Below are positions 1 through 64,000 of a stretch of DNA of 64,000 nucleotides, one piece after another. The stretch is from an uncultured bacterium (GTDB lineage: Bacteria; Actinomycetota; Geothermincolia; Geothermincolales; Geothermincolaceae), in NCBI GenBank assembly GCA_963814495.1, contig CAWFDJ010000016.1, forward strand, positions 28,106-92,105, in the 5' to 3' direction. Below the pieces are notes generated by a model, which made no database searches, was not told where the DNA came from, and saw only the letters and a program-made list of their open reading frames with translations. Position 1 is the stretch's first letter. Every line of letters begins with the position of its first letter. Both the position numbers and the translations under genes were made by a program.

Positions 1-117
1 GACCTGGGCAGCACCAACGGCACCTACGTAAACGAGCGCAGGATCAATTACCCGGTGGACCTGCGCCACGGGGACCGCGTCAAGATCGGCGGCACCGTGA
101 TGGAGTTCAGGAGGTAG
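1..117 (+). CDS. FHA-domain protein, C-terminal fragment (gene starts upstream of window)
   Basis: Translation DLGSTNGTYVNERRINYPVDLRHGDRVKIGGTVMEFRR* is a typical FHA-domain C-terminus; position upstream of the PP2C phosphatase matches the actinobacterial fhaB-pstP arrangement. Confidence 0.5.
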   Translation, partial: DLGSTNGTYVNERRINYPVDLRHGDRVKIGGTVMEFRR

Positions 118-120
118 CCC

Positions 121-925
121 ATGCGGTACGCGGCACTGACTGACGCCGGGCAAGGTACGGGAGATCAACGAGGACAACTACTACGCCGACGGCTCCATCT
201 TCATCGTGGCCGACGGCATGGGCGGACACCAGGCGGGAGAGGTGGCCAGCACCCTGGCCATCGAGACCTTCCTGGTCCGCTTCGCCGGCCGGGCGGAGGA
301 GGCCGACATCCCGCGCGCCATGCAGGAGGCCATGCGGGAGGCCAACACCGCCATCTTCCGGGAGGCCGGCACGGCCAGCGACCGGGAGGGCATGGGCACC
401 ACCTTCACCGCCTGCGTCTTCCAGGACGGCATGATGTACCTGGGCCACGTGGGAGACAGCCGCGCCTACATCTGGGCCGACGGCGGGCTGGAACAGCTCA
501 CCGAGGACCATTCCCTGGTGGCGGAGCTGGTGCGCAGCGGCCGCATCACCCCGGAGCAGGCCCTCCGCCACCCCCAGCGCAACATCATCACCCGGGCCCT
601 GGGCATCGACGACGAGGTGCGGGTGGACATCTTCGAGGCGCAGGTGCCGGGCCGGGGCTGGCTGCTGCTGTGCTCAGACGGCCTCAACGGCATGATCTCC
701 GACGAGCACATCTCCGGCATCCTCTCGAGCGGCGGGGACCCGGACGCTCTGGCCGGCAGGCTGGTGGAGGCGGCCCTGGAGAAGGGCGGCGGCGACAACG
801 TCACCGTGGTCCTGGCCGACCTCTCCACCTACGACCCCGCGGCGGACCGGCCGGCTCCCGCCCGCGCGGAGGAAGCCGGAAGGCCGGGGAAGCCGGGGAA
901 GGCCGCCGGGGCCGCCGGTTCTTAA
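121..925 (+). CDS. pstP: PP2C-family Ser/Thr protein phosphatase (PstP-like); frameshift near nt 148
   Basis: N-terminus MRYAALTDAG then, after a +1 shift, KVREINEDNYYADGSIFIVADGMGGHQAGEVAS...GTTFTACV...LLLCSDGL (PP2C metal-binding motifs). Six-frame ORFs 121.. and 206..925 together cover the domain. Confidence 0.75.
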
Positions 926-1506
926 GGCCGCTGCTCTGGCTGGCGCTTTTCCTGTTCATAGCCGTCGTCGTGACGGCCCTGTTCTTCTTCCCCCTGATGA
1001 AGAACCGCAGCTACTTCGTGGGCGTGGACGAGCAGGGGACCATCACCCTGTACCGGGGGTTCCCCTGGAAGCCCCTGGGCATCAGCCTGAAGGACGTCTA
1101 CCAGACCTCCTACGAGTCCATCGACAACCTCCCGGAGGAGAAGCAGGAGGACCTGCGCAACCCGGTCACCAAGGACCTGACGGGAGCGGAGCTGGACTTC
1201 AAGTCCTATACCAACGAGGCCAGGACCCACCGGCGGGTCCCCGACCTGATGGGACTGACCTGGGAGAAGGCGAAATCGGAGGCCTTCCGGAACATGCTCA
1301 GGCTGGAGTCCGAGGACCTGGGCGAACCGGACCCCGCGGCCGTCATAATCGGGCAGCGTCCCGCTTCCGGGGAACTGGTCGAACTGGACAGCGTCATATT
1401 CGTGAGCCTGCAGCCACCCGCGCAGGGGAGCAGCGAAGAAGACGCCCCGGAGCCAGCGACCGCGCCGGATTCCTCATCGACGCCCTGGGGCGAGGTGGGG
1501 AAGTGA
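926..1506 (+). CDS. TM helix plus extracellular PASTA-like domain, in the same frame as the 121 start; probable C-terminal part of the PstP-like protein
   Basis: LWLALFLFIAVVVTALFFFPL (TM) followed by VPDLMGLTWEKAKSEAFRNMLRLESEDLGEPDPAAVIIGQRPASGELVELDSVIFVSL, which fits the PASTA consensus; no independent start/RBS seen. Confidence 0.4.
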
Positions 1507-1523
1507 GAGAAGCGTGAACCGAT

Positions 1524-2834
1524 TTGCGTAACCTGGTCTACCGGCTGGGGCTGGACAACCGCCGGCGCAACCGCGAGTTCCTGCTGCTGCTGGGCATCCT
1601 GGTCATCTCCACGCTGGGGACCCTCAGCGTGGAGCTGGCGCGGGACGGCCGGTTCTCCTGGCAGTTCCTGGCCTACCCGCTGGGCCTGTTCGGCATCTTC
1701 TTCGCCGCCCACCTGTGCGTGCGTATCTTCCTGCCCGAGGCGGACTACCTGGTGCTCCCGCTCACCGCGGCCCTCTCGTCCCTGGGGCTGGTGATGCTCG
1801 ACCGCCTCGACCCCGACCTGGCGCGCCTGCAGTTCGTCTGGATCGCGGTCGGAGCGGCCTGCTTCATGCTGTTGATCCTGGTCTTGCGGGACGTCAAGGC
1901 GCTCGCGGACTACAAGTACATCATCGCCCTGACCGGGCTGCTCCTGCTCTTCTCCACCTTCATCTTCGGGACCGAGGTCAACGGGGCCCGCCTGTGGCTG
2001 GTGGTGGGCCCGCTGCGCTTCCAGCCCTCCGAGCTGGCCAAGATCCTGCTGGCCATCTTCTTCGCCGCCTACCTGGCGGACAAGCGGGAGATGCTCACCG
2101 AGGCGGGCAGGAAGGTGGGGGGCTTCGAGGTGCCCCACCTCAAGCACCTGGGGCCGCTGCTGCTGATGTGGGCGCTCTCGCTGCTGATGCTGATCTTCCA
2201 GAAGGACCTGGGCTCCTCGCTGCTCTTCTTCGGCATCTTCCTGGCCCTGATCTACGTGGCCACCTCCCGCGTCTCCTTCGTGGTCATCGGGCTGCTGCTC
2301 TTCCTGGTGGGGGCGACCTGCTGCTACTTCGCCTTCGCCCACGTCGAACAGCGGGTGAAGATCTGGGTGGACCCGCTGAACCCGGCGACCATCGACGGCC
2401 CCAGTTACCAGCCGGCCCAGTCGCTCTTCGCCATCGCCTCGGGGGGCGTGGCCGGCACCGGGCTGGGCCGCGGCCACCCCGATTTCATCCCCGACGTCAC
2501 CACCGACTTCATCTTCGCGGCCTACGCCGAGGAGCTGGGCATGCTGGGGGCGGTGTCCATCCTCCTGGCCTATCTCATGCTGGCCTGGCGGGGGCTGCGC
2601 ATCGCCCTGCACCGGGAGGACGACTTCGGCAAGCTCCTGGCGGTGGGGCTCACCGCCATCGTGGCCCTGCAGTCCTTCGTGATCATCGGGGGGGTGACCC
2701 GGCTCATCCCGCTGACCGGCATCACCCTGCCCTTCGTAAGCTACGGCGGCAGTTCCGTCCTCACCAATTTCCTGCTGGTGGGGCTGCTGGTCATCCTCTC
2801 CAACCGCGGGGAGGAGGCGCCGGAGCATGGATAA
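1524..2834 (+). CDS. rodA: SEDS-family peptidoglycan polymerase (RodA/FtsW)
   Basis: 436-aa multi-TM ORF with FtsW/RodA/SpoVE hallmarks (..PSELAKI.., ..GITLPFVSYGGSS..); 8-nt overlap with downstream PBP gene. Confidence 0.85.
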   Translation: MRNLVYRLGLDNRRRNREFLLLLGILVISTLGTLSVELARDGRFSWQFLAYPLGLFGIFFAAHLCVRIFLPEADYLVLPLTAALSSLGLVMLDRLDPDLARLQFVWIAVGAACFMLLILVLRDVKALADYKYIIALTGLLLLFSTFIFGTEVNGARLWLVVGPLRFQPSELAKILLAIFFAAYLADKREMLTEAGRKVGGFEVPHLKHLGPLLLMWALSLLMLIFQKDLGSSLLFFGIFLALIYVATSRVSFVVIGLLLFLVGATCCYFAFAHVEQRVKIWVDPLNPATIDGPSYQPAQSLFAIASGGVAGTGLGRGHPDFIPDVTTDFIFAAYAEELGMLGAVSILLAYLMLAWRGLRIALHREDDFGKLLAVGLTAIVALQSFVIIGGVTRLIPLTGITLPFVSYGGSSVLTNFLLVGLLVILSNRGEEAPEHG

Positions 2835-4257
2835 GAACATCCGGAGGCTGGGCATCTTCTACGCCGTGCTCATCGGGGCCCTGGTGCTCAACCTGACCTG
2901 GCTGCAGGTGATGCACAACAACGAGCTGACCGCCAATCCCGACAACCGCCGGAGGCTGGTGGAGGAGTACGGCGTCAAGCGGGGGCGCATCCTCACCTCC
3001 GACGGGGTGCTGCTGGCCGAGAGCCTGGAGGGGACGGGGGATATCAAGTACACGCGCCACTATCCCCAGGGCGTCCTCTACGACCACGTCACCGGCTACG
3101 ACAGCCCCCAGTTCGGCCGCACCGGGCATCGAGTCCCAGTACAACGACTACCTGCTGGCCAAGGACAAGGTCCTCACCGAGCTGCAGCGGCTGACGCGCA
3201 CGCGCAAGGAGGGCTACGACGTCACCCTGACCGTCGACAGCATGGTACAGGAGGCGGCCGCGGCGGCCCTGGGCGAGCGCAAGGGGGCGGTGGTGGCGGT
3301 CAACCCTCGCACCGGGGCGGTGCTGGCCATGGTCTCCTGGCCCGACTACGACCCCAACCTGCTGATGGGGCAGGAGATGGTGGGTTCGCAGACCTCGGGG
3401 GAGCTGGCCATGGAGGAATACGCCGCCGACCCCTCCATCCCCCTTGCTCAACCGGGTGACCCAGGGCACTCTACCGCCCCGGCTCCACCTTCAAGGTGGT
3501 CACGGCGGCGGCGGCCATCGACGGGGCGGGCATCCCCACCTCCCGGGTCTACAACTGCCCGGGGGAGATGATCATCGGCGGCTCCAAGGTCTACAACTAC
3601 GACGGCAACAGCTTCGGGGAGATCGACATGGAGACCGCCATGATCCACTCGGTCAACACCTACTTCGCCCAGCTGGCGGTGGAGACGGGCGGGCAGACGC
3701 TGGTGGAGTACGCGGAGGCGGGGGGCATGAACCGGCTCATCCCCCTGGACCTGCCCGAGGTGAGCCAGGTCTTCCATCCCCCAGGCCTGGCAGATGGACG
3801 ACGCGCAGCTCGCGGCCACCGGTTACGGGCAGGGCAGCGAACTGGTGACCCCGCTGCAGATGTGCATGTTCGGGTGCGCCGTGGCCAACGGCGGCGGCAT
3901 CATGTACCCGCACCTCCTGAAGGACGTGCGCGACCGGGAGAACATCGTCGAGCAGTTCGAGACCAGGGAGTGGTCCCGGATGATGTCCGCTTCCTCCGCC
4001 TCCACCCTGCTTCAGATGATGCGCGACGTGGTGACCGAGGGGACCGGGAGGGCCGCGCCATCCCCGGCCATTCGGTGGCCGGCAAGACCGGAACGGCGGA
4101 GGTGGAGGGGCAGAAGGACTACACCTGGTTCCTGGGCATCGCCGACGTCCAGAACCCGCAGATCGTGGTGGCCGTGGTGGTGGAGGCCAGCGGCGGCTCC
4201 GGCGGGTCGGTGGCCGCGCCCATCGCCAGGCAGGTCATGGAGGCCGCTTTGCAGTAG
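2827..4257 (+). CDS. pbpA: Class B penicillin-binding protein (PBP2-type transpeptidase), split over at least 4 frames
   Basis: N-terminal TM + dimerisation region (2827..3130), then STFK active-site motif (..GSTFKVVTAAAAIDGAG..), SVN, and KTGTAE (..AGKTGTAEVEG..) in successive frames ending with ..VMEAALQ* at 4257. Confidence 0.8.
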
Positions 4258-4275
4258 AATATGTAGGACCGATCG

Positions 4276-4331
4276 CCTTGTCTTTGCGAGGAGCTTGCGA
4301 CGAAGCAATCAAAAGGTCGCTGCGCTCGCGA
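4276..4331. repeat. 55-nt imperfect palindromic intergenic element, copy 1 (reverse orientation relative to copy at 38366..38428)
   Basis: Reverse complement of 4284..4310 is identical to the 27-mer GATTGCTTCGTCGCAAGCTCCTCGCAA at 38398..38424; flanks also similar and self-complementary. Confidence 0.5.
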
Positions 4332-4364
4332 CGACCGGGCGGCCTTGTCCGCTGAGCGACGGGA

Positions 4365-5732
4365 GTGATGGAGCTGAACGACAACGGGAACGCGGACGGC
4401 ATCTTCGCCGGCAGGATCATCAAGAACCGGTACCGCCTGGACGAGCAGGCCGGCTCTACCAGCGTGTGCGCGGTCTACCGCGGGTACGACCTGCTGGAGT
4501 CGTCGCCCGTGGCCATCAAGGTGCTCGACCCCGCGCCGGGGGAACTGGCGGAGGTGCGCAACCCCTTCCTGGCGGCCGCGCGGCGCTCCGCCCGCCTGAG
4601 CTTCCCCTCCCTGGTGACGGTGTACGATTTCGGCCTGGAGGAACGTACGGCCTTCGCGGTGGAGGAGCCGGTGGAGGGGGAGACCCTGGACGCCAAGTTC
4701 TCCGACGGCCGCAAGATGAACGTCCAGGGCTTCCTGAGCTTCGCCTACCAGGTGACCGAGACGGTGGAGCAGCTCCACGCCGCCGGAAGCGTGCACGGCA
4801 ACATCCGGCCGGAGAACATCTACATCCTGCCGGCGTCCAAGGTCAAGCTGGCCAACGCCGGTTACCCCTACGTCGACCCCGCCAGCGGCCAGGTGGTGGT
4901 GCCCTTCCCCAAGGACGCCAACCGCGAGGCCGACCTCAAGTCCCTGGGGTTCCTCTTCTACAGGTGCCTGACCGGGAGGGAGCTCGACCCGGCCCTGCTG
5001 GAGGGGGACTCGCCCACGCCCCGGCTGGACCTGGGCGAGGAGGTGCCCGCCAAGGTGACCCAGATACTGGAGAAGACCCTGTCCCGCGGGGAGAACGCCC
5101 GCTTCGCCAGTGCCGGGGACCTGCGGAAGGAACTGGGAGTGGCCCTGCAGCGGGAGAACCCCATGGCCGCCCTGCCCGGGGCGGCGCCCCCGGAGGAGGA
5201 GCCTCCCCCGCCGCCCCGCGGATTCCTGCACAGGTTCTCCCGGACCCAGATCATCGTCGGGGCGGTAGTGCTGACGGTGCTGGCGGTGGTGCTGGTGATG
5301 GAGGTGCTCGCCCTGCTGGGACCCAGGAACCGGGTGGACACCCCCAACCTGGTGGACAGGAACGTCGAGGAAGCGCGCAAGGAGGCCGAGAGCGACGGCC
5401 TGGAGATGGTGGTGACCAGGGAGGAGTACCGTTCCGACATCAAGGCCGGGCGCGTGGTCTCCCAGAACCCGCCGGCCGGCAAGCGCATCAACGAGGGGGA
5501 CACCATCTCGGTGGTGGTGAGCACGGGGCCGCTGCAGGTGCCCAACCTGAGCCTGCTGCCCGTCGAGGACGCCACCGCCCTGCTCAGGTCACGCGGCCTG
5601 GAGGTGGGGGACATCTACTACGAAGTCACCTCGGAGTACCGTCCGGGCATCGTCCTCGACAGCGACCCCCCCTTCGGCACGGAGGTCTCCGGCGGCGACC
5701 GGGTCGACCTGGTGGTGAGCAAGTCGCCCTAG
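4365..5732 (+). CDS. PASTA-domain pseudokinase (kinase-like fold lacking catalytic Asp and Gly-rich loop) with C-terminal TM and two PASTA domains
   Basis: Kinase-like region has VAIK and ..HGNIRPENIYI.. instead of HRDxKPxN, with no GxGxxG; TM IIVGAVVLTVLAVVLVMEVLALL; two PASTA units (..NLVDRNVEEARKEAESDGLEMVV.., ..LSLLPVEDATALLRSRGLEVG..). Confidence 0.7.
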   Translation: MMELNDNGNADGIFAGRIIKNRYRLDEQAGSTSVCAVYRGYDLLESSPVAIKVLDPAPGELAEVRNPFLAAARRSARLSFPSLVTVYDFGLEERTAFAVEEPVEGETLDAKFSDGRKMNVQGFLSFAYQVTETVEQLHAAGSVHGNIRPENIYILPASKVKLANAGYPYVDPASGQVVVPFPKDANREADLKSLGFLFYRCLTGRELDPALLEGDSPTPRLDLGEEVPAKVTQILEKTLSRGENARFASAGDLRKELGVALQRENPMAALPGAAPPEEEPPPPPRGFLHRFSRTQIIVGAVVLTVLAVVLVMEVLALLGPRNRVDTPNLVDRNVEEARKEAESDGLEMVVTREEYRSDIKAGRVVSQNPPAGKRINEGDTISVVVSTGPLQVPNLSLLPVEDATALLRSRGLEVGDIYYEVTSEYRPGIVLDSDPPFGTEVSGGDRVDLVVSKSP

Positions 5733-5884
5733 GGCGCCCGGGGCCGCGGGCCGCGGGCCGCGCCGGGAGCGCTTCACGGGAATGGCGCGTCATAACATAG
5801 TACGATACCGGCCTTGAAGGATAAGAAAAGGCCGGGAAGAAATATTGAAAGGGACTTATCCCGACAAGGAAAGGCGAGACCCGT

Positions 5885-7733
5885 ATGCTGGGAAGCGTGT
5901 TCAATAACCGTTACAGCCTCAAGGAGAAGATAGGCTCGGGGGGCATGTCCGACGTCTACCTGGCGGACGACCTGACCCTCAACCGGCCGGTGGCGGTGAA
6001 GATCCTCCACCCCGAATTCGCCCGGGACCCCTCCTACATCCAGCGTTTCCGGTACGAGGCGCAGTCGGCGGCCAACCTCAACCACCCCAACATCGTCAGC
6101 GTCTACGACTGGGGCAACGAGGGTGACGTCTACTACATCGTCATGGAGTACGTGGAGGGGCGCGACCTCAAGGAGCTGTTGAGGGAGCAGGGCCGGCTGG
6201 GACCGGAGCGGGCGGCGGAGATCACCGCGGAGATAGCGGCGGCCCTGCAGTTCGCCCACCGCCACAACCTGGTGCACCGGGACATCAAGCCGCACAACGT
6301 CATCATCACCCCCACCGGCCAGGTGAAGGTGATGGACTTCGGCATCGCCCGCGCCGCCTCCGGTACGGGCATGACCCAGACCGGCGTGGTCATGGGCACC
6401 GCCCAGTACCTCTCCCCCGAGCAGGCCCAGGGCCTGCCGGTGGACGGCCGCTCGGACATCTACTCGCTGGGCATCGTCATCTACGAGATGCTCACCGGCC
6501 GGGTCCCCTTCGACGACGAGAACCCCCTGACCGTGGCCTATCGCCAGGTGCGGGACGACCCGGTGCCCCCTTCCGTGATGGACCCCTCCATCCCGGCCAC
6601 CATGAACTCCATCGTCATGAAGGCGCTGGCCAAGAACCCCGCCAACCGCTACCAGACCGCCCAGGAGCTCAAGGCCGACCTCCTGCGCTTCCTGGAGGGC
6701 ATCCCGGTCACCGCCACGCCGGTAATGCCGGTGGCCGCGAGCGCGGTGGCCCCGATGTCCGACATCTCGGCGCCGGTCATGCCCACCGCCGCCATGCCCA
6801 CCGCGCCGCAGATGCCTCAGGAAGGCAGGAAGACCCCCGCCTGGGTCTGGGGCCTGGTCGCCGGCCTGGGAGTGCTGGCGCTCATCGGCATCATCCTCCT
6901 CATCGTCACGACCGGCCGCAAGAGCATGGTCGACGTCCCCAGGATCATCGGCATGAGCGAGGCCGAGGCCAAGAGCGCCCTGGAGGCGGAGGGGCTCAAG
7001 CTGGAGATCAAGTCCGAACAGTACATCACGGAGGAGGGGGTCCAGCCGGACCAGGTCGTCTCCCAGGACCCGGAGAACGGCACCCGTATCGAGAAGGGCA
7101 GCTCGGTGGCGGTGGTCGTCACCCGGGAGCTGCGGGTGCCGCAGCTGGTGGGGATGTCCTACGGGGACGCCGCCAGCCAGCTGAACAAGGTGGGGCTGAA
7201 GGCCGACAGGAAGCAGAGGCCCACCAAGAAGCAGGAAGAGGTGGACGTGGTGCTCACCCAGTCCCCCGGCAACGGCACCCTGACCACCCCGGGCTCCTCC
7301 GTCACCCTGGAGGTGGGGGCCCTGCTGGAGAAGGTGTCGGTGCCCGGCGTCAAGGGCAAGACCGCCGCCGAGGCGGAGACCCTCATCACCGGGAAGGGCC
7401 TGCTGGTGAACAAGGTGGAACAGCCCTCCGAGACGGTCAAGATAGGGATGGTCATCGAACAGGACCCGGCCTCCGGGACCACCGTCTACCAGGGGGACAC
7501 CGTCACCATCTACGTGAGCACCGGGATGGAGGTGCCCGAGCTGGTCGGGCTGACCGAGTCCGCCGCCAAGGGCATGCTGACCTCCAAGGGCCTGACCTGG
7601 AGCGTCGTCTACCAGACGGTCGCCAACCCCGCCGACCCGCGAACTGGGCAAGGTCATCGCCCAGAACCCGGCGGACGGGACCATGGTGGAGCCGGGCAGC
7701 GAGGTCGCCATCACCGTCAAGAAACTCCCCTAA
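5885..7733 (+). CDS. pknB: Ser/Thr protein kinase with 4 extracellular PASTA domains (PknB-like); C-terminal frameshift near 7640
   Basis: [28 protein letters not shown] motifs; TM; four PASTA repeats; true end ..[30 protein letters not shown] in +1 frame at 7733. Confidence 0.85.
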
Positions 7734-7734
7734 T

Positions 7735-7844
7735 GGGGTCAGGTCTCGAATCTTGAATTTCCTGCCAGATAATGGTAATCGATAGGCTTGCTCCGCTACT
7801 TGCAGAAATATGGGTGGAAATTCACGCAATAGAGACCTGACCCC
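7735..7844. repeat. 110-nt element bounded by perfect 13-bp inverted repeats GGGGTCAGGTCTC / GAGACCTGACCCC with lower-GC interior; terminator/MITE-like
   Basis: Inverted repeats read directly at 7735..7747 and 7832..7844; lies between convergent pknB and phoU; same GGGGTCAGGTC motif recurs at 16378, 42008, 57390. Confidence 0.5.
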
Positions 7845-7846
7845 AT

Positions 7847-8522
7847 TCAGTGGTGCTGGTCGTCGTCCTGGACGGAGCCGGTGACCAGGAAGCGCACGTG
7901 CTCGCCGATGTCCACGGCGTGGTCGGCGATGCGCTCCACGAAGCGGGAGATCATCACCACCCGGATGACCGTCTCCAGGTCCTCGCAGCTCTCCTGGTTG
8001 AAGCCGGTGAAGAAGGCCCGGTTGATGTCGTCCACCTTCTCGTCCATCACGGATAGCTCGTCGGAGATGGCCAGGTCCTTGGCCTTGAAGGCCTCCATGG
8101 CGCGGGCCAGGATCTCGCGAGGCGATGCGGAACATCTCGTCCATGTTCTCCCTGATCCAGGGGGAGAGGGTCCGGCCTTCCAGGTTCTTGATGGCCTTGG
8201 AGATGTTGACGCAGAGGTCGGCCACCCGCTCCAGGTGCTGGGCCAGCCGCATGATCACGATGATGTTGCGCAGGTCGATGGCGACCGGGGCCTGGCGGGC
8301 GATGAGCTCGAAGCCGTTCTCCTCCACCCGCTCGCGGTAGTCGTCGACGATGTCGTCGGAGGCGATGATGCGCCCGGCCGCGGCGATGTCCAGGGCGGCG
8401 AAGGCCTGGCGGGTCTCCTCGATCATCTCCAGGCAGCGGTTGGACATGCGCAGCAGGTCCAGGTAGAGCTCGTCCAGCTGCTGGTGGAAGGTCTTTCTCA
8501 GCCCGTTCTCCTCGATTGCCAT
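7847..8522 (-). CDS. phoU: Phosphate uptake regulator PhoU, copy 1 (frameshift near 8112; upstream pstB reads into it in-frame)
   Basis: [29 protein letters not shown]...; nucleotide sequence nearly identical to intact copy at 12010..12687 except an extra g near 8112. Confidence 0.75.
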
Positions 8523-9317
8523 CAGCACCCCTATCCGAATCTGCCCGGTGATGTACCGTTCCGTCCGTTCGTCCGTGGGATTGGTGAAGATCTGGTTGGT
8601 GTCACCATGCTCTATCAGCCGTCCCGGTTCCCCCTGCTCCTGCACCAGCATGAACGCGGTGTAGTCGCTCACCCGCGCCGCCTGCTGCATATTATGGGTA
8701 ACTATAACCATTGTGAAGTTCTTTTTCAACTCCGCCATGAGGTCCTCGATCTTCTGGGTGGAGACCGGGTCGATGGCCGAGCAGGGCTCGTCGAAGAGGA
8801 TCACCTCCGGCTGCACCGCGATGACCCGGGCGATGCACAGCCGCTGCTGCTGCCCGCCGGAGAGGTTCTGGCCCGACTCCTTGAGGATGTTCTTGACCTC
8901 GTCCCACAGGGCGGCCCGCTTCAGGCTGTCCTCCACGATGGCGTCCAGCTTGCCCTTGTCCTTGAGGCCGGTGAGCTTGGGCCCGTAGGCCACGTTCTCG
9001 TAGATGCTCTTGGGGAAGGGGTTGGGGCGCTGGAAGACCATGCCCACCCGCCGGCGCAGGTCGATGACGTCGTAGCCGGGCTGGTAGATGTTCTCCCCGT
9101 CCAGGGCCACCGAGCCCTCCACCCGGCAGGTGTCGATGATGTCGTTCATGCGGTTGAGGCAGCGCACCAGGGTGCTCTTGCCGCAGCCGGAGGGGCCGAT
9201 CAGCGCGGTGATCTTGCGGGCCGGGACGCTCAGGGTGATGTCTTCCAGCGCCTTGAAGGGCCCGTAGAAGAGATTGAGGCCCTCGGCCGCCATCTTGATC
9301 CCGTTGCTCTCGCTCAT
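8523..9317 (-). CDS. pstB: Phosphate ABC transporter ATP-binding protein PstB, copy 1 (no stop codon; in-frame readthrough into phoU)
   Basis: Walker [10 protein letters not shown], signature [14 protein letters not shown], Walker [14 protein letters not shown]-terminal TERYITG typical of PstB. Confidence 0.85.
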
Positions 9318-9321
9318 ATCG

Positions 9322-10178
9322 TCAACCTCCCAGGGACTTCTTCTTGCTGTAGTACTTGGCCAGGCGCCGCGCCCCGAAGTTGACCAGCAGGATCAGGACG
9401 AGCAGCAGCGCCGCCTCCCCGCTGATGAACTCGCGGGTGTTGTCGATGAGGGACTCGGTCTGCGTGTAGTAGATGTTGGCGGCCATGGGGGCGGCGGGGT
9501 CGAAGGGACTCACCGGCAGGAAGCGCACGAACATGCCCACGGTGTAGATGATGGCCGCCGACTCCCCCATGATGCGGCCGATGGGCAGGATGGTGCCGGT
9601 GATGACGGCCGGCATGGCCGTGGGCAGCACCACCTGCTTGACGGTGGTCCAGCGGCTGGCCCCCAGGCTCATGGAGGCCTCCCGGTAGGTGCGCGGCACC
9701 TGGCGAAGGGCTTCCTCGGTGGAGCGCAGCAGCACCGGCATGTTCAAGAGGGCCAGGGTGCAGGCCCCGGCCAGCAGGCAGATGTTCCAGCGGAAGTTGA
9801 TGACGAACAGGGTCATGCCGAAGATGCCGAAGACGATGGAGGGCAGGGTGCCCAGGCTGTCCAGGCTGAAGCGGATGAAGTTGGTGACCTTCCCCTCCTT
9901 GGCGAACTCCGCCATGTAGATGGCCGCCCCCAGGGAGATGGGGAGGGAGATGAGCCAGGGTCAAGCCCCAGCAGGTAGAGGGTGGAGACGATCATGGGGA
10001 AGATGCCGCCCCCGTCGCCCCGCACGTTGGGCTTGCCGAAGAGGAAGGACGGCTTGAACAGCATGGCCGCCCCGCGCCAGAACACCGACAGGACGATGGC
10101 GAGCAGGACGGCCAGGCCGATCAGGCCGATGGCCCAGAAGACGACGGTGGCGACGCGGTCGGCCCGCTTGGCTTTCAC
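9322..10178 (-). CDS. pstA: Phosphate ABC transporter permease PstA, copy 1 (frameshift near 9900)
   Basis: Two ORF pieces (9813..10178 N-term, 9322..9915 C-term) with PstA-type TM permease sequence ending ..[15 protein letters not shown]. Confidence 0.8.
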
Positions 10179-11029
10179 CGGGTGCCCCCCTTCTCCCGCC
10201 CCACCAGGCGCACCACCATCACCAGCAGCATGGCCAGCACCAGCAGCACCAGGGCCTGGAAGAAGAGGGCGGAACGGTGCACCCCGGTGGCCTCGCCCAT
10301 CTCGGTGACGATGCGCGAGGGGATGGTGGAGGTGTTGGCGAAGAGCGAGTAGGTCAGCTGCTTGGAGTTGCCGATGACCATCTGCACCGCCATGGTCTCG
10401 CCGATGGCCCGCCCCATGCCCAGGACCACCGCCACGATGATGCCCTTGCGGCCGGCGGGCAGCAGCACCCTGCGGATGGTCTGCCAGCGCGTGGCCCCCA
10501 TGGAGAGGGAGGCCTCCTTCAGCTCGATGGGCAGGTTGTGCAGGGTCTCGGCGGACAGCGCGGTGATGGTGGGCAGCACCATGATGGCCAGCACGATGGA
10601 GGCCGCCATGATGCCGTAGCCCCCGGTGCCGGTCAGCTCGGCCAGCCAGGGCACCAGCACCACCATGCCCAGCCAGCCGATGATCACCGAGGGGATGCCC
10701 GCCAGCATCTCCACCCCCCGCCGGATGACGTCGCCTACCTGTTTCGGGGCGATCTGGTCGATGAAGATGGCGGTGCCGATGCCCAGCGGGGCGCCCAGCA
10801 GCAGGCCGCCCAGGGTGGTGAGGATGGAGCCGTTGAGGAAGGCCAGGAAGCCGTACTGCCCGGCGTCGGGGTTCCAGTTGGTGGAGAAGAGGTTGGACAG
10901 CCCGGCCTCGGTGATGGCGGGGAGGCTCTCCTTGAAGATGAACAGGATGATCAGGACGATGCCCAGCACCGAGAAGGAGGCGCAGGTGAACATGACGTAC
11001 TTGACCAGGCCTTCGCGCTGTTGCTTCAT
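10175..11029 (-). CDS. pstC: Phosphate ABC transporter permease PstC, copy 1
   Basis: Intact 284-aa ORF, multi-TM, EAA-like loop ..EASLSMGATRWQTIRRVLLP..; overlaps pstA start. Confidence 0.85.
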   Translation of the reverse strand: MKQQREGLVKYVMFTCASFSVLGIVLIILFIFKESLPAITEAGLSNLFSTNWNPDAGQYGFLAFLNGSILTTLGGLLLGAPLGIGTAIFIDQIAPKQVGDVIRRGVEMLAGIPSVIIGWLGMVVLVPWLAELTGTGGYGIMAASIVLAIMVLPTITALSAETLHNLPIELKEASLSMGATRWQTIRRVLLPAGRKGIIVAVVLGMGRAIGETMAVQMVIGNSKQLTYSLFANTSTIPSRIVTEMGEATGVHRSALFFQALVLLVLAMLLVMVVRLVGREKGGTR

Positions 11030-11039
11030 GCCTCCCGCC

Positions 11040-11913
11040 TCACCGTCCCCATATCTCCACCGGCAGGTCGGTGACCGGGATGTATTCCTGGGCCACCACC
11101 TCCTGCTGGAAACCCTCGCTCAGGATGAAGTCCAGGTAGTCCCGGGTACGGCCCTCCGGCTCGCCTGAGGTGAACATGTGCAGGTACCTGGCCAGCGGGT
11201 AGGTCCCGTTTATGGCCGGCTCCACCTCGGGCGGCACGCCGTCGTACCTCGACGGCCTTGACCGACGTCGTTGACGTAGCCGTAGGAGACGTAACCGACG
11301 GCGTTGGGGGTGGCGCCCACCGTCTCGCGCACGATGCCGTTGGAGTTGCACTCGATGGCCGAGTCGATGCAGGGCTGCTTGCCCAGGGCCTTCTCGTCGA
11401 ACATCTGGCGCGTGCCCGAAGCCTGGTCCCGCACCACCACCACGATGGGCTTGTCCTCCCCGCCCACCTCCGACCAGTTGGTGACGGCCCCGGTGAAGAT
11501 GCCCCTGACCTGGTCCTTGCTCAGGTCGTCGACAGGGTTGCCGGGATGGACCACGATGGCGATGATGTCCAGGGCTATCTTGAAGTCCACGAAGGTGCCG
11601 TCGTCCTCTCCCGGCTTCAGCTCGCGCGAGGTGCAGGCGATGCTGACGATGCCCTGCTTGAGCTGGGCCACGCCCACGCTGGACCCCCCGCCCTGCACCA
11701 TCACCCTCTCCCCCGGTTGGCTCCTCCATGAACAGGTCGGCCCCTTCCTGGGCGATGGGGAGCACGGTGGTGGAGCCGGAGACCCGCACCATGTTCTTGC
11801 GCATGATGTCGCAGCCTGAAGGGACGATCAGCAACGCCGCCGCCGCCAGCAGCAGCGGCCGCGGCGGGCAGGGCGCGCGCGGCCCGGGAACGCCTGACGT
11901 CTACCTTCCTCAA
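11040..11913 (-). CDS. pstS: Phosphate-binding lipoprotein PstS, copy 1 (at least 2 frameshifts; TTG start)
   Basis: Signal/lipobox ..LLIVPSGC.., VSGSTTVLPIAQE, GGGSSVGVAQLKQG.., C-terminal ..YPLARYLHMFTSGEPEGRTRDYLDFILSEGFQQEVVAQEYIPV in successive frames. Confidence 0.7.
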
Positions 11914-11957
11914 GTCAACTCCGATCGACCTTGGTGTGATGGTTCGATTAAAACAAG

Positions 11958-12002
11958 CCAGGTTTAAGCCTGGTTAAAGAGAAGGTTAAGGTTTGGTAAA
12001 GA
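11958..12002 (-). promoter_or_regulatory. PHO-box-like array: 3-4 direct repeats with 11-nt period (minus-strand units CTTTACCAAAC / CTTAACCTTCT / CTTTAACCAGG) upstream of pstS copy 1
   Basis: Read directly from sequence; 11-nt direct-repeat units are the known architecture of PhoP/RegX3 sites in actinobacteria; a similar array lies upstream of pstS copy 2. Confidence 0.4.
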
Positions 12003-12009
12003 CATGGGT

Positions 12010-12687
12010 TCAGTGGTGCTGGTCGTCGTCCTGGACGGAGCCGGTGACCAGGAAGCGCACGTGCTCGCCGATGTCCACGGCGTGGTCGGCGATGCGCTCC
12101 ACGAAGCGGGAGATCATCACCACCCGGATGACCGTCTCCAGGTCCTCGCAGCTCTCCTGGTTGAAGCCGGTGAAGAAGGCCCGGTTGATGTCGTCCACCT
12201 TCTCGTCCATCACGGATAGCTCGTCGGAGATGGCCAGGTCCTTGGCCTTGAAGGCCTCCATGGCGCGGGCCAGGATCTCCGAGGCGATGCGGAACATCTC
12301 GTCCATGTTCTCCCTGATCCAGGGGGAGAGGGTGCGGCCTTCCAGGTTCTTGATGGCCTTGGAGATGTTGACGCAGAGGTCGGCCACCCGCTCCAGGTGC
12401 TGGGCCAGCCGCATGATCACGATGATGTTGCGCAGGTCGATGGCGACCGGGGCCTGGCGGGCGATGAGCTCGAAGCCGTTCTCCTCCACCCGCTCGCGGT
12501 AGTCGTCGACTATGTCGTCGGAGGCGATGATGCGCCCGGCCGCGGCGATGTCCAGGGCGGCGAAGGCCTGGCGGGTCTCCTCGATCATCTCCAGGCAGCG
12601 GTTGGACATGCGCAGCAGGTCCAGGTAGAGCTCGTCCAGCTGCTGGTGGAAGGTCCTGCGGACGTCCGTCTTCATGTTTGTCGTCAT
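12010..12687 (-). CDS. phoU: Phosphate uptake regulator PhoU, copy 2 (intact)
   Basis: 225-aa uninterrupted [25 protein letters not shown]...VQDDDQHH*; two PhoU repeats. Confidence 0.85.
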
Positions 12688-12722
12688 TCTCCATCTACTC
12701 TCCCTCCATCCATGTCTCCGTT

Positions 12723-13486
12723 CTAGCCGAAACGCCCGGTGATATAGCGCTCGGTGCGCTCGTCCCGCGGGTTGGTGAAGATGCTCTCGGTGGCGCCGCA
12801 CTCCACCAGCCGTCCCGGTTCCCCCTGGTCCTCGATCATCAGGAAGGCGGTGTAGTCGCTGGCCCGCGCCGCCTGCTGCATGTTGTGGGTGACGATGACG
12901 ATGGTGTAGCTCTCCTTCAGCTCCTCCAGCAGGTCCTCGATGCGCTGGGTGGCGATGGGGTCCAGGGCCGAGCAGGGCTCGTCCAGCAGGATCACCTCCG
13001 GCTGGATGGCCAGCACCCGGGCGATGCACAACCGCTGCTGCTGCCCGCCGGAGAGCTCCAGGGCGGAGTTCTTCAGCTTGTCCTTCACCTCGTCCCACAG
13101 GGCGGCCCGCTTGAGGCTCCGCTCCGCCAGGCCGTCCAGTTCGTCCTTGCCCTTGACGCCGTCCACCCGCAGGCCGTAGACCACGTTCTCGTAGATGCTC
13201 TTGGGGAAGGGGTTGGGCCGCTGGAAGACCATGCCCACCCGCCGGCGCAGGTCGATGACGTCGTAGTCCGGGGAGACGATGTCGCTCGCCGTCCATCAGC
13301 ACCTCGCCCTCCACCCGGCACCCCTCCACCAGGTCGTTCATGCGGTTGAGGCAGCGCAGCAGGGAGCTCTTGCCGCAGCCGGAGGGGCCGATGAGCGAGG
13401 TGATGCGGCGGCAGGGGATGTCCAGGTCGGATGTCCTCGAGCACCTTGAAGTCCCCGTAGTACATGTTCAGGCCGTTTATCTTCAT
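12723..13486 (-). CDS. pstB: PstB, copy 2 (frameshift near 13240)
   Basis: [19 protein letters not shown].. N-terminus, [26 protein letters not shown], ..[13 protein letters not shown]-terminus; protein is divergent from copy 1. Confidence 0.8.
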
Positions 13487-13493
13487 CTTGTGG

Positions 13494-14373
13494 TCAGGCT
13501 CTTGCACCGGTCTCACCGATACCTTTCTTCTTCTGGTAATATTTACCAAGCGCCCGGGCCGAGAAGTTGATGATCAGCACCATCAGCAGGAGGAAGGCGG
13601 CGCTTCCGCTCACCACCCTCGGATAGTCGGGGATGATCGCCTCCGACTGGGTGTACCAGATGTTCGAGGCCAGGGGCGCGGCGTTGCTGAAGGGGTTGAA
13701 GGAGGGGACCTTGCGGGTGATGAGCATCATCACGTAGATGAGCGAGGCCGACTCGCCCATGATCCTGCCCACGGTGAGCACGGTGCCGGCCAGGATGCCG
13801 GGCATGGCCGAGGGCAGCACCACCTGGCGGACGGTGTACCAGCGGCCGGCCCCCAGGCTGTGCGAGGCCTCGCGGTAGGTGTGGGGCACGCTGAGCATGG
13901 CCTCCTCCGCGCTGCGCATGAGCACCGGCAGGTTGAGCAGGGCCAGGGTGCAGGCCCCGGCCAGCAGGCAGGTCCCCCACCCCAGGTACATGGAGAAGAG
14001 GACCATGCCGAAGAGGCCGAAGACGATGGAGGGCAGGGAGGCCAGGCTGTCCGCGCAGAAGCGGACGAACCCGGTGAGCCTGCTCCCCTTGCGCGAGAAC
14101 TCCGCCAGGTAGATGGCCGCCCCCAGGGAGATGCGGCAGGACGATGACCAGGGTCCAGACCGCCAGGTAGACCGAGGAGACGATCATGGGGAAGATGCCT
14201 CCCCCCTCCCGCATGGCCTCCGGCTTCCCCAGGAAGAACGAGGGCTTGAGGGCGGTGGCCAGCCCCTGGGCGAAGATCTCCCCCAGGATGTAGAGGAGGA
14301 TGCCCATGGACAGCAGCCCCACCGCCCAGAAGGCGGCGGTGGCGGCGCGGTCGGTGGTCCGCTTGTCGATCAT
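13494..14373 (-). CDS. pstA: PstA, copy 2 (frameshift near 14000)
   Basis: MIDKRTTDRAATAAFWAVGLL.. N-terminus, C-terminal half in ORF 13494..14006 ..ARALGKYYQKKKG.. Confidence 0.8.
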
Positions 14374-15234
14374 CGTCCCTTCCTCTCCCTGGTCACCAGC
14401 TTCATGCCCAGGATGATCAGCATGGCCAGCAGCAGCAGCACCAGCCCCTGGGCGAAGAGGGCCGAGCGGAACAGCCCGGAGGACTCCCCCATGTCGGTGA
14501 TGATGCGCGAGGGGATGGTGCTGGTGCGCTGGAAGGGGCCCCAGGCGATCTGGCGGGCGTTGCCGATGACCATCTGCACCGCCATGGTCTCCCCGATGGC
14601 CCGCCCCATCCCCAGGACCACCGCCACCAGGATGCCCCGGCGCGCCGCCGGCAGCAGCACCCGGTAGATGGTCTGCCAGCGCGTGGCCCCCACGGCCAGG
14701 CTGGCCTCGCGGTGCTCGCGCGGCAGGGCCCGCAAGCGCCTCCACCGAGAGGAAGGTGACGGTGGGCAGGATCATCACCCCCAGGACCAGGCTGGCCGCC
14801 AGGATGCCGTCGCCGCCCGTGCCCGATATCCTGGCCAGGAAGGGCACCAGCCGGGTCATCCCGAACAGCCCGATGACCACCGAGGGGATGCCGGCCAGCA
14901 GCTCGACGCCGCGGCTGATCACCCTGCCCATGGACCGGGGGGCCACCTGGTCGATGAAGACGGCGGTGCCCACCCCCAGGGGCGCGCCGATGAGCACTCC
15001 TCCCAGGGTGGTCATGACCGTGCCGTTGAGGAAGGCCAGCATGCCGTACTTGCCGGCGGCCGGGTCGGAGACGTTGGGGGCCCATTCCAGGCCGAAGAGG
15101 TTGGCCGGGCCCAGTTCCCGGAAGGCCGGCAGGCTCTCCTTGAGGATGAAGAAGAAGATGAGCGCGATGCCCAGGAAGCTCGCGAAGGAACAGGCCAGCA
15201 TGATCCACTTGGCGAAGCCGTCGGTCTTCTTCAT
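14370..15234 (-). CDS. pstC: PstC, copy 2 (frameshift near 14700)
   Basis: MKKTDGFAKWIMLACSFASFLGIALIFFFILKESLPAF.. then ..EASLAVGATRWQTIYRVLLPAARRG.. ending ..RERKGR*. Confidence 0.8.
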
Positions 15235-15362
15235 CTCGCGCCCTCGGTCTCTTCAACCGTGAAGAGGGGGGATACGGGAAGGCCGAGCCTTCCCGTATCC
15301 GGCGGCCGGCCGGTCGATCGGAAGGTGGCCGGCCGCGTGAAGCGTTTTGCTCACGACGCCCT

Positions 15363-16246
15363 TCACTGCGCCTGCTTTATCGGTATGTACTCCGTGGCCA
15401 CCACTTCGTCCTGGAACCCGTCGGACAGGACGTAATCGATATAACCCTTGGCCGCCCCCTCGGCCGCCCCCTTGGTGACCAGGTACAGGTAGCGGGAGAG
15501 GGTGTAGCTCTTGTCCTTGGCGGTCTGCACCGACGGAGCGACCCCGTTGTACTTGAGGACCTTGACCTTGTCGTTGACGTAGCCGGAGGACAGGTAGCCG
15601 ATGGCTCCCGGCTTGGAGGCCACGGTCTCGCGCACGATGCCGTTGGAGTTGCACTCGATGGCCGAGGCCGTCGGTTCCACCGGCGCGTCCTTCTTGCTCC
15701 CCATGGCCTTCTCGTCGAACATCTCGCGGGTGCCCGAGGCCTGGTCCCGCACCACCACGATGATCTCGGCGTCGGCGCCGCCCACGTCCTTCCAGTTGGT
15801 GATCCTGCCGGTGAAGATGTCCCTGACCTGTTCGGTGGTGAGGCCGTCCACGCTGACCTTGGGGTTGACCACGATGTCGATGACGTCCAGGGCGATCTTC
15901 ACCGGCACCAGGGACCCGTCGGCGTTCTCCTCCTGCTTGATGTCGCGGGAGCTCATGCCGATGTCCACCACGCCCTCCTTGACCTGGGTGATGCCCACGC
16001 TGGAGCCGCCTCCCTGCACCTCCACCAGCGCGTCGGGGTTGGCGTCCATGAACATGGCCGCCGCCTCCTGCGCCAGGGGCAGCACCGTGGTGGAGCCGGA
16101 GACCTTGACGGTCCCGGAGTACCCGGAACCCGATCGGAGCTCCCGCTGCCGCCGCACCCCGCGAAGGCCAGCGCCGACGCCAGCAGCAGGACCAGGCAGG
16201 CGCTTCCCAGAAAGCCCGCGGTTCTCGTTACCTTGCCCGTTCTCAT
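15363..16246 (-). CDS. pstS: PstS, copy 2 (frameshift near 16150)
   Basis: Signal + lipobox ..ALAFAGCGG.., then VSGSTTVLPLAQEAAAMFMDANPD..GGGSSVGITQVKEG.. PstS family. Confidence 0.75.
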
Positions 16247-16330
16247 TCCTTCTCCTTTCCTCGATGCGTACTCAGTTCCAACCCTCATTGAAACAGCGGC
16301 ATCTTGAGAACGGGTTTTCTCCAGGGAAAA

Positions 16331-16365
16331 CTTGGGTAAGGACCAGGTTAATTTCGGGTTAAACG
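16331..16365 (-). promoter_or_regulatory. PHO-box-like direct repeats (minus-strand TTAACCCGAAA / TTAACCTGGTC / CTTACCCAAGT) upstream of pstS copy 2
   Basis: Three 11-nt units read directly from sequence, about 90 nt upstream of the pstS2 start. Confidence 0.4.
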
Positions 16366-16377
16366 CCCGCGGCGATG

Positions 16378-16403
16378 CGGGTCAGGTCTGAGACCTGGCC
16401 CCG
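16378..16403 (-). terminator. Palindromic hairpin GGGTCAGGTCTGAGACCTGGCCCC immediately 3' of the histidine kinase gene
   Basis: Near-perfect inverted repeat read from sequence, 9 nt after the kinase stop; same motif family as 7735..7844. Confidence 0.45.
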
Positions 16404-16411
16404 ATCTTGAA

Positions 16412-17780
16412 TCATTCGGCGCGCAGGGGCAGGGTGATGGTGAAGGTGGAGCCGGCGCCCTCCGTGCTGGTCAGGCCCACCGAGCCGCCGTGCAGCTCGG
16501 CCACGTGCTTGACGATGGACAGCCCCAGGCCGGTGCCGCCGGTCTCCCGGGAGCGGGCCTGGTCCACCCGGTAGAAGCGCTCGAAGACCCTCTCCCGGTC
16601 CTTGGCGGGGATGCCGATGCCGTCGTCGGTGACCGCTATCCGGACCTGCTCGTCGCCGGCCTCGGCGGTGATCTCCACCTTGCCGCCGGGGCGGTTGTAC
16701 TTGACCGCGTTGTCCAGCAGGTTGGCGCAGGCCGTCTTGATCAGGGCGCGGTCCCCGCGCATCAACGGGCCCTTGCCCGCGTGGTCGAAGGCCACCTCCA
16801 CCTCGTACCGCTCCGCCATCAGCCGCTTCTCCTCCAGCACCTGCCCGATCAGCTCGTCCAGGGAGAAGTAGTCGTACTGCGGGGCCAGTTCCGCCGCCTC
16901 CAGGCGGGACAGCGTCAGGAGGTCCTCCACCAGGCCGGCCAGCCGGCCCGACTCCTCGTAGATGTCGGAAAGGAAACGGCGGGCCCGCTCCCGGTCCTCG
17001 AGCGCCCCCGCCTGCAGGGCCTCCACCACCGCCCGCAGGTTGGCCACCGGGGTGCGCAGTTCGTGGGAGACGTTGGCCACGAAGTCGCGGCGCATCCGCT
17101 CCACCCCGCGGGTGGCGGTGAGGTCCTCGAGCACGCAGACCACCCAGCCGACCTCGCGCTCCACCCCGCGGATGGGGCTGGTGCGGACCCGCAGGATCCG
17201 CTTGCGCGGCACGGTTATCTCCACTTCCGCCTCGGCGTCCTCCCCGTAGCGGCTCGCCTCCACCGCCCTGTCGATGGCGGAGGACGGGTGGATCTCCACC
17301 AGCGAACGCCCCAGGGCGAAGGCGCGGGAGGCTCCGAGGATCCGCTCGGCCGCGTGATTGATCAACTCCACCTTCCCGTCCACGCCCAGCACCAGGATGC
17401 CGGCGTTGACGTTCTCCAGGATGGTCTCCAGCTTCTCCTTCTCGCCGCGCAGCAATCCGTACTGCTCCTTGACCCGGGAGCCGATGGCGTCCAGGTCCAG
17501 GGCCAGCCCCTGCAGGTCGGAGAGGTGGGGTTGGGGCATGGCCTCCAGTCCCCTGCTCCAGCACCACCTGCCCGGCCGCCTCGCCCATCTCCTTCAGGTC
17601 GGAGGCGAGGGTCCGCTCGATCCACGCCGTCACCACCAGCAGGATCACCACCAGCAGGACCGCGGTGATCAGCAGGTCCACCCAGGCCGGCAGGATGACG
17701 TGCATCAGGGCCGCCAGGACCAGGGCCAGGAACAGCGCCAGCGCGAAGCGGAAGAACAGCAGCCGCTTGAGGCTCTGCAC
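16412..17780 (-). CDS. Sensor histidine kinase, PhoR/SenX3-like (2 TM, PAS, HisKA, HATPase_c); frameshift near 17540
   Basis: ..NVSHELRTPVANL.. H-box, ..NLLDNAVKY.. N-box, ..DDGIGIP.. and ..GGTGLGLSIVKHV.. G-boxes; PAS-like region upstream. Confidence 0.8.
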
Positions 17781-17783
17781 GGC

Positions 17784-18479
17784 CTACCCCTCCCCCGGTT
17801 CGTCCAGCTTGTACCCCACTCCCCGCACCGTCACGATGTAGCGGGGGTGGGCGGGGTCGCGCTCGATCTTCTCCCGCAGGTGGCGGATGTGCACGTCCAG
17901 GGTCTTGGTGGGGCCGTAGAACCCCCCTCCCCAGACCTGGGTGATGAAGTACTCGCGGGGCAGGGCCTTGCGGGGGTGGCGCAGCAGCAGCTCCAGGATG
18001 CCGTATTCCAGTGGGGTCAGGTTGAGGGCCCTCCCCCCGAACGACGCCTCGTGGCTCTCGGCGTCCAGGGCGATCTCGCCCCATTCGAGGCGCGCCGCCG
18101 CGGCCTCCCGGGGCGGCGCCCCGGTGCGGCGCAGCACCGCCTTGATGCGCGCGATCAGCTCACGCGTGTTGAAGGGCTTGGTCACGTAGTCGTCCGCCCC
18201 CAGTTCCAGGCCCAGCACCTTGTCCAGGTCGGAGTCCTTGGCGGTGAGCATGAGGATGGGGACGGATGAATCCTGCCGCACGCGCCGGCAGACCTCCAGG
18301 CCGTCCATGCCCGGGAGCATCAGGTCGAGCAGGATAAGGTCGGCCCCTGAGGCCTGGAACGCGGCGAGGCCCGCCGGTCCGTCAAAGGCGGTCTCCACCC
18401 CGTAGCCCTCCCTCTCCAGGGAGTAGGCCAGGGCTTCCGCCAGGGGGCGCTCGTCCTCCACTATCAGTATCTTCTTCAT
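17784..18479 (-). CDS. OmpR/PhoB-family response regulator (PhoP/RegX3-like)
   Basis: MKKILIVEDERPLAEALAYSLEREGY.. receiver with ILLDLMLPGMDG, winged-helix C-terminus ..YIVTVRGVGYKL..; 4-nt gap to the kinase gene. Confidence 0.85.
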   Translation of the reverse strand: MKKILIVEDERPLAEALAYSLEREGYGVETAFDGPAGLAAFQASGADLILLDLMLPGMDGLEVCRRVRQDSSVPILMLTAKDSDLDKVLGLELGADDYVTKPFNTRELIARIKAVLRRTGAPPREAAAARLEWGEIALDAESHEASFGGRALNLTPLEYGILELLLRHPRKALPREYFITQVWGGGFYGPTKTLDVHIRHLREKIERDPAHPRYIVTVRGVGYKLDEPGEG

Positions 18480-18609
18480 GTTGCCACCTGAGATATTTAT
18501 AACACAGCCTTACAGGGAAACCCATATTGTACGATGAAACATCTAAAGATAGAATGTCTAAGTGTTACGGCCCCCGGTACGGCCCCCGAGGAGATGAAAG
18601 AGGTTGAAG

Positions 18610-19365
18610 ATGTTGAAGACCGGAAGGTATTTCGCGATCGCGTTCGTCGCGGCGCTGCTGGCCCTGCTCTGCCTGGGCGGCATCGCCCTGGCCCAGGATA
18701 CGCCGCCGGAGGAGCAGCCGCCGGCGACCGGCACCACCACCCCCGAGACCCAGACGCCTACCCAGACGGAGCAGACCCCCCTGATGGTCTACTTCTTCAA
18801 GGACGGGGAACTGGTGGGGGTGGCCCGGGAGATCCCCGGCGGCGGGCAGATGGTGGAGTTCACCGTCAACGACCTGCTCAAGGGGCCCAGCGAGGAGGAG
18901 AAGGCCGAGGGCTTCACCACTTACCTCCCCGAGGGGCTCAAGCTGCTCTACTCGACCAAGAGCATGACCGGCAACGCTTTCTCGGTCAACCTCTCCAGCG
19001 AGCTGATGTCCCTGAAGGACACGCCCGAGCAGGCCAAGATGGCCATGCAGCAGCTGGTCCAGACCCTGAAGGAGGCGGCCCACACCGAGGAGATCAAGGT
19101 GACGGTGGACGTCGACGAAGCCAACCGCGGGGCCGACGCCTTCGAGGCCCTGGGGGTGAGCTCCAAGGACGTGGGGGTCGGCGCTTCCTCGAGCAGCGGG
19201 GAGGAGAGCAACCTCCTCTGGCTCTGGATCCTGATCATCCTGGGCGTGACCCTGGTGATCCTGGCGGTCCTCGTTCCCATGTATTTCTCCAACCGCAAGG
19301 CCGAGGCCACCCTGGAGCAGGAGATCGAGGAAGACAAGGCCAAGCGCGATGCCAAGAAGAAATAG
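18610..19365 (+). CDS. Secreted GerMN-domain protein (LpqB-like module) with C-terminal TM anchor
   Basis: Signal peptide, T/P/Q-rich linker, then LMVYFFKDGELVGVAREIPGG..NDLLKGPSEEEKAEGFTTYLPEGLKLL..AFSVNLSSEL..AMQQLVQTLKEA..IKVTVDVD matching the GerMN domain; C-terminal hydrophobic helix + KR-rich tail. Confidence 0.65.
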   Translation: MLKTGRYFAIAFVAALLALLCLGGIALAQDTPPEEQPPATGTTTPETQTPTQTEQTPLMVYFFKDGELVGVAREIPGGGQMVEFTVNDLLKGPSEEEKAEGFTTYLPEGLKLLYSTKSMTGNAFSVNLSSELMSLKDTPEQAKMAMQQLVQTLKEAAHTEEIKVTVDVDEANRGADAFEALGVSSKDVGVGASSSSGEESNLLWLWILIILGVTLVILAVLVPMYFSNRKAEATLEQEIEEDKAKRDAKKK

Positions 19366-20413
19366 CCGCCGGCTCCTCCCGGCCTTTCCGGCCGTCGCCC
19401 TGCTGTCCGCGCTGCTCGCGTTGTCCCTGCTGGTAACGGCCGGCTGCGGGGGCGGGAACGGCGGCGGCTCCGATAAGGGGAACATCGAGCTGCCCCAGTC
19501 CGCCCTGCTGATGCGCATCGCGGACTCCGTCGACACCAGCCGCATGGTGGATACCATCACCTACCTCTCCTCGCCCGAGCTCAAGGGCAGGCCGGCGGGC
19601 TCCCCCCAGAACGGGGAGGTGGCCGCGTACCTGGAGGGCGAGTTCCGCGACCTGGGGCTCGAGCCCTTCTCCGCCCTGGGCCTCACCGGGCTGCGCCAGG
19701 ACTTCCCGGTGCCGTCCTCCCGCTGCTTCCTGGAGAACCAACCCGCCGTCGAGGAGGCCCTGACCATATCCAACGTCATCGGGGTCATACCGGGCACCGC
19801 CCAGCCGGACCGCTTCGTCATCGTGGCCGCCAACTTCGACGGGCTGGGCGTGGACGCGGAGACCGGCGATTATTACCCGGGCGCCGACTTCAACGCCTCG
19901 GGGGCGGCCGCGGTGCTGGAACTGGCCCGGGCGATGGTCTCAGCCGGGGAAAAGCCCCTGGTCACCCTGGTCTTCGCGGAGCTCAACGCCGAGGAGTGCG
20001 GCTACTTCGGCTCGCGCGCCCTGGCCGAGGCCTGCGAGATGGAGGGCATGAAGGAGGCAGTGAAGGTCATCGACCTGGAAGGCCTGGCGGCCGGCAGCGG
20101 TGACTACATGGACGTCTGGGACCAGAACTACGTCAAGAACCGGCCCGTCGTGGACGCCGTCGACGACGCCTCCGCCTTCCTGGGGGTGGCCCTGGAGATC
20201 AACGGGACCGGCGCCGGCTCCGCCTCGTCCATCTTCTTCATCTACCACATGGCCTGCGTGACCTGCGACTGGTCGTGGTTCGAGCGGACCGACCACCCCG
20301 ACTTCCACAAGACCACCGATACCGTCGACCGCATCAACCAGGTGGGGTTGAGCGAGTCCACCCGGGTAGCGGGGGTGGCCGCCTGGCTCCTGGGCATCCG
20401 CGAAGCCGACTGA
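19349..20413 (+). CDS. M28-family peptidase-like lipoprotein (some canonical zinc ligands apparently substituted)
   Basis: Lipobox ..LLVTAGCGG.., ..NVIGVIPG.., ..GADFNASGAAAVLELARAM.., ..FAELNAEECGYFGSRALAE.. resembling M28 aminopeptidase blocks. Confidence 0.5.
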   Translation: MPRRNSRRLLPAFPAVALLSALLALSLLVTAGCGGGNGGGSDKGNIELPQSALLMRIADSVDTSRMVDTITYLSSPELKGRPAGSPQNGEVAAYLEGEFRDLGLEPFSALGLTGLRQDFPVPSSRCFLENQPAVEEALTISNVIGVIPGTAQPDRFVIVAANFDGLGVDAETGDYYPGADFNASGAAAVLELARAMVSAGEKPLVTLVFAELNAEECGYFGSRALAEACEMEGMKEAVKVIDLEGLAAGSGDYMDVWDQNYVKNRPVVDAVDDASAFLGVALEINGTGAGSASSIFFIYHMACVTCDWSWFERTDHPDFHKTTDTVDRINQVGLSESTRVAGVAAWLLGIREAD

Positions 20414-20436
20414 TACATCAACGTGTACAACGGGGT

Positions 20437-20449
20437 CACTCCCTGAGGG
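20437..20449. terminator. Short hairpin CTCCCTGAGGGAG between convergent genes
   Basis: Perfect 5-bp stem/3-nt loop read from sequence; weak evidence. Confidence 0.3.
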
Positions 20450-20460
20450 AGCGGCTTGCC

Positions 20461-20961
20461 CTAAGAGCCGGCCTTCTCCGCCATCTCGCGGGCGAAGGCG
20501 CGGGCTTTCTCCAGGCGCGACTCGTCGGGCTGCCCCATGGTCTCCGGCCGGCGCTCCCCGAAGGAGCGCATCATCTCGTCGTCGCTCTTGAGCAGCAAGC
20601 CGGCGATGCCCTCGGCCAGCTCACCCTGGCAGTCGAACAGGCCGGCCAGGGCGGCCCCGGACGCCGCTTCCCTGCACTTGTCCAGCCACTCCCCGACCCC
20701 CTCCTGGTCCTCGGGGGCGGCATGGGTGATGAAGAGCGCCACCTTCTTCCCCGCCGCCCTGGCGGCGAGGAACTCCTTCGCGCTGTTCTCCGGCCCGAAG
20801 GCGATGATGGGGAACCCGATGAAGGAGAGGTCGTACCCGTCCAGGCTCTCCACCTCCGATAGCTCCCTGAGCTCCTTCTCCCCGGGGATCTCCCCGTAGA
20901 TGGCCTCGGCGACCTTGCGCGTGTTGCCCGATTGCGAGACGTATGCGACTAGTGTCTTCAC
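20461..20961 (-). CDS. Flavodoxin
   Basis: MKTLVAYVSQSGNTRKVAEAIYGEI.. FMN-binding N-terminus; 166 aa. Confidence 0.7.
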   Translation of the reverse strand: MKTLVAYVSQSGNTRKVAEAIYGEIPGEKELRELSEVESLDGYDLSFIGFPIIAFGPENSAKEFLAARAAGKKVALFITHAAPEDQEGVGEWLDKCREAASGAALAGLFDCQGELAEGIAGLLLKSDDEMMRSFGERRPETMGQPDESRLEKARAFAREMAEKAGS

Positions 20962-21046
20962 GGCTGCTCCTCCTTTCAGACGGCCCGGCGATACCGATAA
21001 GACGATTCTATCACCAGCCGGGTCTGGAGGCCGTACCCGTCCAGGG

Positions 21047-22123
21047 TCAACTCAGGGTGTAGACGATGGTGGAGGGGTCCGGCTGCTCCCACCCGACTTC
21101 CGGCTTCCTCCCCTCCACGAACTGGTGGACGGCCTGCAGGTGCCCGGCCAGCAAGTGCCCGTTGAAGGGGTTCTCCACCGTCACCCGCCAGGTCCCGCCG
21201 GAGACGGAGCACTCCACCGGGTTGCCCTGCCCCCGCGCGGCGATGCTGCCCAGCAGGGAGTTGCAGAGCCCTTCCTTGTCCACGGCCGAGCCGTTGCACC
21301 CGGACGCCAGGTACCCCTCGCTCAGGGTGCGCAGGGAGACGGAGCGCTGGGCGTCGATGACCAGGGGGTAGATGTCGTCCCCCAGTTCCCTCGCCAGCTC
21401 GCGGATGACCACGTTGGGAGTGTAGGCGTCCAGGAAGACCATGCGCATGTTGCGCTCCGTGTCGATGATGAGGCCGTCGTTCTCGCGCCACTCCAGGCTG
21501 CCCAGCTCCACCGGCGTCTTGCACCTGGGGCAGCGCTCGAACTCGTGCCGGCCCTGCTTGATGGGCTGGAGGGAGAAGTCGAGGCGGGCCGCGATCTCCG
21601 GCTTGGCTTCCGCCGGCTCGATGCGGATGACGTCGTCCCCGTTCACCGATTTCCAGGTATAGCCGAAGGGCTGGCGCTCCAGGCATTCGAAGGAACCGCA
21701 GATGACCGCGGCCATCAGCTCGCGGTCGAAGGGGTTGCGGATGATGGCCTCACCGTAATCGCCGGCCTTGTACCCGATGGCCTCCGCGTAGCCCATGCCC
21801 GTGCCCACGGCGACCAGGCAGAAGGCCTTCACCATGAAGCGCTTGCCCCCCGGCAGGTGCCGTACCAGCTTGGCGGGGCCGATGAGGTTGGACTGGATGA
21901 CCCTGGTCGCGACGTTCCGTTCCGCCTCGAAGAAGAGGTGGCGCAGGGACACCCCCAGCTCCTGCTCGATGTTGGTCATGATCCGGGGCAGGGAGTCCGC
22001 CTCGAGGAGCAGGACGCGGAAGCTGGGGTTGAGGCGGATACAGATGGTGCCGTCGGGCCTCCAGCGTATCAGCTTGGAATACACGGCCGCGAAGCCGCAT
22101 TTACCGCACTTCCTGATCTTCAT
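21047..22123 (-). CDS. Hypothetical protein with two CxxC-initiated repeats (paralog of 35391..36512)
   Basis: ..KCGKCGFAAVYSKLIRWRPDGTI.. and ..ERCPRCKTPVELGSLEWRENDGLII.. halves; clear collinear similarity to ORF 35391..36512. Confidence 0.6.
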   Translation of the reverse strand: MKIRKCGKCGFAAVYSKLIRWRPDGTICIRLNPSFRVLLLEADSLPRIMTNIEQELGVSLRHLFFEAERNVATRVIQSNLIGPAKLVRHLPGGKRFMVKAFCLVAVGTGMGYAEAIGYKAGDYGEAIIRNPFDRELMAAVICGSFECLERQPFGYTWKSVNGDDVIRIEPAEAKPEIAARLDFSLQPIKQGRHEFERCPRCKTPVELGSLEWRENDGLIIDTERNMRMVFLDAYTPNVVIRELARELGDDIYPLVIDAQRSVSLRTLSEGYLASGCNGSAVDKEGLCNSLLGSIAARGQGNPVECSVSGGTWRVTVENPFNGHLLAGHLQAVHQFVEGRKPEVGWEQPDPSTIVYTLS

Positions 22124-22236
22124 CGGATGCCTCCTTTTGCTTCCCCGCTTTGCCCGATGCCGGATCCGGCTTGCTCTGTATTATACCTTTTCCGTGCGGC
22201 GGAATGAAGGTCGCCGGAGTAGTCGGCCGGGGGCCG

Positions 22237-23478
22237 CTAGATGTGGAAGTGCTCCACGCGGCGGCCTTCCGTCTCCCGCATGCGCTCGATCCACACGAAG
22301 GGGTGGTGGATCTCGTCGTAGGTGGGCAGGTTCTCCTCGTTCTTCCAGGCCAGGTTGAGGAACTCCACCCCCTCCTTCTCGGCCACCTCGCGGCAGAACA
22401 GCTCGCCGATCCGGTACTGCTGCAGCTTGAGGTCGAAGCCCAGCACCTTCTCGATGAAGCGCTCGGCCCCGGTCTTGGAATCGCGGCGCCGGGCGAAGGT
22501 CTCCTTCATCTCCTGGTAGGTGGGGAGGATCTCCTTGCCCACGCCGTCCATGACGAAGTTGCTGTACCCCTCCACCAGGGACATGAAGGCCTGGATGCGG
22601 GCCAGGATCTCCCGCTGCTCGGGGTTGTGCACCACCGAGAGGAGGCCCCCCTTGTTGATGATCTCGTTGAGCCGGGCCGAGTCCTTCAGCTCCGCGGGGG
22701 AGAGGCCGGGGAAGAGGCGGTTGCCCATCTCGTTCATGCGCACGGTCACGCTGGCGAAGTACTCCTCCATCATGCGGCGCATGAACCCCCGCAGCCACGG
22801 GAAGGCGGCGAACTCGAAGGCGTGGGTGACCTCGTGCAGGGTGATCCACAGGCGGAACTCCGCGGGTGAGAGACGCATGCGCTCCTCCGCCTTGAGCATG
22901 TTGGGGTAGACGATGTAGAGCTTGCCGGCGCCCTCCAGCTTGGGCAGGCCCAGGTCGAACTGGCCCAGGACGTTGCGGGACAGGTAGCCCATGACCAGGC
23001 CGATCTGCACGGTGAGCGCCCCCTTGGTGAAGTGCCGCGACACCCTGGCCGAGCGCTTGCGCCGGCTCTCCATCTTCTCCAGGGTCGCCGCGTAGCTGCG
23101 CGAGAAGGGCTCGAAGATGAGCTTGAAGCTCTCCAGGTTGGCGTGGATCCAGGCGGGGCGGTCCAGCACGAAGAGGTGCCCCAGGGGGTCCGCGGGGGTG
23201 AGGCCGGTGAAGCCCTCCACCAGCTCGCCCGAGCGCTCGGACATCTCCTGGAAGGAGGCCTCCACCTCCCGGCCCGCCGGTGGGGCGGCCGGCCCGCCGG
23301 ACAGCGACACGATGCCGGCGATGGACTCGGACTGGTCCCAGTCTATGAAGTCCGTCCCGGTGGGGCGGAAGGCGTCACGCAGCGAGCGGATGAGGGGCAT
23401 GCGCCCGGCCCATCTCTCCACGAACTCGTTGACGCCCCGGATACTCGCGTCCCAGGCGTTGTCGTTCTCCTTCTTCAT
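22237..23478 (-). CDS. Zinc-dependent metalloprotease (HExxH)
   Basis: ..LWITLHEVTHAFEFAAFPWLRGF.. HExxH motif; family commonly annotated as zinc-dependent metalloprotease in actinobacteria. Confidence 0.6.
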   Translation of the reverse strand: MKKENDNAWDASIRGVNEFVERWAGRMPLIRSLRDAFRPTGTDFIDWDQSESIAGIVSLSGGPAAPPAGREVEASFQEMSERSGELVEGFTGLTPADPLGHLFVLDRPAWIHANLESFKLIFEPFSRSYAATLEKMESRRKRSARVSRHFTKGALTVQIGLVMGYLSRNVLGQFDLGLPKLEGAGKLYIVYPNMLKAEERMRLSPAEFRLWITLHEVTHAFEFAAFPWLRGFMRRMMEEYFASVTVRMNEMGNRLFPGLSPAELKDSARLNEIINKGGLLSVVHNPEQREILARIQAFMSLVEGYSNFVMDGVGKEILPTYQEMKETFARRRDSKTGAERFIEKVLGFDLKLQQYRIGELFCREVAEKEGVEFLNLAWKNEENLPTYDEIHHPFVWIERMRETEGRRVEHFHI

Positions 23479-23522
23479 GCTTCGATTATAGGGACTGGGG
23501 GTGGATAAATGTAGGGGCGGGG

Positions 23523-24173
23523 TCAGCTCTTCAGCCCCTGCGCCCGCAGGTCCTCGAGGGCCTCCTCGAGGTAGGCGCCCCGACAGCGCCCCGCCCGGAC
23601 CTCCTCGATCAGTTCCTCCTCGGTTGAGAAGTCGCGCTCGAAGACGGTCAGGCACTTGCCCACGGCGTTCTTGACGTGGGCGTCACTCCCGCCCACCGAG
23701 ACCAGCCCCAGGCGCGCCGCCTTCTCCGCCGCCTGGTCGTTGAGGTCCCGCTTGCAGCCGGCGTTGTGGGTCTCCACCGCGTCCAGGCGGGCCAGGACCT
23801 CCTCCGAGGTGCTCCCCTTGTACTTGCGGTGGTGGCCCCAGTAGCCCCGGGTGGGGTGGGCGCCGATGATGACGCCCCCTTCCTCGCGTACCATGGCGTA
23901 GAGCTTCTCGAAGTCCATGTCCGGCTCCACCGGCGAGGAGACGCCGAAGACCAGCATGTCCCCTTGCGGCGTGTAGACCTCCACGCCCCGGAAGACCACC
24001 AGGGCGTGCTCGTGCGCCATGTCGTAGACTATCTGGGCCCCGCGGTGCACGGTATGCTCGGTCACCCCCACCCCGTCCAGGCCCAGCCCCATGGCGGCGG
24101 GGATGAGCTCTTCCGGTGAGAGCGCGCTGCAGCGGGATGAGCGGTTGGTGTGTATGTGCAGGTCTACTATCAT
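23523..24173 (-). CDS. PHP-domain metal-dependent phosphoesterase
   Basis: MIVDLHIHTNRSSRCSALSPEELI..GVTEHT.. ..GGSDAH.. PHP motifs. Confidence 0.7.
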   Translation of the reverse strand: MIVDLHIHTNRSSRCSALSPEELIPAAMGLGLDGVGVTEHTVHRGAQIVYDMAHEHALVVFRGVEVYTPQGDMLVFGVSSPVEPDMDFEKLYAMVREEGGVIIGAHPTRGYWGHHRKYKGSTSEEVLARLDAVETHNAGCKRDLNDQAAEKAARLGLVSVGGSDAHVKNAVGKCLTVFERDFSTEEELIEEVRAGRCRGAYLEEALEDLRAQGLKS

Positions 24174-24249
24174 CTTGCTGTTCCGTTACTATCGTGGCAA
24201 CCGGCGCTTAGTTTAGCATAGAATAGGGACACAGGGAAAGGAACGCCGC

Positions 24250-25841
24250 ATGCTCATAGCCATGGTCCACGGTTACTTTCTGCACGGCACGGGGAGCAAC
24301 CTCTACGTGCAGAACCTCTGCCGGGAGTTCTGCCGCCTGGGCCACGAGGTCCACCTCTTCTGCCAGGAGAGCGCGCCCGGCGATTTCGACTTCGTGGCGC
24401 GCGCCTACGAGTTCCCCGCGGACAACCTCGAGCCCTCAAAGGTCCTCGACCGGGAGACGCCCTACGCGGGCAAGTGCGTGGCCTTCCGCCCCGACCTGGG
24501 CGGGCTGCTGCCCGTGTACGTCTACGACGATTACGAGGGATACACGGTGAAGGAGTATCCCGACCTCACCCGGGACGAGCTGGAGGGTTACCTGGAGCGC
24601 AACCGCCTGGCGCTGACCCACGTCTTTCAAGGGCGCCGGCCCGCCCTGGTGCTCTCGCAGCACACCATCATGCAGCCGGTGTACGCGGCGCGCGCCCTGC
24701 GCGGGGCGGGGACGGGCGGGACGCGCCACTTCATGACCGTGCACGGCAGCTGCCTCAACTTCTCGGTGCGGCGCTCAGAGACGCTCCAGGAGTACGCGCG
24801 CGAGGCGGTGGGGGCGGTGGACCGCGTCATCTGCGTGAGCGAGGCGGGGCGCCGGGAGTTCGTCGAGTTCTTCTCCGCTGTTGAGGGCGTCGAGACGCGG
24901 TCGCGGGTCATCCCGGTGGGGGTGGACATGGAGAAGTTCGTCCCCCTGGAGATGCGGGAGGAGAAGCAAGCGCGCATCGACAGGCTGCTGGAGGGCCTGG
25001 AGTCCGCGGGCGCGGGCGGGGCGGGAGCGGCACGCGGGAGATGGAGGTGGACCCGGGGGCGGCCGAGGAGCTCTCCGCGGTGGACTGGGCGCGCGACCCC
25101 ATCGTCGTCTACAACGGCAAGTTCCTGTGGACCAAGGGGGTGCAGGTGCTCCTGGCGGCGGCCCCCCTGATACTGGGGCGCCACCCCCGCGCCCGCTTCG
25201 TCCTGGTGGGCTTCGGCTCCCAGCGCCACTGGCTGGAGGAGATCGTCCACGCCCTGGACTCGGGCGACCTGGACCGCCTCCGCCTGCTGCTGCTGCGCCC
25301 CTGGGAGCTCTACCCCGAGATAGACCCCGACGCCTCCCGGTATCTCGAGGGGCTGGTGGAGGCGCTGGAGGACGAGACCTTCCGCGAGGATTATCTCAAG
25401 GCCGCGTCCGGGCGCCTGTGCGAGCGGGTCATCTTCACCGGCTACCTCTCCCACGACCTCCTGAAGGACCTGCTGCCCTGCGCCGAGGTGGTCACGGCCC
25501 CCTCGGTCTTCCCCGAGGCCTTCGGCCTGGTGGCGGTGGAGGCGCTGGCCTGCGGGGTCATCCCCCTGCTGGCCAACCACTCCGGCTTCTCCCAGGTCAT
25601 CCGGGACGTGGTGGACGAGTTCGCCGGCACCTTCGACGAGGTGAGGTTCAAGCCCCTCTTCCTCGACGAGGACCTGGCCCTCAACCTGGCCAACAACATC
25701 AACACCTTCCTGGAATATTACGGAGAGATGTACGCGCAGGAGCGCCGCTCCATCCGCCGGCGCGCCCGGGCCCTGGCCGAGACCAAGTACGCCTGGCCCT
25801 CCATCGCCGCCGCCTACCTGGAGCTGGCCGGCAGGAGGTGA
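24250..25841 (+). CDS. GT4-family glycosyltransferase (frameshift near 25040)
   Basis: N-terminal GT-B half (24250..~25040) and C-terminal half ..FGLVAVEALACGVIPLLANHSGF.. (EX7E-like) in ORF 25041..25841. Confidence 0.7.
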
Positions 25842-25956
25842 CGGCGGGGCCTTATGCCCGCCCTTTACCCCTTCATGCCTGGTTAACTTGGCGCCGGGCC
25901 ATCTGCTATGCTGGATGGGGAAGAGAGGCTTTTTCTTTTAAAGGAGTGGTGGAGAT

Positions 25957-27765
25957 GAAGGCCTTGCGCGTGTCGATCATCGTGACCCTGGCCCTGGCGA
26001 CGCTGGCGTTCTTCCCGGTTGCCGCGCAGGCCGCGGTGCCCGACAAGCCCACGGCCGTCTCGCCCAACTGGGGGGCCCTGGACGTGCCGGTCAACCCCGC
26101 CCTGTCAGGCTCCGCTTACTCCGGCACCGGGACCCACACTGAGACGCAGTGGCAGGTGGACGACTGCTACGAGTTTACTTCCCCCGACTGGTACCGCACC
26201 TCCTCAGGCCGAGGTCCAGACGGTGGTCAACGCGGCCAACGGCACCTTCGCCGACTCCCTGGCCGGCAGGACCAGCCTGGACGAGAACGAGCAATACTAC
26301 TGGAGGTTCCGCTACTCCAACGACAGCGGACAGCTGGAGCGAATGGTCCGACTACCGCTTCTTCATCACCACCACCACCACCTGGTACCTGGCGGAGGGG
26401 AGCACCGCCGGGGGCATGGAGACCTGGGTGCTGGTGCAGAACCCGGGCGACACCGACGCGGTGGTGGACATCGACTTCCAGACCGGCGAGGGGCCGGTGG
26501 CGGGGCCGCAGGGCGACGTCATCCCCCCCAACAGCCGCCGCTCCTACTCCGTGGGCTCCTACGTGACCACCTACGACGTCTCGACCAAGGTGACCGCCAC
26601 CTCCGGCACGGTCATCTGCGAGCGCGCCATGTACGGGCCGGGGCGGGCCTGGGGCCACGACTCCATCGGGGTCACCACCCCCCGCATCAACTGGTACCTG
26701 GCGGAGGGGGCCACGGCGGGCGGCATGGAGACCTGGGTGCTGGTGCAGAACCCCAACGCCTCGGCGGTGACCGTGGACCTCACCCTGCAGACGGAGGCCG
26801 GCGCCCTGTCGCCGCCGGCGCTGCAGGACGTGGACATCCCCGCCGCCAGCCGCCGCTCCTTCAACCTCGGCCTGTACGTGGAGACCTATAACGTCTCCAC
26901 CAAGGTCGCCTCCAGCGGCGCTGTCATCTGCGAGCGCGCCATGTACGGCAACGGGCGCGCCTGGGGGCACGACTCCATCGGCGCCCCTTCCTATACCTTC
27001 ATGTGGCTGTTCGCGGAGGGGTGCACCGGCGCGGGCTTCGAGACCTGGGTGCTGGTGCAGAACCCCATGAGCTACCAGCAGGAAGTGGCCCTGTTCTTCT
27101 CCGACGAGGTCGGCCCCATCGCCGTCTACCCCCGGTTCAACGTCCCGGCCAACTCGCCGGATGTCGGTGAACGTCGGGGACTACGTGCAGTCCTACAACG
27201 TGGCCGTCACCGCGGTCACCTGGAACGAGGCCGGCGGCACAATCGACACCGGCGGCAAGATCATCTGCGAGCGGGCCATGTACGACAGCGGCCGCACCTG
27301 GGGGACCGACTCCATCGGCATTCCGGGCATTGCGGCGCCGTTCTGGGCCCTGCCCGAGGGGAGCACCGCCGGGGGCATGGAGACCTGGGTGCTGGTGCTC
27401 AACCCCAGCTCGTCCGAGGCCGCTACCGTCAGCCTGGTGTTCATGACCGACGCCGGCATCGTCATCCCGCCGGAGCTGCAGGGCGTGGCCCTGCCGGCCT
27501 TCTCGCGCCGCTCCTTCAACGTCGGCGACTACGTGCAGACCTTCGACGTCTCCACCCTGGTGGACGCGGCCGACCCGGTGGTGTGCGAGCGCGCCATGTA
27601 CGGCCCCGGCCGGGCCTGGGCCCACGACTCCATCGGCTACATCCTGGGCTGGGGGGGTATCTCGTCCGCGTCGCGGGCTACTCCGCGGCCGGCCTGGGCG
27701 GCGAAGGCGCCACGCAGGTCGACCCGGCCGCCTGGCTCGACGGCTTCCGCGCCGCCGCCCGCTAA
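25957..27765 (+). CDS. Secreted protein with 4 tandem ~105-aa repeats of an unrecognised domain (repeat protein 1; several frameshifts)
   Basis: Signal peptide MKALRVSIIVTLALATLAFFPVAAQA; repeats begin at ~26383, 26689, 27003, 27339 with W[YF]LAEG.T.GG.ETWVLVQNP ... VICERAMYG ... W.HDSIG; ends at TAA 27763..27765 abutting a palindrome. Confidence 0.65.
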
Positions 27766-27788
27766 ATTTGGGGTCAGACCCCAAATTT
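27764..27788. terminator. Perfect palindrome AAATTTGGGGTCAGACCCCAAATTT at 3' end of repeat protein 1
   Basis: Read directly; near-identical copy at 29793..29816 after the paralogous gene. Confidence 0.5.
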
Positions 27789-27937
27789 AGTCCGGCCACA
27801 CAGCCTTGCGCGGCGCTTGGCTTGCTGCTATGATCTAATCAGCCGGGTGGGCGAGAAGAGCGCGAGTTCTTCCACCCGGCTTTTCGTTTTCCGTGGGAAG
27901 GCCCGTTGCTCGTTCCGTCACAGAGGAGGTAAAACGC

Positions 27938-29793
27938 ATGCACAAGTCCGCTGGCCCGTTCGTACGTTTTCTCGTCCCGATAACCGTCATCTTGATGGCC
28001 CTGTCGTGCCTGGCGCTGACGCGGGCGTCTCCATCGCCGCGCCCGCCGCCCCGACATTGATCTCGCCCGAGACGACTCGGTCGACCGTACCCGTCAATCC
28101 CGCCCTGCAGGCATCCGCCTATTCCGGCTACCCGGCTCACCAGGCCACCCAGTGGCAGATCGACGACATGCAGCGATTTCTCCACGCCGGAGTGGACCCG
28201 CGTCTTCCTCCGGCCGGAGACGCAGGTCCAGGTCAACGCGGCCAACGGGACCTTCGCCAACGAATGCGCCGGCAGGTCCAGCCTCGAGACGAACATGAGC
28301 TACTTCGGTGGAGGGTGCGCTACCAGGACACCAACAGCGACATGGAGCCCCTGGAGCGCTACCGGCTTCTTCGTCACCGCCACCGACACCTGGTACCTGG
28401 CGGAGGGATGCACCGCCGGCGGTTTCGAGACCTGGGTGCTGGTGCAGAACCCGGCGGATGAACGATGCCAGTCGTCAACATCCAGTTCCAGACGGACACC
28501 GGGACCGGTCTCGCCCCCCGCGCTGCAGAACCTGACCATCCCGGCCTAACAGCCGCCGCTCCTTCAACGTGGGAGTCTACGTGACCACTTACAACGTTTC
28601 CACCAAGGTCACCGCCACCCAGGGGACCATCGCCTGCGAGCGCGCCATGTACGGCCACGGGCGGGCCTGGGGGCACGACTCCATCGGGGTCACCGCCCCC
28701 TCGAGCACCTGGTACCTGGCGGAGGGGTGCACCGCCGGCGGCATGGAGACCTGGGTGCTGGTACAGAACCCCAACGCCACCGCGGTCACCGTGGACCTGT
28801 CCTTCATGACCTCCACGGGCTCCGGTCCCCGGTCCTCAGGATTACACGGTACCCGGCATATTCCCGGACGTCCTTCAACGCTCGGGGACTATGTCAGCGA
28901 CTACAACGTCTCTACTCAGGTCATTTCCTCCGGAGGAGACGTCATCTGCGAGCGGGCCATGTACGGCAACGGGCGGGCCTGGGGCGCACGACTCCATCGG
29001 CGTCACCCAGGCCGGCCTGCGGGTGGGTCTTCGCGGAAGGGTGCACCGCGGGCGGCATGGAGACCTGGATACTGGTGCAGAACACCCAGTTGAAGACGCC
29101 AGGACGTAAGGGCTTACGTGATGGACGATCCAGGACGGTGCTGGGGTACATCCCGATGACCGTCGGCGCCCGGCTCGCGTTCCTCGCTCAACGTCGGCGA
29201 CTACGTGCGAGTCGTACAGCGTCTCCTTCATCGTCGTCACCGTGGACGCTGCCGGGGAATACGACGATACCGGCGAGATCGTCTGCGAGCGGGCCATGTA
29301 CGGCAACACGCGCGAGTGGGGACACGACTCCATCGGCGCCGCCTTCCCCTGCCCGGTCTGGACCCTTCCCGAGGGCTGCACCGCGGGCGGCTTCGAGACC
29401 TGGGTGCTGGTGCCTGAATCCCATAGACGAAGCCCAGTACGTGGACGTGTCCTTCATGACCGACGAGCGGGCAGGTCGAGCCGCCGGACTGCAGGACATG
29501 TACCATGGAAGCCTTCTCGCGCAAGTCCATCAACGTGGGGGCTTACGTCAACACTTACGACGTCTCCACCGTCGTCGTAGGCGGACGACTCGTCGTCTGC
29601 GAGCGGTCCATGTACGGCTACGGCCACGCCTGGGCGCACAACTCCATCGGTTACCCCATGGGATTACGGGGACCCGCTGTCGATGACGTCGGTGTCCGCG
29701 TCTTCCGGCTCAGCCGGTTATCTCCGCGGCGAACTGCGACGGCTACTGGACGGGGTCCCGCGCCTCTACCCGCGCTGAACCTCACGCCGACTA
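27938..29793 (+). CDS. Repeat protein 2, tandem paralog of 25957..27765; reading frame broken at least 8 times (pseudogene or repeat-induced assembly errors)
   Basis: RBS GAGGAGG + ATG 27938, signal peptide MHKSAGPFVRFLVPITVILMALSCLAL; N-terminal ..VPVNPALQASAYSG..TQWQIDD.. matches protein 1; four WYLAEGCTAGG[FM]ETWVLVQNP repeats at ~28389, 28709, 29024, 29357. Confidence 0.45.
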
Positions 29794-30976
29794 AATTTGG
29801 GGTCTGACCCTAAATTCAGTAACTCGACGAGGTCGTAGACGGGCAGGCCGCCGGACGCGCGGGAGGTGTCGCCCAGGTTGGCCTCGCAGAAGGGGCAGCA
29901 GGTGACCAGGGCCTCGGCCCCGGTGTCCGCGGCCTCCTCCAGGCGCGCCGCCGCCAGTTCCGCCGCGAAGGAGCCGTGGGCGGTGCGCACGCCGCCGCCC
30001 GCCCCGCAGCAGAGGGAGTTCTCGCGGACGCGCTCCATCTCCACCAGCTCCAGGCCGGGGATGGCCTCGAGGACGCGCCGGGGCGCGTCGAAGACGCCGC
30101 CGTGGCGCCCCAGGTGGCAGGGGTCGTGGTAGGTGACCCGCATCTTCACCTCGGGCGGCTCCAGCTTCCCCTCCTCCAGCATCCTCACGAGGAACTCGGA
30201 GAGGTGCAGCACTTCCGCGTCCAGCGCCCCCAGCTTGGGGTACTCGTGCCGGATGATCCCGTAGCACCCGGCGCAGGCGGTGATGATGGTCGACGCGCCG
30301 CAGCGCGCGAAGGTCTCCAGGTTGCGCCGGGCCAGGTCCTCGTAGAGCCCGCGCTCCCCCACCCGCAGGGCGGTGGAGCCGCAGCAGGCCTCGTCCTTGC
30401 CGAGGATGCCGAAGTCCACGCCCATCCTCTGCAGCAGCTCCGCCGTGGCCACCGCCACCGGCTGGGCCGCGGCCACGTAGGCGGCGGTGCATCCCGGGTA
30501 GTAGAGGACCTCCGCCTGCTCCCGCGGCAGGGTCTTCAGGCGCAGGCGCTTGGCCCAGCGGTCGCGCGACTGGCGCGGCTGCATCCAGGGGTTGTCGTAG
30601 TTGATCACGCTCTTGAGCAGCGCCTCCTGCGCCTCCAGGGGGCCCAGTCCTTCCCGCACCGCCAGGCGCCTCACCTCCATCAGCAGCTCGGTCACCTGGA
30701 TGCCCATGGGGCAGCGCGACTTGCAGGAGTAGCACTGCGAGCAGTAGTAGAGCACCTCCGGCCGGAGGACCTCCTCCTTCCGGCCCAGTTGCAGCAGGCG
30801 CACCAGCTGGCGGGGGGTCACTTCCCAGGCCCGGGCGGTGGGGCAGGAGCCCACGCAGGTGCCGCACTGCATGCAGGAGAAGAGCTTCTTCCCCGCCTCG
30901 GTCTCGCACAGCAACTCGCCGAAGAAGCCCGGCTCGCTGCCGTCCAGCTTCAAGGTGTGGTCGTCCATCATCCATC
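29766..30976 (-). CDS. HdrD/GlcF-like Fe-S oxidoreductase: 2 x [4Fe-4S] ferredoxin motifs + 2 CCG domains
   Basis: CMQCGTCVGSCP and CSQCYSCKSRCP; CCG motifs ..YYPGCTAAY..CCGS.. and ..YHDPCHLGRH..CCGAGGG..; ATGA start overlap with hdrA stop. Confidence 0.75.
29793..29816. terminator. Near-perfect palindrome AAATTTGGGGTCTGACCCTAAATT (copy of 27764..27788)
   Basis: Read directly; lies between convergent repeat protein 2 and the hdrD-like gene, which reads through it. Confidence 0.45.
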
Positions 30977-32926
30977 TCCCGGAGTCAGCGCGTCGATCTG
31001 GTCCAGCAGGACGTCGTCGCCCAGGTTGAGCACCTGCAGGGCGCCCGAGAGGCACTGCACCACGCAGAGTCCGCAGCCCTTGCACAGCACCTCGTTCACC
31101 TTGACCAGGCCCTCCTCCTCTTCCGAAAGGGTCAGCGCTCCGTAGGGGCAGGCTTCTACGCAGAAGCCGCAGCCGCGGCACAGCTCCGTCTCGGCCACCA
31201 CCACCGCCGCCTCCACCTCGACCTCCCCCGCGGCCAGCAGGGCCAGCGCTTCCGCCGCCCCGGCCGAGGCCTGGGCCACCGCGTCGGGGATGTCCTTGGG
31301 CCCCTGGCAGCACCCCGCCACGAAGACGCCGGCGGCGGAGGTCTCCACCGGGCGCAGCTTGGGGTGGGCCTCCAGGAAGAAGCCGTCCGAGTCCCGCGCC
31401 ACCGCGAAGAGGCGCGCCAGTCCCTCCGACTCACGGCGCGGCTCCACCGCGGTGCCCAGCACCACCAGGTCCACGTCCACCTGCACCGGCCGGCCCAGCA
31501 GGGTGTCCTCGGCGTAGACGCGCAGGCGGTCGCCGGCCCGCACCACCTCCGAGCACTTGCCGCGGGTGAAGACCACCCCGTCCTCCCGCACGCGCTGGTA
31601 GAACTCCTGGTAACCCTTGCCGAAGGCCATCACGTCGATGTAGAACTCGTACACCTGCGCGCCGGTCTTCTCCCGCGCCAGGTGGGCCTGTTTCATGTTG
31701 TACATGCAGCAGATGCGCGAGCAGTAGGGGTGCTGGTTCTCGTCCCGGCTGCCGATGCAGTGGAGGAAGGCGATGGCCCGCGGCTCGCTCCCGTCCTTCT
31801 TCAGGATGCGCCCCCCGGTGGGGCCGTTGGAGCTGGAGAGGCGCTCGAACTCCAGGCCGGAGATGACGTCGGGGTAGCGGCCGTAGCCGTACTGGGGCAT
31901 GGCCGCGGCGTCGAAGAGGTCGTACCCGGTGGCCAGCACCACCGCCCCCACCTCCAGGTCCAGGAACTCCTCCTCCTGGTCGAAGTCGATGGCGCCGGGC
32001 GCGCACGCCTCCAGGCACTTCTGGTTGCACTTGCCCTTGGTGAAGTGGAGGCAGCTCTCCGGGTCCACCACCGCCGAGAGCGGCACCGCCTGGGGGAAGG
32101 GGATGTGGATGGCGGAGCGGGCGGCCAGCCCCGCCTCGAATTCCGAGGGGACCTTGCGGACGGCGCAGACCGCCGAGCACTCGCCGCAGCCGGTGCAGGC
32201 CCTGGCGTCCACGTAGCGCGGGCGGCGGCGCACCAGCACCTTGAAGTTGCCCACGTACCCCTCCACCTTCACCACCTCGCTCGAGGTGAGGATGTCGATG
32301 TTGCTGCGGCGCGCCGCCTCCACCATCTTGGGGGTGAGGATGCAGGCCGAGCAGTCCAGGGTGGGGAAGGTCTTGTCCAGCTGGGCCATGTGCCCGCCGA
32401 TGGAGGCGTCCTTTTCCACCAGCCAGACCTGGTAGCCCGCCTTGGCCAGGGTGAGGGAGGCCTGGATGCCGGCGATGCCCCCGCCCACCACCAGGGCGGC
32501 CGGGGTGACCAGCGTCCGCCGCCGCCTTAAGGGCCGCAGGCGCGCCGCCTTGGCCACCGCCGCCCTGACCAGGTCGGCGGCCTTGCGGGTGGCCTCGCCC
32601 CGGTCGTCGTGCACCCACGAGCACTGCTCGCGGATGTTGGCCACCTCCAGGCAGTAGGGATTGATGCCCGCGTCCTCCAGGGCGGCGCGGAAGGTGGGTT
32701 CGTGCATGCGCGGGGAGCAGGCGGCCACCACCACCTTCTCGATGCCTTCCTCGCGGATGTCCCGCTTGATGAGGCCCTGCCCCGCGTCGGAGCACATGTA
32801 GTCGTAGGTGCGGGCCACGCGCACGCCGGGCAGCTCGCGGGCCAGGCGAGCCAGTTCCTCGCAGTCCACGCTCGCCGCGATGTTGGTGCCGCAGTGGCAG
32901 ATGTAGACGCCGATGTCCTTCTTCAT
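30968..32926 (-). CDS. hdrA: HdrA-like FAD-dependent Fe-S oxidoreductase (QmoB-like); all-Cys, no Sec
   Basis: 652-aa intact ORF; N-terminal ..VYICHCGTNIA..CSDAGQ..; FAD-binding GGGIAGIQASLTLAKAGYQV; C-terminal two ferredoxin motifs CRGCGFCVEACP / CKGCGLCVVQC. Confidence 0.75.
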   Translation of the reverse strand: MKKDIGVYICHCGTNIAASVDCEELARLARELPGVRVARTYDYMCSDAGQGLIKRDIREEGIEKVVVAACSPRMHEPTFRAALEDAGINPYCLEVANIREQCSWVHDDRGEATRKAADLVRAAVAKAARLRPLRRRRTLVTPAALVVGGGIAGIQASLTLAKAGYQVWLVEKDASIGGHMAQLDKTFPTLDCSACILTPKMVEAARRSNIDILTSSEVVKVEGYVGNFKVLVRRRPRYVDARACTGCGECSAVCAVRKVPSEFEAGLAARSAIHIPFPQAVPLSAVVDPESCLHFTKGKCNQKCLEACAPGAIDFDQEEEFLDLEVGAVVLATGYDLFDAAAMPQYGYGRYPDVISGLEFERLSSSNGPTGGRILKKDGSEPRAIAFLHCIGSRDENQHPYCSRICCMYNMKQAHLAREKTGAQVYEFYIDVMAFGKGYQEFYQRVREDGVVFTRGKCSEVVRAGDRLRVYAEDTLLGRPVQVDVDLVVLGTAVEPRRESEGLARLFAVARDSDGFFLEAHPKLRPVETSAAGVFVAGCCQGPKDIPDAVAQASAGAAEALALLAAGEVEVEAAVVVAETELCRGCGFCVEACPYGALTLSEEEEGLVKVNEVLCKGCGLCVVQCLSGALQVLNLGDDVLLDQIDALTPGDG

Positions 32927-33045
32927 CCCAGCCGCCCCCGGTGGCCCGGTCCGGCCGGGCCTCCTCCACGATCATCACAACCGTCGAGACAAAACGGAAA
33001 GAACCGTCGATTGTAGTCACTGGTGCGGCGAGTCAACTGCGTAAG

Positions 33046-33059
33046 TTAGTAGATACTAA
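33046..33059. promoter_or_regulatory. Palindrome TTAGTA-ga-TACTAA in the 267-nt divergent promoter region between hdrA and the CoA-transferase gene
   Basis: Inverted hexamers read directly; local AT-rich patch in a 70% GC genome; candidate operator. Confidence 0.3.
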
Positions 33060-33193
33060 GTATTATCCGCATTCCCTCCCGCGCTTGTCAATCGAGTGTG
33101 CGCCGTGCCGCCGGAAAGAGTCGCCCGGCGCGTTGTCCGGTGATTTCGGCCTGTGATATCATAGGCCCGGACCATGGAAGGAGGAGGGGATAG

Positions 33194-34342
33194 ATGGCTA
33201 GACCGCTCGACGGGATAAGGGTCCTGGACCTCACCCAGCTGCTGCCCGGGCCCTACTGCACCGGCATACTGGCGGACCTCGGCGCCGAGGTCATCAAGAT
33301 CGAGCCGAGGGGGGGCGATTTCGGGCGCCTCCTGGCAGGCATGTTCGACCAGGTCAACCGGGGAAAGAAGAGCATCACCCTCAACCTCAAGGACCAGCGG
33401 GCCCAGCGCGTCTTCCATCGCCTGGCCTCGACGGCCGACGTGGTGGTGGAGGGCTTCCGCCCCGGCACCACCGACCGCCTGGGCGTGGGCTACGAGGCCT
33501 GCCGGGAGACCAACCCTCGCCTCATCTACTGCTCCATCTCCGGCTTCGGCCAGGACGGCCCCTATCGCGACCGGCCGGGCCACGACATCAACTACATGTC
33601 CCTCGGCGGGGCGCTCAGCCTGCTCAAGGGGCGTGACGGCCACCCCGTCAACCCCGGCCTGGAGATGGCCGACGTCACCGCGGGCCTGGAGGCGGCCGTG
33701 GCCATCCTCGCCGCCCTGCTGGCGCGGGGCAACACCGGACGGGGCCAGTTCCTGGACATCTCCATGCTCGACTGCGTGGTCTCCATCCTCCCCATGCACG
33801 CCAACACCTGCCTTTCCCTGGGAATGGTGCCGCCCACCAACCTGACCGACATGTGCTCCCATTACCGCGTCTTCGACACCGCCGACGGCGAATACCTGGT
33901 CATGGGGATCGTGCACGAGGACTGGTTCTGGACCAACCTGGCGGACGCGCTGGACGGCTTCGAGGACGTGCGGGACCTCAAGCACGCGCAGCGCATGGAG
34001 CGCCGCGACGAGCTCATCCGGCGCATGTCCGAGGCCTTCCGCACCCGGACCCTGGCCGAGTGGCTCGAGCACCTGGAAGGCCGGGACATCCCCTACTCCA
34101 CCATCAACGACGTCGCCCAGGCCCTGGAGGACCCGCAGGTGCTGCACCGCGGGATGAAGGTGACCATCCCCGGCCCCGGCGGCGACGTCACCTGCGTCGG
34201 CACCCCCTACAAGCTGTCCGATACCCCGGTCACCTTCGACGCCCCCGCCCCCGGATTGGGCGAGCAAACCGATTCCATCCTGGCCGAATCCGGGTTCTCA
34301 CCAGCGGAAATAACCGATCTGCGCGAGGCCGGCGTGATTTAG
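33194..34342 (+). CDS. Family III CoA-transferase (CaiB/BaiF/Frc family)
   Basis: MARPLDGIRVLDLTQLLPGPYCTGILADLGAEVIKIEP..VVVEGFRPG.. canonical family III N-terminus; 382 aa intact. Confidence 0.8.
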   Translation: MARPLDGIRVLDLTQLLPGPYCTGILADLGAEVIKIEPRGGDFGRLLAGMFDQVNRGKKSITLNLKDQRAQRVFHRLASTADVVVEGFRPGTTDRLGVGYEACRETNPRLIYCSISGFGQDGPYRDRPGHDINYMSLGGALSLLKGRDGHPVNPGLEMADVTAGLEAAVAILAALLARGNTGRGQFLDISMLDCVVSILPMHANTCLSLGMVPPTNLTDMCSHYRVFDTADGEYLVMGIVHEDWFWTNLADALDGFEDVRDLKHAQRMERRDELIRRMSEAFRTRTLAEWLEHLEGRDIPYSTINDVAQALEDPQVLHRGMKVTIPGPGGDVTCVGTPYKLSDTPVTFDAPAPGLGEQTDSILAESGFSPAEITDLREAGVI

Positions 34343-34454
34343 GGGGATTTGGGGAATTTTGTAGATTTCTCTTGATTTATGCCCCCCGTTTGTTAATTAT
34401 ATAGTCCATGAAGATTTCCAAGGGGATTTCGGCGCCAGGGTGGAAGGAGACGAC

Positions 34455-35066
34455 ATGATCAAGATCCTGGGTTTGGCGGGCAGCCCCCGCCAGAGCGGCA
34501 ACACCGCCCACCTCCTGCAGGAGGCCTTGAACGGGGCGGAAGAGGCGGGCGCCGCCGTGGAGAAGGTCTTCCTCTGCAAGAGGAACATCTTCCCCTGCAC
34601 CGGGTGCGAGAGTTGCGTCAAAGACCGGCGAGTGCATCCTGGACGACAGCATGGACCAGCTCTACAAGAAGGTGCTTGCGGCCAACGGCCTGGTCATCGC
34701 CGCCCCCATCTATTTCAATTCCGTGAACGCCCAGACCAAGGCCTTCATCGACCGTTTCCAGTGCATCTGGGAGCGGAAGAACGTCCTCGGCTTAGACAGT
34801 CACCGACCCGGAGACCCGTGACTCGCGCCGCGGCCTCTTCCTCTCGGCGGCCGGGCTGGACAACCCCCGCGCCTTCGAGGGGGCCATCAAGGTACTGGAC
34901 ATCTTCTTCGAGACGGTGGACATCACCTACTACGAGCGCCTGCTCTTCTTCAAGATGAGCGACAAGGGAGCGGTGCAGCGGCACCCCTCGGCCCTGGGCG
35001 ACGCCTTCCGGGCCGGCGGCCACCTGGTGGAGGAGATCTCCCGCCACTTCTCCGGCGAGGCCGAAT
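34455..35066 (+). CDS. NADPH-dependent FMN reductase / flavodoxin-like protein with CxGCxxC motif (frameshifts near 34630 and 34800)
   Basis: MIKILGLAGSPRQSGNTAHLL..IFPCTGCESCVK..GLVIAAPIYFNSVNAQTKAFIDRF.. across frames; RBS GGAAGGAGA before ATG 34455. Confidence 0.6.
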
Positions 35067-35075
35067 AGGGAGAAC

Positions 35076-35234
35076 GGCCTACCGCGCGGAGGCCGACATG
35101 ATGGCGGTGCAGCGCGCGCAGTCCTTGCGCTCGCACTCTCCCCAGCAGGAGACGCAGAACCACTCGCCGCACAGGGGGCAGTAATCGAACCGGGACCAGT
35201 GCCCGCAGATGTCGCAGCTTCCCGTCATACGCAT
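35076..35234 (-). CDS. Unlisted 52-aa Cys-rich zinc-ribbon-like small protein
   Basis: Minus-strand translation MRMTGSCDICGHWSRFDYCPLCGEWFCVSCWGECERKDCARCTAIMSASAR* (8 Cys); RBS AAGGAGGTG 4 nt upstream of ATG; below the 60-aa ORF-track cutoff. Confidence 0.45.
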
Positions 35235-35390
35235 TCACCTCCTTTCACGATCTTCTCATAAGATCCCATTGAAGCAGGCGTTTCTTCAGAAAAGGTTGAG
35301 GGCGGGTTAAATCCCGGTGAATCTTTTATGATGCCGGTGCTTGGAGCTCAAGGGCCGGCTGAAATATAATACAGGTTACTGGAGGCGGCA

Positions 35391-36512
35391 ATGGACAGGA
35401 TACCGGTCTGCGGCGAATGCGGCATTCCACTGATGGTCAGCGGCGAGTTGCGCTGGGAGGGCAACGGCGTCATCTATTCCAACAGCTCGCCCCGCAACCG
35501 CTGGGTCTTCTACGAATCCGAGAACATCGACCCCCTCTTCCGGGGCGTCAGGGAGCTCATCGGTGCCCCCATCGACCACATCGTCATCGAGAGCCGGCGC
35601 CGCGAATCGCGCAGGTACCTCGAGAGGACCTTTCCGCCGGAAGTGCGCCGGCTGCTCTACGACCAGCTCGACGAGTCCGGAAAGCAGGTCCGGATGACGC
35701 CGGAGGAGCGGGCCACCAGGTTCGAGGTCTCCAGGAACATCACCGTCAGCGTGCACGACGTGGCCCGGGTCTTCGGTTACGGGGACCTGGCCCCCGGCAG
35801 CCTCTGGGAGGCCGGCGACGACCACCCCTGGCGCTCCACCATGGTGCGCCACCCCTATTCCGTCCTCTTCCAGGCAGCCGAGAGCCTGGGCTCCTGCGAG
35901 GCCTTCGAGGGCCGCGACCTGTGGGTGGAATACGAGCAGGCCGGCGAGGACCTCTACCGCATGGACTCCTTCCCCCACGAACACCCCCTCGAGCTGAAGG
36001 AGCGGCTGAAGCGGCGGCACTACGACTTCAAGCCGGGTGACATCGTCTACGAACGCTGCGCCTGCGGCATCCCCCTGGAGATAACCAGGTACGGGTGGGA
36101 CCTGGACAAGGGCATCATCGTCGATCCCGACACCGGCCGGCGCATGGCCGTCTTCGGCCCCTACTCCCTCGATTCCGTCTTCGACGACCTGGAGGAAGAG
36201 CTGGGCGAGGCCGTCCCGGAGACCATCATCGAAGCCCAGCGGCTCTACATCAGGCAGGCCTGGAGCGAGGACGTATGGAAACGGGGGGCGGCCGACTTCA
36301 AGCGGCTGCTGGCCCTGCGCGGGCTGGGCTACCTCGCCGGCTTCGAGGGAGACCGCGGCTACCTCACGGTACACATCACCAACTCCTGCCTGCACCTGCT
36401 GATGGTGGGGATCGTCCAGGCCCTGATGGAGCTGGTCTACAAGTCGGAGCGGTCCACCAGCTCCTGGGAGTTGAGCGGCGAAGGCGACCTCGAGGTCACC
36501 GTCCGCCCGTGA
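35391..36512 (+). CDS. Hypothetical protein with two CxxC-initiated repeats (paralog of 21047..22123)
   Basis: ..VCGECGIPLMVSGELRWEGNGVI.. and ..ERCACGIPLEITRYGWDLDKGIIV..; collinear with 21047..22123 product. Confidence 0.6.
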   Translation: MDRIPVCGECGIPLMVSGELRWEGNGVIYSNSSPRNRWVFYESENIDPLFRGVRELIGAPIDHIVIESRRRESRRYLERTFPPEVRRLLYDQLDESGKQVRMTPEERATRFEVSRNITVSVHDVARVFGYGDLAPGSLWEAGDDHPWRSTMVRHPYSVLFQAAESLGSCEAFEGRDLWVEYEQAGEDLYRMDSFPHEHPLELKERLKRRHYDFKPGDIVYERCACGIPLEITRYGWDLDKGIIVDPDTGRRMAVFGPYSLDSVFDDLEEELGEAVPETIIEAQRLYIRQAWSEDVWKRGAADFKRLLALRGLGYLAGFEGDRGYLTVHITNSCLHLLMVGIVQALMELVYKSERSTSSWELSGEGDLEVTVRP

Positions 36513-36612
36513 CGGCGGGTATAATGAATCCCTCATGGCCCCTTTACCTTGGGGCCGGGTCTCGATTCTTTACCTTTTATGATCGTCCCGAGAGGCGGAG
36601 GGGAGGTGTGAG

Positions 36613-37652
36613 ATGAGCGCGGAAGTAAGGCTGACGCAGTGGTCCAGCAAGGCGGGCTGAGCTGCCAAGCTGGGTCCGGAGGACCTCAAGGACATCCTTA
36701 AATCGCTGCCTCCCGAGCGGCGCGAGGAGTTGCTGGTGGGGCTGGAGACGCCCGACGACGCGGCCGTCTTCCGCCTGCAGCGACGAGCTGGCCCTGGTGC
36801 AGACGGTGGACTTCTTCACCCCCATCGTGGACGACCCCTACCTCTTCGGGCAGATAGCCGCGGCCAACGCCCTCTCGGACATCTTCGCCATGGGGGGAAA
36901 GCCCCTGACCGCCATGAACATCCTCTGCCACCCCTGCAAGCTGGGGAGCGAGGTGGCGGTGGAGATCCTGCGGGGCGGCGCGGACAAGGTCCGGGAGGCG
37001 GGCGCGGTGATCGTGGGCGGCCACACCGTGGACGACGAGGAGCCCAAGTACGGGCTGGCGGTCACCGGGGTGGTACACCCCGGGCGCATCCTCACCGCCG
37101 CGGGGGCTCAGCCGGGCGACCTGCTGGTGCTCACCAAGCCCATCGGCACCGGCATCCTGGCCACCGCGCTCAAGGGGGACTTCCTCGAGGCGGAGGGGAT
37201 GGCGGAGGCCGTGGAGGGCATGCGCGCGCTCAACGCCGCGGCTTCCGGAGGTGGCGCTGGAGGCGGGCGCCCGCGCCTGCACCGACGTGACCGGCTTCGG
37301 CCTGTTGGGGCACCTGCTCGACATGCTGGCGGGCGGCGGGGTGAGCTGCGTCCTCGAAGGCGGGGACGTGCCCCTTTACCCCCGGGTGATGGAGATGGCG
37401 GAGATGGGGATGGTCCCGGCCGGCGCCTACAACAACCGCGCCTTCTACGGGGACAGGGTCTCGGCGGACGGCCTGGACGAGCTGGTCCTGGCGGTGCTGT
37501 GCGACCCCCAGACCTCCGGCGGCCTGCTGCTGGCCGTGCCGCCGGAGCGGGTGGAGGAGGCCCTGGCCGGCCTGGAGGAACGCAATCCCGGCGGTGGGCG
37601 GGTCATCGGGCGCTTCACCGAACCCGGCCCCATCCCCTTGACGATAGAGTGA
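36613..37652 (+). CDS. selD: Selenophosphate synthetase SelD, selenoprotein form (in-frame TGA at 36658..36660; frameshift near 36781)
   Basis: [25 protein letters not shown].. aligns with the SelD active-site GxGC/U..K region; downstream ..[25 protein letters not shown].. AIR-synthase-like fold. Confidence 0.85.
36674..36686 (+). promoter_or_regulatory. Candidate SECIS hairpin GGUCC-GGA-GGACC, 13 nt 3' of the selD UGA
   Basis: Perfect 5-bp stem read from sequence at the canonical bacterial SECIS distance. Confidence 0.35.
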
Positions 37653-37775
37653 CGGTGCCAGGCACCATCACTTTTTCGTCACTTTTTCCGTCACTCTCTG
37701 CCGCGGCTCATGGTCAGGCCATTTTCAATGGGATTATGCTAAAATTTATATACTTTCATTTTTGAGGAGGAGCGC

Positions 37776-38359
37776 ATGGATAGACGGCAATACGGTGGAC
37801 GCGCGGGGGCTGGCCTGTCCCCAGCCGGTGGTCATGACCAAGCAGGCCCTGCGGGAGGCCGCCGGTCCCCTTACGGTGCTGGTGGACAACCCCACGGCCC
37901 GGGACAACGTCACCCGCTTCGCCCGCTCGCAGGGGTGCGAGGTGGAGGCGCGGGAGGAGGACTTCGGCTTCAGCCTGGAGGTCACCCCGGGGCGCCGGGG
38001 AGGCCGCGGCGACCGGGGAGAGCGGCGCGCATCTCTTCGTCCTCTCCTCGGACTTCATGGGCAAGGTCGACAACGACCTGGGGCACCTGCTCGTCAAGGC
38101 CTTCCTCAACACCCTGGCGGACCGGGACGACCTCCCCTCCCACCTCGTCCTCTTCAACAGCGGGGTGGTCCTGGCCTGCGGGGAAGCGGAGACGGTGGCC
38201 CCGCTCAAGCGGCTGGAGGGCCGGGGCGTGTCCATCCTGGCCTGCGGCACCTGCCTGGACTTCTTCGGTCTCAAGGAGGAACTGCGGGCGGGCATGGTCA
38301 GCAACATGTACGAGATAGTGGACGCGCTGGCGGGAGCCGGCAAGTGCATAACGATTTAA
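37776..38359 (+). CDS. yedF: YedF-type selenium metabolism protein (TusA-like + DsrE/DsrF-like); probable 1-nt insertion after the ATG
   Basis: ..[24 protein letters not shown].. (TusA CPxP motif) and ..[34 protein letters not shown].. (DsrE-like); RBS GAGGAGG + ATG 37776. Confidence 0.6.
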
Positions 38360-38365
38360 TACGAT

Positions 38366-38428
38366 GTCATTGCGAGCAAGCGAAGAACGATCCATGAGAT
38401 TGCTTCGTCGCAAGCTCCTCGCAATGAC
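38366..38428. repeat. 63-nt imperfect palindromic intergenic element, copy 2
   Basis: GTCATTGCGAGCAAGCGAAG...CTTCGTCGCAAGCTCCTCGCAATGAC; shares an identical 27-mer with the element at 4276..4331. Confidence 0.5.
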
Positions 38429-38446
38429 ATGGAAGGTAGGAGGCGG

Positions 38447-39868
<1,422 letters not shown>

Positions 39869-39872
39869 ACAG

Positions 39873-41803
39873 TTGCAGGGCCTGATCATCGGCACCGCCG
39901 GCCATATCGACCACGGCAAGACCCAGCTGATCAAGGCCCTCACCGGCACCGACACCGACCGCCTCAAGGAGGAGAAGGAGCGGGGCATCTCCATCGAGCT
40001 GGGCTTCGCCGAGTTCCCCCTGCCCGACGGCACGCCGGCCGGGGTGGTGGACGTCCCCGGGCACGAGCACTTCGTCAAGAACATGCTGGCCGGGGCCACC
40101 GGTTTCGACCTGGTGCTGCTGGTGGTGGCGGCGGACGACGGGGTGATGCCCCAGACCCGCGAGCACCTGGCCATCATCGACCTGCTGCAGGTGCGCGAGG
40201 GGCTGGTGGTCGTCACCAAGGCCGACCTGGCGGACTGAGGAGATGGTCGAGCTGGTGCGGGAAGAGGTGGGCGAGCTGCTGGCCGGCACCACCCTGGAGG
40301 AGGCGGAGGTCATCACCACCTCCACCGTCACCGGGCAGGGCCTGGACGAGCTCAAGGCAGGCGCTGATGCGCGCGGCCGGGCGGGTGCGGGCGCGCCGGG
40401 GCGACGGGCCCTTCCGCCTGCCGGTGGACCGGGTCTTCACCCTGAAGGGCATCGGCACGGTGGTCACCGGGACGCTGTGGGAGGGTTCCGTCTCCGACGG
40501 GGACGAGGCCGTCCTCGAGCCGCAGGGCCGGGCGGTGCGCGTGCGCAACGTGCAGGTGCACGGGAAGGAAGTGGAGGCGGCGCTGGCCGGACAGCGCGTA
40601 GCGCTCAACCTGCCGGGCATCGCCGTCGAGGAGATCGACCGCGGCGACGTGGTGGTGAGCGCGGGGTACCTCTCCCCCACCTTCATGGTCGACGCCCGCC
40701 TGCACCTGCTGGAGAGCGCCCCGCGCCCCCTGAAGAACCGCTCCCGCATCCGCTTCCACCACGCCACCCGCGAAGTGCTCGGACGGGTGGTCCTGCTGCG
40801 GGAGGCGCGGGAAGGACAGGAGGTACAGGAACTGGCCCCGGGGGCCAGCGCTTACGTCCAGTTCCGCCTGGAGGCCCCGGTGGTGGTCAAGTACGGGGAC
40901 CGTTTCATCCTGCGCAGCTACTCCCCCGTCACCACCATCGGCGGCGGGCAGGTGCTCGACTCCCATCCCCCGAAGCACCGCCGGGTCGACCAGGGCCTGC
41001 TCGAGGCGCTGGCCGTGCGGGAGCGGGGGGAGGTCTCGGGGGTGCTCCAGTCCGTCTTCGACGGGCGGGGGGTGCCGCTCGACCTGGAGAGCCTGGAGCG
41101 CCTGAGCGAGATGGACCCGCAAGCTGTCCGCGCCACGGCGGAGGAGATGCTGCGGGAGGGGACCTGGCGCGGCATACCTTCCGAGCGCAAGGCCAAGCTG
41201 ATGCCCGTCAAAGATGTACGACGCTTACGCGGAGAAGATCACGGGGCTGCTGAAGTCCTTTCACCAGGCCAATCCCAGGGAAGCAGGCATGGAGAAGGAG
41301 ACCCTGCGCACCCGTCTCTCGCGCACCCTGCCCGCGGGTGATTTCGACGCCATGCTCAAGCTGCTGGCAGGAGGGGGGCGCCGTGACCGTCAAGGAGGGC
41401 AGGGTGTCCATCCGGGGCGAGGGCCGGGCGCTCACTTCCGACGAGGAGCCGGGAGAAGCAGGCCGTTCTTGCCGATATCGAGGCGGGCGGCTTCGCGCCC
41501 CCCTTCCTCAAGGAGTTGGCCGAGGCGCACCGCCTGGACGCCCGCAAGGCGCGGGACTTCATCGGCATGCTGATGGAGGAAGGGGCCATCGAGCAGGTGA
41601 CGCAGGATTACTACCTGGCCCGCGGCAGGCTGGCCGAAGCGGAGGAGGGCATCCGCGCCTTCCTGGCCGCACACGGCCGCCTGGAGGTCAAGGACCTCAA
41701 GGAGATGTACGGCCTGACGCGCAAGTACTCCATCCCCCTGCTCGAGCACTTCGACAGGTCCCGGGTGACGCGGCGCGACGGCGATTACCGCGTGTTATGG
41801 TGA
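39873..41803 (+). CDS. selB: Selenocysteine-specific elongation factor SelB (about 5 frameshifts; TTG start)
   Basis: [25 protein letters not shown] (G1), DVPGHE (G3), ..VVTKADL (G4), beta-barrel domains, C-terminal winged-helix domains ending ..[10 protein letters not shown]. Confidence 0.8.
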
Positions 41804-41833
41804 TTACGGCTGTTTTTAGGTAATATCGTTTAC

Positions 41834-41929
41834 GGAGATGCATTCGTCCTGGTGGGCGGCCCGGTCTTCAAAACCGGTGCGGCGTCGTAAAGGGCGTCGG
41901 GTAAGTTCGATTCTTACGCATCTCCGCCA
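41834..41929 (+). tRNA. selC: tRNA-Sec (anticodon UCA)
   Basis: 96 nt GGAGATGC...GCATCTCC-G-CCA; 8-bp acceptor stem, 6-bp D-stem with 4-nt loop, anticodon loop CUUCAAA, long variable arm, T-arm GTAAG-TTCGATT-CTTAC. Confidence 0.85.
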
Positions 41930-42040
41930 CTTTTTGGGTCAAGTCCTGTGAAGTGGCCCCAGGTCTTGGGAACGCTCTGCCCGCAACTGGCAGTCGTCAA
42001 CTTCAAAGTGGACCTGACCCCAGTTCGCTCACGTCCCGGA

Positions 42041-44595
42041 CTACCGCGGGTAGCCGATGGAGTCGGTGGCCCAGGTGCGGCCGTTCCCGTACATCGAGCG
42101 CTCGCAGATGACCCCGCCGCCCGAGGATACGACCTCCGTCGAGACGTTGTAGTCGGTCACGTAGTCGTTGACCTTGAAGGTGACCCGGGAAAAGCCGGGG
42201 ATGTTCACGTCCTGCGGTCCGGCTACGTACCCCGAACCTGTCATGAAACCGAGGTCCACGGTCACGGCTCCGCTGTTGGGGTTCTGCACCAGCACGAAGG
42301 TCTCCATGCCCCCGTCGGTGGAACCCTCCGCCAGGAACCAGACGTCGGAGGCGGCAGCGGTGGTCCCGATGGAGTCGTGGGCCCAGGCGCGGCCGTTGCC
42401 GTAGACCGAGCGTTCGGCGATGACCGGGATGCTGCCGGAGACCGCCGGTGGACACGTTGAAGTCGGTGACGTAGTCGTTGACCTTGAAGGTGACCCGGGA
42501 ATAGGCGGGTATGGTCACGTCCTGCGGGCCGGGCACCACCCCGGCGCCGGTCATGAAGTCCAGGTCGACCAGGGCAGCGGACGAGTAAGGGTTCTGCACC
42601 AGCACGAAGGTCTCCATGCCGCCGTCGGTGGAGCCCTCCGCCAGGAACCAGAGGTCGGAGGGGACGGTGACCCCGATGGAGTCGTGGGCCCAGGTGCGCC
42701 CGTTGCCGTAGACGGAGCGCTCGCAGATGACGTCATCCGTGGCTTCCACTACGGTGGAGACGTTGTAGTCGGTGACGTAGTCGTTGACCTTGAAGGACGC
42801 GCGGGATTGGGCCGGGAGGGTGTAGACCGGCGGCCCGGGCTCCGCGCCCGCGCTGGTCATGAAGTCCATGTACACGTCCACCGGGTAGGCGTTGGGGTTC
42901 TGCACCAGCACGAAGGTCTCCATGCCGCCGTCGGTGGAGCCCTCCGCCAGGAACCAGAGGTCGCTCGGGTCGGTGACCCCGATGGAGTCGTGGGCCCAGG
43001 CGCGCTCGTTCCCGTAGACCGAACGCTCGCAGATGACGTTGCCCCCGGCCGGGGTGACCTTGGTGGACACGTCGAAGTCGGTGACGTAGTCGTTGGCCTT
43101 GATGGTGACGCGGGAGTTCGCCGGGACGAGGACGTCGTTCAGGGCTCCGGGAGCCACGACCCCGCTTCCGGTCATGAAGGTGACGTCAACCGTGACGTCG
43201 TCGGCGTTGGGGTTCTGCACCAGCACGAAGGTCTCCATGCCGCCGTCGGTGGAGCCCTCCGCCAGGTACCAGGGGGCGCCGTTGTAGACCTCCTCTGTGT
43301 AGAGGATGCCGTCGACGAAGCCCGGCCCGCCGCCGATGCCGTCCCAGGCGACGCGGGGGTTGCCCAGCGGGTCCACCGCGATCACCGGGTACGACTCCGA
43401 GCACTCCGAGAGCATCACCGGCGCGGACCAGCCGCCCCCCCGGTTGGCCGAGTACCAGACGTCAAGCCCGCTTGCGCCGTTGCTCCACACCCAGACCACC
43501 TGGGGATAGCCGTCCTCGCCCACGGCTATCTCGGGCATGTGGTTGGTGTCGCTTGAGGGGTCGAGGTTGAGCGGGGTGGTCCAGCCGCTGCCGGGGTCGG
43601 TGGTGTAGAAGGTCCCTTGGTGCGTGCCGTCGAACCCGCTCCAGACGACGTGCGGGTGCCCGGCCGGGTCCACCGCCATCCGCGCGTGATCAAAGTCCGT
43701 TATGCCGGCGGCCACGTTCACGGGGGCGGACCAGCCGGTCCCGGGGTTGGCGACGTAGTGGATCCCCTGGGGGGAGGAGCTCACCTCCCACATCACGTGC
43801 AGGCCGTCCAGGTCGTCGACGACCAGGGTCGGGTAATAGCCGATGACGGTGCCGGAGATGCTCACCGGGGGGGTCCAGAGCCGGAGGGCGCGGCGGTGGA
43901 GTAGAAGACCCGGGGGGACCCGTCGCTGCCGTACCAGACCACGTGGAGGTTCCCCGTCGAGTCCACCCCGATCTTGGGGCGCTGGTTGTCCGTGGTCCCC
44001 GACGACAGGTCCAGCGGCACCGACCAGCCTCCTCCGATGTCCCTGGTGAAGTAGGTCCTGATCACCGCGGAGTAGGTGCCCTTGAAGACGACGTAGGCCC
44101 CGTCCCCGTCCACGGCGATGTCGGGGGCGGCGTTGTCCACGGAGGGGCCGGCCGAGGAGAGGTTGACCGGGGCCGACCATCCCGCCTCACCCAGGGTGGA
44201 GTAGAGGACGTGCACGCTGGAGACGGAGTACTCGCACCAGACCACGTGGGGGCTGCCGTCCGGCCCCAGGACCATCTTGTAGTCGTCGGGGTCCTCGTCG
44301 GTGCCGGTCGAGACGATGGCCGGCTCGGACCAGCCCGAGCCCAGGTTCTCGGAGTAATAGAGGTCCAGACCGTGCCCGCCTGGCCCTTCCAGAGGACGTG
44401 GGTGCCCCCCTGGCCGTCCACGGCGATCTGCGGTGACTGGTTGCTGGTGATGGTGTCGGAGGAGATGTTCACCGGCTCCGACCACCCGGGCGACGCGACC
44501 GCGCTCGAACCGCCCAGCATCATCCCCGCCGACGCCAGCATCATCACCGCTGTCAACAGGGCCAGCCTCGTCTTGATCCTTGTTCTACCTCGCAC
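42041..44595 (-). CDS. Secreted protein: signal peptide + BNR-like (GWSxP) beta-propeller repeats + 5-6 C-terminal copies of the ~105-aa WYLAEG repeat (repeat protein 3; frameshifts)
   Basis: GTG start with RBS AAGGAGGT; MRGRTRIKTRLALLTAVMMLASAGMMLGGSSAVASPG; ~8 units of ..G.GWS.P..LS..(P.IAVD..G..HVVW); then W[YF]LAEGSTDGGMETFVLVQNP..VICERSVYG..WAHDSIG repeats; ends ..DSIGYPR*. Confidence 0.65.
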
Positions 44596-44687
44596 TTCTC
44601 CGACCTCCTTCAGTGTCATGGCGGCAACCGCCCGGATGTCTTTCAAGACTAGATTATCACGAGCGCCCCCGCTTCTGCAGAGCAGGA

Positions 44688-45799
44688 TCAAAGGTCTATC
44701 CTGGTGGCGTACAGCTGGAGGTGGGCATCCATGCCCGGGGTGGTGTGGGCGGCGCCCTGCGCGTCGACGATGAGCAGCTCGTACCCGTGCCCCTCCGCCC
44801 ACTCCACCGCCTGGGGATAACCCATGACGAAGAGCGCGGTGGAGAGGATGTCCGTCTCGGCCCCGCCCGTCTCGCTGGAGGAGGGGATGAGCACCGAGTC
44901 GCTGATGGACGCGGGTAGCCGGCCGGCCGGTGGAAGGGTCGAAGATGTGGTGGTAGCGCACTCCCCCGTACTCGAAGTAGCGCTGGTAGTCGCCTGACGA
45001 CGATAGGCAGGTGTCGCCCTCGAGGGTCAGCTGGCCCAGGTACGAGCCCGGGTCGCGCGCGTTGATGACGGCGATGCGCCAGTCCGGCCCGCCGGCCTCG
45101 CGCGGCTTCTCCCCGATGGTCAGGGTGGTGCTGACCATGTCCACGAACCCGCTGGTGATGCCCTCCTGCTTGAGGACCTTGACGGCCGCGTCCGCCGCGT
45201 AGCCCTTGGCGACGCCCCCCAGGTCGATGATCATCCCTTCCCTCGCCAGGTAGACGGTCCTGTCGGCCTCGTTCAGGACCATGTATTCGTCCGCCGCAGC
45301 GCGACAGGGCTTCCTCTATCTCCGCGTCCGAGGGGGGCCCCAGGCCGCGCTCGCGCCTGCCCACCACGTCCCAGAGGTCGATGACCGGCCCCAGGGTGAC
45401 GTCGAAGCTGCCGCCGGTCTCGGCGTGAAAACGCTGGGAGAGGGCCAGCACCGCGAAGAGGTCGTCGGAGACCCTCACCGGGGCGGCGTGGGCGTCGCGG
45501 TTGACCGCGGCCAGCTCGCTGGCGGGGTCGTGGCGGTTGAACACCCCGTCCAGCCGGCGCACCTCCGCGAAGGCGGCGTCCGCGGCGTCCTCCACCACCC
45601 GCGCGTCCCGGCCGTACAGGACCATCTTGATGGAGTCGTCGAGGATGTACTCGGTGCGGCTGTAGGGCTCCTCCAGGTAGCCCGAGCCCTTCCCCAGCCA
45701 GGCGAAGAGCAGGATGACCAGGGGCACCGCCACCAGCAGCCCCACGATGATCAGCAGGGTCTCCCGGCGGTTCTTCCTGACCAGTTCCTTCTTGTCCAT
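44688..45799 (-). CDS. apbE: FAD:protein FMN transferase ApbE (2 frameshifts)
   Basis: N-terminal TM, ..GSFDVTLGPVIDLW.., ..IIDLGGVAKGYAADAAVKVLKQEG.., ..YHHIFDPSTGRPA.. ApbE family blocks. Confidence 0.75.
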
Positions 45800-45893
45800 A
45801 GACGTCAGTATAACACGGGGTCAGCCCCGGATTTCAACGCGGGAGGTAAAGAATCGAGACCCGGCCGAGGGTAAAGGTTTATGGGGGGGCGGG

Positions 45894-45925
45894 AAGGAAA
45901 AGGGGCCGGGAGAACCCGGCCCCTT
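45894..45925 (-). terminator. Rho-independent terminator after rnfD: GGGGCCGGG-UUCU-CCCGGCCCC followed by UUUUCCUUCC on the minus strand
   Basis: Perfect 12-bp stem (AAAGGGGCCGGG/CCCGGCCCCTTT) with 4-nt loop and U-tract, read directly. Confidence 0.55.
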
Positions 45926-45939
45926 TCGATCGATGGAGA

Positions 45940-46896
45940 TTACGACGCGGCTACCGCTCCGAACCTCTCCGGCTTGAACACCTTGTCCAGCAGTGGCACG
46001 AAGGCGTTGCCGATGAGGATGGAGAAGGCCACCGCTCCGGTAGGACCTCCGTAGGTCCGTATGAGCACTATGCAGATGCCGATGAGCAGGCCGAAGACGA
46101 TCTGCCCGTACGCGGTCATGGGGCTGGTCACCCAGTCCGTGGCCATGAAGAAGGCCCCCAGCATCACGCCGCCCGCCAGGATGGCGTAGATGCCGTCCTT
46201 GCCCAGTACGTAGGAGAGCACCAGCACGGTGGCGATGATGGTGGTGGGGATGATCCAGCGGATGGTCCCCTTGTAGAGCAGGTAAGCGCCGCCCAGCAGC
46301 ACCCAGAAGGCCCCCACTTCCACCAGCGCGCCGCCCGAGTCGTTGCCGAACAGCAGGGCCAGGTAGGACGGGTGGGGCATGTCCGCGAAGGTGCCGTGCT
46401 TGAGCAGGGCCAGCGGGGTGCCTCCCGTCGCGCCGTCGAAGTAGCCGGGGATGACCCCCAGGTAGTGGGTCCAGGATGCGATGATGCCCGAGCAGAGCAG
46501 GACGAAGACGAAGCCGAAGAGCGCCGGGTTGAAGATGTTGCGCCCCAGGCCGCCCGTGAGTTCCTTGACGATGACCACGGCGATGAACACCGCGATGACC
46601 AGCGTGAACCACGGGGTGAGGGGAGGCATCACCAGCGCCACCAGTACTCCGGTGAGCAGGGCGCTCAAGTCCATCACCGTCGGTTCCTTCTTCATCAGCT
46701 TACGTATCACCCAGTCGAACGCCACGGCCGCGGTCGCGCAGATGGCCAGGTTGATCAGGGCGTTGACCTTGAAGACCACCAGAGCCGCGATGGCCGCCGG
46801 AATAAGGGCGATGAGCACGTCGCGCATGTTGGTGGAGATGTCCCCCTTGGCCCGCAGATGGGGTGGAGGTGTAACTACCAGGTTATTAGTTGCCAT
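45940..46896 (-). CDS. rnfD: RnfD/NqrB-family membrane subunit with FMN-attachment threonine motif
   Basis: ..PPHLR.., ..GRNIFNPAL.., ..FFMATDWVTSPMT.. (covalent FMN site); 318 aa intact. Confidence 0.8.
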   Translation of the reverse strand: MATNNLVVTPPPHLRAKGDISTNMRDVLIALIPAAIAALVVFKVNALINLAICATAAVAFDWVIRKLMKKEPTVMDLSALLTGVLVALVMPPLTPWFTLVIAVFIAVVIVKELTGGLGRNIFNPALFGFVFVLLCSGIIASWTHYLGVIPGYFDGATGGTPLALLKHGTFADMPHPSYLALLFGNDSGGALVEVGAFWVLLGGAYLLYKGTIRWIIPTTIIATVLVLSYVLGKDGIYAILAGGVMLGAFFMATDWVTSPMTAYGQIVFGLLIGICIVLIRTYGGPTGAVAFSILIGNAFVPLLDKVFKPERFGAVAAS

Positions 46897-48250
46897 ATCC
46901 CTTCACCTCCTCTAACTGTTCTTCTTCTTTAAGGCCGCTATCTCGGCCTTGGCTTTCCGGACATATTGCACGTGCGGGATGTAGGCGGGGCAGGCTGAAG
47001 GAGCAGCAGCCGCACTCGAAGCAGTCCAGCGCGCCCCACATCTCCGCCTTGTCCCACTGTTCCCGCCGGGTGGACTGGGCGATGAAGTTGGGCATGAGGA
47101 ACATGGGGCAGACCTCCACGCACTTGGAGCAGCGCACGCACTCGCGCTCATCGCCCAGGTCCACCAGGTCGCCCGCCAGCACCACCACGCCGGAGGTCCC
47201 CTTGACCACCACGGCGTTCATCTCGGTCTGGGCCCAGCCGGTCATGGGGCCGCCCATGATCAGCTTCTCAGGGCGTGCCCACGAAGCCGCCGGCCGCCTC
47301 GATCAGGGTGGAGATGGGGGTGCCGATCTTCGCCAGGAAGTTGGAGGGGTTCTTGATGCCCGGGCCGGTGATGGTGAGCACCCGCTCGTACAGGGGCTTG
47401 CCGGTCTCGGCCGCTTCCTTCAGGGCGATGGCGGTGCCCACGTTCTGCACCAGGCAGCCCACTTCCGAGGGGAGCTTGCCCGGGGGCACCTTGCGCCCGG
47501 TGAGCGCGAAGATGAGCATCTTCTCGGCTCCCTCGGGGTACTTGACCTCGAGTATCTCCACCGAGAGGCCCGCTTCTCCCTTGACGGCTGCTGAAAGGGC
47601 GTCGGCCGCGTCCATCTTGTTGGCCTCCACCCCGATGATGCCCTTGTCGGCCCCCACCGCTTTGACCAGGAGCTTGAGGCCCGCGACCAGGTCGGCGGCG
47701 CGCTCCAGCATCAGCCGGTGGTCGCAGGTGAGGAAGGGCTCGCACTCGCAGGCGTTGATGATGACCACGTCCACCCGCTTGTCCTTGGGCGGGGCCAGCT
47801 TGACGTGGGTGGGGAAGGCGGCGCCGCCCATGCCCACCAGGCCGGCGTCCTTGGCCACGGTGCCGCAGTTCCTCGGCCGATAGCGCTCCCGCGTCGCGGG
47901 AGGCTCCCCGCGAAGGCGGGCTGGGACGCGTCCGGGGTGATGATCACGCTCTTGACCTTGGCGCCGGTGAAGTTGGCCACGTCCTCGATGGCCTTGACCG
48001 TACCCGCGACCGAGGAGTGTACCGGGGCCGAGACGAAGGCGTCGGTGGACCCGATCAGCTGGCCGACCGCCACCTTGTCGCCCACGTTCACCACCGGTGA
48101 GTTGGGGGCCCCGATGTGCTGCTGCAGGGGGATGACCACCTCGGCCGGCACGGGGGCCTCGACGATGGCCTTGCCCGCCGCCAGTTCCTTGTTGTAGGGG
48201 GGATGGATGCCGCCCCTGAAGGTCTTCAGATTACCGCCGTGTTCAGACAT
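46886..48250 (-). CDS. rnfC: RnfC-like NADH-binding Fe-S subunit (2 frameshifts)
   Basis: ..GGIHPPYNK.., ..GMGGAAFPTHVKL.., ..CVRCSKCVEVCPM.. and ..CFECGCCSFSCP-like.. ferredoxin motifs across 3 ORF pieces. Confidence 0.7.
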
Positions 48251-48251
48251 C

Positions 48252-49181
48252 TCAGCCCTCCTTCCTTTCCATCCGCTCGTTTCGTTTGTTGATCACGTAG
48301 CTGACGCCGGCCGCCGCGACCAGGCCCACCAGGCCGATGCCGCCCCAGGCGGCGCCGGGCTTGACGAGGTACTCGAAGGCGGTGACGCCGGCCGGTACCG
48401 TGGGCTTGGCCGGCAGGCCGTAGCTCTCCGGCTCGTCCTCCAGCACGTAGATGTAATGGAGGCCGGAAAGCTCGTCTACGCCGTAGACCCGGGCGCCGCT
48501 CACGCCGTACTTGGTCTTGAGCTCGTTGACCCTCGCCGCGGCCATCTCCTTCATCGCTTCCAGGTCCCCGAAGTGAAGGGCGCCGGAGGTGCAGGTGGAT
48601 ACGCAGGCCGGCTTGTTGCGCAGCCAGGCCTCGTTGACCAGGCCGCCCTTGTCGTCCTTCTTGTCCAGCAGGGCCTGGAAGTCGGCCAGGGGCTTGCGCA
48701 TGTCCTCACCCTGGAAGGCCTCCGTGGTGTTGGAGATGCGGTCGAAGCAGAGGCGGCAGCGGAAGATGCCCTTCTCCTTCTCCTTGTAGCGGCAGGCGGA
48801 GAAGGGGCAGGTGGCCACGCAGTAGTTGCAGCCGATGCACTTGTCGGTGTCGGTCATGACCACGTAGGCCTCCTCGTCGCCGTCCGAGACCTTGTACTTC
48901 TTGGTGGCCCCTGAGGGGCAGACCTTGACGCAGGTGGCGTCGGTGCAGTGCATGCACTGGTACTTGGTGAAATGCCACCACAGGTCGTCCGCCGACTTGG
49001 CGTCCTCCGGCTCGTTGAAGAGGATGCGCATCCAGCACTCGCTGGTCAGCTCCAGCGGGTTCTCGTAGGTGCCGTTGTTGTAGGTCTCGGTGATCTCATT
49101 CTGGTTCCAGCTCTTGCAGGCGACCTGGCAGGCCCGGCAGCCGGTGCACTTGCTGGCATCGAACATTATCGCCTTAGCCAT
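48252..49181 (-). CDS. Formate dehydrogenase Fe-S subunit (FdnH/FdhB-like, 4 x [4Fe-4S], C-terminal TM anchor)
   Basis: MAKAIMFDASKCTGCRACQVACK.., ..CMHCTDATCVKVCP.., ..CIGCNYCVATCPF..; C-terminal hydrophobic helix. Confidence 0.8.
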   Translation of the reverse strand: MAKAIMFDASKCTGCRACQVACKSWNQNEITETYNNGTYENPLELTSECWMRILFNEPEDAKSADDLWWHFTKYQCMHCTDATCVKVCPSGATKKYKVSDGDEEAYVVMTDTDKCIGCNYCVATCPFSACRYKEKEKGIFRCRLCFDRISNTTEAFQGEDMRKPLADFQALLDKKDDKGGLVNEAWLRNKPACVSTCTSGALHFGDLEAMKEMAAARVNELKTKYGVSGARVYGVDELSGLHYIYVLEDEPESYGLPAKPTVPAGVTAFEYLVKPGAAWGGIGLVGLVAAAGVSYVINKRNERMERKEG

Positions 49182-49182
49182 C

Positions 49183-52100
49183 TCAGCTCACCTTCCTTAC
49201 GTTGACCAGGAACGCTTTGTACTCCGGGATGGTGGTGTTGCCGTCGCCCACGTGCGGGGTGAGCTGGTTGGCCGCGTAGCTGCGCTTGGCCACCTTACCC
49301 TGCTCGCCGCGCTCCCGCCCGCCGGGGAACATCCCGGTGAAGCCGAAGTGCCAGACCATGCCGACCACGTGCACGTCCCTGGTGCCGCCGTTGCCGTCGC
49401 CCACGTTGATGGGCTGCAGGCGGGGGGTGACCACCGCCACGCCCTGCACCTTGCCGCGCAGGCTGCTTACTTCAACGACAGTCGCCCTTGCTGATGCCCA
49501 GCTCGTCCGCCAGGGACTTGGAGAGCTCCACGAACATCTCCGGCATGGCCTCGCCCAGCCAGGAGAGGCTGCGGGTCATCTGGCCCGCCTGCCAGTGCTC
49601 GGTGACGCGGTAGGTGGTGCCGATGTAGGGATAGTCGGTGGAGCCGACCTCCGCGAATCCGTACTTCTCCGGGTCGCCGCCCTTCTCCGGGTCGGTGGAG
49701 GGGTACTTCAGCACCGCGGCCGGGTTGTTCTGCTGCTTGCTGAGCGCGTTGTGCACGGGGCTCTCGGCCGGCTCGTAGTGCTCGGGGAAGGGTCCCTCGT
49801 TGGCCTTGTTGGTGAAGAGCAGGCCGAGCTGGCTCTCCTTCCAGTCCATCATCAGGAAGGGTCCGTTGTTCACGCCGGAAGCAGGTCGCCGGGGGCGTGT
49901 TGGGCGCGTCGGCGGTGCCTGCTACGAAGTCGGGCACGTCGTTGTTGACCCACTTGGCGCCGTCCCAGCTCACCAGGGCCTTGTCCTTGGCCCAGGGCTC
50001 ACCGTTGTAGTCGGCCGAGCAGCGGTTGTAGATGACGCGGCGGTTGACAGGCCAGCACCAGGCCCAGTAGGGATAGAGCTGCAGGCCCGGCTGGTCCGGG
50101 TAGATCTTGTTGGGGTCGGTCTGGTACTGCCACTTGAGCTTGTTGCGGGAGACGGTGCCCTTGTCGACGCCCGCCGCCTTGGCGACGGTCTCGAGCAGGG
50201 CGTCGCCTTCCTTGACGTAGAGGCCGCGAGTAGATCCAGTTGCAGCAGGCGGTGCTCCCGTCGGCCAGCAGGGTGGCGAAGGAGACCAGGGTGCTGGCAC
50301 GCGCCTTGTCCCAGAAGTCCTTGGTGCCCTTGACGTCCTTGGGATAGGTGAACCCGTTCAGCTCCAGGTCGATGTTGTCTACGACGATCTCGCCGTGCTC
50401 GTCCCGCTCGTAGTCCCAGAACATCCCGGTGATGGCCTCGCGCGCCGGAGCGCTCTTGTCGTCCTCGTAGAGGGCCTTCAGGCGGGTGGCGAGCTGGTCG
50501 GCTATCCACAGGTCGCTCTCGGCCTCGCCCGGGGGGCTCACCGCCTTGTAGCGGTACTGGGCCAGGCGGCCGGAGTTGGACACCGAGCCCTCCTTCTCGA
50601 TGGAGGAGGCGGCGGGCAGGGCGTAGACCTTGGTGGGGATGTTCTTGACGTCGGCCCCGGGGCGCCGCCAGAAGTTCATCATCTCGGTGTCCCAGAGGTC
50701 GATGGCCACCAGCCAGTCCAGCTTGTCCAGGGCGGCGCACTCCAGGTTGGCGTTGGGCCCGCCCACCGGCGGGTTCTGCCCCCAGCTGATGCAGCCCTTG
50801 ATGATGCCCTGGTACATGTCCTCGAAGAGGGGGATGTGGGAGTAGTCCTTGGACCCGTCGCGCTTGGGCATGCAGGTCGTAGGCGGCCGCCAGGCCCTTT
50901 TCCGCGACCACGCCGGGCCACCAGCACTTCAGCATGCTGGCCAGGAACTTGGGCCGGTTGACCCAGTAGCCGCCGATCTTCTCCGGGCGAGGAGGCGGCG
51001 TTGTAGGTGTCCAGGTCCTTCTCCTTGGAGGTGGGGCAGGGCATGTAGCCGGGGATGATGTGGTAGAGCAGGGCGGCGTCGGTGGAACCCTGCACGTTGG
51101 ACTCGCCGCGCAGCGCGTTGATGCCGCCGCCCGGCAGGCCGGTGTTGCCCAGCAGCAGCTGGAGCACGGCGAAGGTGCGGATCTTCTCCACCCCGACGGT
51201 GGACTGGGTGAGGCCCATGGCGTACATGAGGTTGCCCGACTTGCCCGGCATGTAGGTCTGCTTGACGTAGGCCTCGGCCAGTTCCTTGAACTTGGCCTGG
51301 GGGATGCCGCAGACCTTCTCCACCATGGCCGGGGTGTAGCGGGAGTAGTGCTCCTCCAGCTTGGCGAAGGCGCTCTGGGAATAGAGCGGGTGCTCCCGGT
51401 TGACCTTGCAGGTGCTGGGATCCCCGTTCTCCATGCCGGTGGGCTTGCCCCGGAAGTTGGTCATGTCATCGACGTCGATGAGGGGCATGCGCAGGGCGCC
51501 CGTCTTGGCGGCCTGGTCCTTGTACTGGACCATCCAGGTGCTCTTGTCGTAGGCGGCGCCCATGGTCTTGCCGTCCTGGCGGCCGCTGAACAGCCCGGTG
51601 GCGGAGTCGAAGCTGAAGCCGTCCACCACCAGCAGGGGCCCGTTGGTGTAGTTCTGCACGTACTCCCATTGTATGTAGTTGTTCTGGATGGCGTAATTGA
51701 TGAGGCCGCCGAAGAAGGCGATGTCGGTGCCGGGACGGATGAAGGAGAAGGCATCGGCCTTGGCGGCGGAACGGGTGAACCGGGGGTCTACCACCACCAG
51801 CTTGGCTCCCCGTTTGTCGCGGGCGTCCTGGATCCACTTCCAGGAGATGGGATGGTTCTCGGCGCAGTTGCAGCCGCAGACCATGAAGGCGTCGGCGTTA
51901 CGCAGGTCGGACCAGTGGTTGGTCATGGCGCCCCGCCCGTATGTGGCCCCCAGACTGGAGACCGTGGCGGAGTGTCATATTCGGGCCTGGTGTTCGAGGT
52001 AGACGATGCCGAGTGCCCGGGCCAGCTTGGTTTCCAGCGCCAGTTCCTCGTTGTCCAGCGCGGCCCCGCCCAGGTTGGCGATGCCGGTGCACCGGTTGAC

Positions 52101-52538
52101 GGTGACCCCGTCCTTGTCCGTCGTCGTGAAGTTGGCGTCCCGGGTCTCCTTGATGAGTTTGGCGATGTCGTCCAGCGCCTCCTCCCAGGAGATCTCCTTC
52201 CATTCGGTGGCGTTGGGCTCGCGGACGCGGACCTTCTTCAAGCGCCACTCGCTGGTGGACGTCTGGAGGATGGCCTGCCCCTTGGAACAGAGTGAACCCC
52301 GGTTGATCGTGCTGTCGGCGAGGCCCTCCATGGCCACCACCTTGCCGTCCTGGACGCTCACGATGGCTGAGCACCCGACGCCACAGTAAGGGCATACCGT
52401 GGTGGTCTCGGTCGCGCTGCTGATGCGAAGCGTCTCCCCCGCGGCGATAGCCGAGGCCTCAAAGCCCAGGCTGATCAGCGCGACGGAGCCTATCCCCGCA
52501 CCGGAGAGCTTCAGGAAACCTCTTCGCGTAATTTCCAT
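49183..52538 (-). CDS. fdhA: Formate dehydrogenase catalytic subunit, Tat-exported selenoprotein (in-frame TGA at 51975..51977; about 3 further frameshifts)
   Basis: Twin-arginine signal MEITRRGFLKLSGAGIGSVALISLGFEASA; ..VCPYCGVGC..; ..LEHQARI-U-HSATVSSLGATYGRGAMTNHWSDLRNADAFMV.. matches the FdnG/FdhF Sec region (UHGPTV..GRGAMTNHW). Confidence 0.85.
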
Positions 52539-52806
52539 GCTTTCCTCCCACTTTCCTCAGTTTCCTTCAAAACCTGCTTGACTGCGTTTCTCGATGCTGC
52601 GACTGTATTTCGACCCGGCCGGCCCCGCGGCCGCCCGGTAAATGATTTTCTTAAACTTTCCGGGGAAACTCGCTTCCCCGGCGTCAGGCCAAGTTCACAA
52701 CTCCATATGTTTTCAAAGAACGCCTCGGAATAAAATCCTTATTATTATAGTATCGGTTTTTCCCTTAAGGCAAGATGGAACAGCAATGGTTTCGTAACGA
52801 TCTCGA

Positions 52807-53661
52807 TCATGAGAAAACCGTCCGACAGGCCCGGTCATACCCTTCCTTCTGCGCCGCCTCGTCCAGGTAGGAGGTGAACAGGTCCTCCAGGGGGAGGACG
52901 ATCTCCTCCGGTTGCCCCTTGCGGTCGGTTATCTTGATGTAGCGCTTGCAGCTGTCGCAGACGTAGACGCGCCGGGCGCGGTCTTCTCCCGCGAAGAGGT
53001 ACTTCAGCTTTTCCTGCTGCGCCGCGCCGCAGAAGAGGCAGAGCATGCGGGGGGTGCCCCAGCGGCTGCCGCAGAGGGAACACTCCAGCACGCGCAAGCC
53101 GTCCTCGTCTCGGTTGAAGCCCATCACCGGCGGCGCCCCGCATACGGGGCAGGCGGCGTGGGGGAACTGGTCCAGGTCGATGCGGGGATGCAGTTCCAGG
53201 GCCAGCTTGCGGAAGACAGCGGCGAAAGTGGCGTGCAGGAGCAGGCTGAGCACGCTGTAGTCCACGTCGAACTCCTCGGCCATGGCCTTGAGAGAATCCT
53301 CCCGCCCCTCCAGCCAGGCGCGCCCCAGCTCCTCCACTTCTTCCGGGCTCAGTTCCCGGTTCTTCAGGAATTCGCGTTCCCGCGTTCCGGTGGAGCTGCT
53401 CTTGCGGGCGACTATTCCCTTGATCTCCTGGAAAAGCTGGTTGAAGGTCTCGTAGCCGACCTCGATCGACTCCGGGTCCAGCAGGGGCAATCCTTCCCCC
53501 AGCCGTGCCCTGATCTGGACCTCGTCAAGCTCCGGCGAGGACACTTCCAGGCGGCCCAGGTATTTCTTCTGGGCCCCGAATATGTCGCGGTACAGCTTCA
53601 TGGTCCTGGTGATCCGGTCGCTCAAGGCTTCGTACTCCTTGATGCGCCGGTTGATCAGCAC
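52807..53661 (-). CDS. fdhE: Formate dehydrogenase accessory protein FdhE-like
   Basis: Four CxxC pairs ([30 protein letters not shown]) in the FdhE arrangement. Confidence 0.65.
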
Positions 53662-53718
53662 CTTGGTCGTCTTCGGCTGCTTCAGGTTGAACTCTCCTAT
53701 GTCGATCGACCTCCCGTC

Positions 53719-54468
53719 TCAGTCAGCTTCCTGCTTGAGCGCTGCCACTCTCCGCCTGCGCAGGCCGAGCATGGCGAAGAGGATGGACCCTTCGTAGAGT
53801 ATAAACATGGGCGCCGACACCATCAGCATGGTGATGGGGTTCCAGTCCGGGGTGATGAAGGCGGCGAAGATCAGGATGGCGATGATGGCGATGCGCCAGT
53901 TCTTGTGCAGCTTCTGGGGCGTGACGATGCCCAGGCGCACCGCCAGCCAGACCACCAGCGGGGTCTCGAAGGTTATGCCCAGGGCCAGCAGGAGCAGGGT
54001 GACCAGGCTGATGTATTCCATGGCCGTGAGCATGGGCTGCAGGTGCGTGCCCGCCTGCCCCACCAGCCAGTTGAGCCCGGCCGGCAGTATATAGTAATAG
54101 GCGAAGATCGTGCCCCCGAGGAAGAAGAGGACGATGACGGCCAGCGAGACGTACATGATCTTCTTCTCCTTCTTCCTCAGGGCGGGGGCCACGAAGGCGA
54201 AGATCTCGAATATGATCACCGGCAGGGCCAGGACCAGCCCGGCGTAGATGGCTATCTTGAAGCGGACCATGAAGGGGTCCAGCACGCTCAGGTAGTGCAG
54301 TTCCAGGGGGATGGAGGCGCGCTCGGCCGGCTGCTTGAGGATGTCCAGGATCTGCCAGGAGAAGATGTAGCAGACGGAGACGGCCACCGTCAGGGAGAGG
54401 AAGGCGACGATGATGCGCCTGCGCAGTTCCTCCAGGTGTTCGAAGAGGGTCATCTTCTTATCGGCCAA
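53719..54468 (-). CDS. tatC: Twin-arginine translocase TatC
   Basis: ..LTLFEHLEELRRR.. N-terminus, 6 TM, 249 aa. Confidence 0.85.
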   Translation of the reverse strand: MADKKMTLFEHLEELRRRIIVAFLSLTVAVSVCYIFSWQILDILKQPAERASIPLELHYLSVLDPFMVRFKIAIYAGLVLALPVIIFEIFAFVAPALRKKEKKIMYVSLAVIVLFFLGGTIFAYYYILPAGLNWLVGQAGTHLQPMLTAMEYISLVTLLLLALGITFETPLVVWLAVRLGIVTPQKLHKNWRIAIIAILIFAAFITPDWNPITMLMVSAPMFILYEGSILFAMLGLRRRRVAALKQEAD

Positions 54469-54544
54469 CCGTAACCCCCTTCAGGGAATGTAAGGTGGGG
54501 CAGGTTCCGGCAAGGGAGCGGGAGAGCGGGGCGGGGCGCCCCGG

Positions 54545-54787
54545 TTATTCCTCGTCCTTCTTCTCTTCCTTCTTCTCTTCCTTCTTCTTGCTCTCTTCTT
54601 TCTCGCTGCCGTCGACGCCGTCCCGGATGGCCTTGGTCAGCTCCGTGCTGCCCTCGCGGAACTCGCGCAGGGCCTTGCCCATGGAGCGCCCGATCTTGGG
54701 CAGCTGGGCGGGGCCGAAGATGATCAGGGCGATGAGCAGGATTATACCCAGTTCCGGCAGGCCGAAGCTCTGAAAAATCGCCAGCAT
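54545..54787 (-). CDS. tatA: Twin-arginine translocase TatA/E
   Basis: MLAIFQSFGLPELGIILLIALIIFGPAQLPKIGRSMGKALREFREG.. + KE-rich tail. Confidence 0.8.
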   Translation of the reverse strand: MLAIFQSFGLPELGIILLIALIIFGPAQLPKIGRSMGKALREFREGSTELTKAIRDGVDGSEKEESKKKEEKKEEKKDEE

Positions 54788-54939
54788 CTTTCCGCATACC
54801 TCCTTAGTTTCATTCCGTCCGTGCCCAATATAGTAGACCGCCGTTCGCGCATAAGTCAAACGACGCTGACGGTGCTGGCATCTTCGGTATTTTAGCGACA
54901 CGGACGTCACTGGCGGTGTCGGACGGTGTCCGGCACCGC

Positions 54940-56562
54940 TTACGGGATGATGCTGGAGATGTAGATGGAGAAGGTGTTGGAGTAGAGCACCACCTTGCCC
55001 TGGTACATGGCGGCGACCCGGTAGCGGAAGGTGTAGCCGGTGTAGACGCCCTCGGTGTCCAGGTGGCCCTGGTGGGTGCTGACGTAGGGCACCGGGACGG
55101 CCATGTCCGTGCCCGTGGGCGGATAGGTCGGGTCGCGGGTGCCGGAGGTGCGGCAGACCATCCACTGGTCCACCTGCAGGTCGCCCTCGCTGTACCACTT
55201 GAGCTGCACCCCCATGCCCGAGGAGGTGTCCATCACCTGGTAGCCGGTGAGGGTGATGGTGGGCGGCACCGGCGGTGGGGGTGGCTCGGGCTCGGGCTCG
55301 GCCTGGGTGCGCATGGTCACCGCGTTGCTGTAGAACCTCTCCCCGTCGACCAGCATGGCGACGCGGTAGTAATAGGTCGTGCCCCTTTCGATGGCACCGT
55401 CGAGGTAGTGGAGGGTGGCGGGGTCCTTCACCGCCTTCAGGAGGTTGGCCGGCGCGGTGGGCTGCTTGACGCTGGTGGAACGGAGGACCTCGAAGCCCTG
55501 GGGCTCGGCCCCGCTGACCTTCCAGTTGAGCAGGACGCCCTGGTCGGTGTCCTTCGCCGTCAGCTCGACGGTGCCCGGCTCCACCGGCGGCGGGGGCGGC
55601 TCGACGGTTATCTCGGGCAGCACGCCGGGGTCCAGGCCCGCCCGCTGGTCGATTCAAGGTTGTAGCGGAGCCAGTCCAGGTCCAGCCCCTCCAGGGAGAT
55701 GGGTGCCACGGCGCCGGGCGTGCCGGCCGCGTAGACGTCTTCGTCGGCAGTACTGGCTGCCCTGGCCGAGGACCAGCTCGCCGCCTCCCCTGGCGATGCC
55801 CGTGTCGTGCTGGGTCGCCAGGACCAGCAGGCCCCTCTCGCCGCGGCGCTCGACGTCGAAGGCGGTGCCCCGGGCCGAGCAGCCCACCTCCCCCACGTCC
55901 ATCGAGTAGAGCAGGGGCCGCTCCACGCGGCTGTAGGCCTTGCCCGCGTTGAGCGCGAGGGCCAGGGAATCGCTGCCCAGCGAGGTTATCTCCACCTCGC
56001 TCGAGTAGTCCAGGCGGAAGAGGGCCGCCTCTCCCACCCGCACTTCCGCCCGGTCGGCGGTGGTGCGCACGGCCTGCCCCTCGCCCAGCTCGACAGTGCC
56101 CGAAGCCTGCTCCCAGGCGCCTTCCGCGTTCCTCACCTCGACGCTCCCCGGGGTACTGAGGGTGAGGGCCAGCAGCTGTGCCGGCCCGGGCGGCGCCTCG
56201 GGCCCCGGCTTGCCGAAGTACCAGAAGGAGGTGGTGACCAGCAGGGCCAGGACGACGAAGGCCACCGCTCCCACGTAAGCGTAGCGCCTCCGCTCGGGCA
56301 GCACCGGCCGGAGGAGGTCCTCCAGGCGGGGGCGCTCCCGGCGGGGGGCCTGGCGGGTGAGGGCCTCCCGCTCCTGCAGCAGCCGCAGCTTGATCTCCGC
56401 CTGCCGGCCGGGGTCGGGCCTTATCTCCACGCGGCTCACCGACTCCAGGCCGCGCGCCAGCCCCAGCACCCCCTTGAGCTCGGGGTCGAGCTGGGCAAGG
56501 GGGCTCACCTGGTTCTTCTCCAGGTATTCGCCCACCAGCGCCGCCCGCGTCGATTCGCGCAT
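54940..56562 (-). CDS. Anti-sigma factor (TM + FecR-like domain) with 2 C-terminal FN3-like domains (frameshift near 55650)
   Basis: Start adjacent to ECF sigma stop; TM AFVVLALLVTTSFWYF; extracytoplasmic region; P-rich linkers and two ~90-aa beta-sandwich-like units (..GYTFRYRVAAMY..). Confidence 0.55.
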
Positions 56563-56563
56563 C

Positions 56564-57166
56564 CTAAAAACCTTCCTCCAGGGTAAGTCCGCTCTCGGCC
56601 ACCAGCTGCTTCAGGGCCTTGAGGCTCCTGTACAGTTTCATGGTGACCGTCTTCTTGTTCTGTCCCAGCACCTCCACCATCTCGTCCAGGGACAGCTCCT
56701 CGTAGAACTTGAGGGTGAGCATGTGCTGGTACTGCTCGGGCAGCCGGGAGATCAGCTCCATCAGCCGGGCCGCCCTGTCGATCTGCTCCACCTGCTCGAC
56801 GGCGCCGTCAGGCACCGACATCACCCCCTCCATGGCCTCGAAGCACACCTGCTTGTGCCGGCCGGCGTGCCGGAAGTGGTCGGTGATGAGGTTGGTGGCG
56901 ATGCGGTAGAGCCAGGCCGAGAAGGAGACGTCCTTCCACTCGAAACGGTCCAGGGACTTCATGGCCTTCTCGAAGGTGAGCGCGGCGATGTCCTCCGCGT
57001 CGGTGGGGTTGCCCACCCGTTTCGCCGCGTAAGCGTAGATCACCGGGAAGTAATGGTCGTAGAGCTCCCCGAACGCCGTCGGGGAGATGCGCGCCCGCTC
57101 CACCAGCTCCCGCTCCAGGTCCGGGTCGAGGCGCATCACCGCCAGCAGCAGCAGCAGTCCGATCAC
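56564..57166 (-). CDS. ECF-type RNA polymerase sigma-70 factor
   Basis: Region 2 (..FGELYDHYFPVIYAYAAKRV..) and region 4 (..LSLDEMVEVLGQNKKTVTMKLYRSLKAL..). Confidence 0.8.
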   Translation of the reverse strand: MIGLLLLLAVMRLDPDLERELVERARISPTAFGELYDHYFPVIYAYAAKRVGNPTDAEDIAALTFEKAMKSLDRFEWKDVSFSAWLYRIATNLITDHFRHAGRHKQVCFEAMEGVMSVPDGAVEQVEQIDRAARLMELISRLPEQYQHMLTLKFYEELSLDEMVEVLGQNKKTVTMKLYRSLKALKQLVAESGLTLEEGF

Positions 57167-57389
57167 TCAGCCAAGCCTTTCCGCAGTATAACGTCCCTTC
57201 AAGAGCGCCTGCAGCATCTTCGGGTTCCGCTTTTTTTCCCATGGCGGCCGTGTGGCCCGCGGCCTTAAGGACAGGATAACACAAGCGCTTCCCGTCTTTC
57301 GATCCATGCATCTTCCCCTCCTTTCGGCCATGTTCTCTCCTCTCTGCCCTTATCAACGAACCGGAGGGGGTTCTATCTACATCTAATCC

Positions 57390-57444
57390 GGGGTCAGGCC
57401 CTGACAAGGCTGTCGGCGAGATTCAAGGATTTGGGCCTGGCCCC
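57390..57444. repeat. Palindromic element GGGGTCAGGCCC...GGGCCTGGCCCC (12-bp arms, 31-nt spacer)
   Basis: Read directly; same GGGGTCAGG family as 7735..7844. Confidence 0.4.
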
Positions 57445-57522
57445 AACCCCGGATGGAAGGGAAAACGCCGGACGGAGTGGAAGAAGAACAGGGTCTGGAT
57501 CTCGAGTACCGGAGGGTGAGAC

Positions 57523-58359
57523 TTGGCTGGTAAGAAAGGCGGATACCGGCAACGAGCGGCGGCGGCGCTGTCCGTCCTGCTCTGCTGCTGCCTGCTGGCG
57601 GCGGCCCTCGCGGGCTGCGGCGGCAAGTCCTCCTACGAGGAGAAGCGGGAGCAGGTGGAGGCGGCGGCCGCGCAGTTCCTCGACGCCTGCGGCAACCAGG
57701 ACGCGGCGGCCATCCCCGCCCTGCTCAGCCCGGGCTACCGGGAGGCCAACGGCCTGGGAGACACCCTGAGCGCGGCCGCCCTGCAGCAGGCCACGGAGTC
57801 CTTCGTCGCCTACAGCTTCGACCCGGTCAACGACATCGTGGTGGAGGACGGGCGGGCCCTGGTGACCGTGTTCATCGACTACGGCACCTTCGGCTCCAGG
57901 GAGGAGACGCTGGTGCTGGTGCGGGAGGGCGACGCCTGGCTGGTGGACAGCTTCACCGCCATGGACTGGGACCAGCCGCCGCCGCCGCCAGCCGAGGAGA
58001 GCGTGGTGGAGACCGACGTGCCCGAAGAGGACGTGGAGAAGGCCCTGCGGGACTTCCTCGAGGCCTGCCTCGACGGCGACACCGACTACATCTTCAAGCA
58101 CCTGAGCGACGCCTACAAGGAGGAATACCGCCTGACCAAGGCCTGGACCGCCTCGGAGTTCGCCGGCATCTTCGGCACGGCGCGCGGCTACGACTTCGAG
58201 CCGGAGGAGATCGAGATGATCGGCGGCGACCGCGCCCAGGTGGACGTGACCATCGATTTCGGCAGCCGCGGCAACCTGGAGAGCGAGACCTCCCTGGTCT
58301 CCCTGGTGCTCGACTCGAGGACCTGGAAGGTGGACGTCTTCCCCTTCTTCATCTACTGA
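57523..58359 (+). CDS. Lipoprotein with two related ~110-aa domains (DUF4878-like)
   Basis: Lipobox ..LAGCGG..; internal duplication (..FLDACGNQDAAAIPALLSPGYRE.. / ..FLEACLDGDTDYIFKHLSDAYKE..). Confidence 0.5.
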   Translation: MAGKKGGYRQRAAAALSVLLCCCLLAAALAGCGGKSSYEEKREQVEAAAAQFLDACGNQDAAAIPALLSPGYREANGLGDTLSAAALQQATESFVAYSFDPVNDIVVEDGRALVTVFIDYGTFGSREETLVLVREGDAWLVDSFTAMDWDQPPPPPAEESVVETDVPEEDVEKALRDFLEACLDGDTDYIFKHLSDAYKEEYRLTKAWTASEFAGIFGTARGYDFEPEEIEMIGGDRAQVDVTIDFGSRGNLESETSLVSLVLDSRTWKVDVFPFFIY

Positions 58360-58447
58360 GCCGCCGCGCGGCGCAACCCCTTTCCCCTTTAGCAGCGTCT
58401 TAATGGTTGAACGACAGGACGCGCGCCGAGACGACGGGGGGTTGACC

Positions 58448-60392
58448 ATGAGGGGATATCACAGAGTGCTGGCACCGGTACTGGCCTTGCTCATAGCGGC
58501 GGCGGCCCTGGGCGGCGCTGCCGGGATGCGGCAACGGAGGCGGCGGCCTGACACGCGGCGGGCTCGCTGCCCACCTTCCGGTCGGCCGGGGAATTCGTCG
58601 AAGCGTTCCTGAACGGCCGGGAGATGGGCGGCTACGGGGACATGCGCCTCTACGACATGGCCGTGCCGTCTTCGGCCGGAGCCGAGGAGACCGGCCGGAG
58701 TCCCGGAACACTCCGGCACCAACGTCCAGGTGGAGGGGGTGGACGAGGCCGACATCGTCAAGAACGACGGCGAGTACATCTACACCGTCTCGGGCAGCAC
58801 GGTGGTCATCCTGCGGGCCTGGCCCCCCGAGGAGACCGGGGTGGTCTCGCGCATCGAGTACGAGGGCGAATACCAGCCGGGAGAGCTGTTCCTCGCGGGC
58901 GACCGCCTGGCGGTCATCGGCTCGCGCTACGACTACGAGGATAACGGGCTCGGGGAGTACGGGGGCATCGTGCCCTACCAGGGCCTGACCTTCGTCGACG
59001 TCTACGACGTCTCCGACCGCCGGGACCCGGCGCTCGTGCGGTCCATCGAGTACGAGGGGAGCTACTCCACCGCCCGCATGATCGGTTCCGACGTCCACGT
59101 GGTGCTGGCCTCCTACCCGTACTACTACCTTTACGACGAGGAGGTGGAAGGCCTCGAACCCTCGGACATCATCCCGAAATACAGCGACACCCCGGGCGGC
59201 CGGGAGCCGTCCGCCTCCGCCCCGGCCTGCGGCTACGAAGACGTGGCGTACACCGACCCCGACGCCTTCACCTCCTTCCTCTCCATCCTCTCCTTCTCCC
59301 TCGCGGGAGGGGCGGAAGGCCTCGAGAAGCAGGTCATCGCGGGCACCTCGGAGAACGTCTACGCCTCACCGGACAACCTCTACGTGGCCAGCACCGAGTA
59401 CCCCATGTACTGGTATGACGAGAGCCCCGCGCCCCGGCGCGACCACGAGGAGCGGACGGTGGTCTACAAGTTCGCGCTGGACGGCCCCCGCGCCGTCTTC
59501 GAGGCCTCGGCCGAGGTGCCCGGGACCGTCCTCAACCAGTTCTCCATGGACGAGTACGACGGTTACTTCCGCATCGCCACCACCCTGGGCCACGTCAGCC
59601 GGGAGGGTTCCGGGACCGCCAACAACGTCTACGTCCTCGACCCCGGCCTCGAGATGGCCGGCAGCCTGGAGGGGCTGGCCCCGGGCGAGACCATCTACTC
59701 GGCCCGCTTCGCGGGCAAACGGGCCTACCTGGTGACCTTCAAGAAGGTCGACCCCTTCTTCGTGCTGGACCTCTCCGACCCCGCCGACCCGCGGGTGCTG
59801 GGGGCCCTGAAGATACCCGGGCTACTCCGACTACCTCCACCCCTACGACGAGAACCACGTCATCGGCGTGGGCAAGAACACCGTGGAGGCGGAACCGGGC
59901 GAGGGCAACTTCGCCTGGTACCAGGGGATGAAGATCGCCCTCTTCGACGTCACCGACGTCTCCCACCCGCAGGAGATGTACAAGGTGGAGATAGGCGACC
60001 GGGGCACCGACTCCTACGCCCTCCACGACCACCGGGCCTTCCTCTTCGACAGGGAGAAGAACCTGCTGGTGCTGCCGGTGCTGCTGGCCGAGCTCACCGG
60101 CGAGCAGAAGGCTTCCGGAGACGCGCAGGCCAACGATTACGGCACTTACGTCTACCAGGGCGCCTACGTCTACGACATCTCCCTGGAAGAGGGGTTTGAC
60201 CTCGAGGGGCGCGTAACCCACCTCGACGACCCGTCGGGGCTCGAGCGGGGCTATTACTACTACGGCGCCGACGATTCCATCATGCGGAGCCTGTACATCG
60301 GCGACTACCTCTACACCGTCTCCGGCGCCATGGTCAAGGTGAACCGGCTGGAAGGCCTGGGAGAGGTGGCCGCCGTCAGGCTGGGTGAATAA
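58448..60392 (+). CDS. Secreted beta-propeller-domain protein (COG4880/Beta_propel family); 2 frameshifts
   Basis: Lipoprotein signal ..LGGAAGCG..; ..DIVKNDGEYIYTVSG.., ..YSDYLHPYDENHVIGVG.., ..YYYYGADDSIMRSLYIGDYLYTVSG.. family blocks. Confidence 0.6.
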
Positions 60393-60410
60393 CAGCGGGG
60401 GAACGGCGCG

Positions 60411-60851
60411 CTAGCGGGTGTCCTGCCCGCCCGCCGCCGTAGCTTGAGGGTCGAGGTAGCAGCGCGCGGTGGCGGTGACGCAGAACCCGTTCCTCCCCAG
60501 CGGCACGAAGAGGGTGGAGGCCCGCTTGCGCACGGTGACGGTGACGGTGAGCCGGCCGGCCACCGGGGCCACCATGCACCCCGCGAGCTCGGCGCCGTTC
60601 AGCCCGGCATATCGCGCGGCCGCGCCCGCGGGGTCGTTCCCCACCCCGAAGAGGGGCGAGAGTTCCAGGCCGGCCGCCTTGGCCGCGGCGTCGGCCGCCG
60701 TCTGCGCCTCGCCCCGCGCCCGCAGGAAGACCATCATGTCGAAGAGGACCAGCCCCAGCGCCAGCGTCATGACGGCCAGCACCACCACTATCACGGCGAC
60801 CGAGCCGCCCTCGCCCCGGCGGGACGCGCGCCTCCCTTCCCGCCCCTCCAT
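60411..60851 (-). CDS. TadE-like pilus/secretion-associated membrane protein
   Basis: N-terminal TM + ..FLRARGEAQTAADAAAKAAG..; start ATG overlaps upstream TGA (GAGTGAGATGG). Confidence 0.5.
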   Translation of the reverse strand: MEGREGRRASRRGEGGSVAVIVVVLAVMTLALGLVLFDMMVFLRARGEAQTAADAAAKAAGLELSPLFGVGNDPAGAAARYAGLNGAELAGCMVAPVAGRLTVTVTVRKRASTLFVPLGRNGFCVTATARCYLDPQATAAGGQDTR

Positions 60852-60852
60852 C

Positions 60853-61273
60853 TCACTCGATCCTGTCGTTCTCGACGCGCATGGTGGACTCTCCCCTGAC
60901 GGTGATGTCCTGCGGGAAGAACCTGGAGAGCAGGGGCAGGTAGAGGGGCACCCGGTAGGAGACGCGCACGGTGACGGGCTGTCCCCGCTTGCGGGAGGGG
61001 CAGTCCACCGCCACCTCCATGCAGCCCCGGGTCCATCCCCTCGGCCGCGCTCAAGGCCGCCCCCGCTATCAGGGCGGAGCTTGAGGTCTCCACCCCCTTG
61101 CGGGCCGCCTCCCGGGCCGCCCCGGTGACGATGATCTGGGCCCGGAGCACCATCACGCTCTGGGCCAGCAGCAGGAAGAAGATGAGCAGGAAGGGGAAGA
61201 CCAGGGCGAACTCCACCGTGGACTGCCCGGCCTCAGAACCGATGCGGCGCTTTAGCGTCATCCGTCGCGGCAT
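60853..61273 (-). CDS. TadE-like protein (frameshift near 61030)
   Basis: ..GQSTVEFALVFPFLLIFFLLLAQSVMVLRA.. TadE N-terminal signature; corrected C-terminus ..VSYRVPLYLPLLSRFFPQDITVRGESTMRVENDRIE*. Confidence 0.5.
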
Positions 61274-61387
61274 CTCCTTACCTCCCATATTATCTATACT
61301 TAACTATGTTATATAATTATGTATAATACTAGTCACGTAGTCTGGAAGAGTCAAGGGTTTCAGTTGCGACACGCTCGAACGGCAGGG

Positions 61388-62665
61388 TCAGGCGGGGAAG
61401 AGGGGTTTGGCGCGCATGGGGAGGAAGGGGACGCGCCGCGCGGTGGGGCGGGAGCTCAGGAAGCCGGCACGGTCCATGTAGTTGAGGACCAGGGGGACCA
61501 GGCTGGAGCCGGGGAACAGCCCCAGGGCCCCCGCGGCGCACAGGACCTCGTCGAAGCGGGTGACCATGTCCCGGCGGACGGTGGTCCCGTTGAAGAGCAC
61601 CGGCACCGGCTCGCCGGTGTGGATGACGAAGGGGCCGCCCTCGCTGGCGGTCGAGTGGTCGCCGGTGATGACCTTGAGGGTGCCGGAGTCGGTCACCAGT
61701 TCGGGCACCTCGATGAGGGCCCGGTCCAGTTCCTCCAGGGCGCGCATCTTGCGCCAGGGGTCTCCGGTGTGGGCCGCCTCGTCCGGCTCCTTGGTGTGCA
61801 CCACCACCAGGTCGCAGCCGTCCACCAGCAGCTGCCAGGCCTCCTTCAGCTTCTCCCGCAGGTCTTCCCGGGCGGACTGGGCCTGCAGGGTGCGGCTCTC
61901 CATGCCCAGGGTCAGGGCCAGGCCCGCGTAGAGCGGCCCCGAGGCCACCAGGGCGGCCCGCAGGCCCCAGCGGCGCTCGAAGGGCTCCACCTCCCGGTAG
62001 GCGGAGGCCCACTTGGTGACGAAGGCCGCCTCCTCCCCCATGCGCCCGAGGCGCGCCCGGGCCTCCCGCAGGAACCCGTTGACGGCGGCGGCGGTGCGGC
62101 GGGCGGCGGGCGGGTCCTCCGCTTCCTCCAGCGCCGACACCTCCAGGATGGGGAGGTGGGCGAAGAAGGGGTCGGAGTCGGTGACGTCCCGGGACGCCTC
62201 CCCCCGCAGGACGACCAGCACCTCCTCGTTGCGCAGGTGGTGCAGCTCGAAGAGGATGCCCTCGCAGCGGATGCCCTGCAGCCCGTCCGTCCAGGCCTCG
62301 CACTGCTCGCCGGGGTACTTGAACTCCTGCACCACGTGCAGGGCGCCGCCGGACTCCTTCGCCGGCACGATGTTGCCCATGAGCGTCACCGTGCCGCGCT
62401 GCGGCTCCAGGTCCATCGCCTGCGCGTGCATGAGCGCCCGGCCGGGATACTCCTCCTCCCGGTAGCCCAGCATGCTCCAGTGCGCCAGGTCGCTCCCCGT
62501 ACAGGCCCCCGGGTAGACGGGGTAATGCAGGCCGCACATCCCCTCCCGCGCCAGCTGGTCCAGGGTGGGGGTCCTGGCCGCCTGCAGGGGGGTGCGCCAG
62601 TCCAGCGCCTTGCAGGAGCGGTCGCCCAGGCCGTCCAGGATGACCAGCAGCGCCCGCGCGCTCAT
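61388..62665 (-). CDS. apgM: Cofactor-independent phosphoglycerate mutase, archaeal type (ApgM family)
   Basis: MSARALLVILDGLGDR..TPTLDQLAREGMCGL..TGSDLAH..; ..LKVITGDHSTAS.. family blocks; 425 aa intact. Confidence 0.7.
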   Translation of the reverse strand: MSARALLVILDGLGDRSCKALDWRTPLQAARTPTLDQLAREGMCGLHYPVYPGACTGSDLAHWSMLGYREEEYPGRALMHAQAMDLEPQRGTVTLMGNIVPAKESGGALHVVQEFKYPGEQCEAWTDGLQGIRCEGILFELHHLRNEEVLVVLRGEASRDVTDSDPFFAHLPILEVSALEEAEDPPAARRTAAAVNGFLREARARLGRMGEEAAFVTKWASAYREVEPFERRWGLRAALVASGPLYAGLALTLGMESRTLQAQSAREDLREKLKEAWQLLVDGCDLVVVHTKEPDEAAHTGDPWRKMRALEELDRALIEVPELVTDSGTLKVITGDHSTASEGGPFVIHTGEPVPVLFNGTTVRRDMVTRFDEVLCAAGALGLFPGSSLVPLVLNYMDRAGFLSSRPTARRVPFLPMRAKPLFPA

Positions 62666-63495
62666 CTCGTGCCTCCCTTCGCGGCCAGGAGGACCTCAGC
62701 CGTCTCCCGGGCGTCGAACTCCCTTCCCTCCAGGTGACCGTCGATGAAGCGGAAGGTCACCGGCAGCAGGTAGTCCCGCAGGTAGTGTTCGAGGCCCGGC
62801 GGCAGGGCGGCGGGGCCCTCCGCCGGTCCCGGGCCGGGACGGCCCTCGTTGCCGGAGAGGACGCATCCCCTCTGGCGCCCCCCCTCCGGCCATTCGCCGG
62901 TGAGGCGGGCCAGCTCCTCCTCGTCGTCCAGGTGGCGCAGGGGCTGGGCCAGCTCCACCCCGTAGCGGCCGGCCATCTCCACGTAGGCGTCCAGGGCCGG
63001 GGGGCTCTGGTTGTACTTGACCCGTCCCCGGTGCGATTCGCGTTCGCCCGTGACGATGGTGGGGACCCCGAGCCGCGCGGCCAGCAGCACCCTCACCGCG
63101 TGCAGGTACATGTGGCACCCCACGCAGACGAAGGGGTTCCCGAAGGCCCGCTGGAGCGCGGTCAAGGGCCGGCCGTTGACCTCCGCCCACCAGCGCGGCG
63201 AGCCCAGGACCACCGGCTCGAGGAGGGCCGCCCGCCCCGCCAGCCTTTCCCGCAACAGGTCCACGTTGTCGAGAAGCACCGCGGGGTCGCCGAACTCGGT
63301 GCCGGTGTAGACGATGGTGGGCAACATCGTCCCGGCGAAAGGGCCGGCCAGGGCGGCCGCGACGGAGTCCCGCCCGGCTATCTCGACGATGGCGGAGGAG
63401 GGTGGGTCCACAAGCCCCGGCACGGCCGCGCCGGCGGCCGGCAGCCGCTCCTCCAGGTCCTCAAAACACCGCAAGGCTTCACTCCGCTCCATCTT
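62662..63495 (-). CDS. Hypothetical protein, possibly PP-loop/AANH-superfamily-like with CVGCH motif
   Basis: ..SAIVEIAGRDSVAAALAG.. (degenerate SGGxDS?) and ..PFVCVGCHMYLHAVRVLLAARLGVPTIVTGERES..; assignment weak. Confidence 0.3.
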   Translation of the reverse strand, partial: KMERSEALRCFEDLEERLPAAGAAVPGLVDPPSSAIVEIAGRDSVAAALAGPFAGTMLPTIVYTGTEFGDPAVLLDNVDLLRERLAGRAALLEPVVLGSPRWWAEVNGRPLTALQRAFGNPFVCVGCHMYLHAVRVLLAARLGVPTIVTGERESHRGRVKYNQSPPALDAYVEMAGRYGVELAQPLRHLDDEEELARLTGEWPEGGRQRGCVLSGNEGRPGPGPAEGPAALPPGLEHYLRDYLLPVTFRFIDGHLEGREFDARETAEVLLAAKGGTR

Positions 63496-63646
63496 CCTCC
63501 TCCCGCTCAATCCCATCATAACCCAACACCGGGCCGATGGGCACCACGTCCCATTCAGGATTGCACGGGATGGAGATGGGTCGCAGGTGGATCGGCCCAT
63601 GCATGGAGAAGGGGGCCTCGCCCGGTGAGGTGGGCGGAGCCGCCGC

Positions 63647-64000
63647 TTACGAGTCGCCGGGGTGCTTGAGGAGGGAGCGCTCGACCAGGGTGAACAGGGT
63701 GGCGGTGGCCTGCTCGGGCTTGAAACTCTCGTCCAGGGCCATCCCGTAGGCCACCATCTGGGCCATGCCGATGAGGGAGTAGGCCACCGTCTCGACGTCG
63801 TCCATCTTGAACAGCTGCCCCTGCTGCATGCCGGTCCTCAGGTCTTCCTTGACCGGGTCGGCCATTATCTTGTAGATCTCCCGCAGCTGCTGGGCCAGGG
63901 CGGGGTTGCCCACCGTCTGCCCGATCAGCACGTTGAGGAGGTCGTTCTTTTCGAAGTAGAGGCCGGCGAACTCCGAGCCCCTGATGAACAGGCGCTTGAA
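63647..64000 (-). CDS. TetR/AcrR-family regulator, C-terminal ligand-binding portion (N-terminus beyond window)
   Basis: Helical C-terminal domain ..VLIGQTVGNPALAQQLREIYKIMADPVKEDLRTGMQQGQLFKMDDVETVAYSLIGMAQMVAYGMALD.. Confidence 0.5.
   Translation of the reverse strand, partial: FKRLFIRGSEFAGLYFEKNDLLNVLIGQTVGNPALAQQLREIYKIMADPVKEDLRTGMQQGQLFKMDDVETVAYSLIGMAQMVAYGMALDESFKPEQATATLFTLVERSLLKHPGDS

Follow-up and report, generated by a model that had tools for sequence, protein, structure and literature searches.

The window analysed here, a stretch of 64,000 nucleotides, contains a tandem pair of genes (genes 1 and 2) and a third gene (gene 3) that each encode four consecutive copies of a repeat of ~105 aa, as detected with a repeat HMM (12 units; Table 1). 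The anatomy given in the preliminary description is correct: genes 1 and 2 share a putative signal peptide, then an N-terminal module of ~110 aa, then four repeats in which the W, AEG, ICER and HDSIG blocks are conserved, and the third paralogue is present on the minus strand. Once 4 frameshifts near 26201, 26322, 27157 and 27675 are corrected, gene 1 comprises 603 codons, ends with a TAA stop codon at 27763-27765, and agrees with the intact 603-aa orthologue P0001 at 521 of 600 residues in a frameshift-aware alignment. Its putative signal peptide ends in VAAQA, followed by AVP, and by eye it contains no Cys and so no lipobox cysteine; residues 2-19 of P0001 form a helix in the AlphaFold model. 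Gene 2 amounts to ~605 codons after correction of at least 20 frameshifts, and in frameshift-aware alignments is identical to P0006 at 366 of 596 positions and to P0120 at 276 of 346. A Cys lies within the hydrophobic region of its N-terminus, at a position that, by eye, is not conserved among orthologues. Gene 3 carries ~3 frameshifts, and a Pfam search found no amidase domain in any of the three genes. Intact orthologues of genes 1 and 2 are 603-605 aa long, and the tandem order of the pair is kept in two other assemblies. The separate intact orthologues (P0001 versus P0006 and P0120) show that the pair consists of two different paralogues and exclude the collapse or misassembly of one gene.

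Table 1. The three repeat genes and their surroundings; positions are those of the window.
Feature	Position	Strand	Description and basis
Zincin_2 metallopeptidase-like gene	22237..23655	-	Pfam PF10103, 282.6 bits
GT4 glycosyltransferase	24250..25841	+	Directly upstream of gene 1; Pfam Glyco_transf_4 and Glycos_transf_1
Gene 1	25955..27765	+	Putative signal peptide, FN3-like domain, four ASRAH/DUF5719 units, ~40-aa tail
Gene 1 putative signal peptide MKALRVSIIVTLALATLAFFPVAAQA	25955..26032	+	Sequence inspection; cleavage probably follows AQA
Gene 1 N-terminal FN3/Ig-like domain	26033..26382	+	
Gene 1 ASRAH tetrad	26383..27655	+	Repeat HMM; Pfam DUF5719; AlphaFold pLDDT >90 across repeats
Gene 1 tetrad units	26383-26691, 26692-27003, 27004-27343, 27344-27655	+	Repeat HMM
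Palindrome AAATTTGGGGTCAGACCCCAAATTT, likely terminator-type hairpin	27764..27788		Overlaps gene 1 stop codon; -26.1 kcal/mol, z-score -3.9
Gene 2	27938..29778	+	Paralogue with gene 1 architecture; frameshift-aware alignments to P0006 and P0120
Gene 2 ASRAH tetrad	28391..29672	+	Repeat HMM fragments in three frames, joined by frameshift-aware alignment
Gene 2 tetrad units (about)	28391-28709, 28710-29023, 29024-29358, 29359-29672	+	
Second copy of the palindrome	29793..29817		Just 3' of gene 2, at the convergent end of an HdrD-like gene
Gene 3	42041..44619 (about)	-	Putative signal peptide, BNR-like propeller repeats (GWSxP motif), C-terminal ASRAH tetrad
Gene 3 ASRAH tetrad	43271-42041	-	

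Part of the neighbourhood recurs elsewhere. The Zincin_2 gene is found again in the P0001 contig and at loci L001 and L079. The GT4 gene, a possible functional partner of gene 1, recurs in the P0001 contig and L079, while L001 has a different upstream membrane-protein ORF. In the window the GT4 gene is split by one frameshift near 25100; the P0001 contig has an intact GT4 of 533 aa in the same position.

At the DNA level, the reported sevenfold recurrence of a motif held for the plus strand, where the 32-mer GGCATGGAGACCTGGGTGCTGGTGCAGAACCC has 7 matches (26413-29085), with 4 more on the minus strand (42279-43241) and none expected by chance; only 2 of the 11 matches are exact, and the rest carry 1-3 mismatches. 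DNA identity between repeat units is 56-79%. Gene 1 has longest exact shared runs of 32-43 nt, while those of gene 2 do not exceed 26 nt and those of gene 3 reach 65 nt, which gives slight encouragement to the suggestion that the locus is recombinogenic.

The repeat is a known domain, Pfam PF18986 (DUF5719) of the ASRAH superfamily, and not a new family. Against a curated gathering cut-off of 26.2 bits, the whole-protein HMM score of gene 1 is 63.2 bits (E = 2.8e-17) and that of gene 3 is 59.8 bits, and 35 of 37 isolated repeat units match DUF5719 individually. [quoted passage not shown] Both hallmarks described for ASRAH domains (PMC2739507) are retained: the W that opens strand 1 (W1) and the near-invariant N that ends strand 2 (N20) vary in none of the 37 units of alignment A2 and occur in 12 of 12 window units. 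PF07100 (ASRT) is matched by 1 of the 37 units, at E = 0.021, and a profile of alignment A2 found no match among PDB chains, 1NC7 and 2II7 included, at E up to 10; the link to ASRT comes from the predicted structure of one orthologue together with published profile searches.

The superfamily was named by De Souza, Iyer and Aravind in 2009, who reported tetramers in which the dimer interface forms a cleft, predicted that a sugar or other small molecule binds in the cleft on one sheet, likened the fold to CBM4, and described secreted "tetrads" fused to amidases (PMC2739507). The repeat had been presented as unrecognised, with a confident match to a described domain named as the finding that would tell against this; DUF5719 is such a match, and the superfamily has been in print since 2009. 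Our literature search found no paper on DUF5719, no use of the name ASRAH outside the 2009 paper (other matches were unrelated), and no experiment on any secreted ASRAH protein. A paper on the fungal lectin CML1 was set aside as evidence for sugar binding, TM1070 being merely a weak structural neighbour there.

Three published groups within the superfamily are useful for comparison. The window genes resemble the Chloroflexi amidase-associated tetrad family, in which secreted proteins carry four consecutive ASRAH domains with conserved W and N and a predicted affinity for sugar or peptidoglycan (PMC2739507), and some close paralogues of the window genes are likewise fused to Amidase_3 (e.g. P0002, P0014 and P0023). 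The Chloroflexi family is always amidase-fused, whereas in genes 1-3 the tetrad is preceded by either an FN3-like domain or a BNR-like propeller; the lineage here is Geothermincolia-type Actinomycetota, and the set of partners is far wider than that in PMC2739507. With the actinobacterial ASRAH dyad lipoprotein on which PF18986 is based, the window genes share scores above the Pfam cut-off, consecutive units that match profile positions ~47-250, and an adjoining glycosyltransferase and zincin-like gene, which may correspond to part of the neighbourhood described for that family, namely WhiB, a glycosyltransferase and an inactive zincin-like peptidase (PMC2739507). They differ from it in having four domains instead of two, in leaving unmatched the ends of the 319-position profile (the N- and C-terminal extensions of the family), in the AQA-type putative signal peptide of gene 1 where the dyad family has a signal peptide followed by a conserved lipobox cysteine, in the GT4 type of the glycosyltransferase, and in that no WhiB gene (G[VI]WGG motif) was found in the window. 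TM1070 (1NC7) and Anabaena ASRT (2II7), unlike the window tetrads, are cytoplasmic single-domain proteins of ~115-125 aa; the H and C of their SHExxCxxN cleft motif are replaced in the window repeat (ETWVLVQN), and sequence identity is merely 14-19%.

Exactly four units were counted in 116 of the 120 closest homologues, and among the best 150 of 7805 cluster representatives there were 4 matched stretches in 114 and 8 in 6. Of the 116 four-unit homologues, 81 have a passenger and end in the tetrad, 12 carry it N-terminal to a passenger, and 15 are tetrad-only proteins; a crude test found a signal-peptide-like N-terminus in 89. Partners confirmed with Pfam include Amidase_3, Peptidase_M23, Peptidase_C39_2, Metallophos with 5_nucleotid_C, and GH39/GH10, as well as Vgb_lyase/SGL, Abhydrolase_6, DUF11, TIG and PcRGLX. 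A genome scan gave 392 loci, and the 78 listed among them were nearly all labelled Actinomycetota, of Geothermincolia type where a finer name was given. One MAG holds at least 16 loci. This wider use of the four-domain module in Geothermincolia-type Actinomycetota may be new.

The range of partners suggests a cell-wall anchoring module. The products of genes 1-3 would be cell-envelope proteins that a Geothermincolia-type actinobacterium exports by the Sec route. Solo members of the fold are homotetramers whose ligand cleft is lined by the subunit interface, so the four covalently linked ASRAH domains most likely pack as one pseudo-tetrameric body, an arrangement suggested by the pTM of the model, and this body would bind a glycan. 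Because the same module occurs on many unrelated exo-enzymes, the glycan most likely belongs to the cell's own wall; candidates are peptidoglycan and a secondary polymer, the latter perhaps a product of the adjacent GT4 glycosyltransferase. The tetrad may therefore serve as a non-covalent surface anchor, in the manner of SLH and CWB2 modules in Firmicutes. That comparison is a functional analogy, drawn to the use of a fixed repeat module across many paralogues (PMC8942822, PMC4973711); Pfam and structure comparison found no sequence or fold relationship, the tetrad consisting of four predicted beta-sandwich domains. In genes 1 and 2 the FN3-like domain is the sole passenger, which points to structural or adhesive surface proteins. 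We hold the whole explanation, in which genes 1-3 encode exported tetrad proteins with a glycan-binding pseudo-tetramer as wall anchor and the frameshifts are errors, to be somewhat better than an even prospect. A broader version is less likely than not: the tetrad would be the general non-covalent wall anchor of Geothermincolia and related deep-branching Actinomycetota, equivalent there to SLH or CWB2, with a secondary wall polymer made by the linked GT4 recognised by the pseudo-tetramer and the FN3-tetrad proteins of genes 1 and 2 as major structural surface-layer components. A literature search on the surface biology of Geothermincolia returned nothing specific.

A glycan-binding tetrad could also be directed outwards, as a carbohydrate-binding module that targets enzymes to polysaccharides in the environment, such as plant or microbial glycans, rather than fastening them to the wall of the cell itself. 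The published prediction of sugar binding and the likeness to CBM4 (PMC2739507) would suit such a role, as would the glycan-active partners GH39/GH10 in P0004 and a PcRGLX-like lyase domain in P0089. However, other partners have no polysaccharide substrate (5'-nucleotidase, C39-like and M23 peptidases, alpha/beta hydrolase, propellers, Ig/TIG arrays), and the module is also found on peptidoglycan hydrolases, which act on the cell's own wall. The multiplicity of loci within one MAG and the fixed terminal position, which resembles that of anchoring modules, also argue against substrate targeting, and we consider it unlikely.

The tendency of solo members to form tetramers (PMC2739507) could instead be put to use between proteins, with the tetrad as an assembly module, either an S-layer lattice element or a scaffold docking unit, and genes 1 and 2 encoding scaffold or lattice subunits. 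The tetrad-only homologues and the presence of just an FN3-like domain in genes 1 and 2 are in keeping with this, and unit identity is higher within one protein (65-68%) than between proteins (51-52%). Our analysis gave no sign of lattice formation, however, and the conserved cleft-strand motif ETWVLVQN, together with the published context (PMC2739507), points to a small-molecule or sugar ligand. The adjacent GT4 gene better suits a glycan partner than a protein one, and we regard an assembly role as quite improbable.

As to the frameshifts, their most likely source is not biology but a noisy assembly with errors in its consensus. Their local density had been put down to the DNA conservation of the repeats, an account that found no support: apart from the modest identity of the units, frameshifts in genes 1 and 2 fall not only in the repeats but also in the N-terminal domain and C-terminal tail, which are not repeated, and unrelated neighbours are affected too, namely the GT4 gene and the SelB region, which reads as frameshifted. 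Frame switches in fact occur throughout the whole window, and in genes 1 and 2 the sites coincide neither with the conserved 32-mer nor with homopolymers. Programmed frameshifting or phase variation was rejected, the ~20 sites being scattered and without a common motif. The density is very uneven: the intact ORFs of the adjacent Hdr-like genes (~3.1 kb) have 0, gene 1 has 4 and the 1.8 kb of gene 2 has at least 20, unlike the prediction of uniform random error. This unevenness, and the fact that the gene pair is broken in L001 and L079 too, would fit gene 2, and perhaps gene 1, being a real pseudogene in decay. Yet corrected gene 2 has no in-frame stop and keeps all six family-invariant positions in 4 of 4 units, and since every invariant residue survives, the frameshifts look like assembly errors. 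Most of the indels consist of one additional base. In the DNA-level comparison with L079, mismatches in both genes fall on third codon positions about twice as often as on first positions, with a larger contrast to second positions, so that gene 2 follows the same pattern as gene 1; L079 itself is fragmented throughout, with 235 gap positions relative to the window over 9.9 kb. We accordingly give little credence to decay. The weakest alternative, a truly new domain family without described relatives, could appeal to the NCBIfam search, which returned only noise for the repeat and for the N-terminal module, and to the lack of any match when P0001 was searched by sequence against PDB chains, but is refuted by the DUF5719 match, the 1NC7/2II7 fold match and the 2009 description (PMC2739507), and its chance is negligible.

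Given that the domain was already described, little weight attaches to the original claim. The broader pattern deserves to be put on record: a fixed four-domain module spans ~7800 protein clusters at 50% identity and is carried on dozens of different secreted enzymes in an actinobacterial class that is anaerobic and uncultured. If the anchoring role is true, the tetrad would constitute a new type of Gram-positive surface-display system and a practical marker from which the surface proteome of this class could be predicted, and secreted members of the superfamily to which the Anabaena rhodopsin transducer belongs would gain a first tested function.

A profile HMM built from five units of the ~105-aa repeat and run on the six-frame translation of the window (67% G+C) recovered 12 units, four in each of the tandem plus-strand genes 1 and 2 and four in a minus-strand gene (gene 3), with no other matches in the window; the repeat observation is real. 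The 32-mer that the preliminary description had counted seven times matches at 11 sites when up to 3 mismatches are allowed, where none is expected by chance. Seven lie on the plus strand (26413-29085), as counted, and four on the minus strand (42279-43241), but exact copies are only two of all 11. Neither tandem gene is covered by any single open reading frame, and we therefore aligned intact homologues to the window DNA with a frameshift-aware aligner. Corrected gene 1 encodes a signal peptide (ending in AQA, followed by A), an FN3/Ig-like domain, a tetrad of repeat units and a ~40-aa tail modeled with low confidence, with a short helix at its end. Gene 2 follows the same plan, and the anatomy first given for these genes was correct. 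In gene 3, a signal peptide is followed by BNR-like propeller repeats and then by a tetrad ending 3 residues short of the stop.

Positions of genes, palindromes and neighboring features in the window
Feature	Position	Strand	Remarks
GT4 glycosyltransferase gene	24250-25841		broken at about 25100
Gene 1	25955-27765	+	603 codons after 4 frame corrections, near 26201, 26322, 27157 and 27675
Palindrome AAATTTGGGGTCAGACCCCAAATTT	27764-27788		25 nt, near-perfect; directly after gene 1, over its stop codon
Gene 2	27938-29778	+	at least 20 frame corrections needed, mostly single extra bases
HdrD-like and HdrA-like genes	29766-32926	-	convergent to gene 2
Palindrome AAATTTGGGGTCAGACCCCAAATTT, second copy	29793-29817		downstream of gene 2, at the end where the HdrD-like gene converges
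SelA/SelB	38429-41341
Gene 3	~44619 down to 42041	-	about three frame corrections needed
Gene 3 repeat units	42041-43271	-
ApbE-like ORFs	44062-45799	-	directly upstream of gene 3

The repeat had been called unrecognised, a view refuted on the criterion that the preliminary description itself had set, a confident match to a described domain. That domain is Pfam PF18986 (DUF5719; 63.2 bits, curated cut-off 26.2), which 35 of 37 isolated units also match on their own. Because this domain falls in the ASRAH superfamily defined by De Souza, Iyer and Aravind (Biol Direct 2009; PMC2739507), the repeat is already described in both Pfam and the literature, with a putative function only; our literature search for DUF5719 found no paper mentioning that name. 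Three families have been described in it (PMC2739507). ASRT and TM1070 exemplify the solo tetramers of the cytoplasm; in Chloroflexi, secreted tetrads are joined to N-acetylmuramoyl-L-alanine amidases; and in actinobacteria, secreted dyad lipoproteins show linkage to WhiB, a glycosyltransferase and an inactive zincin. Two residues are hallmarks of the superfamily (PMC2739507): the Trp that opens strand 1, which in the present repeat is the W of WYLAEG, and the Asn that closes strand 2, here the N of LVQNP. A structure predicted from a 28-sequence alignment for P0001, the intact homologue of gene 1, had a mean pLDDT of 82.5 and a pTM of 0.80, with all four repeats above pLDDT 90, and Foldseek matched the predicted fold to PDB 1NC7 and 2II7 (probability 1.00, target-normalised TM-score about 0.75).

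Four is the prevailing number of units. Exactly four were found in 116 of the 120 best homologues, the others having three (three proteins) or two (one protein). Among the 116, the tetrad lies at the extreme C-terminus behind a passenger in 81, makes up essentially the whole protein in 15, precedes the passenger in 12 (e.g. the Amidase_3 protein P0002 and the Peptidase_M23 protein P0025) and carries a short C-terminal tail, like genes 1 and 2, in 8; by a crude test, 89 have a signal-peptide-like N-terminus. Pfam-confirmed passengers include enzymes (Amidase_3, Peptidase_M23, Peptidase_C39_2, Metallophos with 5_nucleotid_C, GH39/GH10 and Abhydrolase_6) as well as Vgb_lyase/SGL propellers, DUF11, TIG and a PcRGLX-like domain. 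When 1.84 billion cluster representatives were searched with a profile, 7805 proteins matched at E <= 0.001 (2880 at E <= 1e-30), and in the best 150 of these there were four matched stretches in 114 and eight in six. Seven homologues (P0121, P0122, P0124, P0129, P0147, P0181 and P0202), up to about 2000 aa long, match over eight or nine units. Each apparently contains two tetrads, an arrangement that supports a structural unit of four. One-genome-per-species data gave 392 loci. The 78 listed are all from MAGs labelled Actinomycetota or "uncultured bacterium", the finer names being Candidatus Geothermincola, Solincola, Geothermincolia and Anoxymicrobiaceae, together with one Acidimicrobium ferrooxidans and one Acidimicrobiales. 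Paralogues are numerous within genomes, a single MAG accounting for 16 of these 78 loci.

Searching with corrected gene 1 gave 1506 protein matches at E <= 1e-5, the intact P0001 (603 aa) being 86% identical over its full length and lying on its contig between a 533-aa GT4 glycosyltransferase gene and another gene. Gene 2 has a distinctive N-terminus (MHK/MRR...LMALSCLAL) in common with P0006, P0011 and P0120; its C-terminus (...PRLYPR) recurs in P0006 but not in P0011, whose end differs, or in P0120, which stops at 349 aa. The closest related assembly, L079, is colinear with window positions 20001-29778 at 88% nucleotide identity, and locus L001, from the MAG MFD04716.bin.1.266, has the tandem pair with the HdrD-like and HdrA-like genes of the window after it. 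Given these separate homologues and the tandem order kept in related contigs, genes 1 and 2 are paralogues of long standing whose arrangement is conserved. A collapsed single gene is ruled out by the distinct homologues and by conservation of the pair in other assemblies. L079 contains a third tandem FN3-tetrad paralogue after gene 2 (11933-13756 of ENA ERZ25039527 contig_42011), at the position of the convergent HdrD-like gene in the window, and copy number at the locus therefore differs among close relatives. Across the 116 homologues, a unit's best cross-protein match was usually at the same tetrad position (80, 79, 90 and 95 of 116; chance expectation 29), and units were 65-68% identical within one protein vs 51-52% between proteins, which suggests that the tetrad is transferred between genes as a block and homogenised inside the gene. 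The units of gene 3 are closer to each other in DNA than those of genes 1 and 2 (74-79% identity, exact shared runs of 33-65 nt); with the within-protein excess, this suggests concerted evolution of the tetrad by intragenic gene conversion.

Repetition at the DNA level, proposed earlier as the cause of the frameshifts, does not explain them: repeat units share only 56-79% DNA identity, with longest exact shared runs of 32-43 nt in gene 1, at most 26 nt in gene 2 and up to 65 nt in gene 3, and gene 2 is also shifted four times in its non-repeated N-terminal domain and three times in its C-terminal tail. Unrelated genes are hit too. The GT4 gene is broken, although its orthologue is a single protein of 533 aa; in SelB, the GTPase region and the remainder of the gene are in different frames (by eye, from ORF translations); and in a GC3 frame plot short frame segments cluster at several places in the window (e.g. 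2835-4305 and 43900-45800). L001 and L079 are likewise fragmented, and the window differs from L079 by 235 gap positions across 9.9 kb. Consensus errors in a noisy assembly are the most likely source of the frameshifts. Gene 2 may instead be a real, recent pseudogene, as the strikingly uneven density would allow (at least 20 frameshifts vs none in the intact ORFs of the adjacent 3.1 kb Hdr-like genes), but corrected gene 2 has no in-frame stop and each of its four units keeps W1, E5, G6, N20, R52 and E80, the positions invariant in 37 aligned units. Its mismatches to L079 (12.8%, 9.9% and 24.1% at codon positions 1, 2 and 3) also follow the pattern of gene 1 (10.5%, 8.1% and 20.2%), and the unrelated frameshifted genes again count against a pseudogene. 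The window has the appearance of an error-rich assembly, probably from long reads, in which errors are locally very unevenly spread.

The palindrome after each tandem gene folds as a stable hairpin, with energies of -26.1 and about -18 to -20 kcal/mol and z-scores from -2.9 to -3.9; in the sequence shown, no U-run comes after it. A bidirectional terminator is one possible role for it, and a short repeated element is another possible reading. The Hdr-like genes encode an HdrD-like CCG/4Fe-4S protein and an HdrA-like flavoprotein, the latter read from sequence. Since L001 also has this pair after its tandem genes, the juxtaposition is syntenic; a functional link is not evident. By eye, the ORFs upstream of gene 3 resemble an ApbE-type flavin transferase (…IIDLGGVAKGYAADAAV…), apparently split by frameshifts.

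For ASRAH domains, sugar binding has been predicted in a cleft partly made by the dimer interface, and dyads and tetrads have been proposed to rebuild the tetramer (PMC2739507). By analogy with the TM1070 tetramer, and given the pTM of the P0001 model, the four domains would pack as one pseudo-tetrameric body whose clefts would bind a glycan, most likely one of the cell's own wall. The tetrad would in that way hold exo-enzymes and structural proteins on the cell surface, as SLH and CWB2 modules do. Alternatively, it may be a substrate-targeting carbohydrate-binding module or a protein-protein assembly module. The GT4 gene and a nearby metallopeptidase-like gene (Zincin_2) recur in two of three related assemblies (the P0001 contig and L079), and L001 keeps the zincin-like gene with a different ORF upstream. 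This pairing echoes the glycosyltransferase and zincin linkage of the actinobacterial dyad family (PMC2739507); a WhiB motif was not found within the window. FN3-tetrad proteins and the much wider passenger set go beyond what has been described; they represent a new architecture within a domain superfamily that is known but uncharacterised, seen here in a Geothermincolia-type actinobacterium. As such the finding is of moderate to low interest, and of somewhat higher interest if the tetrad were to act as a wall anchor across the lineage.

Follow-up and report, generated by a model that had tools for sequence, protein, structure and literature searches.

Most probably complete selenocysteine-decoding operon, interrupted as written by single-base insertions, in an uncultured, Geothermincolia-like actinobacterium

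Known selenocysteine systems and the cluster under study

In E. coli, selAB, selC and selD, the genes for decoding selenocysteine (Sec), are located at separate sites, and SelD uses Cys. By analogy with the characterised families, the products of the cluster described here would act in one pathway: SelD, itself a selenoprotein, would convert selenide and ATP to selenophosphate; YedF, with its CPxP TusA-like and CGxC DsrE-like parts, is probably involved in the handling or delivery of reduced selenium; SelA would convert Ser-tRNA(Sec) to Sec-tRNA(Sec), with the tRNA supplied by selC; and SelB-GTP would bring Sec-tRNA(Sec) to UGA codons followed by a downstream SECIS hairpin. While this pathway is drawn from those families, the observations made here concern family membership, motifs, gene order, the UGA codons and their conservation, tRNA structure and a SECIS_3-like element of fdhA. 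YedF (TIGR03527) has been described as a SelD-linked protein with TusA/SirA and DsrE parts (Zhang et al., 2008; Lin et al., 2015, PMC5322559), and the family is defined by a TusA/SirA-like CPxP, a DsrE-like CGxC and a genome with SelD (PMC5322559). The link between YedF and SelD, which generally co-occur, has already been published (PMC5322559). Since the use of Sec, the Sec-containing SelD and the formate dehydrogenase (FdhA) client are likewise known, the biological addition made by the present locus is small.

The DNA analysed, hereafter the window, is a stretch of 64,000 nucleotides from an uncultured bacterium. It very probably carries the complete Sec-decoding operon of a Geothermincolia-like member of the Actinomycetota, in which the single-base insertions are most likely errors and the genes most likely intact. 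The first-pass annotation, made from the letters of the window, had proposed a co-linear string selD(Sec)-yedF-selA-selB-tRNA(Sec) on one strand, and the order, the location on the + strand and every component were borne out. This identification was based on two tRNA tools, the equivalog scores of the four corrected proteins, the domains of SelB and the gene order in relatives. The same operon is already present, partly annotated, in related MAGs of the Actinomycetota. Those used for comparison were MFD04716.bin.1.266 (CAVXXD010000006.1; loci L001 and L003), ERZ3460579 NODE_6424 (L002), JGI 3300063141 (L164) and JGI 3300075153 (the contig of protein P0001). The order selD(U)-yedF-selA-selB-tRNA-Sec, common to the window and these MAGs, recurred in L001, L002 and L164, and the placement of tRNA-Sec 3' of selB recurred in five relatives.

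Components of the operon after frame correction

As written, none of the four protein genes was an uninterrupted ORF, and ten 1-nt insertions, all of them +1, had to be removed (two in selD, two in yedF, one in selA and five in selB). The earlier statement that the machinery was confirmed thus holds for the corrected sequence and fails for the sequence as written, which retains these ten frame-breaking insertions.

The RNA component, selC (41834..41929, + strand), begins 30 nt past the end of the selB stop codon and encodes a tRNA-Sec (UCA) of 96 nt, including an encoded GCCA at its 3' end. ARAGORN placed the anticodon tca at position 35, and the Rfam model RF01852 (gathering score 47) matched with 76.6 bits, with CUUCAAA as the anticodon loop in the Rfam alignment. 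In the fold (z = -4.0), the acceptor stem had 8 bp, the T stem 5 bp and the stem of the variable arm 6 bp; both the 8/5 arrangement and the long variable arm were seen in the single-sequence fold as well as in the consensus fold. Five pairs of the D stem were formed in the fold and a sixth, a closing U-G pair, was spotted by eye, while the ninth acceptor pair of the Rfam model was non-canonical, which fits the expectation for the 8/5 type. The first-pass annotation had called this gene a textbook tRNA-Sec with 8/5 stems, a UCA anticodon and a long variable arm, and had named tRNA tools as the means of checking it; two tools (ARAGORN and Rfam) accepted the 96-nt gene as tRNA-Sec, and together with the fold they agreed with that description. 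The tRNA was 100% identical to its L001 counterpart, indels were absent across six relatives, and the tRNA-Sec genes of the related MAGs were either identical to it or differed by at most about 4 nt.

The first gene, selD (36613..37652, + strand), was assigned from its translation and TIGR00476 to a selenide, water dikinase (selenophosphate synthetase) of 345 aa after correction. It begins with the ATG at 36613, exactly where the earlier reading had placed it, and contains an in-frame TGA at 36658..36660 in the context KAG-U-AAKLGP. The Gly-rich N-terminal loop accordingly reads SSKAG-U-AAK, with a Lys three residues past Sec, and the G-U-AAK motif was kept in 52 loci anchored on SelA. The corrected protein scored 394.9 bits against the NCBIfam equivalog cut-off of 125 and contained the Pfam domains AIRS and AIRS_C; it qualified as a SelD family member only once the two 1-nt insertions, near 36778-36781 and 37243-37247, had been taken out, and these extra bases were missing from L002 and L001. 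A SECIS element was sought downstream of the selD UGA in three ways, none of which gave a convincing candidate. Single-sequence folds gave z values of -0.3 and -0.6, and the 5-bp GGUCC/GGACC hairpin seen there did not surpass those of shuffled sequence; RNAalifold on the regions downstream of the UGA in 13 selD genes returned a trivial consensus of 3 pairs with zero covariation; and a permissive Rfam scan of selD gave no SECIS match.

Between selD and yedF lies an AT-rich spacer of 123 nt, which varies among the relatives and starts with a terminator-like hairpin and T-run (37654..37676, + strand) just past the selD stop codon. This element was found by a consensus scan whose matches were no commoner than in shuffled sequence, so that the scan supports it weakly; the hairpin may split selD from a yedF-selA-selB-selC transcript.

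[quoted passage not shown] It scored 195.5 bits against the TIGR03527 equivalog cut-off of 110 in NCBIfam; in Pfam, TusA was matched with 67.1 bits and DsrE with 21.0 bits, the latter slightly below its cut-off of 22.7. The CPxP motif appeared as ACPQP and the CGxC motif as ACGTC. The ATG is preceded by GAGGAGG, and both the start and the length of 193 aa agree with those of the relatives, after removal of insertions at about 37782 and at 37989-37993. A YedF-type TusA/DsrE fusion inserted between selD and selA had been claimed previously; its position and domains were upheld, but the word "inserted" was not, given that yedF is a conserved member of the cluster in all close relatives examined, in every one of which it is located between selD and selA as in the window. 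In its two-domain architecture, its CPxP and CGxC motifs and its location beside selD and the Sec genes, the protein resembles the known YedF, from which it differs in nothing material. In Campylobacter, YedF also goes by the name FdhU.

As a candidate L-seryl-tRNA(Sec) selenium transferase, the 473-aa product of selA (38447..39869, + strand) scored 596.5 bits after correction against a TIGR00474 cut-off of 267.9, matched PF03841 over positions 1-366 of 367, and contained the 11-residue PLP-lysine motif, in which FSGDK holds the PLP lysine. Its insertion, near 39829-39839 and about 30 nt upstream of the stop codon, is an extra base in comparison with L002 and L001, and as written it fuses selA out of frame into selB to give a 970-aa ORF. 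The corrected SelA could be aligned without gaps to the intact 473-aa P0001 with 95% identity; when a closer SelA was sought, the best matches reached 82% in the scan of genome contigs and 76% in the scan of metagenome contigs. The SelA of Ca. Solincola (Geothermincolia) was about 65% identical to that of the window.

Only 3 nt past the selA stop codon, selB (39873..41803, + strand) starts with TTG and encodes, after correction, a Sec-specific elongation factor of 641 aa. The protein scored 395.8 bits against the TIGR00475 equivalog cut-off of 242.25 in NCBIfam, exceeded the Pfam cut-offs for GTP_EFTU, GTP_EFTU_D2, Beta-barrel_SelB, SelB-wing_2 and SelB-wing_3, and displayed the G motifs (14 residues, plus TKAD). 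Its five insertions are near 40236, 40353-40357, 41210-41213, 41367-41369 and 41449-41452, all of them extra bases relative to the relatives. The P0001 contig encodes an intact YedF of 193 aa and an intact SelB of 641 aa, and the corrected YedF and SelB of the window have these lengths too. The first-pass annotation had left its proposal open to failure of SelA or SelB in profile searches after frameshift correction, and both proteins passed the NCBIfam and Pfam profiles.

Origin of the single-base insertions

At eight of the nine junctions located by frame analysis, the window had exactly one extra base in comparison with both L002 and L001. For the ninth, in the middle of yedF, the comparison with L002 likewise gave one additional base, while L001 has its own, larger indel at this point; the tenth insertion, just past the yedF start codon, was supported by one additional base in comparison with L002 and by the N-termini of YedF in relatives. 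The ten insertions are the window's own, whereas L001 and L002 have different breaks in selB. Over the whole window, same-strand frame switches numbered 52 in the +1 and 16 in the -1 direction. In the gene at 2830-4245 for a penicillin-binding protein (PBP), the transpeptidase domain was distributed over four pieces whose frames alternate and whose Pfam coordinates are consecutive, the adjacent PBP dimerisation domain being on a fifth piece, and one ApbE and one FdhA Pfam domain match each crossed frame switches. Two 1-nt insertions relative to L163 were found in a flavodoxin-like FMN-reductase gene. By self-BLAST, two phoU copies were found to be about 99.7% identical in DNA, one of them having a single additional G at 8117, which coincides exactly with a frame switch. 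No common motif or homopolymer context was found at the insertion sites, so no particular technology is implicated.

Taken together, these comparisons suggested that the ten insertions are most likely sequencing or assembly errors and that the genes would be intact and functional in the organism. The opposite reading, in which the insertions are real and the strain is losing the Sec trait, with young pseudogenes beside a still-intact tRNA-Sec, could draw on the broken frames that the written sequence shows in selD, yedF, selA, selB and the client fdhA. It could also draw on the density of switches in the island and fdhA, which is above the window average: the 5.2-kb island has 9 HMM-detected switches and fdhA has 5, while about 38 in the +1 direction are spread over the remaining 55 kb, so that the density of the island is about 2.5 to 4 times the window average. 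That of the PBP gene is higher still, however, and similar +1 insertions affect this cell-wall gene, ApbE, the FMN reductase and one of the two near-identical phoU copies. Because these genes and fdhA are broken in the same manner, the insertions were read as noise rather than as decay of one trait. Furthermore, their direction is uniformly +1, with zero deletions and zero nonsense substitutions in the corrected genes; codon bias is unrelaxed, third-position GC being about 0.95 throughout; the changes relative to intact relatives, at 95% protein identity, are conservative; and the UGA is retained in selD and fdhA instead of being swapped for a Cys codon. Loss of the Sec trait hence appears very improbable. 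If the extra bases were real throughout, dozens of +1 insertions would reside in well-conserved genes, including the Sec machinery and cell-wall enzymes, which we regard as extremely improbable; it would imply either a very recent genome-wide pseudogenisation through an insertion-biased mutator event or gene expression in which +1 frame errors are tolerated or corrected.

The shared direction of the shifts would also be expected if gene expression relied on programmed +1 ribosomal frameshifting at these sites. Such an explanation would require ten frameshift sites within 5 kb, besides dozens in genes unrelated to these, with no common slippery motif, and the homologous positions in the relatives, whose genes are single ORFs there, lack the extra base. 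Its probability is close to nil, and the comparison with relatives effectively refutes it. A different question is whether Sec decoding is secondary here, selD and yedF working chiefly for some other use of selenium, for instance 2-selenouridine or a selenium-dependent molybdenum cofactor. SelD does feed all known selenium traits, and its co-occurrence with YedF is general (PMC5322559), but selA, selB and selC are in the same string, two UGA-containing genes are present, and no homologue of selU/ybbB or yqeB/yqeC was found in the scanned part of the window; this possibility was accordingly judged very unlikely.

With the insertions taken as errors, the assembly would have gained a spurious base about once every 1-2 kb, and counts of pseudogenes, fusions and "novel" ORFs, such as the 970-aa selA-selB read-through, are unreliable until it is polished. 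In annotating the genome, UGA should also be allowed to encode Sec; otherwise selD and fdhA will be truncated or split.

Selenium clients and comparison with known systems

Two predicted clients are visible in the window, namely selD itself and, 10 kb away, the alpha subunit of a formate dehydrogenase of the FdhN type that is predicted to be Tat-exported. The latter, fdhA (49183..52538, - strand), was identified from translations and TIGR01553 (988.7 bits against a cut-off of 814.2). It has five single-base insertions, and its Pfam domains Molybdopterin and Molydop_binding run across frame switches. Its TGA (51977..51975) occupies the canonical active-site position in the motif EHQARI-U-HSATV, and the protein carries a Tat signal (MEITRRGFLK). 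A SECIS-like hairpin (51922..51980, - strand; fold z = -2.66) spans and follows the UGA, and gave a full-length match to SECIS_3 (RF01989) of 44.4 bits, below the gathering score of 63, with a local E of 2e-9. The FdhA with a predicted Sec that had been noted in the first reading proved real, as judged from the position of the UGA, TIGR01553 and the SECIS_3-like hairpin. A search for further selenoprotein genes among in-frame stops within coding-potential segments of the window yielded only selD and fdhA, all remaining stops being gene ends. After fdhA come genes for an FdhB-like 4Fe-4S protein, RnfC-like and RnfD-like proteins and ApbE.

Regarding the flanks of the cluster, a CoA-transferase gene and the FMN-reductase gene are upstream in the window and in most related loci, and ApbE is found downstream in L001 and L002, together with Rnf and an Fdh in L001. 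The window differs from the related MAGs in an extra gene for a hypothetical protein of 373 aa before selD and in a gene for a DUF5719-repeat surface protein after selC. The 373-aa gene, an intact ORF whose exact protein sequence had no database entry, gave zero Pfam or NCBIfam matches, and its family is restricted to MAGs of the Actinomycetota, with several paralogues per contig. It was rejected as a member of the island, for its place in relatives is behind the FMN-reductase gene and not consistently beside selD.

In comparison with known systems, FdhA of the window shares with Sec formate dehydrogenases of the FdnG/FdhN type the Tat signal, the motif HQARI-U-H and a hairpin starting at the UGA, although the match of this hairpin to SECIS_3 falls under the Rfam gathering score (44.4 versus 63). 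The Sec machinery shares with the known system the catalytic motifs G-U-xxK of SelD and FSGDK of SelA, as well as the G1/G3/G4 motifs and C-terminal winged helices of SelB, and its tRNA shares the 8/5 geometry and the UCA anticodon. Measured against the E. coli paradigm (TIGR00474, TIGR00475, TIGR00476 and RF01852), the window contains all four components with equivalog-level scores; unlike in E. coli, they are all co-linear within 5.3 kb, selC comes last, and SelD is itself a predicted selenoprotein.

The Sec cluster and its tRNA

The first-pass annotation had described a cluster for selenocysteine (Sec) decoding, co-linear on one strand, at 36613..41929, and its coordinates proved to be exact. 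On the forward strand, selD (36613..37652; TGA at 36658..36660 within SSKAG-U-AAKLGP) is followed by yedF (37776..38359), selA (38447..39869) and selB (39873..41803), all upstream of a tRNA-Sec gene (selC, 41834..41929) on the same strand. This gene, with anticodon tca, was the sole tRNA found in the 64-kb window by ARAGORN, and was also matched by Rfam RF01852 (76.6 bits; gathering score 47), so that both tools accepted the tRNA-Sec proposed there. It folds into acceptor and T stems of 8 and 5 bp, the latter capped by a UUCGAUU loop, and a 6-bp variable-arm stem, and the 3' GCCA is encoded in the gene. The stability of this fold greatly exceeds that of shuffled sequence (z = -4.0). The tRNA-Sec of locus L001 in a related metagenome-assembled genome (MAG MFD04716.bin.1.266, CAVXXD010000006.1) is 100% identical, and those of four further relatives differ by at most 4 bases with no indels.

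Protein identities were scored on corrected sequences, from which the extra bases had been removed, against the NCBIfam equivalog cut-offs. All four proteins passed by a wide margin: SelD (TIGR00476, 394.9 bits, cut-off 125), YedF (TIGR03527, 195.5 bits, cut-off 110), SelA (TIGR00474, 596.5 bits, cut-off 267.9) and SelB (TIGR00475, 395.8 bits, cut-off 242.25); SelA and SelB thus held up in profile searches after frameshift correction. Pfam identified the SelB-specific beta-barrel and two winged-helix domains in corrected SelB and a TusA domain in corrected YedF, and diagnostic motifs were seen in SelA (FSGDK), SelB (G motifs, including TKAD) and YedF (CPQP and CGTC). Furthermore, corrected SelA aligned without gaps and with 95% identity across all 473 residues of the intact SelA on contig JGI 3300075153 of a related MAG, which also encodes an intact YedF (193 aa) and SelB (641 aa) of the same lengths as the corrected genes. 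The observation of the Sec cluster was thereby confirmed and its interpretation supported.

Between selD and yedF lies an AT-rich spacer of 123 nt (37653..37775), variable in length among relatives, with TATA-like stretches and a terminator-like hairpin at 37654..37676. The hairpin and AT-rich spacer hint weakly at possible separate transcription of selD and of yedF-selA-selB-selC, and the spacer may contain an internal promoter for the latter.

Single-base insertions across the window

A third-position-GC frame plot and a seven-state HMM revealed jumps of the coding frame within selD, yedF and selB, and frame stitching showed every jump in the cluster to be a +1 shift from one extra base. Both selD and yedF carry two insertions, one of those in yedF immediately following the ATG start; selA carries one and selB five. 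The insertion in selA, about 30 nt before the stop, creates a 970-aa read-through ORF in the sequence as written. The cluster was aligned using MAFFT with the two closest loci with DNA, L002 (ERZ3460579 NODE_6424; 86.5% nucleotide identity) and L001 (79.9%). Of the nine junctions from the frame analysis, eight show exactly one window base that is absent from both. At the ninth, midway through yedF, L002 is one base shorter than the window, and L001 carries a larger indel not shared with the others. The remaining insertion, the tenth, follows the yedF start codon and was assigned from a single base missing in L002 and from the N-termini of relatives' YedF. Split selB genes also occur in L001 (11460..13369) and L002 (5887..7817), and the single-base indels of these loci fall elsewhere than those of the window, so that a frame-broken selB recurs among assemblies of this lineage.

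Such +1 insertions break frames throughout the window (for example at 2830..4245, 8117, 34620, 34792, 44905, 45292 and 49479..50984). Same-strand frame switches total 52 (+1) against 16 (-1), while equal numbers are expected at genuine gene junctions. A conserved actinobacterial cluster of cell-wall genes (PP2C phosphatase, RodA/FtsW, PBP) occupies 140..4245; in it, the PBP transpeptidase domain is divided into four pieces in alternating frames with consecutive Pfam coordinates (1-30, 40-139, 150-220 and 229-299), and the adjacent dimerisation domain lies on a fifth. One Pfam domain match in ApbE crosses two frame switches, and one in FdhA several. The insertions at 34620 and 34792 in the FMN-reductase gene are single nucleotides relative to the related locus L163, and two phoU copies (7850..8520 and 12013..12683; about 99.7% DNA identity) differ by one inserted G at 8117, exactly at a frame switch.

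Two observations speak against noise: the insertion sites lie outside homopolymers and share no common motif, and their density is patchy, being above average in the PBP gene, in the Sec cluster (9 HMM-detected switches in 5.2 kb) and in fdhA (5 in 3.4 kb). Third-position GC stays at about 0.95, the corrected genes contain no nonsense substitutions, and the Sec UGAs of selD and fdhA are both kept; we consider real gene decay very improbable. Several lines thus point to noise, most likely errors of sequencing or assembly, rather than biology. Correction is needed before any gene-level conclusion.

The FdhA client and the proposed pathway

The Sec-containing FdhA noted 10 kb from selC was also borne out. 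A reverse-strand string encodes TatA, TatC and FdhE (54741..52844), FdhA (52538..49183), then an FdhB-like 4Fe-4S protein, RnfC-like and RnfD-like proteins and ApbE. Corrected FdhA passed TIGR01553 (988.7 bits, cut-off 814.2) and carries a Tat signal and a TGA at 51977..51975 within EHQARI-U-HSATV. A full-length Rfam SECIS_3 match at 51980..51922 scored 44.4 bits (local E-value 2e-9), short of Rfam's gathering score of 63, and this hairpin is more stable than its shuffled counterparts (z = -2.66). In selD, a short GGUCC-GGA-GGACC hairpin lies 15 nt 3' of the UGA and is no more stable than shuffled sequence; no consensus structure was found there, nor any match in the Rfam scan. No further Sec codons were found among in-frame stops inside coding-potential segments of the window.

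By analogy with characterised families, SelD would make selenophosphate, YedF would probably handle or deliver reduced selenium via its cysteine motifs, and SelA would convert Ser-tRNA(Sec) to Sec-tRNA(Sec), which SelB-GTP would bring, via its winged helices, to putative UGA-SECIS sites in fdhA and selD. Since SelD itself needs Sec, the system would be autocatalytic, an arrangement found in many anaerobes.

Gene neighbourhood and comparison with related loci

Immediately upstream of the cluster, as in related MAGs, lie genes for an HdrA-like flavoprotein with 4Fe-4S motifs, lacking an in-frame UGA, and a CCG-domain (HdrD-like) protein (29823..32978, reverse), a family III CoA-transferase (33205..34266, forward) and an FMN reductase (34449..35073, forward). 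Large secreted proteins with internally repeated DUF5719-like modules (WYLAEGST..GMETWVLVQNP..VICER; repeats 74-80% identical in DNA) are encoded at 42003..44578 (reverse) and 25946..27762 (forward), and the stretch at about 28086..29654 resembles a decayed version of such a gene. Farther away are two tandem phoU-pstB-pstA-pstC-pstS phosphate-uptake operons (7846..11800 and 12009..16100, reverse), followed by a histidine-kinase and response-regulator pair (16416..18461), PhoR/PhoB-like by position. Outside the nearly identical phoU, identity between the operon copies is 75-87%, a pattern suggestive of gene conversion or of partial duplication in the recent past.

Just before selD (35391..36512, forward), an intact gene encodes a protein of 373 aa that contains paired Cys motifs (CGECGIPL, CACGIPLE); a paralogue lies at about 21053..22038 (reverse). 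The 373-aa protein matched neither Pfam nor NCBIfam; only 185 homologues were found, all those with a source name from Actinomycetota MAGs, and some contigs carry several paralogues. In relatives the gene follows that for FMN reductase, and its adjacency to selD is inconsistent.

Judged by SelA homologues, the organism belongs with uncultured Actinomycetota close to Candidatus Solincola (class Geothermincolia), at about 65% identity; closer MAGs reach 82-95%. L001 and L002 share the order selD(U)-yedF-selA-selB-tRNA-Sec, with the CoA-transferase and FMN-reductase genes upstream and ApbE downstream, L001 additionally carrying Rnf and an Fdh; L164 (JGI 3300063141) has the same core cluster after an FMN-reductase gene. 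A selD bearing the G-U-AAK motif lies just upstream in 52 of the loci that SelA retrieved. Because this order recurs, YedF, previously regarded as inserted between selD and selA, is instead a regular component of the cluster; the statistical association of YedF with SelD, its two domains and its CPxP and CGxC motifs have already been described (PMC5322559). Unlike its relatives, the window has the extra 373-aa hypothetical gene before selD and a DUF5719-repeat surface-protein gene inserted after selC, between it and ApbE. The system itself is textbook Sec decoding, and public genomes from this lineage already contain it.

Follow-up and report, generated by a model that had tools for sequence, protein, structure and literature searches.

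In the solved Rnf complex the FMN of RnfD lies in the extracellular leaflet of the membrane, and the electron route runs from this FMN through a riboflavin and the RnfC clusters to a second FMN and NAD+ (PMC9588780). An association of formate dehydrogenase with RnfC and RnfD alone has been noticed before, in Bacillota. A truncated Rnf consisting of C and D only was found adjoining a formate dehydrogenase in unFirm_1, with RnfC and the formate dehydrogenase both present in the metaproteome (Frank et al., 2016; PMC5080403). In Ca. Syntrophonatronum, a syntrophic acetate oxidiser, the reported rnf genes are limited to those for RnfC and RnfD and a pair of RnfG-like ones (Timmers et al., 2018; PMC6295475), and a 2025 preprint (10.1101/2025.07.15.664484) describes a genome-inferred FdhAH-RnfCD in the Natronincolaceae, with expression at the protein level and a canonical Rnf in the same genome. 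The original prediction for the locus discussed here had named no described complex with this arrangement; the three reports place the pairing already in the literature.

The locus lies in what we call the window, the whole 64-kb stretch of DNA that was analysed, and has the same defining composition: genes for formate dehydrogenase alpha and beta subunits adjoin rnfC and rnfD and the other rnf genes are missing. On the minus strand the order is tatA-tatC-fdhE, then fdhA-fdhB-rnfC-rnfD, then a terminator and apbE, with selD-selA-selB-tRNA-Sec adjoining. The original prediction was correct in gene order, coordinates and strand, Pfam searches finding all the genes it named. The first gene, tatA (54450-54797; Pfam TatA_B_E, E=2.9e-14), encodes a Tat translocase component and its position matches in orthologous loci. 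It is followed by tatC (53719-54468; Pfam TatC, E=1.5e-60), which is kept upstream of fdhE in at least 19 related loci, and by an intact gene for the formate dehydrogenase accessory protein FdhE (52807-53706). The latter matches Pfam FdhE_central and is covered by a single tblastn HSP with Geothermincola FdhE as query; its product falls under the cut-off of NCBIfam TIGR01562. The spacer between fdhE and fdhA holds a promoter-like site on the same strand, TTGCCT-18-TATAAT (52744-52773), that scores 10/12 in a consensus scan and is weak, two sites being seen against 1.2 expected. The sequence TGAGATG joins both fdhA (49183-52538) to fdhB (48252-49181) and fdhB to rnfC (46912-48250), and the 15 nt gap between rnfC and rnfD (45940-46896) holds GGAGG. 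A GC-rich terminator-like hairpin, GGGGCCGGG-TTCT-CCCGGCCCC followed by TTTT (45895-45920, minus strand), occupies the gap between rnfD and apbE (45799-44688), and past it apbE is the gene directly behind rnfD, as had been predicted. The plus strand carries selC, the gene for tRNA-Sec (41834-41929; Rfam RF01852 at 76.6 bits, ARAGORN anticodon tca), and selD, a TusA-like gene, selA and selB (36755-41800), which make up the selenocysteine insertion machinery and match Pfam AIRS/AIRS_C, TusA, SelA (2e-147), GTP_EFTU, SelB beta-barrel and SelB winged helix. This sel neighbourhood recurs in orthologous loci.

The pairing of these genes is no local accident and is kept in at least four bacterial phyla. 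In a comparison set of 80 species-level genomes or loci with a close RnfD relative, FdhA, FdhB, RnfC and RnfD are encoded within 4.5-6.9 kb (less than 7 kb) at 50 loci, most of the others being cut by contig ends. The gene order varies, with at least five different arrangements across the Actinomycetota, Dehalococcoidia, Bacillota and Desulfovibrionaceae. Conservation of order had been put forward as a check on the original prediction; the linkage of fdhA, fdhB, rnfC and rnfD was indeed conserved across four phyla but a fixed order was not. Five genomes carry two FDH-RnfCD modules each. A canonical rnfCDGEAB operon was found at just one locus of the 80 (L068). The RnfD proteins linked to enzymes form a single clade (neighbour-joining bootstrap 98/100) apart from 64 canonical RnfDs, namely those of three solved structures, that of L068 and 60 relatives of the latter, of which two were checked and belong to canonical operons.

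A tblastn search with a verified canonical query set gave no match to RnfG, RnfE or RnfA across the 64-kb window, nor in 79 related loci, L068 apart. With RnfB the same approach returned generic Fer4 matches only, all of them inside FdhB, and PF04060 was not found in the Pfam-scanned parts. No FMN_bind, Rnf-Nqr or cytochrome b family was present in the Pfam-scanned parts of the window, flanks included, and no FdnI-type dihaem gamma gene was found in the Pfam-scanned flanks; rnfC follows fdhB directly. The tblastn and Pfam scans therefore agree with the earlier statement that rnfG, rnfE, rnfA, rnfB and an FdnI-type anchor are missing from the window. The other wiring that had been suggested, a formate:ferredoxin module, is left without support since the ferredoxin-side subunit RnfB was not found.

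The catalytic subunit FdhA is predicted to be a Tat-exported selenoprotein, with the N-terminal motif TRRGFLK and the Pfam domains Molybdop_Fe4S4, Molybdopterin and Molydop_binding. The NCBIfam scores for fdhA and rnfC and the structure match for rnfC were obtained with intact orthologues, and the rnfC of the window was stitched across frames against its orthologue. An intact fdhA orthologue (L005) passes NCBIfam TIGR01553 for the FDH-N alpha subunit at 1052 bits, the cut-off being 814. In the window the reading frame of fdhA contains a TGA at 51975-51977 with a His codon directly after it (U-H), and the aligned active site holds Sec in 47 related loci and Cys in five. The Tat motif is present in 47 of 52 FdhA N-termini. 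A SECIS-like stem-loop starting at the UGA (51924-51979, minus strand) holds a GGUCUCCA/UGGGGGCC hairpin 16 nt past it, and its predicted fold (-25.7 kcal/mol, z=-1.9) lends this element modest support. The intact fdhB product (309 aa; Pfam Fer4_11 and related families) has four Cys clusters and a single C-terminal hydrophobic helix at residues 278-298. Among solved structures E. coli FdnH is closest to it (1kqf_B, E=9e-45), with both halves and the region of the C-terminal helix aligned. FdhB nevertheless scores below the cut-off of the NCBIfam FDH-beta family TIGR01582 (178 against 335 bits), which counts against the explanation preferred here.

RnfC, predicted to be the cytoplasmic subunit with NAD(H) and FMN sites and two [4Fe-4S] clusters, matches Pfam RnfC_N (1e-37), Complex1_51K (3e-52), SLBB and Fer4. 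An intact orthologue scores 542 bits with TIGR01945 (cut-off 246) and matches C. tetanomorphum RnfC (7zc6_C) at 6e-137, with GMGGAxFP and both CxxCxxCxxxCP motifs kept. The rnfD gene is intact and encodes a membrane flavoprotein of 318 aa that has PF03116 (E=1.4e-91) and no other Pfam domain, passes TIGR01946 (265 bits, cut-off 207) and aligns full-length with A. woodii RnfD (9eri_D, 3e-64). The FMN-attachment Thr noted in the original prediction was confirmed, in that T160 falls in the same alignment column as the Thr that is flavinylated in solved RnfD structures, and this Thr is kept in all 80 members of the RnfD clade. The expected ApbE substrate motif is ...[ST]-x-A-T; in the window it reads T-G-G-T, the Thr being kept and the preceding Ala, found in all 79 relatives, being replaced by Gly, which could be a sequencing error. 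The Arg beside the flavin (C. tetanomorphum R130) is invariant in the 64 canonical RnfDs, whereas the window has Phe at this position and the clade varies there, so that the properties of the flavin may differ; this and the Gly before the Thr count against the explanation preferred here. The product of apbE is an FMN transferase with an N-terminal hydrophobic segment (residues 11-40) that probably serves as a membrane anchor; tblastn with Geothermincola ApbE matches the gene in three frames, and the orthologue is assigned to Pfam ApbE.

Judging from the sequences, we think it probable that FdhA, FdhB, RnfC and RnfD form a four-subunit membrane complex that links formate and CO2 on the outer side of the cytoplasmic membrane with NAD+ and NADH on its inner side. 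FdhA, carrying Mo/W-bisPGD and selenocysteine, and FdhB, carrying four [4Fe-4S] clusters, would leave the cytoplasm through the Tat system whose genes lie just upstream, and the C-terminal helix of FdhB would hold FdhAB on the outer face of the membrane. ApbE, anchored on the outside, would attach FMN to Thr160 of RnfD. By analogy with the solved Rnf structures, electrons may then pass from the FdhB clusters to the RnfD FMN in the outer leaflet, the RnfD riboflavin, the two RnfC [4Fe-4S] clusters, the RnfC FMN and finally NAD+. On such a path FdhAB would stand in for the RnfB-RnfA/E-RnfG half of Rnf, and RnfCD would stand in for the cytochrome b of FDH-N. This replacement of the FdnI cytochrome b, together with the NAD(H) link, was the central idea of the original prediction and it is supported by the four-phylum linkage, by the separate RnfD clade, by the kept cofactor motifs and by the double-module genomes. 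The proposed hand-over from an iron-sulphur cluster to the RnfD flavin has a point against it, namely that in Rnf the RnfD FMN is reduced by the RnfG flavin and not by an Fe-S cluster. As electrons would cross the membrane the reaction would be electrogenic; membrane potential would be generated when formate oxidation yields NADH, and would pull the reverse reaction, the NADH-driven reduction of CO2 to external formate. The standard potentials are about -430 mV for CO2/formate and about -320 mV for NAD+/NADH, so that formate oxidation alone could barely pay for the movement of two charges against a full membrane potential, and direction and coupling are uncertain.

The same complex might in addition be an ion pump, in which RnfD keeps the Na+/H+ channel of the RnfD/NqrB-channel model and translocates ions beyond the charge separation, although we consider this unlikely. 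Vitt et al. (2022) put a putative Na+ passage in RnfD, beside Asp248, Asn124 and Glu185 of C. tetanomorphum, and the matching residues are present in all 80 clade members. Kumar et al. (2025), however, detected neither a site nor a pathway for Na+ in RnfD, saw normal growth in mutants of the proposed residues and assigned pumping to RnfA/E, which are missing here. The position of C. tetanomorphum Asn90, a residue of the same proposed site, is occupied by an apolar residue throughout the 80 clade members and also in many canonical RnfDs and does not therefore discriminate.

It has been stated in genome papers on relatives that rnfABCDEG are present (PMC12917137, PMC7325909), which would agree with rnfC and rnfD being the sole C and D genes of an ordinary six-subunit Rnf whose rnfGEAB lie elsewhere, the adjacency to fdh reflecting co-regulation only. 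Such a split operon is improbable given that the linkage to FdhAB holds over four phyla and several gene orders, that the RnfDs form a separate and well-supported clade, that canonical operons have C and D genes of their own and that several genomes carry two modules, more than a single split Rnf complex would need. The same is argued by published genomes whose rnf genes are limited to C and D or to C, D and G, and by one that combines a full Rnf with FdhAH-RnfCD. A complete rnf operon elsewhere in the genome, which the original prediction, taking the rnfCD pair in that case for fragments, had listed as refuting it, is compatible with a dedicated module: the rnfCD pairs are full-length dedicated paralogues, and the 2025 preprint has canonical Rnf and FDH-RnfCD in one genome.

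We give similarly little credence to a formate:quinone oxidoreductase of the Nqr type, in which menaquinone would receive electrons from the RnfD riboflavin, as ubiquinone does from NqrB, and the role of RnfC, like that of NqrA, would be chiefly structural. In its favour are the homology of RnfD with NqrB and of RnfC with NqrA and the fact that quinone is the normal acceptor of enzymes of the FDH-N type, but the NAD/FMN and Fe-S motifs lost from NqrA are all retained in RnfC, and the matches to Rnf are far closer than those to Nqr (RnfC, 6e-137 to solved RnfC against 9e-08 to NqrA; RnfD, 3e-64 to RnfD against 2e-20 to NqrB).

Frame changes, which likewise count against the preferred explanation, affect three of the five genes of the cluster in this assembly, with five in fdhA, at least three in rnfC and two in apbE, at least ten in total; fdhB and rnfD are intact. 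They had been overlooked in the original prediction. A GC3 frame plot places frame changes along the whole 64 kb, and the orthologous genes are intact in Ca. Solincola and Ca. Geothermincola; they are therefore read as assembly errors. That these ten or more changes in fdhA, rnfC and apbE are instead genuine and mark a decaying pseudogene array in this organism is very improbable, as similar changes hit core genes (penicillin-binding protein, selB and pst genes), sit at short G/C runs, leave the correct frames without a build-up of premature stops and have amino-acid identity to orthologues of 50-78% on either side of most of them, and a relative from a long-read survey is fragmented likewise.

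To return to the four-subunit complex, the module of RnfCD with an Fe-S subunit also adjoins exported [NiFe] hydrogenases and other molybdoenzymes, and its occurrence beside several types of exported enzyme fits a general electron conduit. We tentatively suggest that RnfCD with a four-cluster subunit of the FdhB/HybA type may be a widespread, monophyletic transmembrane conduit that joins NAD(H) in the cytoplasm with formate dehydrogenases, [NiFe] hydrogenases and other molybdoenzymes exported by Tat, a proposal with nearly as much for it as against it. If true, anaerobes from no fewer than four phyla would possess a family of complexes for respiration or reverse electron transport that has gone unrecognised. 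Being naturally without RnfA/E/G/B, it would decide experimentally whether RnfD translocates ions, and a natural RnfCD-only complex could thus test the site of Rnf ion pumping.

With FDH-N (E. coli FdnGHI, 1KQF) the locus shares an fdhE gene, a Sec alpha subunit exported by Tat and a beta subunit that has four clusters and a C-terminal membrane helix. It differs in being without the dihaem cytochrome b FdnI, in an insertion of about 35 residues in FdhB relative to FdnH (residues 151-188) and in the predicted acceptor, which would be cytoplasmic NAD+ via flavins and is menaquinone in FdnGHI. With the Rnf complex (RnfCDGEAB; 7ZC6, 9ERI, 8AHX) it shares RnfC and RnfD as close full-length homologues of the solved subunits, the window and its relatives keeping the covalent-FMN Thr, the NAD/FMN site and both RnfC [4Fe-4S] motifs, with apbE adjoining. 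RnfG, RnfE, RnfA and RnfB are missing from this locus and from 79 related loci, and the ferredoxin site and the RnfA/E metal centre are missing with them; on the outer face, an Fe-S protein is predicted to take the place of the RnfG FMN as electron partner.

The two-subunit Nqr/Rnf-like complexes (Méheust 2021; Huang 2024) share the concept of half an Rnf/Nqr loop used as a one-way electron path, which in their case connects NAD(P)H in the cytoplasm with a redox partner outside the cytosol. Their RnfD-like domain has no flavinylated Thr, is joined to an NAD-binding domain of the NqrF type (PF00175) and is paired with an FMN_bind subunit, whereas the RnfD of the window is a stand-alone protein of 318 aa that keeps the Thr and is paired with RnfC, no FMN_bind protein having been found. 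The predicted FdhAH-RnfCD of syntrophic Bacillota brings together these four genes as well and has likewise been proposed to link to NAD(H). The published cases are brief remarks on single Bacillota genomes; the module described here belongs to a Geothermincolia-like actinobacterium and is set in a multi-phylum clade, with apbE and a complete selenocysteine machinery alongside.

The cluster lies in a window of actinobacterial DNA with a G+C content of 67% that starts with a PP2C-FtsW-PBP-PknA/PknB block. Pfam searches placed on the minus strand, reading with the genes, tatA (54450-54797), tatC (53719-54468) and an intact fdhE (52807-53706), followed by a 270 nt spacer carrying a promoter-like site and then fdhA (52538-49183), fdhB (49181-48252), rnfC (48250-46912) and rnfD (46896-45940), of which fdhB and rnfD are intact. 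A GC-rich hairpin with a run of T residues separates rnfD from apbE (45799-44688), also on the minus strand. The sequence TGAGATG forms the junction of both fdhA/fdhB and fdhB/rnfC, and the 15 nt gap between rnfC and rnfD contains GGAGG. FdhA has a twin-arginine motif (TRRGFLK) at its N-terminus and an in-frame TGA codon (51975-51977) with a His codon next to it; a stem-loop begins at this UGA in the RNA fold, with a modest z-score. The genes selD, a TusA-like gene, selA and selB lie directly beside the cluster on the plus strand, as does tRNA-Sec (41834-41929, plus strand), which was the only hit in an Rfam scan of the window; no riboswitch and no annotated SECIS family were detected by that scan. 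Pfam, sequence inspection and alignments showed that the gene observation in the original prediction (fdhA-fdhB-rnfC-rnfD-terminator-apbE) was right in all particulars, including the terminator and the FMN-attachment Thr of RnfD, although at least 10 frame changes in fdhA, rnfC and apbE had been missed.

These frame changes (five in fdhA, at least three in rnfC, two in apbE and none in fdhB, rnfD or fdhE) could be taken for gene decay, but that reading was rejected in view of their spread across the window and of the intact orthologues. A GC3 frame plot revealed switches of reading frame every 0.5-1 kb or so along the whole 64 kb (for example at 2800-4250, 39660-41800 and 42000-44500) and core genes such as PBP, selB and the pst genes are affected in the same way. 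Those in fdhA, rnfC and apbE are located at short G/C runs, identity to orthologues of 50-78% continues on both sides of most of them, and stop codons do not accumulate. The orthologues in Ca. Solincola tengchongensis are intact (FdhA of 190 + 940 aa around the Sec codon, FdhB 307, RnfC 439, RnfD 314 and ApbE 368 aa), as are those of Ca. Geothermincola. On these grounds the frame changes read as assembly errors rather than decay, and the window-wide pattern looks like the indel errors of long-read assembly. Similar fragmentation is seen in a relative from a long-read survey whose RnfD is 80% identical. Gene-level conclusions from this contig require frameshift-aware translation.

Several other features of the neighbourhood were recorded. 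An HdrA-like flavoprotein (FAD/NAD-binding and Fer4 domains) and a CCG-domain (HdrD/B-like) protein are encoded at 29979-32944 on the minus strand, with a family III CoA-transferase and an FMN reductase beyond them on the plus strand; the same neighbours accompany the formate dehydrogenase cluster in the 80%-identical relative. Large repeat proteins, which are probably cell-envelope proteins, are encoded at 25900-27650 and 42003-44485 and combine DUF5719-type repeats ('WYLAEG(S/A)T.GGMETWVLVQNP') with BNR-like 'GWS.P' repeats; one of these sits between tRNA-Sec and apbE. The pstSCAB-phoU operon occurs twice in tandem (7846-11720 and 12009-16115), each unit measuring about 4.2 kb. The two phoU parts share 99-100% identity but the pst genes only about 78-80%, a contrast which points to phoU having either undergone gene conversion or been misassembled. 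Solincola-type loci carry, between rnfD and apbE, the gene of a P-type (E1-E2) ATPase some 820 aa long (L002, 10815-13271, with equivalent positions in L008, L010-L012, L014, L020 and L023); the window lacks it, and there apbE directly follows rnfD.

The conservation of the cluster was assessed by scanning the window RnfD against one genome per species (GTDB), which yielded 80 loci. The window RnfD shares 92% identity with that of an uncultured Actinomycetota MAG, 80% with that of a MAG of a large soil survey and 73% with that of Ca. Geothermincola primus. The loci were compared by reference-guided tblastn with the intact Solincola proteins and each was inspected. FdhA, FdhB, RnfC and RnfD occur together within 4.5-6.9 kb in 50 of the 80, and in most of the others the contig ends right beside FdhB-RnfC-RnfD or RnfC-RnfD. 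Exactly one locus (L068) is a canonical Rnf operon. Carriers within the Actinomycetota are Solincola, Geothermincola, Anoxymicrobiaceae and unnamed MAGs, and the linkage extends to Dehalococcoidia, many Bacillota (Syntrophomonadaceae, Halobacteroidaceae, Dethiobacteria, Alkaliphilus) and Desulfovibrionaceae. The four-gene linkage thus holds in related genomes but a fixed gene order does not, the arrangements seen being fdhE-A-B-rnfC-D, rnfC-D-fdhA-B, fdhA-fdhE-rnfC-D-fdhB and fdhA-B-rnfC-D-fdhE. Linkage that is kept despite such rearrangement is a classic signature of a functional unit. The FdhA active site has Sec in 47 loci and Cys in five, and the twin-arginine motif is present in 47 of 52 FdhA N-termini. 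Five genomes have two loci apiece and so possess two separate RnfCD pairs that are each tied to their own enzyme.

Neighbour-joining trees group the 80 enzyme-linked RnfDs in a single clade, outside which fall the three structurally solved RnfDs, that of L068 and 60 relatives of L068; both of the two relatives checked are in canonical rnfCDGEAB-apbE operons. The split had bootstrap support of 98/100 in a reduced data set, subject to two qualifications: neighbour-joining is methodologically simple, and the canonical sequences were gathered around a single query. Taken together, the comparisons indicate that the formate dehydrogenase-RnfCD system is conserved and phylogenetically distinct.

Absence of the remaining Rnf subunits was probed with the proteins of the canonical operon L068 after verification by Pfam (FMN_bind, two Rnf-Nqr proteins and RnfB with PF04060). 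By tblastn the L068 RnfG, RnfE and RnfA had no matches in the window or the other related loci, and RnfB matched only generic ferredoxin motifs within FdhB. Pfam scans covering most of the window found no cytochrome b, FMN_bind or Rnf-Nqr families, bearing out the earlier statement that cytochrome b and rnfG/E/A/B are lacking there. None of the best 120 matches to canonical RnfE or RnfD queries was labelled Solincola or Geothermincola.

The subunits that are present retain their cofactor sites. The window RnfD aligns over its full length with the RnfDs of A. woodii (E=3e-64) and C. tetanomorphum (9e-62), and identity of RnfD and RnfC to the solved structures is 45-55%. All 80 clade members keep the FMN-carrying Thr (T153 in C. 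tetanomorphum, T160 in the window) and the equivalents of Asp248, Asn124 and Glu185. At Arg130, a position beside the RnfD flavin, all 64 canonical sequences have Arg whereas the clade has R in 42, F in 18, Y in 10 and L in nine, the window residue being Phe (F129). Ser284, which contacts flavin N5, is replaced by Ala in 78 of the 80 (A290 in the window) and mostly by Cys in canonical sequences. These changes may retune the flavin potential. Asn90 of C. tetanomorphum, part of the proposed Na+ site, was rejected as a discriminating residue after holding against four canonical sequences and failing against 64. The flavinylation site of the window alone reads T-G-G-T (within DGATGGT; 46417-46419, in the region of RnfD residues 159-160), while Ala precedes the Thr in all 79 relatives and the 92%-identical relative reads GATGAT; the Gly before Thr160 may stem from a sequencing error or else be a rare change at the site recognised by ApbE. 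RnfC of Solincola, which is intact, aligns with that of C. tetanomorphum at 6e-137 and carries the GMGGAxFP motif as well as both CxxCxxCxxxCP motifs, all of which are also seen in the stitched window RnfC.

In the solved Rnf the FMN of RnfD, located in the extracellular leaflet, accepts electrons from that of RnfG, and the path continues via riboflavin (7.7 Å), two RnfC clusters and the RnfC FMN to NAD+ (PMC9588780). The RnfC-RnfD pair thus corresponds precisely to the half of Rnf through which electrons travel from the outer side of the membrane to NAD+ in the cytoplasm. The exported enzyme would take the place of RnfB, RnfA/E and RnfG, with the Fe-S subunit FdhB anchored on the outer face and its cluster chain feeding, or being fed by, the RnfD flavin. 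On sequence evidence the simplest reading of FdhAB-RnfCD is a transmembrane formate:NAD(H) oxidoreductase. The topology signals (a Tat signal on FdhA, a C-terminal helix on FdhB, an N-terminal anchor on ApbE, whose catalytic domain would be outside the membrane, and no signal sequence on RnfC) agree with this. The NAD(H) link originally proposed is supported by the conserved linkage and the kept cofactor motifs, but the formate:ferredoxin alternative offered with it was dropped because RnfB is lacking at the locus.

As electrons would cross the membrane, the formate:NAD(H) reaction should be electrogenic. In Rnf the electron in the RnfD-RnfC leg runs against the ion-motive force (Kumar et al.). 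In the proposed module formate oxidation would build up charge across the membrane, and in the opposite direction the membrane potential would power the reduction of CO2 by NADH to formate on the outside. The standard potentials are about -430 mV for CO2/formate and about -320 mV for NAD+/NADH, so that formate oxidation to NADH needs favourable concentrations. NADH-driven formate production fits the syntrophs in which the module is seen. Formate made by an exported enzyme would be misplaced for the Wood-Ljungdahl pathway, lying outside the membrane. In this actinobacterium the module may therefore rather take up formate as a source of electrons or release it as an electron sink.

The same module is found beside other enzymes. 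In a Desulfovibrio MAG and a Syntrophomonadaceae MAG (L044, 8539-14688; L069, 8594-14689) RnfC-RnfD precede a HybA-like four-cluster subunit and the small and large subunits of an exported [NiFe] hydrogenase; Tat motifs are present on the small subunit and on the Fe-S subunit, which has a C-terminal helix. This suggests a hydrogenase version of the NAD(H)-linked module. RnfC-RnfD also lie beside molybdopterin oxidoreductases of 750-800 aa that are not formate dehydrogenase-like (L057, 1974-8097; L029, 1-4470; L030; L079, 6900-12453) in Solincola, Ca. Geohydrothermomicrobium and a Bacillota MAG. L057 includes a TorD/NarJ-type chaperone, and an FdhB-like subunit is present in L057 and L079, where the contig extends far enough. 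In Ca. Solincola daggyaiensis the molybdopterin oxidoreductase-linked RnfCD is a second module besides the formate dehydrogenase-linked one. Since the RnfDs of all these loci fall inside the enzyme-linked clade in the neighbour-joining tree, RnfCD with an FdhB/HybA-type subunit would appear to be a general electron conduit and not a formate-specific device.

The module bears on the disputed site of ion pumping, for which two recent structural papers come to different answers: Na+ would pass through RnfD/NqrB in one view of Rnf and Nqr and through RnfA/E in the other. Vitt et al. (PMC9588780) placed the Na+ path of Rnf in RnfD, whereas Kumar et al. found no such path there, reported normal growth of mutants in the proposed residues and assigned pumping to RnfA/E. 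The clade has kept the residues that Vitt et al. named, a fact that does not settle the matter. Under the model of Kumar et al. the RnfCD module would be a pure electron wire, and under that of Vitt et al. it could still pump ions. Because the two models predict differently when RnfA/E are missing, a natural RnfC-RnfD complex that lacks them is a clean test object for the dispute over Na+ pumping in Rnf/Nqr.

The original prediction did not know this wiring as a described complex, but the pairing has already been remarked upon. An Rnf reduced to C and D and adjoining a formate dehydrogenase was noted in the uncultured 'unFirm_1', with RnfC and the formate dehydrogenase seen in the metaproteome (Frank et al., 2016; PMC5080403), and Ca. 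Syntrophonatronum acetioxidans has RnfC, RnfD and two RnfG-like genes only (Timmers et al., 2018; PMC6295475). In the open-access and bioRxiv literature such mentions are made in passing and the complex is uncharacterised. Formate dehydrogenase is not mentioned in a 2025 review of Rnf/Nqr, and formate, molybdopterin and RnfC are not mentioned in two surveys of ApbE-linked systems. Papers on relatives of the window organism score 'Rnf complex (rnfABCDEG)' as present (PMC12917137, PMC7325909); reconstructions that count rnfC/rnfD matches in this way may miscount an RnfCD-only module. If true, the proposed wiring would give anaerobes a haem-free, quinone-free flavin route for electrons across the membrane, linking formate (or H2) outside to NAD(H) inside. 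It would explain how syntrophs use the membrane potential to force electrons from NADH onto CO2 and so supply their partners with formate, a step that has been a long-standing bottleneck in models of syntrophy, and would explain quinone-free energy conservation from formate in other anaerobes.

Among known systems, the two-subunit Nqr/Rnf-like complex described in the ApbE-linked surveys differs from the arrangement reported here. With FDH-N the window cluster has the alpha and beta subunits in common. The intact FdhA orthologue scores above the NCBIfam cut-off for FDH-N alpha, and RnfC and RnfD score above their own cut-offs. FdhB is below the FDH-beta cut-off; it is most like E. coli FdnH in both halves and in the C-terminal helix, and differs by an insertion at residues 151-188. 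With Rnf the cluster shares only the RnfC-RnfD half and lacks the half made up of RnfB, RnfA/E and RnfG. The formate dehydrogenase-RnfCD system is thus a hybrid of the alpha and beta subunits of FDH-N and the RnfC-RnfD half of Rnf.
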